This document shows, in pieces, positions 1 through 48,278 of a stretch of DNA of 48,278 nucleotides. Position numbers and translations under genes: made by a program. Source of the stretch: Candidatus Sungiibacteriota bacterium (GTDB taxonomy: Bacteria; Patescibacteriota; Minisyncoccia; Sungbacterales; SURF-37); the NCBI GenBank assembly GCA_016186145.1, contig JACPMF010000007.1, forward strand, positions 85,302-133,579, given 5' to 3'. How positions within the stretch are numbered: position 1 is the first letter of the stretch; each line of letters begins with the position of its first letter. A model generated the notes under the pieces. The model had not been told where the DNA came from. It was given only the letters and a program-made list of their open reading frames with translations, and ran no database searches.

Positions 1-297
1 TTTCCGGTCGTGTTCCTTGCCGGAATGGAAGAAGGCATACTCCCGCACGCAAAAGCGACAAAAGAGCCTTCGGCCATTGAAGAAGAACGGCGACTCTGTT
101 ATGTCGGCATCACGAGAGCGCAAAAAAAGCTTTACCTCACGTGGGCATTAAGCCGCACAATCTTTGGAGACCGTATCGCAAATACCCCCTCTCGATTCCT
201 CAAAGAAATTCCCAAAGAATATCTGGAAATGAACGAGGAGATGAATATTTTAGAAGATGAAGAATATGAAGATGAAGACGAAGAACTTATTATATAG
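1..297 (+). CDS. UvrD/PcrA-family SF1 DNA helicase, C-terminal end only (5' part lies left of the window)
   Basis: Frame 1 is open from nt 1. VVFLAGMEEGILPH...EEERRLCYVGITRAQKKLYLTWA...PSRFLKEIP matches the conserved C-terminal helicase motifs of UvrD/Rep/PcrA. Acidic tail. Confidence 0.8.
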   Translation, partial: FPVVFLAGMEEGILPHAKATKEPSAIEEERRLCYVGITRAQKKLYLTWALSRTIFGDRIANTPSRFLKEIPKEYLEMNEEMNILEDEEYEDEDEELII

Positions 298-326
298 AAC
301 TAGGAACTAGAAACCGGTTCCCAAAC

Positions 327-1157
327 ATGCGCAATCTTCTCGGCCAGCATTTTCTCAAAACGCGCGCTCCTATTGAACTTATGTTGAAGTCCGCCAAGGA
401 AGAACCGGCGGTAGATTTGATATTAGAAGTAGGCCCGGGCCAGGGCGCGCTAACCCAAGAACTTGCCAAAACCTTTCCCGCTGTCATTGCTGTTGAAAAA
501 GACCGTCAGCTCGCAGAATGGCTGAAAAGAAATTTAGAAGTTGAGAAATTTTCCGCCACGGGCGGATCCCCGCCTGCTGGCCGGCATGGCGCCCCTGGCG
601 GAAGAAATTGTGAAATTATTACCGCTGATATTTTGAAAATTGATTGGCCGAAGCTCGTTTCTGGAAAATCTTACGCTCTCATCGCAAACATACCCTACTA
701 CTTAACATCCCGTCTTATCCGCGTTTTCCTCGAAGCCGACCGCCAACCGTCATATATGGTTTTAATGGTACAAAAAGAAGTTGCGGAAAGAATCGTCGCA
801 GAACCCCCGCAGATGACTCTTCTTTCACTTTCCATCCAAGCGTACGGAAAACCAAAATTGATCGCCCGCGTATCCAAAAAGGAGTTCTTGCCCCAACCGG
901 AAGTTGACTCGGCGATCATAAAAATTTCGGGCATCTCAAAAGATTTCTTCACAAAAAATAAAATTTCGGAAAAAGAATTTTTCATCCTCGCAAAGACGGC
1001 GTTTTCGCAAAAGAGAAAACAGATAATAAACAGCTTGGAAAAATTTTACGGCAGTAAAAATTTAGCAGCGGCACAAATAAAAAAAGCCGCCCTCTCGCCC
1101 ACCTCACGCCCACAAGAGCTTGCGCTCACACACTGGCTAAAACTTCTTAAAACATAA
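327..1157 (+). CDS. rsmA: 16S rRNA (adenine1518/1519-N6)-dimethyltransferase RsmA/KsgA
   Basis: LGQHFL start, SAM-binding EVGPGQGALT and the NIPYY motif, at typical length. Carries an atypical GC-rich in-frame insert at about 553-603. Confidence 0.9.
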   Translation: MRNLLGQHFLKTRAPIELMLKSAKEEPAVDLILEVGPGQGALTQELAKTFPAVIAVEKDRQLAEWLKRNLEVEKFSATGGSPPAGRHGAPGGRNCEIITADILKIDWPKLVSGKSYALIANIPYYLTSRLIRVFLEADRQPSYMVLMVQKEVAERIVAEPPQMTLLSLSIQAYGKPKLIARVSKKEFLPQPEVDSAIIKISGISKDFFTKNKISEKEFFILAKTAFSQKRKQIINSLEKFYGSKNLAAAQIKKAALSPTSRPQELALTHWLKLLKT

Positions 1158-1161
1158 GTGT

Positions 1162-1193
1162 GTCAAAAAATATGCTATAGCATATTTTTTGAC
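1162..1193. terminator. Perfect 16-bp palindromic hairpin between convergent genes (bidirectional terminator candidate)
   Basis: GTCAAAAAATATGCTA/TAGCATATTTTTTGAC lies right after the rsmA stop and right after the stop of the minus-strand gene. A/T runs on both sides. Confidence 0.7.
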
Positions 1194-1218
1194 AAAAAGA
1201 CCTTGGGGCGGCCGCGAG

Positions 1219-2298
1219 CTAGCCGCAACCGCAGATTCCGGTGGTTTGATCAAAAATCGCATTTTGGTACCCTTCGCATACGCTGTTAAGACACCCTACC
1301 TGTACATTGCACGCCGCGCCGTACGGACCGCAGTCTTCCACGAAAGCGCAGCCGGTTGTACAAAAGAAGCCGCAATTACAACATATTGTAGCCAAGTTTG
1401 ATCCCGGCGTCTGATCCGCGGGATTGTCGTCTTTGTAACAGTCCCCTTTTGTAACCCAAGCGGCATATGCCGGTTTTGACCGCATAAAGACGTAGGCAAA
1501 GCCGTCCAAGATGTCCTGCAAAATCGCGGGCTTCGATTTGTTTACAAACCGCTGGCCGCCGGGAAGGACTACCGACGCCTTTCTTCCTGAACGAATGTTG
1601 CCTTTTTCTCCGTCAACCAGTTCCGGCAAAACCTCGTCTATTCCGCGTATAAAATTATTATAATCCTCCGCGGTAATCCAGCCCTTAAAAAGGGCATAGG
1701 CGTCAAGAGCTTTTACAAAGTTGTAAATATCGGCATCGGAGGCAAAGGCAACATGCTGGCTCGAACTTATGAAGCCGTCGTTAACCATCAAACCTCTCAT
1801 ATCAAAAAGATAGTCACGGTAGTGCTTGGGCCAAATTATTTCAAAAATCTCTTTCTCCGACAGCTGTTGATACTGAAAAACGGCCGGTGGCGATGAAAAA
1901 ACCGGTTGATCTGTTGACGTTTTTTCAGAAGCTGCTTCTTTTTTTCCAGTAAATACTCCTGGAACCAAAGAAGAAACTGGCTTAAGAATCTCAACCGCAA
2001 GCGGCGGCAACTGAAAAGTTGATCCAAAAAACTCTATTTTTGCTTCCCTTTCGATCTCCGAACCTCTTGCAGAGATTGTTGCCTCTTGCCGGACTTTTTT
2101 TAAAGCTTGCTCTCCGGTTGGCTCGAGAGCTACCGGCGGGACCCCTCCGGAAACTAACGGGCGGGGAGCCACAGGCGGCTTTTCCGGCGTAAAAACAAAT
2201 AAAAGCCCCGCAGTTGCTATAACAGCCGCGGAAATGGCTGAAACTATAATAACTGCCTGTCGGTTCATACTTAACATCTTAACACCAAAGCGAGCCAT
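1219..2298 (-). CDS. Membrane-anchored hypothetical protein with a very Cys-rich C-terminal ~75 aa
   Basis: 359-aa ORF with an N-terminal TM segment (AVIIVSAISAAVIATAGLLFVF). The C-terminus is ...CYKDD...ICCNCGFFCTTGCAFVEDCGPYGAACNVQVGCLNSVCEGY...GICGCG. The exact start (M1/M8/M11) is uncertain. Confidence 0.6.
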   Translation of the reverse strand: MARFGVKMLSMNRQAVIIVSAISAAVIATAGLLFVFTPEKPPVAPRPLVSGGVPPVALEPTGEQALKKVRQEATISARGSEIEREAKIEFFGSTFQLPPLAVEILKPVSSLVPGVFTGKKEAASEKTSTDQPVFSSPPAVFQYQQLSEKEIFEIIWPKHYRDYLFDMRGLMVNDGFISSSQHVAFASDADIYNFVKALDAYALFKGWITAEDYNNFIRGIDEVLPELVDGEKGNIRSGRKASVVLPGGQRFVNKSKPAILQDILDGFAYVFMRSKPAYAAWVTKGDCYKDDNPADQTPGSNLATICCNCGFFCTTGCAFVEDCGPYGAACNVQVGCLNSVCEGYQNAIFDQTTGICGCG

Positions 2299-2347
2299 CC
2301 TAAAATTTTCATTGGCGGGGCCGGCTAACAGCTATCCCCAAAGCGAA

Positions 2348-2654
2348 CCGCCGCGAGAATTTTCCATTACGGAGATTTTGGTCGCAAATGGTGAAAGCGG
2401 CGAAAAGGGAAACCCGAGCCGCAGCGTAAGGGCGAAAAGCGTTTAAATAGCTTTTCGCGGGCATTGCGAGGAAGCGAGCGAAGCGAGCTCCCGCAGCAGG
2501 ATGCCCGGGAACGGGTTCCCCTCGACGACGCGTGTCCAGGGTGTAGAACTGCGCGTGCCGCTTCGCGGCATGCTCGTTACACCCGTGCGGAAGCTATTCA
2601 AACGCTTCCGCACCCATTTGTCAAAATCGCAGTTCTGGAAAATTCTCGCGGCGG
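2348..2654. other. ~300-nt GC-rich structured intergenic element closed by a perfect 19-bp helix; contains two inverted copies of structured module 2
   Basis: CCGCCGCGAGAATTTTCCA (2348-2366) is the exact reverse complement of 2636-2654. Inside are many hairpins, and module-2 copies at 2430-2510 (+) and 2535-2603 (-). Confidence 0.45.
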
Positions 2655-2724
2655 TGAGCGACGTTATCCACAGAAAAACTACACTTTCTACGCATTTTTT
2701 CCACAGGGGAGTATAATTAAATCA

Positions 2725-3723
2725 ATGAGAAATAACGAGCATTTACGGAAAACTCTTGGAAAACACCGGAGGTGGTTTTTGGTTTTCGGCGGGGTATTGA
2801 CTTTAGCGGTTACCGCCATTTTCTTCTTTGTACCCTTCTCACCCAAAGAAAATAAACGTTATTCAGGCCCGCCCAAAACAAAAGAAGAGGTAATTGAGCT
2901 ATTAAACCGCGATACTGACAACGACGGCCTGAAAGATTGGGAAGAGAAAATATACGGAACTGACCCGGAAAATGCCGATACTGACGGCGACGGAACTCCC
3001 GACGGCGAAGAAATAAAACTTTCAAGAAACCCGCTCCGCCCCGGGCCGGGAGACGAACTCTCTATCCCGCTCCCCCCGCCAACAAACGGCAACAAGACAG
3101 AGGCTTTGGCAAACGAATTCATCGGCCGCTCGCTCACCCAAATCCTTGCCGAGAGCGTAACAGGAGGAGAATTACCAACCGATCTCTCGGGCGTGCCCGC
3201 CCTTAACACCTATACGCAAAAACTCGGCGAGGAGCGCCCCCTCGACAAAGTCATACCGCCGGAAACGCGAGAGCTTGCCCTGTCGGACGACAACTCGCCG
3301 GAGACGGTTAAAAAGTACTTCAACCGCATCGCGGATATTTACGATAAAAATTTCTCGCCAATTGATAGCGACATAAATATCCTGTATCTTGCCGCGGCGG
3401 GCAACAACCCGAAGGCTTTCAGGCGGCTTGACGCCAATGTAAAAGCGCTTGAAAACGCCATAGCAGAAATAAAAAAAACAACAGTGCCCTCAAAGTGGAC
3501 CAAATTCGCCAAAGACGATATCTGGTACTTGTCTAAAACACTTGCTGCCGTGAAAATTCTTAAAAATAGCGAGAATGACCCTGTTTCATCACTTCTTATC
3601 TTGCGAGACCGTATTCAACTAGTGGAAGACATGAAAAATTTATATCTTGACACCAAAAAAAACTTAGCTGCCGCCGGAATCGCCTTTGAAAAAGACGAGT
3701 TGGCGTCTTGGCTTTTGCAATAA
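2725..3723 (+). CDS. Membrane-anchored protein with thrombospondin-type-3-like Ca-binding repeats
   Basis: ATG at 2725 is in frame with the longer track ORF and follows a TATAAT at 2712-2717. TM segment WFLVFGGVLTLAVTAIFFFV. Asp-rich repeats DTDNDGLKDWEE...DTDGDGTPDGEE. Confidence 0.65.
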   Translation: MRNNEHLRKTLGKHRRWFLVFGGVLTLAVTAIFFFVPFSPKENKRYSGPPKTKEEVIELLNRDTDNDGLKDWEEKIYGTDPENADTDGDGTPDGEEIKLSRNPLRPGPGDELSIPLPPPTNGNKTEALANEFIGRSLTQILAESVTGGELPTDLSGVPALNTYTQKLGEERPLDKVIPPETRELALSDDNSPETVKKYFNRIADIYDKNFSPIDSDINILYLAAAGNNPKAFRRLDANVKALENAIAEIKKTTVPSKWTKFAKDDIWYLSKTLAAVKILKNSENDPVSSLLILRDRIQLVEDMKNLYLDTKKNLAAAGIAFEKDELASWLLQ

Positions 3724-3732
3724 TAAAACAAA

Positions 3733-5457
3733 ATGAGCACTGCCGCCGTTTATAAAGAATACATTGCTCTATTGGTGCTTGCCATATTCGCCTGCGGTCT
3801 TATCATTGCCCCGTTATCAGTTAAGGCGACGGTGCCGACCGCGGAAGTCGTTAATGTACCAATCCTGATAGGCAAGGCGGTTCTTCAACTTGCCGAGCTG
3901 GTATTTCAATCGGCGCAAGAATACGCCCTGGTTCTAAAAGAGTATGTTCTGGATCCGGCGGCAAAGCTTCTTGTTTCATTCATGATCCAAACCCTGACCC
4001 GGGCAGTCATCGGCTGGATCCAAAGCGGTGGAAACACAAATTTCATCTCGAATCTGCAAGCGGCAACAGCAAGGGTTGCGGATGAAGCCGCGGGTGAATT
4101 CCTTAATCAGCTTGCCGGCACAAACCTCTGCCAGCCATTCTCGTTCGACATCAAACTCATCTTCCAGATACCAACCCTGCGGGATAAGCTCACCTGCACC
4201 GCAACGGACATTTTTAGAAATCTGGAAACTTCGTATGAGAACTTCCTCAATAATTTTACCAACGGGGGGTGGATTGCATTCCAAACCGCAATGCTCCCCC
4301 AAAATAACTACATCGATGTTCTTATCAATACGTACGATGAAAAACTTCGCCGTGAATCACGGCAGGTTGCTATACTTGAAAGTCAATACCAAGCGGGGCA
4401 AGGATTTGTTGGTGTCAGAATAAAAAAAGAGCTTTGCGAAGACATCATTGACGACGACGGGGAACCCGCAGCAAGTTGCACTACGCAATACATAAATACA
4501 ACACCGGGAACTCTTGTTTCTGACCAGCTCAAAAAAACTTTCAGTTCCGGCTGGGACCAGGCGGTTGACGCCGACGAAATCGGGGAGGCAATTGATGCAA
4601 TTATTGTAGCACTCGTACAGCAGCTCATCTCTTCGGCACAAGCCGGTCTTGCATCCGGCGACGAAGAAAGCGGAATTTACGATCCCGGCTTTGGAACATC
4701 GGCGCCGCTGCCGCGGCCCTTACCGAACCTCTTTATACCAACAGGACCGGTGCCGACCGCTACAACCACCATCCTTGCCGGAGATACTGTCAGATTCCGC
4801 GGCACGATCCAAAATAACGGTGGGAGAACCGATGAGCTTTTCAACGCGCGTTTTGAAATCGATGTTAACGCCGACGCCTCCGTTGACGCGATCCTTTCCC
4901 CTGATACGCCGGTTGACGGCCTGCTCGACAACGGCTCCATTGACATAACTTCAGGACCATGGATAGCAACGGAAGGCGTCCACCGCATCATACTTTGCGC
5001 CGACCAGCCGATTTCGGTTGTTGCCGAATCCCTCGAAACCGACAACTGCAACGGCGGAAGCTCGGGAACCTTCGCCGTCGGCTCACGACCCGACCTCTTC
5101 ATCTCTCAAAACCCATCAATGTTTTCCGGCGTACCGGTATCCGGATCGAAAATCACATTCGGCGGCATCGTCGGAAACCAAGGTGGGAATACGGCAACTT
5201 CCACATTTGAAAATACATTCCAGATTGACTTCGACAACAATGGCAGTATAGACGTTCAACTCACCCCAAGCCCAACCATTGCAAACCTCACGCCCGGCAC
5301 AACTCAACAGGTACTTTCTAACCAGTGGACCGCCGTCGCCGGCACGCACCGCGTGATTCTCTGCGCGGATACTCCATTCGACACGATCAGAGAAACCAAC
5401 GAAGCGAACAACTGCAATCCCACAGGAACGGGAATATTTACGATAACGACCTTTTAG
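3733..5457 (+). CDS. Secreted/anchored protein with two C-terminal CARDB-like repeats
   Basis: N-terminal hydrophobic signal/anchor. Two ~110-aa repeats each end ...W(I/T)A..G.HR(I/V)ILCAD.P......E.NNCN. Confidence 0.6.
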   Translation: MSTAAVYKEYIALLVLAIFACGLIIAPLSVKATVPTAEVVNVPILIGKAVLQLAELVFQSAQEYALVLKEYVLDPAAKLLVSFMIQTLTRAVIGWIQSGGNTNFISNLQAATARVADEAAGEFLNQLAGTNLCQPFSFDIKLIFQIPTLRDKLTCTATDIFRNLETSYENFLNNFTNGGWIAFQTAMLPQNNYIDVLINTYDEKLRRESRQVAILESQYQAGQGFVGVRIKKELCEDIIDDDGEPAASCTTQYINTTPGTLVSDQLKKTFSSGWDQAVDADEIGEAIDAIIVALVQQLISSAQAGLASGDEESGIYDPGFGTSAPLPRPLPNLFIPTGPVPTATTTILAGDTVRFRGTIQNNGGRTDELFNARFEIDVNADASVDAILSPDTPVDGLLDNGSIDITSGPWIATEGVHRIILCADQPISVVAESLETDNCNGGSSGTFAVGSRPDLFISQNPSMFSGVPVSGSKITFGGIVGNQGGNTATSTFENTFQIDFDNNGSIDVQLTPSPTIANLTPGTTQQVLSNQWTAVAGTHRVILCADTPFDTIRETNEANNCNPTGTGIFTITTF

Positions 5458-5545
5458 GTTTGAATCATGAGTCGGGAATAAAAGATCGCCTTTCAGGTTC
5501 GTAATTCTTAACTCGACTATTATCCGGGGCTTGGAACCTGGTTTA

Positions 5546-8500
5546 ATGAAAAACATTTTAAAAAACTTGATTTGCGGGCTTCTCCTTTTCGGTTTCCTTT
5601 TACCGCTGTTTTCGGCAACGCTTATTTTGCCGCACGAAGCTTACGCAGCAGATGTTGGCGTATCAAGTACGGGGGCGGCATCTATCAAGAATGCATTTGA
5701 GAACGCAAGGGGGTGTAGCGGTTGGAACCCACTGAACTGGATAAATTTAGACTGCATTATTCTTAATGTTATTTGGGCCGTAGATAACTTTTTATTAGGA
5801 TGGCTTCTTGACCTCGCATCGGAGCTTTTTAATTGGTCGGTCGAAAAAAACCTAACCGATATTACCGACAACGCATTCGTTACCACCGGCTGGGGAATCG
5901 TCCGCGATATCACCAACCTGTTTTTTATCTTTATCCTTCTTTGGATTGCCCTTGCCACGATTTTTAACATCCCGCGATACGGCGCGAAAGACCTTTTGGC
6001 GACGCTTATTATCTCAGCGCTCTTAATTAACTTCAGCCTGGCCATAGGTGGATTCTTTATTAAATTCTCAAACGCCCTGGCCCTGACTTTTCATGATGCG
6101 ATACGCGCACGCGGGAGTGTTACTTTGCAATTGTTGGACTTCACAAATATTCAAAAATTCACCCTTGGCACCCCCCCAGCTCCGGCAGGAACACCGTCAG
6201 CACAACAAACTCCTACAACACCGCCAACGCCGCAAAGAAAAGATGCGCGTTGTAAACAATTTGCAGAGGCAATTATGGCCGCTATAAAAAGGACGGACCA
6301 GAATGCCGCGACATGGGACACACGCTATAACGAGGCATACAAGACATGCGCAAACGACCCGACAACGGATAAAATATTAGAGAACGAGGTGATCGACCTA
6401 AAAGTTAAAGAGGCAATAAACATAGCGCTTTGGCTCATCATCCTCATACCTATTCTTATTTTTGTGTTTCTTGCAGGGGCCGTATTCTTCTTAATTCGCT
6501 ATCTACAACTGGCAATTCTTCTCGTATTTTCGCCGATTGTTTTTCTTTTCTGGATTCTCCCTGACACAAAACATATCTGGAGCGACTGGTGGAACCGGCT
6601 CATCAAGCAGTCCTTCTTTGCCCCGGCTTATCTTTTCCTACTCTTTTTGACAATAACAACTTTTAATCAGTGGAGCGGCAGGACTATTGTTTCTTCGGGC
6701 ACAACCACTGCCGCGGTAACAAGCGTAAGCCCGTTAGCAGAAAACAAGGAACCGCCTCTTTTGAAAAACGCGGCGATCGGCGGACTTGGAACTGGCCTGC
6801 GAACGCAAGAGGCGCTTGCTGAAGTCACATCACCGGCACCGAAGCCAAAATCAAACGACTTTTTTACACTCGGTTTCGAAATGGTGCTTTTTGTAGCACT
6901 CATGATCATGAACCTGATGGTCGCCCAACAGATGGGAATTAAGTTTGCCGGAACCGTAACGGGATGGGGTAGTCGCGCGACGCGCTGGGGCGGAAGAAAA
7001 GTCCGCGGTGCTGCATACCGCCAAGCAATACGAGCCGGAACAGGAGCTGCACGCGGAGTTACAGAAAGCGCTCTTGGCAGGGCAATGGCGCGCACTCCAG
7101 GATTTCGTGCGCTTCTTACACCGGCTGTTGCAATCCAAAAGCAGCGCGAAGCTATTGACGCAGACCGCGCAAAACGCGTTGCCGAACTTGCCCAGGTTTC
7201 TCCGGTTGCCGCCGCCGAACGGCTTCAGGGCGAAAGCATGGCGGTGAAAGCCGCTTATGCCAAATCGGCAAGCCCTGAAGCGATGAGAAAAATTTTAGGA
7301 GGAATGACCACAAAGAACCCTGATGGAAGCAATAACTACGACGCACAAGAAGAATATGTGCGCCAGATGAATGAAAATGCGGATCGCTACCGCATTGAGG
7401 ACCTCGACAAGAAAGTTGGCGAGGCAATGGCAAAAGACCCGCGCGGTCTTACCCTCCGAACTGTAGCGAAAACCGGCGCCAGCACCAGCGACCCAAATTT
7501 CCAACAAAAAGTTAACAGCTACCTTGCCGGTTTGGACGACAGAGAGTTTGCTCAAACGATGACAGCGAAAACTATTGAGGAAAACCCATACGCGCAAAAT
7601 TACATTGTAAGAAACTTCAAAGACGAACGCCGCATTGGCAACGCCGTTTTGGGCACACCGGAAAAAATAACAGCTTTCAAAAAACTGATAAGCAAACTGG
7701 CCGAAGAAGTAGACCACGGCCTTACATTGCCTTTCTTGCCGCCCGATGAACGAAGCAAAAAAGAAATTGAATATGCATCAACCGCCATGGAAAACGCTGG
7801 CAACCACGATGGCGCGACAGCGCTTGCAACTACACCAATTCTAGAAGTGCTGGCCGGCGCCGGCGTTCGTAAATTCACCCGTGAAGATTACCAACCCCCA
7901 ATCGGCGCCTGTTGCTTGCCAACTGGAAACTGCGTTATAACAACCTCTGTTGATTGCAGGACGCAGGGGGGCAGCTTCATGGGCATTGGGGTTCCATGCA
8001 CGCCCGGACTTTGTTCGCCAACAACACCGCCACCACCTCCGCCGCCGCAACCCGGACCACCACCTCCGGGAGGACCTCCACCACCAACTCCACCAGCACC
8101 GCCGCCTAGAACCCCGCCAAGAACTCCACCGCCCCCAACAACACCACCGACAACACCAAGAGGGCCAACACCACCAACCCCGCCAGCACCTCCAAGCGGA
8201 GGAGCGCTTCCGTCAGCAGCAACAGCCGGATTAAGCCGTCGCGGCTTACCACCACTCCCTGCTCCACCAGCGCTACCTCCTCCAACAACACCTCCGCCGG
8301 CCGGGGGAGGGCTTCCATCAATACTGGAGGCCGCAATGAAACGCCGTGGCTTAAGCCCCCTTCCTCAAACATCGCCAACCACACCATCGGCGCCCATAAC
8401 TCCGTCACCCACACCACCAACGCCAACACCTCCCGCGGGGACCGTTATTCCTCCAACCACGCCAACAACAAGAACGCCGCGACAAAAAACAACCGGAGTT

Positions 8501-8941
8501 CCCGCAAAGGCAGACCCGAATGATCTTGCGGCGTTTTCCCGCAATCTTGCCGCCGCGCTAAACGAGCGCGTGGCTAACCAACTCACCCCCCTTGTAGAAA
8601 ACATGGACAGGATCAATGCGGCGGTCGCAACAATTTCACAAGAAATCGGTCAGGGAACGCTAAACTCAGAAAACGCGCGACGAGCCATAAAAACCCTCAC
8701 GCAGGAAATCAAAGACATGCGGCCGCGCGGGGCAGTACAGAACGACAGCAGGGAAACGCTGACAAAAATTATGGCGCGCATCCGAAGAATCGAGGAAACA
8801 AGCAGAAGCATTGCTGAATCTGTCGCCGCATCAGACGAAGATGCTAATAAAGAAACAGCATCGCTGCTTAGGGGCCTTCACGACGCGAGCAGCCAAACCC
8901 GTCTCGCGCTTGCAAGGAAACGCGGTCTTCTTCCGAGTTAG
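5546..8941 (+). CDS. Giant polytopic membrane protein, VirB6/TrbL-like N-terminal half plus Cys motif, long Pro-rich tract and coiled C-terminus
   Basis: ATG at 5546. Multiple TM segments in the first ~460 aa. Position next to VirB3/VirB4-like genes. PPPPPPPQPGPPPPGGPPPPTPP... low-complexity tract around 8020-8470. Confidence 0.6.
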   Translation: MKNILKNLICGLLLFGFLLPLFSATLILPHEAYAADVGVSSTGAASIKNAFENARGCSGWNPLNWINLDCIILNVIWAVDNFLLGWLLDLASELFNWSVEKNLTDITDNAFVTTGWGIVRDITNLFFIFILLWIALATIFNIPRYGAKDLLATLIISALLINFSLAIGGFFIKFSNALALTFHDAIRARGSVTLQLLDFTNIQKFTLGTPPAPAGTPSAQQTPTTPPTPQRKDARCKQFAEAIMAAIKRTDQNAATWDTRYNEAYKTCANDPTTDKILENEVIDLKVKEAINIALWLIILIPILIFVFLAGAVFFLIRYLQLAILLVFSPIVFLFWILPDTKHIWSDWWNRLIKQSFFAPAYLFLLFLTITTFNQWSGRTIVSSGTTTAAVTSVSPLAENKEPPLLKNAAIGGLGTGLRTQEALAEVTSPAPKPKSNDFFTLGFEMVLFVALMIMNLMVAQQMGIKFAGTVTGWGSRATRWGGRKVRGAAYRQAIRAGTGAARGVTESALGRAMARTPGFRALLTPAVAIQKQREAIDADRAKRVAELAQVSPVAAAERLQGESMAVKAAYAKSASPEAMRKILGGMTTKNPDGSNNYDAQEEYVRQMNENADRYRIEDLDKKVGEAMAKDPRGLTLRTVAKTGASTSDPNFQQKVNSYLAGLDDREFAQTMTAKTIEENPYAQNYIVRNFKDERRIGNAVLGTPEKITAFKKLISKLAEEVDHGLTLPFLPPDERSKKEIEYASTAMENAGNHDGATALATTPILEVLAGAGVRKFTREDYQPPIGACCLPTGNCVITTSVDCRTQGGSFMGIGVPCTPGLCSPTTPPPPPPPQPGPPPPGGPPPPTPPAPPPRTPPRTPPPPTTPPTTPRGPTPPTPPAPPSGGALPSAATAGLSRRGLPPLPAPPALPPPTTPPPAGGGLPSILEAAMKRRGLSPLPQTSPTTPSAPITPSPTPPTPTPPAGTVIPPTTPTTRTPRQKTTGVPAKADPNDLAAFSRNLAAALNERVANQLTPLVENMDRINAAVATISQEIGQGTLNSENARRAIKTLTQEIKDMRPRGAVQNDSRETLTKIMARIRRIEETSRSIAESVAASDEDANKETASLLRGLHDASSQTRLALARKRGLLPS

Positions 8942-8969
8942 TAAAAACAATTCGCGTTGTTATTACATT

Positions 8970-8995
8970 AAAAACCAAGCTAAAGCTTGGTTTTT
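8970..8995 (+). terminator. Rho-independent terminator candidate
   Basis: AAAAACCAAGC-TAAA-GCTTGGTTTTT lies 29 nt after the stop of the 5546-8941 gene. Confidence 0.7.
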
Positions 8996-9007
8996 AAGTT
9001 CCGTAAT

Positions 9008-9036
9008 TTGACACAATCTATAATAAGATGTATAAT
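9008..9036 (+). promoter_or_regulatory. Consensus sigma-70-type promoter
   Basis: TTGACA (9008-9013), 17 nt, TATAAT (9031-9036). Confidence 0.6.
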
Positions 9037-9186
9037 TTATAGCAACGACGACTGTAATGAGGAGTTCTTAAAAAATATTTTAGGCACCCGCTTGCCTATG
9101 CGTTGAACGTCGAAACAACAACCGGGCGCCCCCGATGCACAGGCACCGGGTGTTCAAAATCTAAAAAAACAAAGCTGGAGGAGAAA

Positions 9187-9633
9187 ATGGCGAAAAGAAG
9201 GCACAGAGAACCTATTGACCCGGCGGCGGAAGAGGCCTATCGGCAGTACCTCTTTCGGGTAATCGACGAAAAAGCCGTTGAGCGGGACAGGATCGCCGCA
9301 ACATCGGGAAAGCCGCCGAAGCCAACCACGGAGTCGCCGGCAACGGACATTTCTCTGTTCGGACTGATAGCAGTTCTTGGCACGATCGGCGCGGCCGTAA
9401 TAACCATTATCACGGCTCAAGAACGCCCGGGGGCGCTCATTCCGATCTGGCTCTTTTTCGAAGGCCCGATGTTCTTATCGCTTGGGCTCGCGGCGAACCA
9501 GATTTTCGTAAAACCGCAGCCGCCAGCGCACTCGGCACCCATTCGCTGGTTCACGGCGTACGGGATGTTCACGGCTGTCGCGAACGCCTTGGTTGCCCTG
9601 CTGACGGGCATCACCAGAGTCGTCAGCGGATAG
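9187..9633 (+). CDS. Small membrane protein (3-4 TM)
   Basis: ATG at 9187 is preceded by GGAGGAG. The C-terminal two thirds are hydrophobic. The track ORF start at 9103 is judged an upstream extension. Confidence 0.55.
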   Translation: MAKRRHREPIDPAAEEAYRQYLFRVIDEKAVERDRIAATSGKPPKPTTESPATDISLFGLIAVLGTIGAAVITIITAQERPGALIPIWLFFEGPMFLSLGLAANQIFVKPQPPAHSAPIRWFTAYGMFTAVANALVALLTGITRVVSG

Positions 9634-9823
9634 CCCGGGCCGCCGCATCGGAGGCCCCGCAAGACAAAGCGCGAAGCGCAAGTCTAGCGGGGCTTTTAAT
9701 ATTGCGGCATGCGGTACTACAACATGTTATCCACAAGCCGCTAAAAACGAGATTCTCAAGGCATTTTATGATATAATGTAAAAAACCGCAGGCTAAGTTA
9801 GAGTTAAAACCACCTTCAATAAC

Positions 9824-10861
9824 ATGGCCATAAACAACTCAAGCAGCAACATAACCGAGGAAACAATCCTTACACGCTACGAGTCCCTGCCCGAAGACTT
9901 AAAGCAAGCTCTCATGGGTGTTGAGACCGCCGGAGAGCTCTATAAAATAGGTAAAAATGCAAACTTAAGCGTTGAAAAGATTGGCCGCCTCGCTGAAGAA
10001 GTCGGATTAATAATTTTAGGACTCACCCCTTCCCAAAACTTCATCTCGGACTTAAAACAAATGCTCGAGGTGCCCCAGGAAAAAGCCGAAGAGGTCGCAT
10101 CAGAGGTCAACACACGCATCTTTCTTCCGATACGCGAATCACTCAAGCGCCTGCATGGCGCTTCATGGAGCGAGGGCATCACAAAGCTCCCAGTCACAGC
10201 CGAAAGACCAAGAAGCGCTTTTGATGAAGGAAAAAAGGCGCCCGCTTTCTCATTGCCTCCCGCCTTTCAAAAAGAACCGGCGTCTCCGTCACAAGCAAAA
10301 CCGGAAATCAAAAAACCTGTGATGCCGCCGCCACTGGCAGCGCCAATTGAAAAGATTTCTTTACAACCGACAACCCCCTCAACCCCAAAAGAGCCCCTCA
10401 TTATTCAGCCAATGGGTGGCGCATCGGCAATAACAAGACCCGCTCCTGATCGCGGAGTATTTAAAAACGAAATAAGGCCGCCTTCTCTAATACCTGCGGA
10501 AAGAAAGCCGGTCCCCCCGCCCCCGCCAATAATCCAGCCACCCCAAGTTCGAGTCGCGGCCCCTGATACAAAATCTGAAATAAAAAAAATACAGACCCCA
10601 ACACCCCCACCACCGCCCCCGGTGCCGCCGAAAATTCCGATATTTGAAAAACCGGCATTACTAACTCCTCCGGAACCGTTAGGCCAACCCTCTTCCTTAA
10701 AAAGCATTGAACCTCGCGCGAAGGACCTGAAACCATCCCCTGTCCCTGCGGAAAGACCCTGGGGTGTTAGGGAAGACAAAGAAGTTAAACCGTCCGTTCA
10801 AATCCCCCCATCGACGCCTTCACAACCCGGGTTTGACCCATATAGAGAACCACTTGAATAG
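9824..10861 (+). CDS. Pro-rich protein of unknown function
   Basis: 345-aa ORF with a structured ~110-aa N-terminal domain followed by PPPPP-rich low complexity. TATAAT at 9772-9777 lies upstream. Confidence 0.55.
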   Translation: MAINNSSSNITEETILTRYESLPEDLKQALMGVETAGELYKIGKNANLSVEKIGRLAEEVGLIILGLTPSQNFISDLKQMLEVPQEKAEEVASEVNTRIFLPIRESLKRLHGASWSEGITKLPVTAERPRSAFDEGKKAPAFSLPPAFQKEPASPSQAKPEIKKPVMPPPLAAPIEKISLQPTTPSTPKEPLIIQPMGGASAITRPAPDRGVFKNEIRPPSLIPAERKPVPPPPPIIQPPQVRVAAPDTKSEIKKIQTPTPPPPPPVPPKIPIFEKPALLTPPEPLGQPSSLKSIEPRAKDLKPSPVPAERPWGVREDKEVKPSVQIPPSTPSQPGFDPYREPLE

Positions 10862-10943
10862 AAGCAGATTTACGCGGATGACAACGCGGAAAAAACGCGG
10901 ATCCGCATGAATCCGCGTAGCTATCCGTATTTATCCGCTTCTA
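10861..10943 (+). repeat. 83-nt intergenic repeat, copy 1 (4 GCGGAT-like + 4 ATCCGC-like units)
   Basis: Differs at only 3 of 83 positions from 11367-11449 by my alignment. Starts in the upstream stop codon and ends 4 nt before the next ATG. Confidence 0.9.
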
Positions 10944-10947
10944 AGGC

Positions 10948-11364
10948 ATGCGTCAATTCCAAGTTCCCCAATTTATAAACATCGAAGACAAAATTATCGG
11001 GCCGCTCACGCTAAAACAATTTCTCTATCTTGTCGGCGGAGGGGCTGCCGTCCTCCTCGCGTGGTTTGGTCTCAACACATTCTTTTTTGTTCTCGTTTCG
11101 GCGCCGACAACAGCCCTTTCTCTTGCGCTTGCTTTCTTAAAAATTAACGACCAAACATTTCCAACGGTCTTTATGAATAGTTTAAACTTCTACCTAAAAC
11201 CCCGGCTCTACTTGTGGAAACGGGCCGCCCCAGCAAGGACGGCCGGCATGCTTCCAAAAGAAGACGCGGAAAAACAAACAAAAATCAAACTTCCGACACT
11301 CACCGAGTCAAGACTAAATGACCTTTCCTGGAGCTTAGACATTAAGGAGAAACTTAACCGTTGA
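10948..11364 (+). CDS. PrgI/VirB3-like small membrane protein
   Basis: MRQFQVPQFINIEDKIIGPLTLKQFLYLVGGG... followed by two TM segments is the PrgI-family N-terminal pattern. Adjacent to VirB4. Confidence 0.6.
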   Translation: MRQFQVPQFINIEDKIIGPLTLKQFLYLVGGGAAVLLAWFGLNTFFFVLVSAPTTALSLALAFLKINDQTFPTVFMNSLNFYLKPRLYLWKRAAPARTAGMLPKEDAEKQTKIKLPTLTESRLNDLSWSLDIKEKLNR

Positions 11365-11366
11365 TA

Positions 11367-11449
11367 GAAGCGGATCTATGCGGATGACAACGCGGAAAAA
11401 ACGCGGATCCGCATGAATCCGCGTAGCTATCCGTATTTATCCGCTTCTA
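11367..11449 (+). repeat. 83-nt intergenic repeat, copy 2
   Basis: See 10861-10943. Begins 2 nt after the upstream stop codon (TGA 11362-11364) and ends 2 nt before the ATG at 11452. Confidence 0.9.
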
Positions 11450-11451
11450 AT

Positions 11452-12117
11452 ATGCAGCAGACCGAATCGCAAAAGGCCGCGAAGGCAAAGGCGGCACAGG
11501 ATTTCCTCGCAGTCGACTTTATCCGAGACGGCGTTATTTCCCTTAGAGGCACCCAGGGACTACGAATGGTCCTAATGGCGTCCTCTTTCAACTTTGCCCT
11601 CAAGTCCTCTGAAGAACAAGACGCGACCATCATGCAATACGAAAACTTTTTAAATTCTTTGGACTTTCCAATCCAGTTCGTAATCCACTCCAGAAGACTC
11701 AACATAACTCCATACCTTGAAACCCTCAAAGAGCGGGAAAAAGAAGAAACGAACGAGCTGTTAAAAATCCAGGTCGGCGAATACATCGAATTTGTGCGTT
11801 CTTTCGTCGAACTGACTAACATCGTCACAAAAACTTTTTATGTAATCGTGCCGTTTACACCGACAATCGCGGAGAAGGCGGGTGTTGCCTCGTTTTTACC
11901 GGCGTTTTTCAAAAACAAGAAGGACGCCGGCGGAACCGATAACGGAAATTCTTTCACAGAGCACAAAAACCAGCTTTTACAGCGAGCAGACGCGGTATCC
12001 GCCGGATTGAGACGGTTCGGCATACGAAGCGCTGCGCTGAATACAGAAGAACTCGTCGAGCTTTTCTACGGACTCTACAACCCCGCAGAGGCAGAGAGAC
12101 AGAAGCTTAAAGAATAA
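11452..12117 (+). CDS. VirB4 N-terminal-domain-like protein without an ATPase domain
   Basis: ATG at 11452 (the track start 11413 lies inside the repeat). FIRDGVISLRGTQGLRMVLMASSFNFALKSSEEQD...FLNSLDFPIQFVI resembles the N-terminal region of Gram-positive-type VirB4 proteins. No Walker motifs. Confidence 0.45.
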   Translation: MQQTESQKAAKAKAAQDFLAVDFIRDGVISLRGTQGLRMVLMASSFNFALKSSEEQDATIMQYENFLNSLDFPIQFVIHSRRLNITPYLETLKEREKEETNELLKIQVGEYIEFVRSFVELTNIVTKTFYVIVPFTPTIAEKAGVASFLPAFFKNKKDAGGTDNGNSFTEHKNQLLQRADAVSAGLRRFGIRSAALNTEELVELFYGLYNPAEAERQKLKE

Positions 12118-12120
12118 TCA

Positions 12121-12209
12121 ACGAATTACGAATCTTTTGCGAATCTACGAATACTCGTTGCTGTCGCGTGAAATATTATTCGTATATTCGTACTGGATTC
12201 GTAATTCGC
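12121..12209. repeat. Imperfect palindrome built from 4 (A/G)CGAAT + 4 ATTCG(T/C) units
   Basis: Left-arm units at 12121, 12128, 12139, 12147. Mirror units at 12178, 12186, 12197, 12204. CGAATTACGAATC (12122-12134) pairs perfectly with 12196-12208. Confidence 0.85.
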
Positions 12210-12227
12210 TGGTGGAGCGAAGCGGAT

Positions 12228-14042
12228 ATGGCCATTCTTGGTTTCGGAAAAAAACAAAGACAAACAGAAGAAATACTCCCGGTTTTTCCGGAAGAAATTT
12301 ATCGCGCGGCGGAAATAACGCTCAAAGACGTCATCGCGCCGTCAGCCCTTGAAATCAGTCCGAATTTTCTGCGTCTTGGAGAGCGTCTCGCGCGCACTCT
12401 TTTTGTATTTTCATATCCCCGGTTTCTGCACACGAACTGGTTCTCGCCGATCATTAATCTCGATAAAATCTTTGATATTTCTATCTTTATTCACCCGGTA
12501 GACACTGCGGTAATACTTCGCGAGCTAAGAAAGCAGGTGGCGCGGGTACAGTCGCAAATTTCCCTCCGCGAAGAAAAAGGCCTCGTTCGAGACCCGATGC
12601 TTGATACGGCGTATCGAGACCTTGAGGTGCTGCGCGACCGCCTCCAGCAGGCGCAGGAACGACTTTTTAACGTCGGCCTCTACATAACGGTCTACGGATC
12701 AAACGAACAAGAACTTGATAAGGCGGAAAACGAAATTCGGTCAATGATGGAATCGAAGCTCGTCTACATAAAACCCGCGCTCTTCCAACAAGAAGAGGGA
12801 TTCAATGCAACCCTTCCGTTAAACACCGACCATTTGCTTATCCATAATTACCTGAACTCGGGCCCGGTATCCTCAACTTTTCCGTTCGTCTCTTTCGATC
12901 TTACCTCCAACAAAGGCGTGCTCTACGGCATCAACCGGCACAACAACTCCTTAATTCTCTTTGACCGCTGGTCCCTCCCAAACGCAAACTCGGTCACCTT
13001 TGCCGTCTCGGGGGCGGGGAAATCATATGCAACAAAACTCGAAATTCTCCGCTCGCTCATGTTCGGCGGAGAAGTCATTGTCATCGACCCGGAACGCGAG
13101 TACAAGTATTTAACCGAGACCGTTGGGGGTGCTTACTTCAATATCTCACTCGCCTCGCCCCATCACATAAATCCGTTCGACCTCCCGCTCCCCCGCGAGG
13201 ATGAATCGCCGGCAGATGTCCTTCGCTCAAACATCGTAAACCTCATTGGGCTTTTCCGCATCATGCTCGGCGGACTCACGCCGACCGAGGACGCCATCCT
13301 CGACCGGGCAATTACCGAAACGTACGCGGCGAGAGACATCACCCCTGAATCGGATTTCACAAAAACAAGCACCCCCACCCTCTCCGACCTTGCCCTAGTC
13401 CTTGCAAACACCGAGGGCGGAGATGAACTTGCGGTGAAACTGAAAAAGTACACCGAAGGAACATGGGCCGGGTTCATAAACCAGCCAACCAACATTAATG
13501 TGCAAAACCGCCTTGTGGCGTTTTCGGTACGGGACATGGAAGAAGAACTCCGGCCCGTCGCCATGTATATCGTTCTCCATTACATTTGGAATATCGTCCG
13601 GTCAGAACTCAAACAGCGCCTGTTGGTGGTAGACGAAGCGTGGTGGCTTATGCGCCAAGAAGACGGCGCATCGTTCCTTTTCGGCATCGCAAAGCGGGCA
13701 CGGAAATATTATCTCGGCCTTGCCACCATTACCCAGGACGTAGCCGACTTTTTGGGTTCGCCCTATGGCCGCCCTATTGTTACAAACTCTTCAATGCAAC
13801 TCCTCCTCAAACAGTCTCCGGCGACGATAAAAACCGTAGTCGAAGCATTCAATCTTACCGAGGAAGAAAAATTTCTGCTCTTGGAAACAGAAGTCGGGGA
13901 GGGCATCTTTTTTGCCGGCTTAAAGCATGTCGCCATCAAGGTTATCGCCTCCTATACCGAGGACCAAATCATCACTACCGACCCCGCGCAGCTTATGGTT
14001 ATCAGAAAAGCAAAAGAAGAGTTTCAGAAGGCGGGACAATAA
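12228..14042 (+). CDS. virB4: VirB4/TrbE-family conjugation/T4SS ATPase
   Basis: ATG at 12228. Walker A is VSGAGKSYA and Walker B is LLVVDEAW, with a VirB4-like N-terminal domain. About 600 aa. Confidence 0.85.
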   Translation: MAILGFGKKQRQTEEILPVFPEEIYRAAEITLKDVIAPSALEISPNFLRLGERLARTLFVFSYPRFLHTNWFSPIINLDKIFDISIFIHPVDTAVILRELRKQVARVQSQISLREEKGLVRDPMLDTAYRDLEVLRDRLQQAQERLFNVGLYITVYGSNEQELDKAENEIRSMMESKLVYIKPALFQQEEGFNATLPLNTDHLLIHNYLNSGPVSSTFPFVSFDLTSNKGVLYGINRHNNSLILFDRWSLPNANSVTFAVSGAGKSYATKLEILRSLMFGGEVIVIDPEREYKYLTETVGGAYFNISLASPHHINPFDLPLPREDESPADVLRSNIVNLIGLFRIMLGGLTPTEDAILDRAITETYAARDITPESDFTKTSTPTLSDLALVLANTEGGDELAVKLKKYTEGTWAGFINQPTNINVQNRLVAFSVRDMEEELRPVAMYIVLHYIWNIVRSELKQRLLVVDEAWWLMRQEDGASFLFGIAKRARKYYLGLATITQDVADFLGSPYGRPIVTNSSMQLLLKQSPATIKTVVEAFNLTEEEKFLLLETEVGEGIFFAGLKHVAIKVIASYTEDQIITTDPAQLMVIRKAKEEFQKAGQ

Positions 14043-14211
14043 AAGGCTTTGTCCAAAATTTGGAGGCGGGCGAACAAATTTTGGTTACAAAACCTTTACC
14101 CTGTTAAATAATTTCGCCTTTGGCGAAATTGCCGCAGAGCGGCATTTAACAGGGTGCTGAATTTTATAGTTTCATTTACTCGCTTTGCTCGTAAATTCAA
14201 ATAAAATTCGC
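14040..14211 (+). repeat. Family-A structured intergenic cassette, copy A (sense to + strand genes)
   Basis: Starts at the virB4 stop codon. Long hairpin 14042-14097, then CCCTGTTAAAT (14099-14109)/ATTTAACAGGG (14144-14154) enclosing two hairpins, then the shared ~60-nt leader ending at ATG 14212. Confidence 0.85.
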
Positions 14212-14763
14212 ATGCCTGAAGCCGCAACACAAACAATCGAGGACGCGCCGGAAGCAAAACAGGTAGAAGAGGGCGAACAACAAGGAGAAAAGAACGCCGA
14301 CGCTAAGAGCGATTCAAAAATATCAACCGCGCAAGCCGGACTTATGATCGGCGTAGCCCTGCTTTTTGACGGGGCCCAGTTTGTAATCGGGGCGCTTGCC
14401 GGACTTACCGTATTTCTCCTCCCGCTCGGCATTGCGGTCGGATGGGTTGTTGATATTTGGGCATGGCTTACATTCTTTTTATGGCTGCATTCGCTTGGAT
14501 TGAGTATGATAAAGAAGGGTGGGGCTAGTGGAGGCGGTTTGGGGAAAGAGCCGTTTGTCATTATCGCGCTCGCGTTCGGTATTGAATTTATACCCATCAT
14601 CAACGCGCTCCCGGCCTGGACCGCAGCCATCGCAACATTGATTTTTAGACAGCGCACCGAAGCCATCCTTCGGACCGCGGGTGGAATAGAAAAAGCGCTG
14701 GAGCCAACATCCAAACTTAAACTCAAAAGTCTATCGTCCAAAACCGACAGCGAAAATGAATAA
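14212..14763 (+). CDS. Membrane protein (4 TM) with acidic N-terminus
   Basis: ATG at 14212 sits directly after the shared leader. The hydrophobic core is in operon orientation. The mirror ORF on the minus strand is rejected. Confidence 0.6.
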   Translation: MPEAATQTIEDAPEAKQVEEGEQQGEKNADAKSDSKISTAQAGLMIGVALLFDGAQFVIGALAGLTVFLLPLGIAVGWVVDIWAWLTFFLWLHSLGLSMIKKGGASGGGLGKEPFVIIALAFGIEFIPIINALPAWTAAIATLIFRQRTEAILRTAGGIEKALEPTSKLKLKSLSSKTDSENE

Positions 14764-15733
14764 ATCCATTTCACAATTTTTCGTTCTCATATTATTACTT
14801 GCCGCTCTTTCCCCGCACGCAGCACTCACCCAAACGCTTCAAAACCTGACCTTGGCGATCAACCCGCCCTTTCCAAAAGCGGAAGAGGAGGTACAGGCGA
14901 AGGCAATTCTTGTCGGAGCCGATCAAGACCTTTCGTCTTTTGAATGGTACAAAGACGGCAAGCAGGACAAATCAGCATCAGGAAAAGGCAAAAATGTTTT
15001 TATATTCAAAGTTGGAAACGGGCCAAGAACAATTATTGACGCCGTCGTCATGACCCCTGACGGGAACCGTCTGTCTGCAACGCGGGCAATCACCAGAGAA
15101 CGTCCGGTTATAATATGGTCGGCAAATACTTCGGTTCCGCTTTGGTACAAGGGCAAACCCCTACCAAGCCCCGGGTCAACCGTAACGATTATGGCGCTTC
15201 CCGGCGCCGGATTCGGAGAGTCCGCGTCGGAGCTCTTCTACTCATGGAACATCAACCTCGAACCGCATCCGGAAGTCTCCGGCATCGGAAAAAACAAATT
15301 CACGCTCAAAACATCGCTGGTCCCCGACGTCAGCCAGCAGATTATCGTCCGAATCTCAAACGCGAACCAGACAATAGCACAAGAAGCAACCCTTATCCTG
15401 CCGACCCGCAGTACAGAGCTTCTGGTATATAGACTTACCCCCGCCGGACTCACCGACTTCTCAAAAACAATATCCGAATTCGGTGGCACGGCTGGCGGGA
15501 TTTTTGACTTCATCGCCACCCCGTTCTATTTTCGCCAAGACCTCGCCTTTCCACCCGTCTTCGTATGGTCTGTCAGCGGACAGGCCTCTCCGAGCGGTGA
15601 TAAACCAAATATCTTAAGCATTAAAACCAACTCCGGAGAATCTTCCGAAAGCGCTGTCTCGATAAGCGCATCGGCCGGCAAAGGAATTGAGAAACAAGAG
15701 GCAGAATATTTATTTAGAGCGCGCTTCCGGTGA
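14756..15733 (+). CDS. Secreted hypothetical protein
   Basis: Signal-peptide-like N-terminus (FFVLILLLAALSPHAAL). Overlaps the upstream stop by 8 nt, consistent with translational coupling. Confidence 0.6.
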   Translation: MNKSISQFFVLILLLAALSPHAALTQTLQNLTLAINPPFPKAEEEVQAKAILVGADQDLSSFEWYKDGKQDKSASGKGKNVFIFKVGNGPRTIIDAVVMTPDGNRLSATRAITRERPVIIWSANTSVPLWYKGKPLPSPGSTVTIMALPGAGFGESASELFYSWNINLEPHPEVSGIGKNKFTLKTSLVPDVSQQIIVRISNANQTIAQEATLILPTRSTELLVYRLTPAGLTDFSKTISEFGGTAGGIFDFIATPFYFRQDLAFPPVFVWSVSGQASPSGDKPNILSIKTNSGESSESAVSISASAGKGIEKQEAEYLFRARFR

Positions 15734-15837
15734 AGCTGAATCATGAATAATGAATTAGAAATCAGAAATAAAAACTACTTTTCGCGTTCATCCGCATTCA
15801 TAATTCATTATTCATAATTCCTGATTCCCGATTTTAA

Positions 15838-16287
15838 ATGTCCAAAACGCCCATCATAACATTCTTTTTCATTGCAATAGCCATACTGCTTGGCGCCGAT
15901 TTCGTTTATGCCGTGACCGTCGAAATTGCCGGCCAAAACGAAGCGGTCCAACAACAGCTTGCCGCGGCAACCGCAAGCGACTATTTGAGCAATCTCTATG
16001 TATGGATGCTCGGCATTGTCGGTCTTGCAAGTTTGTTCGCCCTTATTTACGGCGGCGTTCTTTATATTTTTTCCGGAGCAATTGAGTCAACCTCTGAAGC
16101 GAAACGATGGATGACAAACGCCTTGTGGGGCCTGCTTCTTGCCGCCACATCATGGCTTATTCTCAATACCATCAATCCGGAACTTGTAAAAAAATTCGGT
16201 GTTGGAGAGATCATTTATAAATACTGCATGAAAGCAGCAAAAACCGCGGAAGATAGGGCGGTCTGTGAAAAAACAAGAGAGCAATAA
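15838..16287 (+). CDS. T4SS pilin-like (TrbC/VirB2-like) two-TM protein
   Basis: Signal/TM segment, then two hydrophobic helices (...LGIVGLASLFALIYGGVLYIF...ALWGLLLAATSWLILNTINPEL). Size and context fit a pilin. Confidence 0.55.
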   Translation: MSKTPIITFFFIAIAILLGADFVYAVTVEIAGQNEAVQQQLAAATASDYLSNLYVWMLGIVGLASLFALIYGGVLYIFSGAIESTSEAKRWMTNALWGLLLAATSWLILNTINPELVKKFGVGEIIYKYCMKAAKTAEDRAVCEKTREQ

Positions 16288-16302
16288 AAAAATATCGACA
16301 AC

Positions 16303-17508
16303 ATGGACACTAAAACCAGCAGAAGAAAAATCTTCATAATCGTCATCGTTACCACGGTCATTGCCGGAGTAGGTTTTTTCTTTTTTGGGTTATTGCTACC
16401 AACAGCACCGACAGCGGACGGCGAACCAACTTCCTTTTTCGGGCGTCTCCCTATTATTGGCGGGAGGGTTGGCTCGAAAGTAACCGAGGCCCCTCCGGCC
16501 ACACAACAACCTGTCCCGGGGGCAACACCCGGTGCGGCCGAACAGCGACGCCTGATTCAAATCACCGATGAGCCAATAATTGGCCCGGCGATCAGCGAGA
16601 GCGGAGAAAAAATTTTCTATTACCGTAAACGAGATGGACACCTTGTCAGCAACAACTTCACCGGAGGACAAGAAGAGACAATTTCCAACCTGACTATTTT
16701 AAACATCCTTGAGGTTTTGTGGTCGCCGGACAGAAAAAATGCAGTCGTAACCTACCAAGACGGCGAGATAATAAAGAGGTTTATAACAGAAGCGACCTCA
16801 ACCCCGAAAGTAACGTTCCTGCCGCAAGAAAGCGAGAACCCCGCGTGGTCGCCTGACAACAACACGATTTTTTGGATGACCCGGCAAGGAGAAAATCGCA
16901 CCCTTACGAGCGCCTCCCGAAACGGTCAAAATCCGCGTGGCCGCGGGTTTACAACACCCATTCCCGACCTCCAACCCATAGCGCTTACCCCAGACATAGT
17001 TGCCCTCATTCCAAAAACCGCTTCTTTTTACGAAACGCCGCTTTTTGTGCTCAACCTCAAAACCCTCGCCCAAAACACCGCGCTCTTTACCTTCGGCCTG
17101 ACCGCAATTAACGATACTGACCCAAAAAGCCAGCTTGTTCTCTACAACTCAACGAACCGTCTTGGCGCCATGCAAGACATTCATGCTGCGGACCTTCAAT
17201 CCGGGAAAGATACAAGCTGGCCGATAAAGACCTTGCCGGAAAAATGCGTTTTCGCAAAAGACGGCACAGCGCTCTTTTGCGCAGTACCCAAAGAAATACC
17301 CGCACGCGGCATGCCGGAAGTCTGGTATAAAGGACAAGTCTCTTTTTCGGACGCATTCTTCCGCATCGACTTGAACACAAGCAAAGCGGAACAGATTTTG
17401 AGCGAAAGTGGCTATGACGCGGTATATCTCGCAACATCGGCCGATAAGAAGTTTTTGTTCTTTACGGATAAAAAAACAAGCTTTTTATACAGCCTGTTGC
17501 TAGACTAA
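16303..17508 (+). CDS. Anchored periplasmic/extracellular beta-propeller-like protein (TolB-like WSPD repeats)
   Basis: N-terminal TM segment. Repeated ...WSPD... motifs (VLWSPDRKN, PAWSPDNNT). Confidence 0.5.
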   Translation: MDTKTSRRKIFIIVIVTTVIAGVGFFFFGLLLPTAPTADGEPTSFFGRLPIIGGRVGSKVTEAPPATQQPVPGATPGAAEQRRLIQITDEPIIGPAISESGEKIFYYRKRDGHLVSNNFTGGQEETISNLTILNILEVLWSPDRKNAVVTYQDGEIIKRFITEATSTPKVTFLPQESENPAWSPDNNTIFWMTRQGENRTLTSASRNGQNPRGRGFTTPIPDLQPIALTPDIVALIPKTASFYETPLFVLNLKTLAQNTALFTFGLTAINDTDPKSQLVLYNSTNRLGAMQDIHAADLQSGKDTSWPIKTLPEKCVFAKDGTALFCAVPKEIPARGMPEVWYKGQVSFSDAFFRIDLNTSKAEQILSESGYDAVYLATSADKKFLFFTDKKTSFLYSLLLD

Positions 17509-17640
17509 ATCCGAAATACGAATATCGAAATTCGAAACAAATTCTAAATTCGAATGTTCCAAACTCCAAATTGTTTGGATTTTTGAATTTGGGTCATTGT
17601 GATTTGTTTCGGATTTAGAATTTCGTGCTTCAAATTTTTC

Positions 17641-18099
17641 TCAAGGGTATGGCTTAATCACAACCCTTCTTCCTTCTCCCTCTCCAATTGATTCGGTGGT
17701 TATGTCCGGGTATTCGGAAAGAACAGTATGGACTGTACGCCGCTCGAACGGAGACATTGGTTTTAAAACAATTTCTTTGCGATACAAACGAACCTTCTTC
17801 GCAACACGCTTTACCTCTTCCTTCAACTCCTCAAGACGGTGGAGACGGTATCCATTGATATCAACCAGAAACTTAACCCCCAACTCCCCGGTTTCTTTTT
17901 CGACAAGCCGTTTAATAAGATATTCAAACGCGAAAAGATTCTCCGCCCTGGAACCAATGAGAAGCCGGCCGTCCGGGGTCACAACATTAAAATAAGAGGA
18001 GACGTCTTCCGGACGTCCGCCCTCCTCGACGGCCGCCTCAATACCCGCCCTCTCTAAAACTTCTGCGATTTTTTTAGCGATAAGTTCCGTATGATTCAC
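17641..18099 (-). CDS. jag: Jag/SpoIIIJ-associated RNA-binding protein (KH + R3H)
   Basis: Sits downstream of yidC. The C-terminus ...RRTVHTVLSEYPDITTESIGEGEGRRVVIKP is R3H-like. Confidence 0.8.
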   Translation of the reverse strand: MNHTELIAKKIAEVLERAGIEAAVEEGGRPEDVSSYFNVVTPDGRLLIGSRAENLFAFEYLIKRLVEKETGELGVKFLVDINGYRLHRLEELKEEVKRVAKKVRLYRKEIVLKPMSPFERRTVHTVLSEYPDITTESIGEGEGRRVVIKPYP

Positions 18100-18173
18100 T
18101 TCGTTGTAGAGCGAGAGCCGCGAGGTGGGCGTTGAGTTAGAAAAGAAGGGCTGGGAACTTGCTAATAGTTCAA

Positions 18174-18932
18174 CTAACCGTTCTGCACCTGATTCTTAAT
18201 CCCTGGCTCTTTAAACTTTTTTCTTAACCAAATTTGCTCCACTATAGCAAGGAGATTCATTATTGTCCAGTAGAGCGGCAAAGCCGCCGGCAACGAGAAT
18301 GACCAGATAGTAATAAGTACCGGAAAAAAATACTTCATCTGCAACGAAAGAATTTTTGAAAGATCCGGCTCATGCGGTTTCGCGCTCCTTAGTGTCAGCG
18401 ATTCCGGCTGCGGAACAAGGCGCGCCTGCAGAAATTGCGACGCGCCCGCGAGAAATCCAATGATGTAGTTTTTTTCGGTCAGGCTCACTATGCCAAACAT
18501 GGTGGCGCTAAAAAATTCCGGTACTGCAACGACGGAGTAAAGCGCGGAAACATCTAGCGGCGAAAGCCCCCGCCAGAATACATTGTAGAGCGCTATAAGA
18601 AGCGGGAGTTGGACAAGAATAGGCAGGCACCCGGAAAACGGATTCACTTTTTCTTGCGCATAAAGCTCCATAAGACGGCGCGCTTGTTCATCTTTCTTCT
18701 CTTTATACTTTTCCTGTATTTCCTTTATCTTCGGGCCAAGTGAGCGCATCGCCGCCTGGCTTTTAAACATCTTGGCTGTGGCCGGGAAAAGCAAGATCCG
18801 CACGAGAACGGTGAGAGAAATAATCGCAAGGCCAAGGTCCGGAAAGGGAAGAAGTGAATATATAAAAATAAGCCCGTTAAAGAGCGGACGGTATAATATT
18901 TCATGGTATGCGCTATAAAGCATCTCGGGCAT
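18174..18932 (-). CDS. yidC: Membrane protein insertase YidC (short form)
   Basis: Five-TM core with ...NPFSGCLPILVQLPLLIALY... in the conserved rnpA-yidD-yidC-jag order. Confidence 0.9.
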   Translation of the reverse strand: MPEMLYSAYHEILYRPLFNGLIFIYSLLPFPDLGLAIISLTVLVRILLFPATAKMFKSQAAMRSLGPKIKEIQEKYKEKKDEQARRLMELYAQEKVNPFSGCLPILVQLPLLIALYNVFWRGLSPLDVSALYSVVAVPEFFSATMFGIVSLTEKNYIIGFLAGASQFLQARLVPQPESLTLRSAKPHEPDLSKILSLQMKYFFPVLITIWSFSLPAALPLYWTIMNLLAIVEQIWLRKKFKEPGIKNQVQNG

Positions 18933-19028
18933 GTTCTAGATACGAATTTCAAAGCTCAAATGATAATAGAATCAGGAATCAAGAATTAAGAATTATGAAT
19001 ACGAAGGGCGGTCTTTATTCCTAATTCA

Positions 19029-19286
19029 TTATTCATGATTCATGATTCGATATTTCCCTTCCACCGGGTCATATCCTCCTCTAGAAAACGGGGTGCAGCG
19101 TATAACTCTGTAAAGCGACAACATGCTCCCTTGTATCAGTCCATATTGACTAACAGCTTGATGTGCGTATTCTGAACAAGAAGGAAAAAAACGACACCTG
19201 CCACCGAAGGATATAAACCAATCGCTGTGGTCGGAAGAAAATGTGCGCTGCCAAATTCGGATGAGTGTTAAAACAATGGTTGTCAT
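19029..19286 (-). CDS. yidD: Membrane protein insertion efficiency factor YidD
   Basis: CRFFPSCSEYAHQAV...RCTPFSRGGYDP is the YidD signature. ATG at 19286 overlaps the rnpA stop (ATGA). Confidence 0.85.
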   Translation of the reverse strand: MTTIVLTLIRIWQRTFSSDHSDWFISFGGRCRFFPSCSEYAHQAVSQYGLIQGSMLSLYRVIRCTPFSRGGYDPVEGKYRIMNHE

Positions 19287-19630
19287 GATATAAGATTTGC
19301 TCTTACAAAAAGTTGCGCGAGAAGACAATAGAAGTTGCTTCTGGTAGCTTCCGTGGACGGCTTTCGGAAAATAACGGCAACATCATGCCCGCCCGCAATG
19401 ACAGATTGATGTTTGCGGACCCATTCAGCGGCACGACGCCGGATCTTGTTCCGTAAAACACTCCTCTTCGCTATCTTTTTGGGCACGATAAAAACAAAAC
19501 GGCTTCCTTTTTCTGTAGACCGCGCGAAGTACCGCATGGTAGCCAACTCATTTGAAACAATCCTGCCGCGGCGGACCGCCGCACCCACCTCAGAAGATGC
19601 CCGCAAACGGTTCACTCGAGGGAGAGCCAT
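19283..19630 (-). CDS. rnpA: RNase P protein component
   Basis: Start MALPRVNRL at 19630. Basic KKIAKRSVLRNKIRRRAAEWVR motif. Sits between rpmH and yidD. Confidence 0.85.
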   Translation of the reverse strand: MALPRVNRLRASSEVGAAVRRGRIVSNELATMRYFARSTEKGSRFVFIVPKKIAKRSVLRNKIRRRAAEWVRKHQSVIAGGHDVAVIFRKPSTEATRSNFYCLLAQLFVRANLIS

Positions 19631-19664
19631 AAGAGTCAAATAACCAATTACCGTTTGCCGGTAA

Positions 19665-19802
19665 TTAAGAAACGGCAAGACGCGCTCTCCTTTTCTTTCT
19701 GCGGCGGGTAAGGACCCTCCGCCCTCCTGCGGTGCGGGATCGCACCAAAAAACCATGGGTGCGCTTCCGTTTTCTTTTTTTGGGCTGATAGGTAACCGAC
19801 AT
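19665..19802 (-). CDS. rpmH: 50S ribosomal protein L34
   Basis: Hand translation gives [45 protein letters not shown]. Below the ORF-track size cutoff. Confidence 0.9.
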
Positions 19803-20064
19803 ATTTTAAATACTACCGTAAACAGTGAACGATGAACAGGGAACAAGACCTACCAACACGCAGTAGTCCACCGCCTCCTTTTTTCGTTTACTGATTCTCG
19901 CAATTAACAACATATAAACAGTTTGTTCAGAAAAGGAAGGTTTTCTTATTGTGGTTTGTTTAACGATAGTATTGGTATACTTGATAACAGAGCGTCAAGA
20001 CTGACGACGGAGAAATAATTACAAGTCTTGGTTCTAAAATAAATCCATATAAACAGGAGGCACT

Positions 20065-21435
20065 ATGGATTACCGCGAACTTTGGAAAGCAGCGCTTGGG
20101 GAAATAGAACTTGCGATCCCAAGACCGAGTTTTATTACATGGTTCAAAGAAACGGCTGTTTTTGAGATTTCTGATGGAATCGTAACAATATCGGTCCCAA
20201 ACGGTTTTGCAAAGGAGTGGTTGCAATCGAAATACAACAAATTCATTATCCGTGCCTTGAGAAATGTGGCGGACGATAGTGTCCGAGATGTTGCTTTTGT
20301 GGTTGGAAGGGCCTCGGTAGACGGAACCGGTGTAAAAACCAAGGAGCGTCAGAAAGTAAGGCTTATCCCAACCGTAAGCGATGAAATGCAGCTAAAAGAT
20401 CTGCATATTGACCCGGAAACCGGCCTTAACCCGCGCTATACATTTGAAAACTTTATCGTCGGGTCTTTCAACGAACTCGCGCATGGTGCTGCGCGCGCCG
20501 TTGTCCAAAACCTCGGTTCGGCCTATAACCCCCTTTTTATCTTCGGGGGTGTTGGTTTGGGAAAAACCCACCTCATACAGGCAATAGGAAACGAGATTGC
20601 CGGGAGCCACGGCGCAAAAGTCAGATATGTTACATCCGAAAAATATATGGGGGAGATCGTCGAGGCGCTTTCAAACCAGACAATCAATCAGCTGAAGGAA
20701 CGCTACCGGAAAGTCGACCTTCTCATTATGGACGACATCCAATTCATCGCAAGAACAGAGAAAATGCAGGAAGAATTCTTCCATACATTCAACGTCCTAT
20801 ACCAGCAAAATAAACAAATTGTAATATCCTCCGACCGTCCGCCGTCCGCAATCCCGACGTTAGAGAACCGCCTCCGCTCGCGTTTTGAAGGAGGGTGTCT
20901 TATTGACGTTGGGGAGCCGGATCTTGAAACACGCCTGACCATACTAAAAGCAAAAGCCGGTGAAAAAGGGATTGCCCTTCCGGAAGACGTATTTCTTCAC
21001 ATTGCGTCGGTCATCAAAAATAACATCCGGGAGCTTGAAGGGGCCCTTACCCGTCTCGCGCTCAGCGCCCGGACATCTTCCGCAACACCAACCCTCGAAG
21101 AGACAAAGAAAATACTCGAACAAGTAGCCCAAGCGCCAAAAAAATTCACTTCTCCTAAAAAAGTAATCAAGGTTGTCGCCGACTTCTACGAGATCATGGA
21201 AAAAGATCTCGTCAACCCAAGTAGAAGAAAAGAAATCGTGAAACCGCGCCAAATTGCGATGTATATTCTCCGTGAGGAGCTAAAGTGCTCATACCCTTTC
21301 ATTGGTGAAAAACTCGGAAAAAAAGACCACACGACAGCAATCCACGCGTGCAAAAAAATAGACGGGGAACTAAAAACAGACCTCGATTTACAAAACTCGA
21401 TAAAACTAATCAAAGAAAAAATCTACTCCGTCTAA
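20065..21435 (+). CDS. dnaA: Chromosomal replication initiator DnaA
   Basis: AGGAGG SD. Walker A is GGVGLGKTHL, with AAA+ domain III and a C-terminal DNA-binding helix (...KDHTTAIHACKKI). Confidence 0.95.
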   Translation: MDYRELWKAALGEIELAIPRPSFITWFKETAVFEISDGIVTISVPNGFAKEWLQSKYNKFIIRALRNVADDSVRDVAFVVGRASVDGTGVKTKERQKVRLIPTVSDEMQLKDLHIDPETGLNPRYTFENFIVGSFNELAHGAARAVVQNLGSAYNPLFIFGGVGLGKTHLIQAIGNEIAGSHGAKVRYVTSEKYMGEIVEALSNQTINQLKERYRKVDLLIMDDIQFIARTEKMQEEFFHTFNVLYQQNKQIVISSDRPPSAIPTLENRLRSRFEGGCLIDVGEPDLETRLTILKAKAGEKGIALPEDVFLHIASVIKNNIRELEGALTRLALSARTSSATPTLEETKKILEQVAQAPKKFTSPKKVIKVVADFYEIMEKDLVNPSRRKEIVKPRQIAMYILREELKCSYPFIGEKLGKKDHTTAIHACKKIDGELKTDLDLQNSIKLIKEKIYSV

Positions 21436-21697
21436 CAAGCTGTTCAATAAGGTGTGGGCGTACTTGTGTGTTTCTTTGTTAATAACTAGATGCGTATCGT
21501 GTTGAAAAAAAATGCTTTTTTTGTTTTTTAAAAAGATATGTTTTTTGTCCGCGCTATTTCCCAAGAATCTCCACATCTTTTCCATAAAGAGAAAATAAAA
21601 AATATTTCCTTAAAGCGCCGTACTACAACGTTATCCACCAGTTTTTCTTTCTAATAACAATAATAAATTTAAATTAAATATATTATTATAGTTACCT
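21436..21697. promoter_or_regulatory. Candidate oriC/DUE region between dnaA and dnaN
   Basis: TTATCCACC at 21631-21639, TCTCCACAT-like box near 21570, and a very AT-rich run at 21650-21690. Confidence 0.45.
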
Positions 21698-22795
21698 ATG
21701 AAAATAATCTGTACGAGAAACAACCTTCGCAATACCTTCCAGCTCGTAGAGCGTTTTACCGGAAAGAGCCTTACCCTTCCTATTCTTGGTAGTATATTTT
21801 TTGAGGCCGACGAGAAAAAAATACGGTGCGTGGCGACAAACCTTGAGGTTGGTATTGAGGTTGTTATGCCCGGGAAGGTTATCAGAGGCGGATCCGTTGC
21901 CATACCCGGAAGAATCGCGAACACTCTTGTTCAGTCCTTGGACGAGGAGAATGTTTTATTAGAAGAAAAAGACGGAGCGATCACTATAAAAACGGACTCT
22001 TCAAGTTTTACTCTTCAGGGGTTGTCTCCAAAGGATTTCCCGCCGCTTCCAAAGATCAAAAGGGAGCACGAATTCAGTATTCCAGCTAACATTCTTAAGA
22101 AAGGGCTTGTCCAGGTTCTTCCCGCCGTGTCTGTTTCTGACTTTAAGCCGGAGCTTTCTGGGGTTTATTTGAAGCGTGATGCGCGGGCGGTTACACTCGC
22201 CGCCACCGACTCTTTTCGTCTTGCTGAAAAACTTTTTCAGTTGCAAACACCCGGCGATGCTGTTTCTTGCATAATCCCTTGGAAGACATGCCAGGAGTTA
22301 TCAAGGATACTTCCGGAGGACGGAGAGGAATATGTTACCGTTCGCCAAGGAGAGAACCAGGTTATGTTTGATTTTTCAGAGGTTCATATGGTGTCGCGTC
22401 TTATCGACGGAACATACCCTGACTATGTGTCGATCATCCCTAAAGATTTTTCTTCTCATCTCGCTGTTCCGAGGGAAGATCTTGTAAAAAGGGTGAGAGC
22501 GGCAAGCGTTCTCTCGTCGAAACTGAACGATATCGTGTTGAGCTCGTCCGAGGACGAGGTGTTTATTGAAACCGCGAACTCTGAGTTAGGAAAGAGCCGT
22601 ATTCGGCTTTTGACCAAGGGAAGAGGAAAGGAAACAAAAGTTTCGTTCAACTTTCGTTACCTTTCAGACGGGCTTGAGGCAATAGACGGGGAAGAAGCGC
22701 TTATTTCGTTGAATGGCGACTCGTCACCGGCGCTCGTTTCCAGTTCCCAGGACCAGTCCTTCAGGTATATCCTTATGCCGATCCGGAGCGTCTGA
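21698..22795 (+). CDS. dnaN: DNA polymerase III beta sliding clamp
   Basis: 365 aa, immediately after dnaA, with a three-domain clamp-like pattern (...RLIDGTYPDY...). Confidence 0.9.
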   Translation: MKIICTRNNLRNTFQLVERFTGKSLTLPILGSIFFEADEKKIRCVATNLEVGIEVVMPGKVIRGGSVAIPGRIANTLVQSLDEENVLLEEKDGAITIKTDSSSFTLQGLSPKDFPPLPKIKREHEFSIPANILKKGLVQVLPAVSVSDFKPELSGVYLKRDARAVTLAATDSFRLAEKLFQLQTPGDAVSCIIPWKTCQELSRILPEDGEEYVTVRQGENQVMFDFSEVHMVSRLIDGTYPDYVSIIPKDFSSHLAVPREDLVKRVRAASVLSSKLNDIVLSSSEDEVFIETANSELGKSRIRLLTKGRGKETKVSFNFRYLSDGLEAIDGEEALISLNGDSSPALVSSSQDQSFRYILMPIRSV

Positions 22796-22825
22796 TTTTT
22801 GTTGTTGGTTGTTTGTCGGCGGTTG

Positions 22826-25354
22826 TTAATTTGGTGCGGCCGGTTGGTTAAATGGAATAACCGTCTCGCCGACGTTACCTACATTGTCGTATGCTTTAAC
22901 AACAATATTTGGCAGTACCTCGCCAAGCGCCGTTTTTTCTACCGTGAAAGATACGATGCCGGAGGTATCCGGCTTTGTTGAGGCAAGAAGAGAGTCAAGA
23001 ATAATTGCGTTGACTTCTTTTATCGGATAGTTTCCGGAAACAGAAAGAGTAAAACGGTATTGTTCTCCTTCGTCAGCAAGGCCGGCAAGCTGTATTTTGG
23101 GTTTGTTTTTTTCGGTGTGAATGTCGTCATATTCTGTTGGGGCCTGTATCGCAGGGCGCGCTACGAAGCCAGACGTCTTCAACCATTGTTGAAACGAGCG
23201 TTCCCAGTTTACAAGTTGCGGGTCTTGCATTGGGTTTCCCGGTGGCGTACCAAGCGGGTCGTTTCGGTCAATCCAAAAAAGCGGGTCGTGCGGCTCTCCG
23301 TACGCAACCTCGACGATCGTATCTTCCGGGGTAAGGGCGGTCGCGAGTTTTCCTGAAATGCGGTCGATGCGAAACACTGCCCCGCCCTGCCAAAGGCCGT
23401 TTATGACCGGTTTTGGCGATTTTTTGTAGTCGGGCTTTGTAAAAAACTCCGGGAGCGTATCTTTGAGCGCAAACCGCATGAATTTGTTCCACATGGGTGC
23501 TGCAGCAAGAACGCCGGATCCTTTTTGTTGGATGGACTCCGGGTAGTTATTTCCTGCCCATACGCCGACTACGAGGGACGGTGTGTAGCCCACTGTCCAT
23601 GCGTCTCGGTATTCCTGCGTCGTTCCGGTTTTTGCGGCGGCTTGCCGGTCGGGAAGCCAGAGCGATCCCCGTGGTTGGAATATCCCAACTCGTGCGTCGT
23701 CGTCGGAAAGAACGTCATTTACGATTCGCGCGGCCTCGGTGTCGAAAACTTGCCGCGGCTCGGTTTTTGTCTCTTCTAAAACACGTCCTTCCGCCTCAAC
23801 CTTGAGGATTGCGCGGTGTGGGGCAAGAAGGCCATCGGTTGCGAGCGCTCCATATGCCGATGTCATTTCAAGGAGTCGTACCTCCGCCCCGCCTAAAACC
23901 AACGAAAGTCCGAATCGTGAGCGGTCTTTTAGGGTGGTAATTCCGGCCTGTTCGGCGTTTTGAATAGAGCCTTCGATGCCTGCAAGATACAATGTTTTAA
24001 CTGATGGAACGTTTAGTGACTGGGCAAGGGCCTTGCGGAGTGTTACCGGACCACGGAATGTTTCATCGTAGTTTCCCGGGTGGTAACAGTCTTCTGTTTT
24101 CACGCGCGGATCTTGTGGTCCACCGTCTAAGGAACAGAGCGGATTGAATTCGGTGGGAATGTCGAAAAGCATGGTTTCCGGTGTGTACCCCTTTTTGAAC
24201 GCGGTTAGGTAGATAAACGGCTTGAACGCAGAACCCGGCTGGCGAAGGCTTGTTGCGACATTGACCTTCGGATCAAAAAAACAATTAATCCCGGGAGCGC
24301 AGCCGGCGGGGAGCGGTTCTGCCTGGTACCAGTCGCGAGAGCCGACCATTACGAGGATGTCCCCGGTTTTGGGGTCTACTGCAGTGAGCGCCGCGTTGTA
24401 TGCCTTGATCGCCTTCTCATTGAATTCCGCTCCTTCCTTTATAATTTTTTCCGCTTCTTCTTGCAGCCGCCAATCAAGCGTCGTGCGAATCACGAGCCCG
24501 CCCTCCTCAAGCGCCTCTTCCCCGTACTTCTCAGCCAAAAGTTCTTTCACGTACATTACGAAGTGAGGGGCGCGAATACCCGTAGCACCGACCCGGATGT
24601 TTATTTTTTCCTTCTTTGCTTCTTCGGCCGCGTTCTCGGTGAGGTAGCCAAACTCGGCCATTTTAGCAAGGGCCCCGTTTTTACGCTCCATGAGCTCGTT
24701 GGTGTGGTTTAAATAGTATGTTGGGGCCTTCGGGAGTGCGGCGAGGGTGGCGGCTTGGGCAATGCTGAGATTTGGCGTTGAGGTGCCGAAATACGTTTGG
24801 CTTGCCGCTTCAATGCCATATGCGTTTGATCCGTACGGAATCTGGTTCAAATAAAGGTGGAGAATCTCATTTTTTGAGTAGCGTGATTCAAGAAGGATGG
24901 CAAGAAGCGCTTCTTTTATTTTTCTCTGTATCGTTCGCTCGCGGCCGAGTATGGAGTTTTTGATAAGCTGTTGCGTTATGGTTGAACCGCCCTGCCGGAA
25001 GTTTCTGGAAAATATGTCGACAACGAAGGCGCGGGTAATACCGCGGAAATCGATGCCCCCGTGTTTATAAAAACCGGAGTCTTCAAGGACGATCGTTGCG
25101 TTTTTTACCGCTGGCGGTATCGATTCGAAGGGTATTATCGTTCGTTTTTCTTCTCCATGAATTTCGTAAAGGAGTACTTCCCCGGTTCTGTCGTAGATCC
25201 TTGTTGATTCCGCAACCTTCCGTTCCTCAAATTTTGCGGGATTGGGCAGGTCGCGGAGGAGTAATGCGAGCGCAATAGCTCCAAAGACCGTGCCGACGGC
25301 AAGGAGGGAAAGGAAAAGGACGGCTGTTCGGCGGGCAAAATTTTTCTTGCGCAT
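22826..25354 (-). CDS. Bifunctional class A penicillin-binding protein (transglycosylase/transpeptidase) with C-terminal extension
   Basis: ATG at 25354 (MRKKNF..., then a TM segment). GT51 motifs EDSGFYKHGGID and GGSTITQQL. Transpeptidase motifs SAFKP and KTGTT. Confidence 0.9.
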   Translation of the reverse strand: MRKKNFARRTAVLFLSLLAVGTVFGAIALALLLRDLPNPAKFEERKVAESTRIYDRTGEVLLYEIHGEEKRTIIPFESIPPAVKNATIVLEDSGFYKHGGIDFRGITRAFVVDIFSRNFRQGGSTITQQLIKNSILGRERTIQRKIKEALLAILLESRYSKNEILHLYLNQIPYGSNAYGIEAASQTYFGTSTPNLSIAQAATLAALPKAPTYYLNHTNELMERKNGALAKMAEFGYLTENAAEEAKKEKINIRVGATGIRAPHFVMYVKELLAEKYGEEALEEGGLVIRTTLDWRLQEEAEKIIKEGAEFNEKAIKAYNAALTAVDPKTGDILVMVGSRDWYQAEPLPAGCAPGINCFFDPKVNVATSLRQPGSAFKPFIYLTAFKKGYTPETMLFDIPTEFNPLCSLDGGPQDPRVKTEDCYHPGNYDETFRGPVTLRKALAQSLNVPSVKTLYLAGIEGSIQNAEQAGITTLKDRSRFGLSLVLGGAEVRLLEMTSAYGALATDGLLAPHRAILKVEAEGRVLEETKTEPRQVFDTEAARIVNDVLSDDDARVGIFQPRGSLWLPDRQAAAKTGTTQEYRDAWTVGYTPSLVVGVWAGNNYPESIQQKGSGVLAAAPMWNKFMRFALKDTLPEFFTKPDYKKSPKPVINGLWQGGAVFRIDRISGKLATALTPEDTIVEVAYGEPHDPLFWIDRNDPLGTPPGNPMQDPQLVNWERSFQQWLKTSGFVARPAIQAPTEYDDIHTEKNKPKIQLAGLADEGEQYRFTLSVSGNYPIKEVNAIILDSLLASTKPDTSGIVSFTVEKTALGEVLPNIVVKAYDNVGNVGETVIPFNQPAAPN

Positions 25355-25422
25355 GCTCGAAATATACTGGTTTATTGCGGAATCTGCAACGGAGAGTTGC
25401 GAAAAAGCAGTAGCACCGTACA

Positions 25423-26631
25423 ATGAAAAACATGGAATCGAAAGTTGATAAAAAAGCGGCTGGCCGGATACTGACGGAGCGGGTCGAGGATGTTATTGAG
25501 CGCGAATCGCTTCAGAAGAAGCTCTTTTCCGGGAAAAGGCTCGTGGTAAAACTTGGAGCAGACCCATCCCGTCCTGACTTACATTTGGGTCATGCGTTGG
25601 TGCTCCGGAAGTTGAGAGAGTTTCAAGATCTCGGCCATAGGGCGGTTTTTATCATTGGTGATTTTACCGCAATGATCGGCGACCCTTCAGGAAAGGCCGA
25701 TAGCCGCGAGCCGCTGACCCGTGAAGAAGCGCGCGCAAACGCGGAGACTTATTTTGATCAGGTCGGGAAGATTGTTGATCTGGAAAAAGCGGAGGTCCGC
25801 TATAACAGCGAGTGGTTTTCAAAAATGGACCTTGCCGCGTTTTTGCCGATTGCGGCGAATTTTTCATTGCGGCGGATAATGGATCGCGAGGATTTTCAAA
25901 AAAGAATCAGGGCTGGCGGGGAGGTTGGTCTCCACGAGGGGTTTTATCAGGTATTTCAGGCGTATGATTCAGTCGTGGTGAAAGCCGACGTGGAGCTTGG
26001 CGGTCGGGATCAGCTGGTAAATATGCTTGCCGGGCGCGAGCTCCAAAAGAAAGTCGGCCAGCCGCCACAGGATATAGTTATCGCGCCGCTTTTGGTTGGT
26101 CTTGACGGAAAACAGAAGATGTCAAAATCTCTCAAGAATTATATCGCTCTTACTGACAACCCGCGTGAAATGTTTGGGAAAGTTATGTCTGTTCCAGACT
26201 CGTTGATTTTCCAATACGCCGAACTTGCCGCTTTTTTTGATGAGAAAGGGCTCAAAGAGGCCGCATCACTTGTTAAGAAGGCGCCCTTAGCGGCAAAGCA
26301 AGATGTCGCTAGTCGTATTGTTGGGCTTTACTGGGGAGAAGGCGCGGCAACAGAGGCGAGGCGTGCGTTCGAAGCGCGATTTAGCCGGCATGGGAAAGGG
26401 GGCGGCGCCTATGAAGAAAGGACGGGTTTCAGCGGGTTTTCAAATTTAAACGACGTAGTTTTGCTTCTCGGCGGCGCGCGTTCCAACTCTGAAGCGCGGC
26501 GGCTTATTTCGGGGGGGGCTGTTGAAGTTGACGGAGTTGTTATAAAAGACCCTAAAAACCGTATCGACTTTTCGAAGGCACATCGTTTCCGAATCGGCAA
26601 AAAAGGGTTCTTTAAAACCGTGCCGCAATAA
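25423..26631 (+). CDS. tyrS: Tyrosyl-tRNA synthetase
   Basis: HLGH (HIGH) and KMSKS motifs, with a C-terminal S4-like domain (EARRLISGGAVEVDG). Confidence 0.85.
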   Translation: MKNMESKVDKKAAGRILTERVEDVIERESLQKKLFSGKRLVVKLGADPSRPDLHLGHALVLRKLREFQDLGHRAVFIIGDFTAMIGDPSGKADSREPLTREEARANAETYFDQVGKIVDLEKAEVRYNSEWFSKMDLAAFLPIAANFSLRRIMDREDFQKRIRAGGEVGLHEGFYQVFQAYDSVVVKADVELGGRDQLVNMLAGRELQKKVGQPPQDIVIAPLLVGLDGKQKMSKSLKNYIALTDNPREMFGKVMSVPDSLIFQYAELAAFFDEKGLKEAASLVKKAPLAAKQDVASRIVGLYWGEGAATEARRAFEARFSRHGKGGGAYEERTGFSGFSNLNDVVLLLGGARSNSEARRLISGGAVEVDGVVIKDPKNRIDFSKAHRFRIGKKGFFKTVPQ

Positions 26632-26635
26632 AACA

Positions 26636-26660
26636 CCCCGGCGTGCCGGGGCGTTTTATT
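26636..26660. terminator. GC hairpin + T-run between convergent tyrS and the acidic ORF
   Basis: CCCCGG-CGTG-CCGGGG followed by CGTTTTATT. Confidence 0.7.
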
Positions 26661-26895
26661 ATTCTTCGTTGCCGTCCTCTCCTCCCGCTTCGCCGTCGTC
26701 TTCTTTCTCGTCTTCGTCCTCGTCTTCGTATGAGTCGTCGTCGTAGTATTCGTCGTCTTCTTCGTCGTCCTGGTTTATGACAAAAATCGGACTGACTCGC
26801 TCAAAAGTATCTAACATACGCGTTATGAACGTATTTTTCGATATTTTGCTTTTTGTTGTTAGTCGACCTTTTTCTTGAAAAGAAACGAGAATCAA
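26659..26895 (-). CDS. Small protein with extremely acidic C-terminal half
   Basis: 78-aa ORF downstream of ruvC with a TTG start and weak SD. C-terminus is DDEEDDEYYDDDSYEDEDEDEKEDDGEAGGEDGNEE. Confidence 0.4.
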   Translation of the reverse strand: MILVSFQEKGRLTTKSKISKNTFITRMLDTFERVSPIFVINQDDEEDDEYYDDDSYEDEDEDEKEDDGEAGGEDGNEE

Positions 26896-26908
26896 CTTTC
26901 TCGATTTC

Positions 26909-27391
26909 TTACTTTCCGTCTTTGTTTGCCTGCAGGGCCGTGAGGGCTATCGCAATTGCGTCAGTGATGTCATCAAGCGCAGGAAGGGCTGCCTGTTTGA
27001 GAATCAGGCGAGCCATGTCTTTAACCTGACGTTTGTCGGCTTTTCCATATCCGGTGACAGCCATTTTTACCTCACCCGGCGTATACTCGCATACCTTAAT
27101 GGAACGTTCTGCGGCCGTCAAGAGAAATACCCCCCGCGCTTCGGCGACCGCGAGCGCTGTTCTTATATTCTTCGAAAAGAAAATTTTTTCAAGCGCGATA
27201 ATGTTAGGGCTGTGGATATCTAACAGTTGAAGAAGGTGTTTCCTCACGGATTTGAGACGTTCTCCTTGTTCCCGCGCCTCCGGCTGTATTGACCCCGCGT
27301 CTATGAGGATTGGGTCGCCGGTTCGTTCGTTTTTTGCAACCACCGCATACCCGACGATGGCGGTTCCGGGATCAATGCCAAGGATAGTCAT
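26909..27391 (-). CDS. ruvC: Holliday junction resolvase RuvC
   Basis: MTILGIDPGTAIVGYAVV..., 160 aa, RuvC catalytic Asp/Glu pattern. Confidence 0.9.
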   Translation of the reverse strand: MTILGIDPGTAIVGYAVVAKNERTGDPILIDAGSIQPEAREQGERLKSVRKHLLQLLDIHSPNIIALEKIFFSKNIRTALAVAEARGVFLLTAAERSIKVCEYTPGEVKMAVTGYGKADKRQVKDMARLILKQAALPALDDITDAIAIALTALQANKDGK

Positions 27392-27490
27392 ATCATATAT
27401 TAAGTGTTAAATCCGAATTAGGAATCAGGAATTAAGAATCGTGGAGATGAATGATACAAAAAGAGGTTTTTGTTCCCGGTTCATAGTTCG

Positions 27491-28219
27491 TTATTCATCA
27501 TTCATGTTCGTAAACACTTCCTGTATGTCGTCGTGTTCGTCGAGTTGCTCTTCAAGTTTTTCAAGTTTTGCCTTCGCTTCCGGCGGAACAGAGATTGGGT
27601 TTTGGGGCACATAGTCGATGTGCGGCTCCCCAGCCGGTATTTTCTTTTCAGCAAGCCGCGCTTTGAACGTATCAAGGGCTGCCGGATCAACATACGCCGT
27701 GTATCCTTCGGCGAACTCACGGACATCTTCTGCGCCGGCCTCAATGAGTTTTAGCACAAAGTCATCTAAGGGCCGCGCGATTGTTTCCTTTGGGAAGTCA
27801 ACTGCACCGGTTTTTTTAAACATCCAGCTTACACTACCTTCTGCGGCGAGCTTCCCGTCGTTTTCGGAAAGGAGATGTTTTATCTCGTTCGTGGTCCTGT
27901 TTCTGCTGTCGGTAACGCCGAAAATTAAAAGCGCAGTGCCTTCCGGGCCATAGGCCTCGTAACGCACTTCTTCAAGGTTTTCCTTGGCTCCTGCTCCCGC
28001 GGCTCGTTCTATGGCCCTCGTTACGTTTTCTTTCGGCATTCCTGCGGACCGCGCCGTCTCCACTGCCATGCGGAGCTTTGGGTTCATTGCCGGGTCCGCC
28101 CCTTTTTCTTTTGCGGCAATGCTGATGAGCCGCGCCATTTTCGAGAAAATCTTTCCTTTTTTGGCGTCGGTAAGGGCTTTTTTGTGTTTTATCTGTGCCC
28201 ATTTTGAGTGTCCGCTCAT
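27491..28219 (-). CDS. YebC/PmpR-family transcriptional regulator
   Basis: ATG at 28219. MSGHSKWAQIKHKKALTDAKKGKIFSK... is the family hallmark. Confidence 0.9.
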   Translation of the reverse strand: MSGHSKWAQIKHKKALTDAKKGKIFSKMARLISIAAKEKGADPAMNPKLRMAVETARSAGMPKENVTRAIERAAGAGAKENLEEVRYEAYGPEGTALLIFGVTDSRNRTTNEIKHLLSENDGKLAAEGSVSWMFKKTGAVDFPKETIARPLDDFVLKLIEAGAEDVREFAEGYTAYVDPAALDTFKARLAEKKIPAGEPHIDYVPQNPISVPPEAKAKLEKLEEQLDEHDDIQEVFTNMNDE

Positions 28220-28261
28220 GTTACATAACCTACAACTTATATCAGTATATCGCAATTTTTC

Positions 28262-28290
28262 TTGACTTTTTTCTTTCTATGGTGTATAAT
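28262..28290 (+). promoter_or_regulatory. Near-consensus sigma-70-type promoter facing the high-GC ORF
   Basis: TTGACT (28262-28267), 17 nt, TATAAT (28285-28290). AGGAGG at 28342-28347 lies 8 nt before the ATG at 28356. Confidence 0.6.
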
Positions 28291-28355
28291 CAAAGCATCT
28301 TTGAAAACTGAAGAATTCGTTACCCCGAACCCCCAACCAACAGGAGGAACGAGAG

Positions 28356-28994
28356 ATGCAGAAAAAGAGCTGGACGGACCGATTCGTCGACATCACCCCA
28401 CGGATGGCGGCTCAGGCCGCCTTCGTCTTCATCGGTGAGAACGCCGAGAAGACGCGGCAAATCAAGTGGCCGGCAACCCATGTGCACCACGAGGAGCCGC
28501 GCATGCGCGGCGACAAGCGGCTGGACGCGACCACGAAGGTCTACCTTTTCGGGATGACGGACATCGAGTCCGTCATGGCGAGCTTCCGGTTCGCCGACCT
28601 CGCGGCTCAGATGATCCAACTCGGCGCCGTGGAGGCGTACGTCGAGTGGACCTTCATGCGGCGGAATGCCCGCGCGGTTTGCGCCCGGGCGTCCGAGGAC
28701 GCGGTCTGGGGATTCGGCCGTCCGCACCCGCGGAAGCCGAACTTCAAGCCGCATGCTGACCTCGCGGGCCCGCTGGTCGACTACCGGCCGAGCATGAAGG
28801 AAGGGTGGGTTTTCGAGCCCGTGGTCATGAAGGTGCTCCCGTCATTCGGCGAGGAGTACGCGATGGTGCTCGCGTCGGAATGGAGCGCCGATCAGGTGGC
28901 CATGGTCGCGAGCGACGCGACGGAACTCCCGCCGCACCTCGCGGAGTACCGGTTCAGCGGGACCGGTGGTGCCGCAGAGTCTCCGTCAGAGTAA
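28356..28994 (+). CDS. Orphan 212-aa soluble protein in a high-GC compositional island; no family recognised
   Basis: Strong SD. G/C-ending codons dominate. Stop-poor in other frames (shadow ORFs on both strands). Hairpins follow downstream. Confidence 0.7.
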   Translation: MQKKSWTDRFVDITPRMAAQAAFVFIGENAEKTRQIKWPATHVHHEEPRMRGDKRLDATTKVYLFGMTDIESVMASFRFADLAAQMIQLGAVEAYVEWTFMRRNARAVCARASEDAVWGFGRPHPRKPNFKPHADLAGPLVDYRPSMKEGWVFEPVVMKVLPSFGEEYAMVLASEWSADQVAMVASDATELPPHLAEYRFSGTGGAAESPSE

Positions 28995-29042
28995 CGACGG
29001 AGAGGCAAGAGTGGCCTTGCCAGTAATCTAGTGTTAATGAAG

Positions 29043-29063
29043 CCCGGTGTCACTACCGGGTTT
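29043..29063 (+). terminator. Hairpin + TTT after the high-GC ORF
   Basis: CCCGGT-GTCACT-ACCGGG-TTT. Confidence 0.5.
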
Positions 29064-29080
29064 AGTCATTTACGGCGGGG

Positions 29081-30610
29081 TTAGTTTTCTTGTCGGCTCC
29101 GATATTGCAGCGCTTCCAACATATGATTTTCTTTAATGCTTTCCGACTCTGCAAGGTCGGCAATGGTACGCGCAACTTTGATTGTTCGGTAATATGAGCG
29201 CGGAGACATCGAGTGTTTTTCATACGCTTCGAGGAGGAGCGCTTTGACACTTTCCGTAAGCGGGCAGTGTTTTTTTATTTCCCGAAGTCCCATTTCCGAA
29301 TTCGTAAAGATTTTTTGGCCGATGAATCTCTCTTTCTCTATTCTTCGCGCCCGCTCGACATTTTTGCGGGCCTCGGCAACAGCGGTATTGTCGGCTTCGT
29401 CAGGCGTTTCTTCGTCAATCTTTTTTATTTCAACCTTTGGAACATCAATAAAAAGGTCAATCCGGTCAAGAAGGGGCCCGGAAATTTTTCTTTGATATTT
29501 TGTGATTTGACCGGGCGTACAGACGCATTCATGCGGCGGGTTGTTTAGGTGCCCGCACGGGCATGGGTTCATTGCCGCAACAAGGATAACATGCGCTGGA
29601 AAAGCAACGGTTCCTTGCGCCCGCGAGACCGTGATGACGCGGTCTTCCATGGGTTCACGGAGTGAATTCAATACATACGATTGAAATTCCGGCAGTTCGT
29701 CAAGAAAAAGAACTCCGCGGTGCGCGAGAGTTATCTCGCCCGGCCTGATCGGGTTTCCCCCGCCGGCAATGGCGACCTGCGAGGAGGTGTGGTGCGGCGA
29801 GCGAAAGGGGCGTTCGGTGTTCACTTCCCCGTTTTTTAAAAATCCTCCGGCGCTATAAATTTTTGCAACTTCAATCAATTCTTCTTCCGCAAGCTCCGGA
29901 AGAATAGACGGTAATGTCCGCGCAAGAATTGTTTTTCCTGTTCCCGGCGGACCCTGCATAAGGAGATTGTGGCCGCCGGCCGCGGTGATTTCTAAGGCGC
30001 GTTTTGCGTGCCCTTGTCCTTTTATAAGGGAGAAATCGGATCGGTTGTCCTTTTCCGCCTTTTCCGTTTTTTCCGCAAGATATGCGGCAATCGTTTTTTT
30101 GTTTTCGAGGTCATCGAGCAGTTCAAGGATATTTTTAGTTTCTTTTATCTCAATGCCGGAGACGAGGGAGGCTTCACTTCCGTTTCCTTCCGGCACGTAG
30201 AGTGTTGCAAAGCCGGCATTTTTCGCCGCGATTGCCGCGGCAAGCACTCCACGGACCGGTTTTACCGATCCGTCGAGTCCCAGTTCTCCTAAGAATATTT
30301 TCTTTTCCGGATTAAATTTTGTTTGGTCAGATGCGAGAAGGTACCCGAGCGCGATCGGCAAATCAAACGCCGGCCCCTCTTTTTTGATGTCGGCCGGCGC
30401 AAGGTTTACGATAACGCGATGCGGTTTTTTGTGCGGAGCTCTCCCGCCGATGTTTTTTATTGCCGCCCCGATGCGCTCCCGCGACTCCTGGATTTCTTTA
30501 TCGGCAAGCCCCACGATGGAAAAAATGTGAAGACCCGGAGAGAGGTCAACTTCAACCGTTATGATTGTCGCATCAAGCCCCGTAAGTTGTGCTGAATAGA
30601 GTTTCACCAT
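29081..30610 (-). CDS. comM: ComM/YifB Mg-chelatase-like AAA+ ATPase
   Basis: ATG at 30610 (MVKLYSAQL...). Lon-like N-terminal domain, Walker A GPPGTGKT and a ChlI-like C-terminus. Confidence 0.85.
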   Translation of the reverse strand: MVKLYSAQLTGLDATIITVEVDLSPGLHIFSIVGLADKEIQESRERIGAAIKNIGGRAPHKKPHRVIVNLAPADIKKEGPAFDLPIALGYLLASDQTKFNPEKKIFLGELGLDGSVKPVRGVLAAAIAAKNAGFATLYVPEGNGSEASLVSGIEIKETKNILELLDDLENKKTIAAYLAEKTEKAEKDNRSDFSLIKGQGHAKRALEITAAGGHNLLMQGPPGTGKTILARTLPSILPELAEEELIEVAKIYSAGGFLKNGEVNTERPFRSPHHTSSQVAIAGGGNPIRPGEITLAHRGVLFLDELPEFQSYVLNSLREPMEDRVITVSRAQGTVAFPAHVILVAAMNPCPCGHLNNPPHECVCTPGQITKYQRKISGPLLDRIDLFIDVPKVEIKKIDEETPDEADNTAVAEARKNVERARRIEKERFIGQKIFTNSEMGLREIKKHCPLTESVKALLLEAYEKHSMSPRSYYRTIKVARTIADLAESESIKENHMLEALQYRSRQEN

Positions 30611-30714
30611 GAGCATATTCGTAGCAAACAAAGGTTAGGTCTGTCAAAACTTAACTCCGCAGCATATAATTAAACCGAAAAGGTCGAACTTGTTATTAAC
30701 GAGATCGTCGCAAT

Positions 30715-31008
30715 ATGCAAAGAAAAAAAATTAAAAAACTCCCTGCGCTGATGACCCACGCTGAATCTTTGAAGCTTTTCAATGAGATCGTCGCAATGCG
30801 ATTAAAGGGATTATCGGCACGTCAAAAGCAAAGTTGGTGGGACTGCTTTGTAGAATGTCTTGGCGTAGAGAATGAGGCAGTTAAGAATTGTATTGCCGGA
30901 TGTACAGCCCTTTGTATTGCAAAGCCCCCGGTGTGCGGAGGTTGTATCATCGCGTGCGGCGGAGTGGCTTGGTACAAAATTTTTAAGTGCTTGTGGAAAT
31001 GCTCATAG
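30715..31008 (+). CDS. Small Cys-rich protein/peptide (12 Cys in the last 55 aa)
   Basis: 97-aa ORF with a basic helical N-terminal half, then ...WWDCFVECLG...NCIAGCTALCIAKPPVCGGCIIACGG...KCLWKCS. Has its own terminator. Confidence 0.55.
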   Translation: MQRKKIKKLPALMTHAESLKLFNEIVAMRLKGLSARQKQSWWDCFVECLGVENEAVKNCIAGCTALCIAKPPVCGGCIIACGGVAWYKIFKCLWKCS

Positions 31009-31037
31009 CTGTAAAAGTGTGTGCTTAGCGAAAAAAT

Positions 31038-31063
31038 AACCTCATTGGATGAGGTTGTTTTTT
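31038..31063 (+). terminator. Rho-independent terminator
   Basis: AACCTCAT-TGG-ATGAGGTT followed by GTTTTTT. Confidence 0.75.
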
Positions 31064-31372
31064 AAAGGTGCTTTCAAGGTTATTAGCATCGCGGTTGGGC
31101 TTTACTTAAAAGGTAAGCCAAAATCAAAACAGCATCTCTTAAAAAGAGCGCCGTTAATTACAACACTAGAACTAGAGCGTGTCTAAATCGCTATCAGGGA
31201 AGTTAAGTAATAAAAATTCTATATTTTCTGTTTTTTCTTCCGGAAAAATTTTTTCCAGCGTTTCCGGCGCTATTTTTATTAAACCTTCTGTTGATTTCAA
31301 AAGGAGTTGTTTTTTGATTTCCGGGTCGAAATACTGTTCCGGTCCGCCCGACGGTTTTCCATCCGCGAGCCA

Positions 31373-32545
31373 TTACTTATAGTAAGTGAGGATCTCGCGC
31401 ATAGGAACATAAACAAATTTGGTATCGTCAACTGGTTGTCGTGTCACGCTGCTTCTTTCTCTAATTTCCTCGCGCATTGCTTCAAAATCCTTCCTTTTTT
31501 TAGCACGTGGTTTTCTCGCAATATTGATTGTTAGTTGAATTCCAATCCGCTTTCTTTTGTTATCCTCGTAATCTTTTACCGACATGCCGTTATCAGCTAC
31601 CGCAACCCCCCTGAGCCATCTTTTTTTCCTCAATTTAAAATCATATTTAAGTTCTACGTCTTCAAACGCAGTTGATCTTTCTACACCAAAACCTACACTC
31701 GGGTGGTTAAAAGATATCCTTGTTAAGAGTTCGCGGCATGCTCGCTCAGACACTATCCCGCGAACGTTACCATGTTGCATTTCGCTCAACAACAAAACCT
31801 CAAGGTCTTTTTCTCCAACTCGTGAACCTACTGCCGAAATTCCTTGCGTTGCAAAGAGCTCCTCATCGTACAGTTTTTCAACGTCACGGCGCGCTTCATT
31901 TATTAAAATTCGCTTTGCGATAGCGCGAAAAACAGAATACGGCATTTCACCATCAGGGGTATATGTTATACCCCACGCGTAGTCTGAAACAACATCTCCG
32001 ATCCCGAGTACTCTTTTTTGCCCGCTATTATCAATGACGTAGAAGCTCTTTTTGTCGTCGTCATAAAATAAAGTTTGCCTTTCCTCCGAGTTAAATTCTT
32101 CTATTTGTTTTTCTTCGTCTAGTGCCCGAAGCGACCGAGAAAGTTGTTTAACGCGGTTTTTCTTTTTCGCCGTGTATTCTATCTTTCCCAAAAGACGCTT
32201 TTTCTCTTTAACCCGCACCTTCTCTCCACCTCCTATTCTTTGTCTGGGTCGCCTCTCAAAAGAAACTCCGAACCTTTCTTTCCACCATACGTTTCGTGCC
32301 TTATCGAAAAAGGACTGTTCTTCAGAAGTTAGGTCTCGCTCGTGAAGTATGATTGCCATCAAAACCCTCTGCATCCGTTCCGGTAGTTCGTCTTTTGCAT
32401 CCAACATAATTTCTAAATAGCCGCGCTGGGTTTCTGCGGCGGTTTCTAACCCAGATTCTTTTTCTACAATTTTTTCTTCTGGCTCCGTAGACGGAGTTTC
32501 TGTCTGCGGAACATTTTCAATTTTTGGCCCACCTTTTATCTCCAT
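31373..32545 (-). CDS. Hypothetical protein (possible PD-(D/E)xK-like motif near the C-terminus)
   Basis: 390-aa ORF with no recognised family. ...FEDVELKYDFK... is only weakly suggestive of a nuclease fold. Confidence 0.5.
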   Translation of the reverse strand: MEIKGGPKIENVPQTETPSTEPEEKIVEKESGLETAAETQRGYLEIMLDAKDELPERMQRVLMAIILHERDLTSEEQSFFDKARNVWWKERFGVSFERRPRQRIGGGEKVRVKEKKRLLGKIEYTAKKKNRVKQLSRSLRALDEEKQIEEFNSEERQTLFYDDDKKSFYVIDNSGQKRVLGIGDVVSDYAWGITYTPDGEMPYSVFRAIAKRILINEARRDVEKLYDEELFATQGISAVGSRVGEKDLEVLLLSEMQHGNVRGIVSERACRELLTRISFNHPSVGFGVERSTAFEDVELKYDFKLRKKRWLRGVAVADNGMSVKDYEDNKRKRIGIQLTINIARKPRAKKRKDFEAMREEIRERSSVTRQPVDDTKFVYVPMREILTYYK

Positions 32546-32764
32546 TTTGTTGAAATTTTCTACGTTCCTATTATATCACGTTGGTAATAATCGGTATTGT
32601 TCTCTGGCGGAGCATTGACAAAAATTTTTCATTGCGGAGGTATAGCAACAAACCAACGAGCGAACAAAACAAAATAACGAAAATTCGCTTACTTCGAATT
32701 TCCGTTAATCATTTTGTGCGGTTCGCGAGAAAGGTTTGTCTATGCCGCAGCTGAAAAATTTTTG

Positions 32765-33148
32765 TTAATGCGAAGCGTGTTCTATGTCAGCCAGCGCCGC
32801 CGGATTTGCCTGAAGCCGCTCAAAAGGGATTTCGCCGCTGCACTTTGCGCAAACCCCATAAATGCCCTTTTCCATTCGTTCAAGAGCTTCATTTACTTCT
32901 TTAAGGCGGTCCTCCAACGCAAACTCTTCGGAAAGCTCTGCTCCGTATTCTTCGATTTCGTCCTGCCGTTCTTCAAGGGCGCCCGAAGAAAAGCTCGATT
33001 TTTCTCCCATTGACGGAAAACGGGCGTCCCAGTCCCCTTTCATTTTTGGATCTTTGGTTGCAAAGGACGCAAGCAATTTCTCCAAGTTTTGTTTTTCCGC
33101 GAGGAGTTTATTTTTCAGTTCGGATAAAATTTTTGGGTCAAGAGCCAT
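32765..33148 (-). CDS. DksA/TraR-family protein with degenerate zinc finger
   Basis: Coiled-coil N-terminus. ...YGVCAKCSGEIPFERLQANPAA... has only the first CxxC pair. Confidence 0.65.
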   Translation of the reverse strand: MALDPKILSELKNKLLAEKQNLEKLLASFATKDPKMKGDWDARFPSMGEKSSFSSGALEERQDEIEEYGAELSEEFALEDRLKEVNEALERMEKGIYGVCAKCSGEIPFERLQANPAALADIEHASH

Positions 33149-33334
33149 GCGAATTTTATTTATGAGCCTTAGCGAATAACTATAAAATTCAGCACCCTGT
33201 TAAATAATTTCGCTGAAGGCGAAATTCCTCTGCCCAAAAAATCATAGATTTATTGGGCAGAGGATTTAACAGGGTAAAGGTTTTGTAACCAAAATTTGTT
33301 CGACATTTCTCCAAATTTTGGACAAAGCCCTTTA
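33149..33334 (-). repeat. Family-A structured intergenic cassette, copy B
   Basis: Runs from the upstream stop (33332-33334) to the downstream ATG (33148). CCCTGTTAAAT at 33195-33205 and ATTTAACAGGG at 33264-33274. Carries the shared leader. Confidence 0.85.
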
Positions 33335-34225
33335 CCGTGCTTCAAATAATCTATTAATTGTTACCTCCAACGCCTCTTCCGAGGTTGTTATCACCAAATA
33401 GCTTCTTGCCGGAAAAATGAAATAGCCGATCCCAACGTCTTGTTTTAAAGAGAGAAACCGATAATCGACATTCTTAAGTGTTTTGTCGACAAACGGGGCA
33501 ATGATCGGTTCCAAGGTTTCTTCCAGAAGGAAAGCCTCAAGGTCTCGCTGAAGGGAGTTTTCTCGACCGAGCATTCCTGTAAAAGTGCGCGCGGTGTCGC
33601 GACTTGCGGTAATGAAGACCGTTTTCGGCCCGCTTGCTCCGTAGTAGATATAGAAAAAAAATTCATTCGAGAGGGAACTCCAAGTTTCTTGCAGATTTGT
33701 GTTGAGGATGCTGAGGAAGTTCTGCGTAGTAGCGGGCTGCCTTATTTCTCCGGCGCCTTTTATTTTGAAGTAAAGCCGTTTGAAAGAGCCCGTGCGTTCT
33801 CGCGCCGCCGCAGCCGAAGAAAGGGCTTGTCGTAATTGGGTAAGGTTGCCTGCAATCTCCAGTGCCTGTGTTTTTTCAACAGAGATGGGAGATGTTGGAA
33901 TTTTTTCTTCCGCCGGTTGCGCGGGTGTTGTTGCTGGGGTGAGGGATTGGTAAACAAACCATCCGCCGATTGCAACAAATAATAGCGCCGCGACAGAAAT
34001 AGCTATTACGGCAAGGGGTGGGATTCGCGGTTTTCGTTCGGCGGTTTCCGGAAGGGCCCCTTGCTGTTTTGTCATGATGTCAAGGAGGGAGGTTTTTCCT
34101 CCTTTCATGTATTCTGCGATGTCGGACTTCATGGTCCGTATTTTTGCCTCTTGTCGCGATGTTCCTGTTACCGCAGCATTTTTTGATTCGTCCTCGGGAC
34201 GATTTTGTTGTTCTGGGGTTGGCAT
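33332..34225 (-). CDS. Membrane-anchored hypothetical protein
   Basis: 297-aa ORF with one TM segment (PPLAVIAISVAALLFVAIGGWFVY). Confidence 0.55.
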   Translation of the reverse strand: MPTPEQQNRPEDESKNAAVTGTSRQEAKIRTMKSDIAEYMKGGKTSLLDIMTKQQGALPETAERKPRIPPLAVIAISVAALLFVAIGGWFVYQSLTPATTPAQPAEEKIPTSPISVEKTQALEIAGNLTQLRQALSSAAAARERTGSFKRLYFKIKGAGEIRQPATTQNFLSILNTNLQETWSSLSNEFFFYIYYGASGPKTVFITASRDTARTFTGMLGRENSLQRDLEAFLLEETLEPIIAPFVDKTLKNVDYRFLSLKQDVGIGYFIFPARSYLVITTSEEALEVTINRLFEAR

Positions 34226-34381
34226 TTTTATTTTAGCTACAATACCTCGCGGCTTGCCGCGCGGATAAAATAGAGTAGAAGCTAAAATATCCTGAGCGAA
34301 GTCGAAGGATTACCACCTGATATTGATACCATGATGCTTGCATTGAGGGGGGGGGAAGATGAAATTATGAGCGTTTCTTTT

Positions 34382-36610
34382 CTAGCGCCGGTGATATCGT
34401 TCTGGACGATGCCCTGATCCGCGGCTCGGACCGCCGTCGTTACGGTGTTCAGGCCGCCCTCCGTCTGCGGCATGGCGCTCTATTTCCTCCGCGGTGTAGC
34501 GGTCGGGTACTCGTTTCAATGACAGGTTGACTCTGCCCTGTTCGTCTACGTCTTTAACGAGCACCGGGACGATGTCTCCCGGTTTTACTATATCAGACAC
34601 GCGTTCCACTCTCCACGGCGCAAGTTCGGATATATGGACCAGTCCTTCCTGGCGCGGGCCTATTTCCACCATTGCTCCGAATTCAAAGAGGCGTGTCACT
34701 TTTCCCTCTAAAAGCTCTCCCGGCCGTATTTCTCTGGTGATGTTTTTAATAAGACCAACGGCTTTGTCGAGGGCCTCTTTGCTGTCAGCGGTGACGAAAA
34801 CGCGTCCGTCGTCTTCAATGTCAATCTGGGCGCCTGTTTGAGCGATTATCTCATTTATGGTTTTGCCGCCCGGTCCAATGAGTGCGCCAATTTTTTCCGG
34901 GTTTATCTGAAGCGCGAGTATTCGCGGGGCGTATGGAGACAGTTCAGGCCGCGGGTGCGGCAATGTTTTTTCGAGCACATCGAGAACCTGTGTTCGTCCT
35001 TGCCGCGCCTGTTCGAGCGTCTTTTCCAGGATTTCCATATTTACCCCGTCTATTTTTACATCCATCTGAATTGCGGTTACCCCGTCTTTGGTGCCCGCTA
35101 CTTTAAGATCCATGTCGCCGTAGTGATCTTCCGGCCCTTGTATGTCAGTCAAAATCGCATACCGCTGTTGTTTGTTGTCTGTTATTGGATTTTGGTCAAT
35201 CATAAGCCCCATCGCTACCCCCGCGGCATGTTTTTTCAGCGGGACCCCCGCGTCCATCAGGGCAAGTATTGAGCCGCAAACGGATGCCATTGAGGACGAA
35301 CCGTTCGAGGAGAGGATTTCAGAGACGATACGCATGGTGTACGGGAATTCCTCTTCTTTTGGAATAAGCGGCGTGAGCGCGCGTTCGGCAAGGGCGCCGT
35401 GGCCGATCTCGCGTCTTCCCGGACCGCGCATCGGCTTTATTTCACCGACGGAATATGGCGGAAAGTTGTAGTGATGGATGAAACGTTTTTTCTTCCGTAC
35501 ATCCATGCCTTCGATAATGAGTTGATCACCCGGCGCGCCGAGAGTAAGGGTTGAAAGCGCTTGGGTTTCTCCGCGAATGAAAAGCCCGGAGCCATGGACT
35601 CTCGGCAATATTCCCGCGTCGGCCGAGAGAGGGCGGATTTCGTCAAGCCTTCTTCCGTCCGGCCGTTCTCCGTTCTCGATAATTCTTTTGTGGACGATCT
35701 TATCGATTTCTTCTTCCCAGAGATAGTTTATAGTATTTCCTGTGCCCTGCTCCGGGAAGTTCGTTTTTGCATGCTCGATCCATTTTTGTTTCAGTGCTTC
35801 GATTTTTGCGTTCCTGGCCGTCTTTTCTTTTTCCCAGAGCGCCTCTTCAAGCGGTTTCGAGAAAGCGCCGACAAGCGCATCAGCAAGCGGCCCGGTAGTA
35901 TCCATAAGTTTTACTGGCCGTTTTGCCGGCGAAACAAAAGAGATGACTTCTTTTTCGAAAGCTATTATTTTTTTGATTTCTTCGTGTCCGAGGGTTATCG
36001 CTTTCAGCACTTCTTGTTCGGGTTCTTCGGAGGCCCCCGCTTCGAGCATGTTTATTTTTGATTCGGTCCCGGATACCACAAGATCGAGCGTTGAGGCGGC
36101 TCGTTCTTCAAAGGTTGGGTTGATGACAAAGTTGCCGTTGACCTTTCCGACTCGAACTCCTGCAACCGGGCCGTCCCACGGGATGTTAGAAGTTGAAAGC
36201 GCAAGCGATGCGCCGATAAGCGCCGGAATATCCGAGTCGTTTTGGTCGTCGAAAGAAAGGACGGTTGCGATGACCTGTACCTCATTCCGCATTCTCAGGT
36301 CAAATCGCGGGCGGATTGTACGGTCAATAAGCCGTCCTGAAAGTACGGCCTCTTCCGAAGGGCGGGTTTCCCGTTTTACAAAGCGGCTCCCAAAAATTTT
36401 CCCGGCCGCATAGAATTTTTCTTCGTATTCAACGGTCAACGGAAAGAAATCCCCTCCTTCGCGGGGGTCTTTCGCCATCACGGCGGTTACCAGCACCATC
36501 GTGTCTCCTATGCGCGTAACAATGCTTCCTGCCGCTTGACCGGCAAGGTTAGTAAGTTCGGCGGATAGTGTTTTTCCGCCGACTTCAACAGAGAATTTTT
36601 TAGACTGCAT
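34382..36610 (-). CDS. pnp: Polynucleotide phosphorylase
   Basis: ATG at 36610 (MQSKKFSVEVGGK...). Two RNase PH domains, KH and S1 (GKVTRLFEFGAMVEI), and a basic Gly/Arg tail. Confidence 0.95.
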   Translation of the reverse strand: MQSKKFSVEVGGKTLSAELTNLAGQAAGSIVTRIGDTMVLVTAVMAKDPREGGDFFPLTVEYEEKFYAAGKIFGSRFVKRETRPSEEAVLSGRLIDRTIRPRFDLRMRNEVQVIATVLSFDDQNDSDIPALIGASLALSTSNIPWDGPVAGVRVGKVNGNFVINPTFEERAASTLDLVVSGTESKINMLEAGASEEPEQEVLKAITLGHEEIKKIIAFEKEVISFVSPAKRPVKLMDTTGPLADALVGAFSKPLEEALWEKEKTARNAKIEALKQKWIEHAKTNFPEQGTGNTINYLWEEEIDKIVHKRIIENGERPDGRRLDEIRPLSADAGILPRVHGSGLFIRGETQALSTLTLGAPGDQLIIEGMDVRKKKRFIHHYNFPPYSVGEIKPMRGPGRREIGHGALAERALTPLIPKEEEFPYTMRIVSEILSSNGSSSMASVCGSILALMDAGVPLKKHAAGVAMGLMIDQNPITDNKQQRYAILTDIQGPEDHYGDMDLKVAGTKDGVTAIQMDVKIDGVNMEILEKTLEQARQGRTQVLDVLEKTLPHPRPELSPYAPRILALQINPEKIGALIGPGGKTINEIIAQTGAQIDIEDDGRVFVTADSKEALDKAVGLIKNITREIRPGELLEGKVTRLFEFGAMVEIGPRQEGLVHISELAPWRVERVSDIVKPGDIVPVLVKDVDEQGRVNLSLKRVPDRYTAEEIERHAADGGRPEHRNDGGPSRGSGHRPERYHRR

Positions 36611-36645
36611 ACGACCTGAAAGCCGCGCGTCGTGCCAGAGCGGTT

Positions 36646-36694
36646 GAGTAATCGCGACCATTCACTAGCTGCTAGTGCGCAATCGTGATTACTC
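36646..36694 (-). promoter_or_regulatory. Long hairpin in the pnp 5' leader
   Basis: GAGTAATC...CACTAGC/GCTAGTG...GATTACTC: 8-bp and 7-bp stems around a 9x9 internal loop. Confidence 0.45.
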
Positions 36695-36743
36695 CGCAAA
36701 CTTTTTCGCTCCTGTCACTGCCGCGTGGCATTAAATTAATTTG

Positions 36744-37241
36744 TTAGCGTGTTCGCAGAAGAAATTTGGGTTCAGAACCAAGGTCGGTAAAATCATCAGC
36801 GGCCTCCTTTATTTTTTGCGAAGCGGTGCGGTCAAAAGCCATAACTTCTACCCGCCGCCCTCTTCCTTTCAAGTATTCTACGAGCGGAATGAAATCTCCG
36901 TCCCCGGAAACGATCACGAGCGTATCCACGATTTCCGACGTGCGAACGGCGTCAAGCGCCATCCCAACGTCCCAGTCCGCCTTTTTGGCTCCGCCGAAAA
37001 ATTCTTGCAGGTCTTTCACCCGAATCTCGATCCCCGATTTCTCTAGTGCTTCAAAAAAAGCTTTTTCCTCTCCGGTTTTAGTGCGTACTACATAGGCAAA
37101 AGCCCTGATTAATTTTCTCCCGGCAACCGCCTCCTTTACCACTTCACGGAAATTTACTCTTGCGTTGAGCAGGTTTCTCGCCGAGTGGTACATGTTTTGG
37201 ACATCAATGAAGACGGCGACGCGTTGTTCTTTGTGTTTCAT
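36744..37241 (-). CDS. NYN/LabA-like domain protein
   Basis: ATG at 37241. VAVFIDVQNMYHSARN...VIVSGDGDFIPLV is the LabA/NYN signature. Confidence 0.75.
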   Translation of the reverse strand: MKHKEQRVAVFIDVQNMYHSARNLLNARVNFREVVKEAVAGRKLIRAFAYVVRTKTGEEKAFFEALEKSGIEIRVKDLQEFFGGAKKADWDVGMALDAVRTSEIVDTLVIVSGDGDFIPLVEYLKGRGRRVEVMAFDRTASQKIKEAADDFTDLGSEPKFLLRTR

Positions 37242-37297
37242 GCCAATGTTGTCTAAATTTGCAAGCCCAATGTGCAGCAAATTTAACTACAACATTG

Positions 37298-37445
37298 AGC
37301 ACCCTGTTAAATAATTTCGCCTCTGGCGAAATTCCTCTAACAAATAAACCTTTTGCTTTATTTGTTAGAGGATTTAACAGGGTAAAGGTTTGCTAACTAA
37401 ATTTTGTTCGTCCTGCGGACTCCAAAATTTGGAGCAAGCCCTTTA
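37298..37445 (-). repeat. Family-A structured cassette, copy C (lacks the shared leader)
   Basis: Starts at the rpsO stop (37443-37445). CCCTGTTAAAT at 37302-37312 and ATTTAACAGGG at 37372-37382. Confidence 0.85.
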
Positions 37446-37709
37446 TTTTCTCAATCCCAGCTTTTTAATCAATGAGTTGTAACTTCTTGTATTTTCGCGC
37501 CTGAGGTAGTCAAGAAGTTTTTTGCGGCGCGCGACCATGCCCAAAAGCCCCCTGCGGGAATGGTTGTCCTTTGGATGTTTCTTGAGGTGGTCAGTGAGTT
37601 GCTTTATCTCCGTGGTGAGCAGTGCGGTTTGAACTTCAACAGAACCGGTGTCGGTCGGGTGGTCTTTGAATTTGTCCATTATCTTAGCTTTTTCTTTTGA
37701 GGTGAGCAT
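37443..37709 (-). CDS. rpsO: 30S ribosomal protein S15
   Basis: ...[29 protein letters not shown]... is the S15 signature. 88 aa. Confidence 0.95.
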
Positions 37710-37884
37710 GCGAATTTTGTTTGAATTTATGAGCGAAGCGAGTAAATGAAACTATAAAATTCAGCACCCTGTTAAATAAAACCTTCGGTTTTCTTTTGCC
37801 GCAGGCAAAAGATTTAACAGGGTAAAGGTTTGCCAACTGCGATTTCTGCGCCTACAGCTTGAAATCGCAGGCCAAGCCCTTTAT
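37710..37884 (-). repeat. Family-A structured cassette, copy D (with shared leader, immediately upstream of rpsO)
   Basis: CCCTGTTAAAT at 37767-37777 and ATTTAACAGGG at 37812-37822. All three variable hairpins differ in sequence from the other copies but are still perfectly paired. Confidence 0.85.
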
Positions 37885-37920
37885 AGCATACTTTTGCCCT
37901 TTTTACAACAGCGGCGGAAA

Positions 37921-37942
37921 ACAAAAACCCCGCGTTGCGGGG
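37921..37942 (-). terminator. Rho-independent terminator of the 37953-38564 gene
   Basis: On the minus strand, CCCCGC-AAC-GCGGGG followed by TTTTTGTTTT. Confidence 0.75.
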
Positions 37943-37952
37943 CAGGGTGTTT

Positions 37953-38564
37953 TTACAGATATTGGCCCGTATTGATGGCTGGGTCCGCATTTTTTCTGAA
38001 AAGCGCGGAAACAGAAATGAGAGATTGTGAGAACCGTTGGACGAGCTGTTCTTTGTCGTCCGGTCCAAGGTCAACCTTTCGACTATATTCTCCGTTCCCG
38101 TTTTCTTCGTTTGAAGGATTTTGTTTCTGAGTAGCGGTTTCTGCCATTCGTATCTTTAAATAAGTGTGGAGTTCTTTGAGATCCTGCATAAACGGGGAAT
38201 ACTCGTTCGTTTCGGGCGGTGCAAGGAATATTTGAGCGATAATGTGCAGGACGGTTTGTACCGCGACTTCTTCCAAGAAGTGTTCTCTGTCGAGATCGCC
38301 GGATTCCAGCAAAATTTGGTATGGCGGCGGGAGGCCGTTCATTTTCGTAAACACTCTTTCAACCAAGGCCCTCGGATCCTTTAATGTTTCTACAAAGCTA
38401 AGGAATTGCTCCGGCACTACGCTGCCAAGCTGAGTGAATGTAGACAGCATAATCTTTTTCTTTCTCGGTTCACTCACTTGGGCAAACCGCGATTCGCCGA
38501 GCGCAAAGGACTCGGTTAAAACCTTCTTTAAAAATTCGTCCACCGGCATTGTGCGAAGTGCCAT
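37953..38564 (-). CDS. Hypothetical protein
   Basis: 203-aa ORF with its own terminator. No recognised family. Confidence 0.55.
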   Translation of the reverse strand: MALRTMPVDEFLKKVLTESFALGESRFAQVSEPRKKKIMLSTFTQLGSVVPEQFLSFVETLKDPRALVERVFTKMNGLPPPYQILLESGDLDREHFLEEVAVQTVLHIIAQIFLAPPETNEYSPFMQDLKELHTYLKIRMAETATQKQNPSNEENGNGEYSRKVDLGPDDKEQLVQRFSQSLISVSALFRKNADPAINTGQYL

Positions 38565-38632
38565 TTGGCCCCCCTTTAGTATTTTAAAGATCGTAATTAT
38601 ACCTTACGACAAATGCTAATATTTTTCAAGAA

Positions 38633-38780
38633 AGCCGAAGGTGGGAATCCTCTTCCTCTGAAATTTTGCGCGCCCCTCGATATAACTCGGGACAGGCAAA
38701 ATTTCTCCCCCAGAGCCCGGGTTTCCAAAATCGTAAAGCAGTTTACGATTTTGGAATACCCTTCGATTCCCATCTTCACC
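38633..38780. ncRNA. Family-B structured element, copy 1 (three-way junction; tRNA-3'-end-like terminal inverted repeats)
   Basis: P1 is TGGGAATC (38642-38649)/GATTCCCA (38765-38772). There is a 15-bp hairpin TTCCAAAATCGTAAA/TTTACGATTTTGGAA and a 10-bp stem GAAATTTTGC/GCAAAATTTC. About 60 nt are identical to 48016-48137. Confidence 0.5.
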
Positions 38781-38788
38781 TCAACCAT

Positions 38789-38827
38789 CAAAAACAAAAC
38801 CACTTTTTATAGGTGGTTTTGTTTTTG
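38789..38827. terminator. 15-bp perfect hairpin between the tRNA locus and the family-B element
   Basis: CAAAAACAAAACCAC-(9 nt)-GTGGTTTTGTTTTTG. Confidence 0.6.
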
Positions 38828-38829
38828 AT

Positions 38830-39063
38830 AGCCGAAGATGGGAATCGAACCCACATTTCTACTTTACGAAAGTAATGTCCCGATTTTGTTCAAACTTTTG
38901 AAGCCAGGGGTGGGAGTCGAACCCACAACCTCTGCTTTACGAAAGCATTGCTCTGCCATTGAGCTACCCTGGCTGCAAAAGTTTGAACAAAATCGAGGAT
39001 CCTCGATTCGCCAACCGCGCTCCGCGCGGGCGAATCGGGACTCTACCATTGAACTACTTCGGC
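38830..39063 (-). tRNA. Interrupted tRNA-Thr(CGU)-like gene: 23-nt 5' part and 48-nt 3' part separated by a 163-nt insertion that contains another tRNA
   Basis: The 5' part 39063-39041 is GCCGAAGUAGUUCAAUGGUAGAG. The 3' part 38877-38830 is CAUUACUUUCGUAAAGUAGAAAUGUGGGUUCGAUUCCCAUCUUCGGCU. Joined, they give a 71-nt cloverleaf. Confidence 0.65.
38902..38973 (-). tRNA. tRNA-Thr (anticodon CGU), intact, no encoded CCA
   Basis: GCCAGGG UA GCUC AAUGGCA GAGC A AUGCU UUCGUAA AGCAG AGGUU GUGGG UUCGACU CCCAC CCCUGGC U. All four arms pair (one A/G mismatch at 27:43). Confidence 0.92.
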
Positions 39064-39066
39064 ACG

Positions 39067-40380
39067 CTATTCTTTTTTCAACGCCCCCTCAGTATACGTA
39101 TTTCCTGGATTCCACAAGAGCCAGCCACTTGCTCTCGCGTCTTCTGCCGCTCTGATTTGCTGCCTAACCTTTTCGGCATCATAATAGATCCCGCGCACCG
39201 TATCAACCTTTAAGTCGAAATCTTGAATCCACGGCCGCAGCTTTGTTTCGGACTTCTTCTTCGTGTTTGCCTTGTTAATAATTGGCGGCTCTTTGCCCGA
39301 TACGGCGCTCGTGTTCTCTGCTAAAATGGTGGCCGGTGCCGAAGTTGCAAATACGTCTTTTCCTGCGAGGAAGTCGGAAGCGATGACGAGTGAACGGTAT
39401 ACGACCTCATATGGGTGGCTGGAAACGACGTTTTCGGCAACTTCTGCCCGGTAGGGATAGTAGAGCGCCGGGAGACCCCGTTCGGCGTCGGCGGGGACCT
39501 GAAAGCCGCTGTAGTAGTGGCTTGGATAAGTCATAAAGGATATGTAATCAAAGGAGTCGCCCAAGTCTTCAAGCCGTTGGCCGATACCGAGATCGCTTTT
39601 TTGGATCGCTACATAACCGAAAAGGTCTGCCGAAAGAATGATTTGCGGTTTTTCTGTTTTTAATTCGTTTTTTAGGTACTGGAAAAAGTCTCGGAGTACC
39701 TCGTGCCGTTTTTTGGTCTTTTGATCAAACGTGGGATAAACAATGTTCGAAGTATCCCCGTCTGATGGGAAACGGATGTAGTCAAATTGGATCTCGTCGA
39801 AACCGTAGTTAATTGCTTGTTTTGCGACCGCGGCGGTATATTCCCATGCGCCTTGAGATGCCGGGTCGAGCCATGCATTTCCACGCTGGTCGAGCCACAA
39901 TCGTCCATCTGCTCGTTTCAGGGCAAGCTCCGGACTTGCTTTTGCTTTGACCGTGTCGTTGAAGACAACAAGCCGGGCAATAACCCAGATACCTTTTTGG
40001 TGGAATTTTTGTATCAAGCTTCGTAGAGACTCCGGTAAAAATATTCCATCCGTTTCTTTTATATCAATCACTACGCCGTTTAGTTCGGTTGTCTCCAGGA
40101 GTTCGATGACGTCATTTCTAAGGCGTGTTGCCGCTCTTCCTGGATCGTTTGCGACTGTTGTTGTCATATACACTCCCTTTATGTTCTCGGAGCGCTCCCG
40201 AGCCTCTCTGATTAGCTCTTCTACGCTTTTTTCTTCTATCGCATCCGACGCAGTTAATTCTGATACTGCCGCTGGGAGGCTTTCGGGGATAAGGTTTTTA
40301 GTGAAGCGGAATGCAAAAAACACAATCACGGCGGTCGCGATGCTTAAAAACAAAAGAATTCTTATTCTTATTGGGTTCAC
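39067..40380 (-). CDS. Putative glycoside hydrolase (DUF4015-like TIM-barrel)
   Basis: N-terminal TM segment. ...GVYMTT...LNGVVIDIKE...WLDPASQGAWEYTAAVAKQAINYGFDEIQFDYIRFPSDG.... Confidence 0.6.
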   Translation of the reverse strand: MNPIRIRILLFLSIATAVIVFFAFRFTKNLIPESLPAAVSELTASDAIEEKSVEELIREARERSENIKGVYMTTTVANDPGRAATRLRNDVIELLETTELNGVVIDIKETDGIFLPESLRSLIQKFHQKGIWVIARLVVFNDTVKAKASPELALKRADGRLWLDQRGNAWLDPASQGAWEYTAAVAKQAINYGFDEIQFDYIRFPSDGDTSNIVYPTFDQKTKKRHEVLRDFFQYLKNELKTEKPQIILSADLFGYVAIQKSDLGIGQRLEDLGDSFDYISFMTYPSHYYSGFQVPADAERGLPALYYPYRAEVAENVVSSHPYEVVYRSLVIASDFLAGKDVFATSAPATILAENTSAVSGKEPPIINKANTKKKSETKLRPWIQDFDLKVDTVRGIYYDAEKVRQQIRAAEDARASGWLLWNPGNTYTEGALKKE

Positions 40381-41153
40381 CTTTTTAAGATAGGATGCAC
40401 AATAATCATGCCCTTTCTGCCCTGTTCGACGCTTGCTGGCGACCCGGTCCAGTCGTGGGTTGCTTCCATTATATTGTTATAGCCGTATCGGAATGCGTTG
40501 CCGAATTTAGTTCCTGGCTCGTTTACAATGAATTCACTTGTTGCCTCGTCATAACCCCGGATAACCGCCATATGGTAGTGGGGCGGACTCGTAAAGTAGG
40601 GGTTTTCGAGAAGCTCGCCGGCGAGCGGCACGATGACTAAATTGCCGAGAGTTAACTCCTTTTTTATATTCTCAACGGTGACGTTGTCGTATCTGATTTC
40701 AAAGTTTTGGTAACGGTAAAATCCATTGATGAGCCGTCCGGTGTCTTCCAGGTTTGTGTCTCGGTGGTATCCAAAAACCCGCTCTTCAAACTGCACTTGC
40801 TTTAAAATTTCTTCTGCGGCGAATGCCGGAGTGAGTTCAAATCCGCGCGCCCAGGCGACAGCCATTAATACGGAAGTTTCTTCGCATGCGTCCTGCCATG
40901 GTTGGTCCCAATTTCCATACGGAGCCTGCGAAGAGAAAGGGACATCAAGTAAGAGTTTTTCTGGTAAAACTGCGGCGTTTTGCGACGGCACCGGAACTTT
41001 TGGTTGCTGTTCCGCGCTGATTTTTTTGTCAGTCGAGTTTTCTCCCCAAAAAGCCGGGTAAACAAAAAAACTAACCGCGGCGATAGTTGAAAAAATAATT
41101 ACTCCAGAGACCCTGTTGTTTGCAAAGCGGTCCATCGCTACACCAAGAAGCAT
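40377..41153 (-). CDS. Peptidase C39-like domain protein, membrane anchored
   Basis: ...LDVPFSSQAPYGNWDQPWQDACEETSVLMAVAWA... The stop overlaps the downstream start by 4 nt. Confidence 0.55.
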   Translation of the reverse strand: MLLGVAMDRFANNRVSGVIIFSTIAAVSFFVYPAFWGENSTDKKISAEQQPKVPVPSQNAAVLPEKLLLDVPFSSQAPYGNWDQPWQDACEETSVLMAVAWARGFELTPAFAAEEILKQVQFEERVFGYHRDTNLEDTGRLINGFYRYQNFEIRYDNVTVENIKKELTLGNLVIVPLAGELLENPYFTSPPHYHMAVIRGYDEATSEFIVNEPGTKFGNAFRYGYNNIMEATHDWTGSPASVEQGRKGMIIVHPILKR

Positions 41154-41291
41154 ACCTATTTTACCTTAAAAACGCCAGGGTTTTGGTTAGTCTTTAAAGA
41201 TTTGTGGTCTCTTCAGTCGGCGGTTGGTTAGCGGATAAAAAACCAAAAGCGGCCGGAGGGCCGCTTTGGAATTATTTTCGCGCGAAAATAA

Positions 41292-41570
41292 TTATTGAAC
41301 CATTTCTTTCAGCTGCTTTGCGGCGCGGAACTTCGGCGCAGTTTTTGCGGCGATCTGTATTTTTTCGCCGGTTCGCGGGTTGATTCCTTCGCGAGCCGCA
41401 CGGCGGGAAACTTTGAAAACGCCGAAACCGGCGACTTTCACTTGTTCTCCTTTCACCATTGCTTTGGTAACTTCATCGAACATTCCATCAACCGCTTCTT
41501 GTGCCGCCTTTTTTGTTGTGCCGAGTTTATTCATCAGCCACTCCGCAAGCCATTTTTTGTCGTATTTCAT
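41292..41570 (-). CDS. hup: HU-family DNA-binding protein
   Basis: ...VAGFGVFKVSRRAAREGINPRTGEKIQIAA.... 92 aa. Confidence 0.9.
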   Translation of the reverse strand: MKYDKKWLAEWLMNKLGTTKKAAQEAVDGMFDEVTKAMVKGEQVKVAGFGVFKVSRRAAREGINPRTGEKIQIAAKTAPKFRAAKQLKEMVQ

Positions 41571-41869
41571 CGTACTATTTTTTTGTGATTGCTTGTTTTC
41601 ATTTCGACCTTTACCCGGGCTCGCCGGGATGGAAACCTAACAAATGCAGGTTTTCCACACTTTTTAAAGCATAGCAAAATGTTAGTATTTGCTCAATTTT
41701 TTTATTAACACCCCCGGGTATTTGTATAAAACAAGAGGCACGCCCAAAAGGGTTTTGTGCTTTTCAGCGTAATTGTTCCACGGCTATAGTGCGAAACGCC
41801 CAAGTTATCTATGCGAATAATGCCGATAATTCGTATAATTAGCATTTGTATTCGCATTGTTCGCGTTAT

Positions 41870-43402
41870 TTACCTGGCAAAGTCAATCACCCTTGTTTCT
41901 CGTATCACGTGCACTTTTATTTCACCCGGGTACTTTAATTCGTTTTCGACGCGGAGGGCGATTTGGCGCGCGAGGTTTCGCGCTTCAAGGTCGCTGATTT
42001 TTTCCGGTGAAACGAAAATACGAATTTCTCTTCCGGCCTGGATGGCGTATGTTTTTTCGACCCCGTCAAAGGAGTTCGCTATTGCTTCAAGGTCTTGGAG
42101 GCGTTTCAAGTAATTTTCTACCGAATCCCTTCGCGCTCCGGGGCGACCCGCCGAGATTGCGTCTGCGGTTTGAACGATTATTGATTCCAGCGTTTCGTAG
42201 GGGTACTCCTCGTGGTGCGACTGCATCGCTTGAACTATGCGGTTGTCCACCCCGAACTTTTGCAAAATGCGCCGTCCGATTTCAACATGGGTGCCTTGAA
42301 CTTCGTGGTCAACTGCTTTTCCGATGTCGTGGACGAGGGCCCCCTTTTGCGCTATGGCTTTGTCTCCGCCGAGTTCTTCGGCCAGCATCCCTGCCATGTG
42401 GGCCATTTCGATAGAGTGAGTCAGGACATTTTGTCCGAAGCTTGTTCTGAATTTAAGGCGCCCGAGAAGATGAAGAAGGCGCTCGTCGATGTCGAAGGCC
42501 CCTATTTCGTATGCCGCGGCCTTCCCCGCTTCGCGGATTTGTTTTTCTATTTCTGCTTTCGATTTTTCAACGAATTCTTCTATTCGCGCGGGCTGTATTC
42601 TTCCGTCTGCAATGAGATTTTCGAGCGCAAGCTTGGCGATGTGGCGGCGTACCGGGTCAAAGCCGGAAATCACGATTGCTCCCGGCGTGTCGTCGACGAT
42701 CACTTCCACTCCCGCTGCGCGCTCGAATGCCCGGATATTCCTTCCTTCACGGCCGATGACCTTTCCTTTGATATCGTCCGAAGTAATCGGAACAGTTGTC
42801 GTGGTGACCTCCGATGTTGTTGCGGAGGCAAGCCGCTGAATGATTGCCGCAAGGATGTTTTTTGCTTTTCGTTCAAGCTCTTCCATTCCCGCGTTTTCAA
42901 GCTTTCTTATTCTTACCATGACGTCTTCTCCCGACTCCTTCTCTACTTGCTCGGTGAGCATTTTTATCGCATCTTCACGGGTCATTCCCGCCACCTGTTC
43001 GAGCTTTTTGGTTATCTCCTGTTTCAGCGACTCAATCTCGGTCTTTACGACCTTAACCCGTTCGATCTTTGAATCAAGTTCGCGCTGGCGCTCGTCGAGC
43101 TCAAAGAGCTTTTTGTCGAGCGTTTCCTCTCGGCCTCTTAGACGGTCCTCGGCTTTTCTTATGTCCTCTGTCCGCGATTTTATATCCCGCTGTGATTCTT
43201 CAATAATCTTAACGGCGCGATTTTTTGACTCAAATGTTATTTCTTGCGCCTCGCGCTTCGCGTCTTCTACAAGCTTTTTGAGTTTTGCCTCAATGGAGCT
43301 TTTTCTCCTTTGTGCAATAAGCTGACGAGTGAAATACCCTATGCCGATTCCGGCTAGGGCGGCGAGTGCTACAAAAACAAAATTCGCTGTTGTCATATTC
43401 AA
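41870..43402 (-). CDS. rny: Ribonuclease Y
   Basis: N-terminal TM segment, coiled coil, KH (GKVIGREGRNIRAFE) and HD domain (LVHDIGKAVDHE). Confidence 0.95.
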   Translation of the reverse strand: MNMTTANFVFVALAALAGIGIGYFTRQLIAQRRKSSIEAKLKKLVEDAKREAQEITFESKNRAVKIIEESQRDIKSRTEDIRKAEDRLRGREETLDKKLFELDERQRELDSKIERVKVVKTEIESLKQEITKKLEQVAGMTREDAIKMLTEQVEKESGEDVMVRIRKLENAGMEELERKAKNILAAIIQRLASATTSEVTTTTVPITSDDIKGKVIGREGRNIRAFERAAGVEVIVDDTPGAIVISGFDPVRRHIAKLALENLIADGRIQPARIEEFVEKSKAEIEKQIREAGKAAAYEIGAFDIDERLLHLLGRLKFRTSFGQNVLTHSIEMAHMAGMLAEELGGDKAIAQKGALVHDIGKAVDHEVQGTHVEIGRRILQKFGVDNRIVQAMQSHHEEYPYETLESIIVQTADAISAGRPGARRDSVENYLKRLQDLEAIANSFDGVEKTYAIQAGREIRIFVSPEKISDLEARNLARQIALRVENELKYPGEIKVHVIRETRVIDFAR

Positions 43403-43805
43403 ACAGCGGAAAAAAAGCTCCTCGGAAAAGGATTAGAGATTAAAGATTGTTGCCGTCAGATTGTTATTACCGGCTATTTTCTCTGAATCGCGGCTTATTA
43501 TGAATGTCCGGCGGCTTAAAACTTTGAAATGGTTTCGGTTGATAGGATTTAACGCCATATACAAAGAATGTACTTTCTTGCCTCTATACCTGACTATTTT
43601 GCCGATGGAGGCTGCGTTTCCGCTCCAGTTATTTTTCTGATTCTAACTTACATTACCGAATGTAGCACGAGCCGGTTTTTTTGTCCATCATATCATACAC
43701 GTAACAATCATCATCCTTGACACCTTAAACTGCTTATGCAACAAATACCTAAAGAAAAGTGTATTAAAGTCTATGTTTTAATATTCTTTAAAAAAGGAGG
43801 AATCA

Positions 43806-43973
43806 TTGAAAAAGGCCTTGTGCCTGAAAGATGTTATTAGGCTCGAAGAAAAATACGGAGTTGAGATCGGTAATAAACAATCCCTCTCTGTTGCCCACAA
43901 ACTTTTACGCGAATTCAATAGATCAAGACATTTTAAGAAGAGTACAACAAAAAGATCAAAAAAGAGTGCTTAA
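43806..43973 (+). CDS. Small basic protein (55 aa), not in the ORF track frame
   Basis: AGGAGG (43795-43800), 5 nt, then TTG. Product is MKKALCLKDVIRLEEKYGVEIGNKQSLSVAHKLLREFNRSRHFKKSTTKRSKKSA. The stop lies inside the terminator palindrome 43961-43982. Confidence 0.4.
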   Translation: MKKALCLKDVIRLEEKYGVEIGNKQSLSVAHKLLREFNRSRHFKKSTTKRSKKSA

Positions 43974-44008
43974 GCACTCTTTTCTTTTAAATCGTCGTTG
44001 TTTATTAG

Positions 44009-44350
44009 CTAACCAGTCGATAATTTGTTTCGCATTGCGGCAAGCTCTTGTCCGTGCGACCATATGTCGCGGGCGATGATGGCAACCAGTACAGTCGTTG
44101 CAACAAAGGAGAATTGCAGTGCGGGTGTCAGGATCGTAAAGCTTCTGCCGAAGAATAGGAAAAAAGCATAGAACCCGTCAGATGCGGAAATGGCATTCGC
44201 CACGATATTTGCGGGCGAGATGTACTGGAGTGCCCAGGTAAAGAGGGCAACAAGGCCGGCGGTTTCTGTAGCAAGCGGTGCGGCTTTCCGGACAAACCAA
44301 ATCGTGTAAACCCTCCGCATGATTCTTTTTTTTAGTTCTTTTTCCATCAT
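44009..44350 (-). CDS. Putative anti-sigma/membrane protein downstream of the ECF sigma factor
   Basis: Start MMEKELKK at 44350. Three TM segments. Assignment is from position after the sigma gene only. Confidence 0.45.
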   Translation of the reverse strand: MMEKELKKRIMRRVYTIWFVRKAAPLATETAGLVALFTWALQYISPANIVANAISASDGFYAFFLFFGRSFTILTPALQFSFVATTVLVAIIARDIWSHGQELAAMRNKLSTG

Positions 44351-44370
44351 AATTTTTATTTTTATAGCTC

Positions 44371-44500
44371 GCTGGTATGTTTTTGAGGGCCTCAGGAGAC
44401 CGAGCGGGCATGGTTCGCCGCAAAGCGGCGAGAGCGAGGTCGGATGCGGAGCGAGTTCCACTCGCTGGGTGGAACGAGCGTCCCGAAAAAACATATCAGC
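44371..44500. other. GC-rich structured insert between the sigma and anti-sigma genes, closed by a 14-bp helix
   Basis: GCTGGTATGTTTTT (44371-44384) pairs with AAAAACATATCAGC (44487-44500). The core contains CGAGCGGGCAT plus a CGCCGC-AAA-GCGGCG hairpin, related to module 2. Confidence 0.45.
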
Positions 44501-44503
44501 GTG

Positions 44504-45112
44504 CTATACCTCACCTCTTTGTTCTAACACCTTTTTGATACTTTTTCTTGCTCTGAAAAGTTTCATCTTCAGGGCGCCCATGGAAAGACCCCCCTCTTTT
44601 GCTATGTTTCGATACGATTTGTCTTCGAGATAGTAGGCCTGTAAAAGCGACCGGAGGTCTTCGGGGATTTCTTCGAGGGCGGAGCTGATAACGCTTTCAA
44701 TCCCTCTTTCGTGCACAAAACCGGCATGGACTCGTTGTGATTCGGTTACGGTAGGGTCATATTCTTCGGGAATGAGCATGGCGTCGTTCTTCTTTCTATT
44801 ATAGTGGGTGATGGCGACATTCATGACGATCTTATACGCCCATGATTTGAATTTCGCCTTGTTTTTATCAAAGTGTTTCGCAAATCTGTAAATCTTAATA
44901 AAGGCCTCTTGAACGACATCCTCGGCCGCCTCCCGGTTTTTTACGACGCGTTGTGCTACGCGCAGAAAAGAGGCTTGGTAGCGGTCCACTAAAATTTCAA
45001 AAAGCCCCGGGCGGTGCTTTGCGGCCTCAAGGACGTCTTCATCGGTAAATTGTTCCTGTTCCCCCTCGGCGTTTTCTTCAAAGCCAAGGTATTCTGTTCG
45101 CTTTTTTGGCAT
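44504..45112 (-). CDS. ECF-type sigma-70 family sigma factor
   Basis: Region 2 is ...AAEDVVQEAFIKIYRF.... Region 4 HTH is ...SYRNIAKEGGLSMGALKMKLFRARKSI.... 202 aa. Confidence 0.85.
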   Translation of the reverse strand: MPKKRTEYLGFEENAEGEQEQFTDEDVLEAAKHRPGLFEILVDRYQASFLRVAQRVVKNREAAEDVVQEAFIKIYRFAKHFDKNKAKFKSWAYKIVMNVAITHYNRKKNDAMLIPEEYDPTVTESQRVHAGFVHERGIESVISSALEEIPEDLRSLLQAYYLEDKSYRNIAKEGGLSMGALKMKLFRARKSIKKVLEQRGEV

Positions 45113-45300
45113 CTTAGAAAAACAAAAGGCATTATTGAACGAACGCCAGCCAGTTTATATAGCTAGCACCATTTTTCAATAAAGCGCAATATTGACTTTG
45201 CAGCATTTGTATTGTGTTTCAAAACAAACCCTTGCAGGAATTTCGTTATTATGTTAGTTAACAATAATAAGGGTAGCCTTAACGGAAGAAAGGAGAAATC

Positions 45301-45432
45301 ATGAATGACAGCACTGTTTTGATTGGATTGTTTGTTCTTTTATTGATGGCCGTCCTTTTAGGTGTTTTGCAGAGGTTTAGAAAGGCCATTATTAACTATT
45401 TTGACTTGTTTTCGGAGCGCCGAAAGCAATAA
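45301..45432 (+). CDS. 43-aa single-TM peptide (below the ORF-track cutoff)
   Basis: GAAAGGAGAAATC then ATG. Product is MNDSTVLIGLFVLLLMAVLLGVLQRFRKAIINYFDLFSERRKQ. A terminator lies 25 nt downstream. Confidence 0.45.
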   Translation: MNDSTVLIGLFVLLLMAVLLGVLQRFRKAIINYFDLFSERRKQ

Positions 45433-45456
45433 AATCAAAAAATTTTAGATCGGTCT

Positions 45457-45483
45457 GGTTGTCTGTGCGACAACCCTTTTTTT
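45457..45483 (+). terminator. Rho-independent terminator
   Basis: GGTTGTC-TGTGC-GACAACC followed by CTTTTTTTT. Confidence 0.7.
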
Positions 45484-45542
45484 AAAAGGACGGTTCGATT
45501 TACGATGAATATAAATGGGCACATCTGGACTCGAACCAGCGT

Positions 45543-45615
45543 TCCCGGGCGTAGAACTGCGCCGCTTTCGGCGTGCTCGTTATGCCCGCTCGAAGCAAAG
45601 ACATTTGCTTCTCGC
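45543..45615 (-). repeat. Structured module 2, copy b
   Basis: GCGAG-[GAAGCAAA UGUC UUUGCUUC]-GAGCGGGCAUAACGAGCA-[CGCCG AAA GCGGCG]-CAGUUCUACGCCCGGGA. Confidence 0.7.
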
Positions 45616-45642
45616 CCTCTGCAATGCCTGCCCCGTTACAAA

Positions 45643-45828
45643 TGGGCGTAGTAGGGATCGAACCTACGACCTTTCGCATGCTTGCCCGCCCAAATTTCTG
45701 AACAATGGACGGTGCAGGATTCGAACCTGCGGCCCCTGCAATGTGAATACAGTGCTCTACCGCTGAGCTAACCGTCCAGAAATTTAGGCGGGTGAAAAGC
45801 GAACGCTCTGCCACTGAGCCATACGCCC
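45643..45828 (-). tRNA. Split tRNA with anticodon loop UUUUCAC (UUC, Glu-type): 37-nt + 35-nt halves separated by a 114-nt insertion carrying tRNA-Val
   Basis: Halves are 45828-45792 and 45677-45643. Joined they read GGGCGUA UG GCUC AGUGGCA GAGC G UUCGC UUUUCAC GCGAA AGGUC GUAGG UUCGAUC CCUAC UACGCCC A. Every stem is Watson-Crick. Confidence 0.7.
45706..45777 (-). tRNA. tRNA-Val (anticodon CAC), intact, no encoded CCA
   Basis: GGACGGU UA GCUC AGCGGUA GAGC A CUGUA UUCACAU UGCAG GGGCC GCAGG UUCGAAU CCUGC ACCGUCC A. Confidence 0.93.
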
Positions 45829-45933
45829 ATATCCATTTGTAACGGGGTGAAAGTCCCGACGGCTCCGCCGTCGCGGATCCTCGATTTTGCAGCTCCGACG
45901 TCAAGCTGGAGGCAAAATCGGGACAGCGCTCTA

Positions 45934-46015
45934 TCCCGGGCATGGTACTGCGCTGTCCGACTAAAGTCAGACTGCTCGTAATGCCCGCGAGAATCCTATT
46001 TAAACGGATTCTCGC
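45934..46015 (-). repeat. Structured module 2, copy a
   Basis: GCGAG-extended hairpin GAGAAUCC GUUUAAAUA GGAUUCUC-GCGGGCAUUACGAGCA-[GUCUGAC UUUA GUCGGAC]-AGCGCAGUACCAUGCCCGGGA. Confidence 0.7.
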
Positions 46016-46056
46016 CCAACTGAGCTATGTGCCCTTAACAACTAGAAAGCTAACAT

Positions 46057-46704
46057 CTAAATCCCCAGTTTATTGATGATTTTTTCGTGGGGAGAGTCCA
46101 GAACATCCCGCACAAAGCGATCATTCATGTCGAGGCGGTAGCGGAACTCCGGCGTTGTCATCACCGAGTAATTGAGTTCTTTGCCGGTATCCGCCCGGAG
46201 TTTCTTGAGAAAAGAGTTGATACGGTCTTTTTTCAGTTTGTCTCCAACAAGCATGATGTCCGCCAAGGAGGAATCGCTTTTTATAAAAACGCCGGAAAGG
46301 AGCGCAACTTTTATATCGCCGAGAGAACGAATTCTTTCCGTGAGCCCGCCTCCTACAGAAGGGGCGGCGCGGGATACGAGATTTTTAAGCTCCGGATACA
46401 AGACGAACTCTTTATTTGCAAAAAATACCCGTTCACGCACCGTTTTTAGTTTTGGCTTTACGGTTTTTTTTCCTCGTCTTGTTTTTCTGGGCAGTTCAAT
46501 TGTTTGTTTAGCAATTCTTGTGCCGACAAGGCCTATTTTGAGCAGTTTTTTGATTTCTTTTTGGAAGCGTTGCTTGTTTATCTGAGCGCTTGCCACAGCT
46601 TTTTCAATGCTAAATTCGGCACCCGGGTTCATAAGAAAAAGCTTCAGGGCGCTTATTTTTGACCGAGATTCAAAAAGTTGTTCAAGCACTTTGCCAAGCT
46701 GCAT
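46057..46704 (-). CDS. Hypothetical protein with N-terminal winged-helix-like region
   Basis: 215-aa ORF. The N-terminal ~70 aa is HTH-like. No firm family. Confidence 0.5.
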   Translation of the reverse strand: MQLGKVLEQLFESRSKISALKLFLMNPGAEFSIEKAVASAQINKQRFQKEIKKLLKIGLVGTRIAKQTIELPRKTRRGKKTVKPKLKTVRERVFFANKEFVLYPELKNLVSRAAPSVGGGLTERIRSLGDIKVALLSGVFIKSDSSLADIMLVGDKLKKDRINSFLKKLRADTGKELNYSVMTTPEFRYRLDMNDRFVRDVLDSPHEKIINKLGI

Positions 46705-46774
46705 TTCAATGGCATTATAACAAGTTTTATGCTGCGTAACAAGTAAGAAAAAGACCCGCAGTACGGGTCAGAAT

Positions 46775-47329
46775 TTAGTCGCAGTAAAGGGCAAGCCGGT
46801 GCCTGCGATGGGAGATTTTTTCGGAAATTTCTTTTTCGAGTGCGCGGGATACTCCTTTTGCCAGCTCGACAATTTTTTCTTCAGTCGCGCGACTTTCCGT
46901 CGCTCCCTTAATGTAGTCTTTTGCAAGCATGCGGATTTCGGTTTCTTCAGGGCCCCGCCGCAAGATTTTTAGCGCCTCGAGAAGCCCCCATAGTATTCCC
47001 CTGCGGGCAAACTCTTTCGCCAAAAGATTTACCGTCGACCTTGATGCGCCGAGTCTTGCGAATTGCACCATAAGGGCCGGTGCCGGAAGTTCAAGTGTGC
47101 TTGTGATCCAGGTTGTCTTTTTTGAGCGTGAAATATAGTCGCGGATTACCGCATCCACGGTGATTTTATTTGCTCCCAAATCTTTTGCAAGCGAAAGCGC
47201 GGAAGAGAACCGCGCCCCGGATGTTTCCGGATTAAACTCCCCAGTTCTTGCTTTTGCCGCATTATATCCTTGCGTCATGAGGGTCTGAATCACTACACTT
47301 ACCGGAATCAGCCAATTTTTTTTCGCCAT
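46775..47329 (-). CDS. Hypothetical protein
   Basis: 184-aa ORF with no recognised motifs. Confidence 0.5.
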   Translation of the reverse strand: MAKKNWLIPVSVVIQTLMTQGYNAAKARTGEFNPETSGARFSSALSLAKDLGANKITVDAVIRDYISRSKKTTWITSTLELPAPALMVQFARLGASRSTVNLLAKEFARRGILWGLLEALKILRRGPEETEIRMLAKDYIKGATESRATEEKIVELAKGVSRALEKEISEKISHRRHRLALYCD

Positions 47330-47407
47330 ACCCTATCCTCCTCTCTTGATTGTTTATAGTAGCAATACACGAATGTTTTAAAAGCGAATCAAAACACCTA
47401 CTAAGGT

Positions 47408-47749
47408 TCAGTCCACTAAGGCTTGTTCAATCTGTTGGGGTAGTTCTGTTTTTGCTCGTTCTTCACCCTTGGCTGTTAATGAGATCAGCCCCTCTTCGTT
47501 TACCGTGACAAACCCGTGATCCACCAAGTATCTTTTCAGAATTTGTTTTTCTTTCTCCGCTTTTTCTAATTCTACAAAACCACACACAAAGTTAGCTTTT
47601 TCTTCAGATTCAGCAAGTTTTCTGATTATGTCCTCAAATGTAACCCCGGCTTCAGCCAATAAAAAAATAGTTCTTGTAACTGCGTCAACCTGATGCTGAA
47701 GTACAACTTTAACCATTTCTTCAGTGGTGAGCCCTCTTGTTGTCGTCAT
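47408..47749 (-). CDS. Hypothetical protein
   Basis: 113-aa ORF preceded by GGGAGG. Confidence 0.5.
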   Translation of the reverse strand: MTTTRGLTTEEMVKVVLQHQVDAVTRTIFLLAEAGVTFEDIIRKLAESEEKANFVCGFVELEKAEKEKQILKRYLVDHGFVTVNEEGLISLTAKGEERAKTELPQQIEQALVD

Positions 47750-47765
47750 GAGGCGTCCTCCCTTT

Positions 47766-47933
47766 TTAAAGATCTCTTTGTTCCTCGTGTATATACCACT
47801 TATATATGGTAATGAGCCCTATGTGCCAGAATTTTGTTCCGCCATCTAAGAAGTAGTCTTTTTCAAAAAAAGGTCTAAAATAAGGCTGCCATTTAATTTC
47901 CCAACGAAAGAGGTTTCCGTAACGGTCTCGCAT
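47766..47933 (-). CDS. Possible 55-aa aromatic-rich small protein
   Basis: Hand translation gives MRDRYGNLFRWEIKWQPYFRPFFEKDYFLDGGTKFWHIGLITIYKWYIHEEQRDL. The stop is 17 nt before the next start. Weak SD. Confidence 0.3.
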   Translation of the reverse strand: MRDRYGNLFRWEIKWQPYFRPFFEKDYFLDGGTKFWHIGLITIYKWYIHEEQRDL

Positions 47934-48003
47934 TTTTGTCTCTCGTTCTTTTAATTTAATTTACTGCAAACAAAAATAGCACTACAGCGCTATTTTGTCA
48001 AAA

Positions 48004-48146
48004 GTGAGCGGGTAAGGGGAATCCTCTTCCTCCGAAATTTTGCGCGTGCCTCCGGCACAGGCAAAGTTTCTCCTCCAGAGCCCGGGTTTCCAAAATCGTA
48101 AAGCAGTTTACGATTTTGGAATACCCTTCGATTCCCCCATTATCAC
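48004..48146. ncRNA. Family-B structured element, copy 2
   Basis: P1 is GGGGAATC (48016-48023)/GATTCCCC (48130-48137). Same 15-bp hairpin as copy 1. The P3 tip is replaced by GTGCC-TCC-GGCAC. Terminator-like hairpins flank it at 47973-47996 and 48161-48189. Confidence 0.5.
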
Positions 48147-48278
48147 AATCATCGCAAATTAAAATACCCGTCGTAAGAGGGGTATTTTAATTTCCGATAA
48201 GTATATTTACGACTGCGCTCGAACTTACTTTATCAAAAATCTCTGACCAAAGGAAGCCGCCCCGCCGCCGCTCGCTAA

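What the first reader, a model, noticed from the sequence alone, without database searches (positions are those of the whole stretch)
45934..46015. Module 2: ~70-80-nt GC-rich structured repeat, four full copies with a conserved loop and fully compensated stems
The copies are at 45934-46015 (-), 45543-45615 (-), 2430-2510 (+) and 2535-2603 (-). The shared plan is: hairpin A, then CGGGYRU, then NACGAGCA, then hairpin B, then CGCAG-N5, then AYRCCCG-GGA. Hairpin A stems are completely different between copies (GAGAAUCC/GGAUUCUC, GCGAAAAGC/GCUUUUCGC, GCGGAAGC/GCUUCCGC). The loop is GUUUAAAUA in two copies and GUUUGAAUA in a third. The closing pair CGGGCAU/AUGCCCG becomes GGGUGU/ACACCC in the 2535-2603 copy, a double compensatory change. 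One G-U pair in hairpin B of copy a is tolerated only on the tRNA-sense strand. Two copies sit inside the outermost tRNA-like gene, in the D loop and the variable region; cutting them out restores AGUUGGUA and AGGAC.
Basis: seen in the sequence. Interest (0 to 1): 0.7.

Follow-up and report, generated by a model that had tools for sequence, protein, structure and literature searches.

The report
Hairpin insertion element in tRNA-gene loops
The repeat is real: it is a previously undescribed ~78-base, two-hairpin insertion element of ultra-small groundwater (CPR) bacteria that lands after a GG in exposed loops, mostly the D loop and variable loop of disabled spare tRNA gene copies, and it looks like selfish mobile DNA, not a working RNA or intron.

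Summary
All four copies exist and share one architecture. No Rfam family matches. Scans of public genomes and metagenomes gave about 45 distinct copies, all in CPR bacteria (Sungbacteria, Saccharibacteria, Parcubacteria, mostly groundwater). The stems covary strongly: five Watson-Crick variants of P1, three of P2, and GC/GC versus GG/CC in P3 with no exception.

The evidence favours a mobile insertion element over a functional RNA or intron:
- Two orthologous empty/filled site pairs show a discrete 76-78-nt insertion. The element reads 5'-G...CCCNGG-3' and the target is GG^A.
- Orthologous sites carry different variants, and identical cores occur in different genomes.
- About 25 copies lie in tRNA D loops (after G19) or variable loops (after G46), always in sense orientation. 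Every host is a disrupted or fragmentary tRNA next to or around an intact tRNA. That partner had the same anticodon wherever the host's identity could be read. Deleting the module never restores a recognisable tRNA (0 of 41).
- Stems are about 98% Watson-Crick. Both strands fold equally well, as RNA or as DNA.
- No transposase lies nearby, so the element is non-autonomous.

The mechanism is unproven. My leading guess is a single-strand-DNA, hairpin-recognising enzyme acting in trans.

The parts
45935..46015 (-). Module copy a, in the D loop of the outermost tRNA-like gene, after G18-G19. Parts: hairpin A 46015-45987; P1 45986-45981 with 45943-45938; P2 45980-45978 with 45948-45946; internal loop GA 45977-45976 / GCA 45951-45949; P3 45975-45974 with 45953-45952; hairpin B 45972-45955; 2-nt bulge 45945-45944; tail GGG 45937-45935.
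   Evidence: 63 bits
45544..45615 (-). Module copy b, in the variable region (after AGG) of the outermost tRNA-like gene. Its hairpin A is of the GCAAAUGUCUUUGC type. P1 has one A.C mismatch.
   Evidence: 67.7 bits
2432..2509 (+). Module copy c, in the loop of the hairpin GGGAAACCCG...CGGGTTCCCC inside the intergenic composite. It has the GG/CC variant of P3.
   Evidence: 69 bits. The orthologous site in L041 has the same hairpin A but a different core.
2536..2613 (-). Module copy d, inverted relative to c and inserted after GACAAATGG. The orthologous site is empty in L041.
   Evidence: (76.8 bits)
45516..46034 (-). Host of a and b: the outermost of three nested tRNA-Val(CAC)-type genes. It is disrupted by a, b, a 68-nt two-hairpin insert (45921-45854) and the cassette that holds the middle tRNA.
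   Evidence: The ortholog locus L099 has one plain tRNA-Val(CAC) with the same AGAGCGCTGTC segment.
2348..2654 (.). Host of c and d: an intergenic composite bracketed by a 19-bp inverted repeat (2348-2366 / 2636-2654). It is extremely stable as a nested fold.
   Evidence: (z = -9.8)

Best explanation
Module 2 is a small (76-82 nt), non-autonomous insertion element that spreads within and between CPR genomes.

Architecture:
- It is defined by structure plus a few fixed nucleotides: G-hairpin A-C, then a closing helix (P1 GGGNNU/ANNCCC stacked on P2 NNC/GNN, with a 2-nt bulge).
- Next come a conserved GA/GCA internal loop, a 2-bp P3 and a variable hairpin B.
- It ends in NGG.

Behaviour:
- It inserts immediately 3' of a GG, usually before an A, that lies in the loop of a hairpin-prone sequence.
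- Its commonest homes are the two GG dinucleotides exposed in a tRNA cloverleaf: the D loop (G18-G19) and the variable loop (G45-G46). It is always in the tRNA-sense orientation.
- It survives only in tRNA copies that are already redundant. These are outer shells or fragments left when a stem-flanked cassette with an intact tRNA (cognate wherever identity could be read) occupies the old gene.

Shown: the architecture, the family, the discrete insertion with presence/absence at orthologous sites, the target GG, the loop positions, the sense orientation, the non-functional hosts, and the absence of a linked enzyme gene.

Inferred: mobilisation acts in trans on folded single-stranded DNA, in the peel-and-paste style of HUH/Y1 transposases. 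The sense-strand cloverleaf presents GG in loops, and the hairpins plus conserved loop nucleotides serve as the enzyme's recognition features. An RNA intermediate is not excluded.
For: Family and structure:
- 41 distinct copies came from the two collection scans plus the window. Further copies came from the model searches: three divergent ones and one in L098.
- All true copies are in CPR MAGs or groundwater metagenomes. The single viral-collection match is a chance hit.
- The parsed architecture is shared by 39 of 41 copies.
- Pairing: 1031 WC, 12 GU, 5 non-pairs.
- Pair variants: P1 CA/UG 14, UA/UA 9, UG/CA 7, UU/AA 5, CG/CG 2. P2 UAC/GUA 14, AAC/GUU 11, UGC/GCA 9. P3 GC/GC 32, GG/CC 7 with no exception.
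- 97.9% of cells are paired. There are 65 double-change cells against 20.8 in shuffles (0 of 500 shuffles reach it), and the signal collapses when partners are slid.
- RNAalifold predicts the same 11 pairs.

Insertional nature:
- The d site is empty in L041 (GGCAAATGG|AGCCACGCG) and filled in the window and L050.
- L074 is filled (AACAAATGG[77 nt]AGAAAGCCGCGAGAAGG) where L041 is empty (AACAAATGG|AGAAAGCGGCGAGAAGG).
- Deleting exactly 78 nt restores the hicA frame REG|QRHSVFHNP in L031, and the module brings an in-frame TAG (sequence).
- The same site and hairpin A carry an unrelated, fully compensated core in L041 versus the window/L050.
- The D loops of the Thr nests in L076, L077 and L088 hold different variants.
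- Identical 50-nt cores occur in different genomes, with hairpin A and core types combined freely.
- Divergent copies keep hairpin A, P1 and the NGG tail but have a different interior.

Target:
- The 5' flank ends in GG in 43 of 44 copies. The element ends in NGG in 43 of 44. The next base is A in 35 of 44.

Hosts:
- 19-20 copies are in D loops and 5 in variable loops, all in sense orientation.
- 0 of 41 module-deleted hosts are recognised as tRNA. 21 of 41 have an intact tRNA within about 350 nt.
- Outer tRNAs show stem-breaking changes and further loop insertions.
- A relative has a single plain tRNA-Val at the locus.

Strand and chemistry:
- The fold is equally good as DNA and on either strand.
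- There is no GU/AC asymmetry.

No linked protein family was found, and there is no transposase in the window.
Against: - No mobilising enzyme has been identified.
- The geometry differs from characterised IS200/IS605 ends. Here the target abuts the foot of hairpin A, which leaves no room for the guide segment described for IS608 (PMC3201880).
- Some hairpin B loops are classic RNA tetraloops (GAAA, GUAA, one UUCG), which hints at RNA-level stability.
- The loci were found through the module itself. The rule 'only in dead tRNAs' therefore rests on about 25 hosts plus one unbiased locus series (L098-L100 and the window).
- Strict sense orientation and loop-only positions would also be expected if the element entered or had to be tolerated at the RNA level.
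- Copies sit at the syntenic tRNA-Thr locus of three genomes whose neighbouring proteins are only 40-60% identical. This could reflect long retention instead of re-invasion.
Confidence: 0.6

Rival explanations
1. RNA-level element. The module is an intervening sequence or mini-intron that is transcribed within pre-tRNAs and other RNAs. It is then cut out, either with ligation by a host RNA ligase or without ligation as for RNase III-excised rRNA intervening sequences. It may spread by reverse splicing into exposed RNA loops followed by reverse transcription.
For: - Copies are always in sense orientation in tRNA hosts, and only at the two tRNA positions that tolerate extra nucleotides (20 and 47).
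- Every kind of insertion seen in these nests lies in loops, never in stems.
- Precise in silico removal restores normal D and variable loops and the hicA frame.
- GNRA and UUCG loops occur in hairpin B.
Against: - Hosts are never otherwise intact tRNAs (0 of 41), and an intact tRNA (cognate wherever identity could be read) lies beside each tRNA host inspected where the contig extends far enough, so nothing requires excision.
- The anticodon-loop insertions in the same hosts cannot be removed to give a 7-nt cognate loop (sequences).
- No bulge-helix-bulge or ribozyme core is present, and there is no Rfam hit.
- Copies c and d are inverted within one composite, and both are intact.
- G-U pairs are only about 1% and show no strand asymmetry.
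Confidence: 0.13
2. Exapted functional RNA domain. The module is a protein-binding or processing handle, for example a nuclease entry or stop site, or an insulator, in the long precursors that carry nested tRNAs. It would help release or protect the intact inner tRNA.
For: - Invariant internal-loop nucleotides (CGAG...GCGCAG) and the tail sit within otherwise freely compensated helices.
- Modules lie 30-160 nt upstream or downstream of an intact tRNA on the same strand in 20 of 41 cases.
- The window genome encodes RNase P protein, RNase Y, PNPase and a NYN nuclease.
Against: - A close relative manages with a plain tRNA-Val and no module.
- The middle nested tRNA of the window has none.
- About 20 copies are not in tRNA contexts. 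These include one inside hicA, one in an insert behind mraY, and the inverted pair c/d.
- Variants are swapped at orthologous sites instead of being conserved.
Confidence: 0.1
3. Recombination site. The module is the folded attachment site (attC-like) of the system that builds the tRNA nests and the gene-3'-end replacements. A site-specific recombinase would recognise it, so it is not a transposon in its own right.
For: - It co-occurs with stem-flanked tRNA cassettes, and with a duplicated mraY 3' end in L002.
- It is conserved in structure but variable in sequence, as integron attC sites are (my own knowledge).
- Core exchange occurs at a fixed site.
Against: - Nests exist without it, for example the middle tRNA of the window.
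- Two empty/filled pairs show the module alone coming or going, with no cargo.
- No integrase lies nearby.
- It has no R-box-like GTTRRRY ends.
Confidence: 0.07

Closest known systems
IS200/IS605-family derived miniature elements (PATEs) and their single-strand 'peel and paste' transposition (PMC5027513, PMC3201880, PMC6006769)
   Same: - No terminal inverted repeats.
- Hairpins at both ends.
- Structure is conserved more than sequence.
- Insertion lies immediately 3' of a short fixed target, with no or minimal duplication.
- The element's own 3' end resembles the target (GG / NGG).
- Orientation is strand-specific.
- Non-autonomous copies occur.
   Different: - No TnpA has been found.
- The target abuts the hairpin foot, so the described guide/cleavage-site spacing is absent.
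- The second 'end' is a long-range closing helix with a conserved GA/GCA internal loop.
- The element is only about 78 nt.
- It has a strong preference for tRNA-gene loops.
REP/BIME and REPIN elements mobilised by RAYT/TnpA-REP (PMC3116915, PMC3337134, PMC8266576, PMC3733652)
   Same: - Short, abundant, hairpin-forming, non-autonomous repeats.
- They evolve as a population of variants within genomes.
- The enzyme would act in trans from a single-copy gene.
   Different: - REPs are 20-40-nt palindromes tagged GTAG or CGTC, and REPINs are two inverted REPs.
- Module 2 has two unrelated hairpins, no such tag, and fixed internal-loop nucleotides.
- It sits inside tRNA gene copies, not between genes.
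Archaeal and red-algal multiply disrupted tRNA genes with introns at non-canonical positions (PMC4090602, PMC3978253, PMC3728597)
   Same: Intervening sequences lie in D, anticodon and variable regions of tRNA genes. One gene can carry several insertions. Intron mobility between tRNA genes has been proposed (last point from my own knowledge).
   Different: - Those introns carry a bulge-helix-bulge motif, are removed by the splicing endonuclease, and sit in the only functional gene copy.
- Here there is no BHB, the organisms are bacteria, and the hosts are redundant, decayed copies.
Intervening sequences of bacterial 23S/16S rRNA removed by RNase III (own knowledge)
   Same: About 100-nt stem-loops replace the terminal loop of a host RNA helix. 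They are sporadically distributed and apparently transferable.
   Different: Those sit in functional rRNA, which stays active after fragmentation. Module 2 has been seen only in non-functional tRNA copies and non-coding composites.
Rickettsia palindromic elements (own knowledge)
   Same: A small palindromic selfish element is found inside genes at structurally tolerated places.
   Different: RPEs are translated in frame within working proteins. The one coding-region copy of module 2 (L031) introduces a stop codon.

Membership tests
Any Rfam family (including tRNA introns, ribozymes, GOLLD/ROOL, group I/II introns) | Covariance-model match at or near the gathering score | tested here: not met
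   - The window at gathering threshold gives only 2 tRNAs.
- E-value mode on both regions gives only noise at or below 25 bits.
- In 36 other module loci only tRNAs and one LSU start were found, and none overlaps a module.
Archaeal-type BHB tRNA intron | Bulge-helix-bulge at the two junctions (two 3-nt bulges separated by a 4-bp helix) | tested here: not met
   In the folds the junction nucleotides (..GG | G.. and ..NGG | A..) are unpaired multiloop residues. The flanks are too variable to form a conserved 4-bp helix.
Archaeal-type BHB tRNA intron | Removal yields a functional tRNA that the genome needs | tested here: not met
   0 of 41 module-deleted hosts are recognised by ARAGORN at six alternative boundaries. 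An intact tRNA, cognate wherever identity could be read, lies inside or beside the tRNA hosts inspected where the contig extends far enough.
Group I intron | Catalytic core (P3-P9) of at least about 200 nt | tested here: not met
   The element is 72-95 nt with two hairpins only, and there is no Intron_gpI hit.
MITE (classical) | Terminal inverted repeats | tested here: not met
   The ends are 5'-GYSRAAAGC.. and ..ANNCCCNGG-3', which are not inverted copies of each other.
MITE (classical) | Target-site duplication | tested here: inconclusive
   GG precedes the element and GG ends it. This is compatible with a 2-bp duplication or with none.
MITE / mobile repeat in general | Multiple dispersed copies with presence/absence at orthologous sites | tested here: met
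   There are 4 copies in 48 kb and 3-4 in one MAG. Two empty/filled pairs were found.
REP / REPIN-RAYT | 20-40-nt palindrome with a GTAG or CGTC tag, and REPIN as two inverted REPs | tested here: not met
   Hairpins A and B are unrelated in sequence, and no conserved GTAG/CGTC tag is present (definition from PMC3733652, PMC3116915).
REP / REPIN-RAYT | RAYT (Y1 HUH) gene in the same genome | not testable with these tools
   None was found among about 40 ORFs of the window or 20 ORFs beside modules, but whole genomes were not available.
IS200/IS605-derived miniature element | Subterminal hairpins, no terminal inverted repeats, insertion 3' of a fixed short target, strand-specific | tested here: met
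   All approximately 25 tRNA-hosted copies are in sense orientation.
IS200/IS605-derived miniature element | Cleavage sites recognised by guide sequences 5' of each hairpin foot, at a distance from the hairpin | tested here: not met
   The target GG directly abuts hairpin A (0-1 nt). This contrasts with the arrangement described in PMC3201880.
IS200/IS605-derived miniature element | Cognate TnpA and a full-length autonomous element | not testable with these tools
rRNA-type intervening sequence | Sits in a loop of a host RNA that stays functional and is excised by RNase III | tested here: inconclusive
   The loop position is met. Host functionality is not met. Excision cannot be tested without RNA data.

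The most novel reading that the evidence does not exclude
Module 2 and the stem-flanked tRNA cassettes around it belong to one so-far undescribed mobility system of CPR bacteria. The system recognises folded nucleic acid and inserts only into hairpin loops. This builds Russian-doll tRNA genes, in which each new intact tRNA displaces the resident one. The system works either through an RNA intermediate (a bacterial, protein-assisted mini-intron) or through a new kind of single-strand-DNA recombinase.
Probability: 0.2. Interest if true: 0.9.

Novelty: new variant of a known kind. Interest (0 to 1): 0.6.

Why it matters
- CPR genomes are small and are usually thought to carry little mobile DNA. 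Here is an abundant family of structured mini-elements that is shared across genomes labelled as different CPR phyla.
- Its target rule is unusually sharp: GG in hairpin loops, above all tRNA positions 20 and 47.
- It marks loci where tRNA genes have been overwritten by nested replacement copies. I found no description of this phenomenon in the paper library I searched.
- Practical point 1: these loci hide pseudo-tRNAs from tRNA finders.
- Practical point 2: the three short-read contigs retrieved for this locus all end inside the nest (L095-L097).
- Practical point 3: covariation tests on these loci would wrongly suggest a functional RNA, because selection or templated repair on DNA hairpins gives the same signal.
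- If an enzyme is found, loop-specific single-strand insertion would be a new targeting principle.

Tried and rejected
- **Rfam.** Three modes on the window and 36 loci gave nothing.
- **Viral contigs.** The scan gave one chance hit without hairpins.
- **Recurrent neighbouring protein.** All-against-all BLAST of 1084 ORFs from 37 loci gave only syntenic housekeeping genes or spurious ORFs across the repeat. Pfam on 20 flanking ORFs gave no transposase, integrase or RT, and one LAGLIDADG in L077.
- **Window proteins.** No mobile-element enzyme was found.
- **Replication-strand test.** dnaA/dnaN lie at about 20-23 kb, but GC skew is dominated by coding strand and fades after 30 kb. The leading/lagging assignment of a and b is therefore unsafe.
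- **Promoter scan of the nest.** No match.
- **G-U versus A-C asymmetry as a strand or RNA test.** The first count (12 vs 2) was biased by how stems were zipped. The symmetric count is 9 vs 5 and not significant.
- **BHB intron idea.** Rejected on structure and on host state.
- **K-turn reading of the GA/GCA loop.** Rejected, because covariation fixes the P2 register.
- **Retained tRNA expansion segment.** Rejected, because hosts carry other lethal disruptions.
- **Literature searches.** Searches for CPR tRNA introns, D-loop insertions, nested tRNAs and CPR repeats found nothing relevant.

Full report

- Copy a is 46015-45935(-).
- Copy b is 45615-45544(-).
- Copy c is 2432-2509(+).
- Copy d is 2613-2536(-).

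A degenerate pattern of the core matches exactly these four places, against none in 100 shuffles. A covariance model built later scores them at 63-77 bits, and the next best site in the window reaches 10.7 bits. Each copy folds into hairpin A plus a second, closed domain, with z-scores from -2.2 to -7.5.

The window is bacterial: it encodes a sigma-70 factor, PBP1, PNPase, RNase Y, DnaA, DnaN and RnpA. The protein next to the tRNA locus has its relatives in Sungbacteria and Parcubacteria.

**2. Anatomy**

Parsing 41 distinct copies gives one plan, read 5' to 3':
- G, hairpin A (7-12 bp), C.
- P1, GGGNNU pairing with ANNCCC.
- P2, NNC pairing with GNN, directly stacked on P1.
- An internal loop, GA opposite GCA.
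- P3, GS pairing with SC.
- Usually an A, then hairpin B, which varies in length and sequence.
- Back through a 2-nt bulge between P2 and P1 on the 3' strand.
- A tail, NGG.

Hairpin A comes in three loop types: GUUUNAAUA, GCAAAWGKNUUUGC, and GAGCGAGCGYA.

Across the 39 copies that the parser resolved (2 of the 41 failed), the helices contain 1031 Watson-Crick pairs, 12 G-U pairs and 5 non-pairs.
- The two free positions of P1 occur as CA/UG (14), UA/UA (9), UG/CA (7), UU/AA (5) and CG/CG (2).
- P2 occurs as UAC/GUA (14), AAC/GUU (11) and UGC/GCA (9).
- P3 occurs as GC/GC (32) or GG/CC (7), with no exception.

On a MAFFT alignment, 97.9% of cells are paired. There are 65 double-change cells against 20.8 in shuffles (0 of 500 shuffles reach the observed value). 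Sliding the partners by 1-3 columns lowers the paired cells to 23-48% and the covariation score from 0.379 to 0.011-0.091. RNAalifold finds the same 11 pairs unaided.

The positions that covary were left free in the search patterns. This is therefore a genuine test, although sub-families inflate the cell counts.

**3. Distribution**

No Rfam family matches in any mode.
- The scan of 185,579 species genomes returned 35 matches. Eight have both hairpins, and all eight are CPR MAGs labelled Saccharibacteria, Sungbacteria or unclassified. The rest are chance hits in high-GC genomes.
- The metagenome scan returned 58 matches. About 33 are true, mostly from groundwater projects.
- The viral collection gave one chance hit.
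- The model found three further divergent copies. L076:1252-1329 has the usual interior. L060:187-257 and L022:4362-4450 keep hairpin A, P1 and the NGG tail but have a different interior. The ends therefore matter more than the middle.

**4. It behaves as an insertion**

Aligning the window's c/d region with its homologues, together with the flanks listed, gives two clean empty/filled pairs.
- At the d site, L041 reads GGCAAATGG|AGCCACGCG. The window and L050 read GACAAATGG[GTGCGG...ACACCCTGG]ACACGCG.
- At a second site, L074 reads AACAAATGG[GTTGAAAGC...ATACCCGGG]AGAAAGCCGCGAGAAGG. L041 reads AACAAATGG|AGAAAGCGGCGAGAAGG, and the window reads GCAAATGG|TGAAAGCGGCGAAAAGG.

The unit is thus 5'-G...CCCNGG-3' (76-78 nt), placed between GG and the next base. 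This is compatible with either no duplication or a 2-nt GG duplication.

Over 44 copies the 5' flank ends in GG 43 times, the element ends in NGG 43 times, and the next base is A 35 times.

In L031 the module interrupts a hicA-like gene. Deleting exactly 78 nt restores ...LLFREG|QRHSVFHNPKNG..., whereas reading through meets a TAG inside hairpin B (sequence).

At the c site, L041 has the same flanks and the same hairpin A as the window and L050, but an entirely different and again fully compensated core. The D-loop modules of the tRNA-Thr nests in L076, L077 and L088 are three different variants.

Identical 50-nt cores recur in different assemblies (window d equals L022; L050b equals L027 apart from the tail N). 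One hairpin A sequence is combined with five core types, and one core with five hairpin A types. This pattern fits a population of copies that move and recombine. It does not fit one conserved gene.

**5. Where it sits**

Of 44-45 copies:
- 19-20 lie in a tRNA D loop immediately after G18-G19.
- 5 lie in the variable loop after G45-G46.
- All of these are in the tRNA-sense orientation.
- The rest lie in loops of other GC-rich hairpin composites, in hicA, or in an insert behind mraY.

The hosts are not working tRNA genes. After deleting the module at six alternative boundaries, ARAGORN recognises none of 41 hosts. In 21 of 41 cases it finds an intact tRNA within about 350 nt.

By eye, every host is one of two things. 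It is the outer shell of a nested pair or triple, or it is a 5' or 3' fragment lying 30-90 nt from an intact tRNA. Wherever the host's identity could be read, that partner has the same anticodon:
- Val-GAC in L035.
- Val-CAC in the window, L066 and L098.
- Met-CAU in L064.
- Thr-UGU in L076, L077 and L088.
- Ala-GGC in L059.
- Asn in L039 and L048.
- Lys in L087.
- Tyr in L076.
In L001 and L023 the enclosed tRNA is a tRNA-Ser inside a class II (Leu- or Ser-like) outer gene whose own anticodon I could not read.

Outer copies carry further insertions, all in loops (anticodon loop, T loop, or the loop of hairpin A itself in L098). They also show stem-breaking changes, for example the D stem of the L098 outer tRNA and the anticodon stems of the L076 and L088 outer tRNAs.

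In the window, the outermost gene (46034-45516) shares its AGAGCGCTGTC segment with the single, plain tRNA-Val(CAC) that occupies the same locus in a relative whose flanking protein is 81% identical. An 88% relative has a two-level nest. There the tRNA allele that is innermost in the window is the outer, module-bearing one.

A module therefore appears in a tRNA copy after that copy has become redundant. This is inference from these comparisons.

**6. RNA or DNA?**

Covariation by itself does not decide.
- G-U pairs are only about 1% of pairs.
- A symmetric count of isolated non-Watson-Crick positions gives GU 9, AC 5, other 5 (p=0.42).
- The module folds equally well on either strand, as RNA or as DNA.
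- Many hairpin B loops are C-GNA-G triloops. These are notably stable in DNA (my own knowledge). Others are GNRA or UUCG.
- Copies c and d are inverted within 100 nt, and both are intact.
- There is no bulge-helix-bulge, no ribozyme core, and nothing that needs the hosts to be repaired.

**7. Most likely mechanism**

I propose a non-autonomous element mobilised in trans, most plausibly on folded single-stranded DNA.

In the single-stranded sense strand of a tRNA gene, the cloverleaf exposes GG only in the D and variable loops. This would explain the positions, the strict sense orientation and the loop-only rule without any RNA step. It would also explain why hairpins with perfect Watson-Crick stems and a few fixed unpaired nucleotides are what is conserved.

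This is how IS200/IS605 elements and REP-like sequences are handled by HUH/Y1 enzymes (PMC5027513, PMC3201880, PMC6006769, PMC3333891). However, the geometry differs (the target abuts the hairpin) and no enzyme is known. I therefore do not file it in that family.

- Shown: the family, its structure, the discrete insertion, the target, the host state, and non-autonomy.
- Inferred: the single-strand-DNA route.

**8. Rivals**

- An excised intervening sequence or mini-intron (0.13).
- An exapted processing or protein-binding handle in nested pre-tRNAs (0.10).
- A folded recombination site of the cassette system (0.07).

The evidence for and against each is given in its own section.

**9. Things that led nowhere**

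- No recurrent neighbouring protein was found.
- No mobile-element enzyme is encoded in the window.
- The GC-skew test of replication strand was inconclusive.
- No promoter consensus was found.
- The six exploratory literature searches found no prior description. Two later searches only retrieved the comparison papers on REPIN/RAYT and IS608, and one query was rejected.

**10. Verdict**

The interpretation as a structured RNA module of a tRNA is only partly supported.

The best reading is a new kind of small, hairpin-defined insertion element of CPR bacteria that colonises loops of disabled tRNA gene copies. It is a new variant of a known general kind (REP, MITE and PATE-like repeats). Its target rule is unusual, and its setting of nested, overwritten tRNA genes deserves its own study.

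Noticed in passing
window 45516-46034 (-): Three tRNA-Val(CAC)-type genes are nested like Russian dolls: outer 46034-45516, middle 45828-45643, and inner intact 45777-45706. Each inner gene sits in the anticodon loop of the next one out, enclosed by a 12-15-bp stem. A relative (L099/L100) has one plain tRNA-Val at this locus, and another (L098) has a two-level nest.
   Followed up: partly
window 45797-45778 and 45699-45680 (-); L064: The stem flanks around the inner tRNA (TTTCACCCGCCTAAATTTCT ... CAGAAATTTGGGCGGGCAAG) are identical in L064, where the enclosed tRNA is Met(CAU) inside a Met-like outer gene. The flanks are conserved while the cargo differs. The L076/L077 flanks are about 80% identical by eye (not computed), although neighbouring proteins are only 40-53% identical. 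How these nests arise is unexplained.
   Followed up: partly
window 45854-45921 (-): A 68-nt two-hairpin insertion lies between the anticodon stem and loop of the outer tRNA. It also ends in GGGA and may be a sister family of module 2.
   Followed up: no
window 2348-2654: An intergenic composite is bracketed by a perfect 19-bp inverted repeat and folds with z = -9.8. It is conserved in L041, L050 and L074, with different modules present or absent. Its arms end in ACAAATGG, the same heptamer that precedes the middle tRNA in the nest.
   Followed up: partly
L098 2808-2968; L007 about 1540-1700; L050 about 3040-3130: A further repeat of about 150 nt ('module X') was seen. In L098 it is inserted into the loop of hairpin A of a module 2 copy. 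Modules therefore nest inside modules, again in loops.
   Followed up: no
L064, L088, L089 (outer tRNA T loops): Small hairpin insertions lie after TTCG in the T loops of outer tRNAs. All insertions seen in outer tRNAs are in loops, none in stems.
   Followed up: no
L002 about 6900-7300 (-): The last 66 nt of mraY are present twice at roughly 85% identity (estimated by eye, not computed). They are separated by a 230-nt insert that contains a module 2 copy. This looks like a replacement of the gene's 3' end, analogous to the tRNA replacements.
   Followed up: no
L031 about 7100-7330 (-): A hicA-like toxin gene is interrupted by a module. The gene also has an in-frame TGA downstream (NG*TSTVPRH), so it is either a pseudogene or is read with a reassigned UGA.
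   Followed up: partly
L077 3421-4221 (+): A LAGLIDADG-type endonuclease ORF (Pfam E = 5e-14) lies directly downstream of a tRNA-Thr nest and a truncated tRNA-Tyr-like start.
   Followed up: no
window 10948-16287 and 17641-22795: A type IV secretion-like cluster is present: PrgI-like, VirB4/TraG-like ATPase, and T4SS pilin. The jag-yidC-rnpA / dnaA-dnaN origin region is also in the window.
   Followed up: no
L095, L096, L097: Three short-read assemblies carry the identical 215-aa gene, and all three end inside the tRNA nest just after module a. Assemblies appear to break at these repeats.
   Followed up: no
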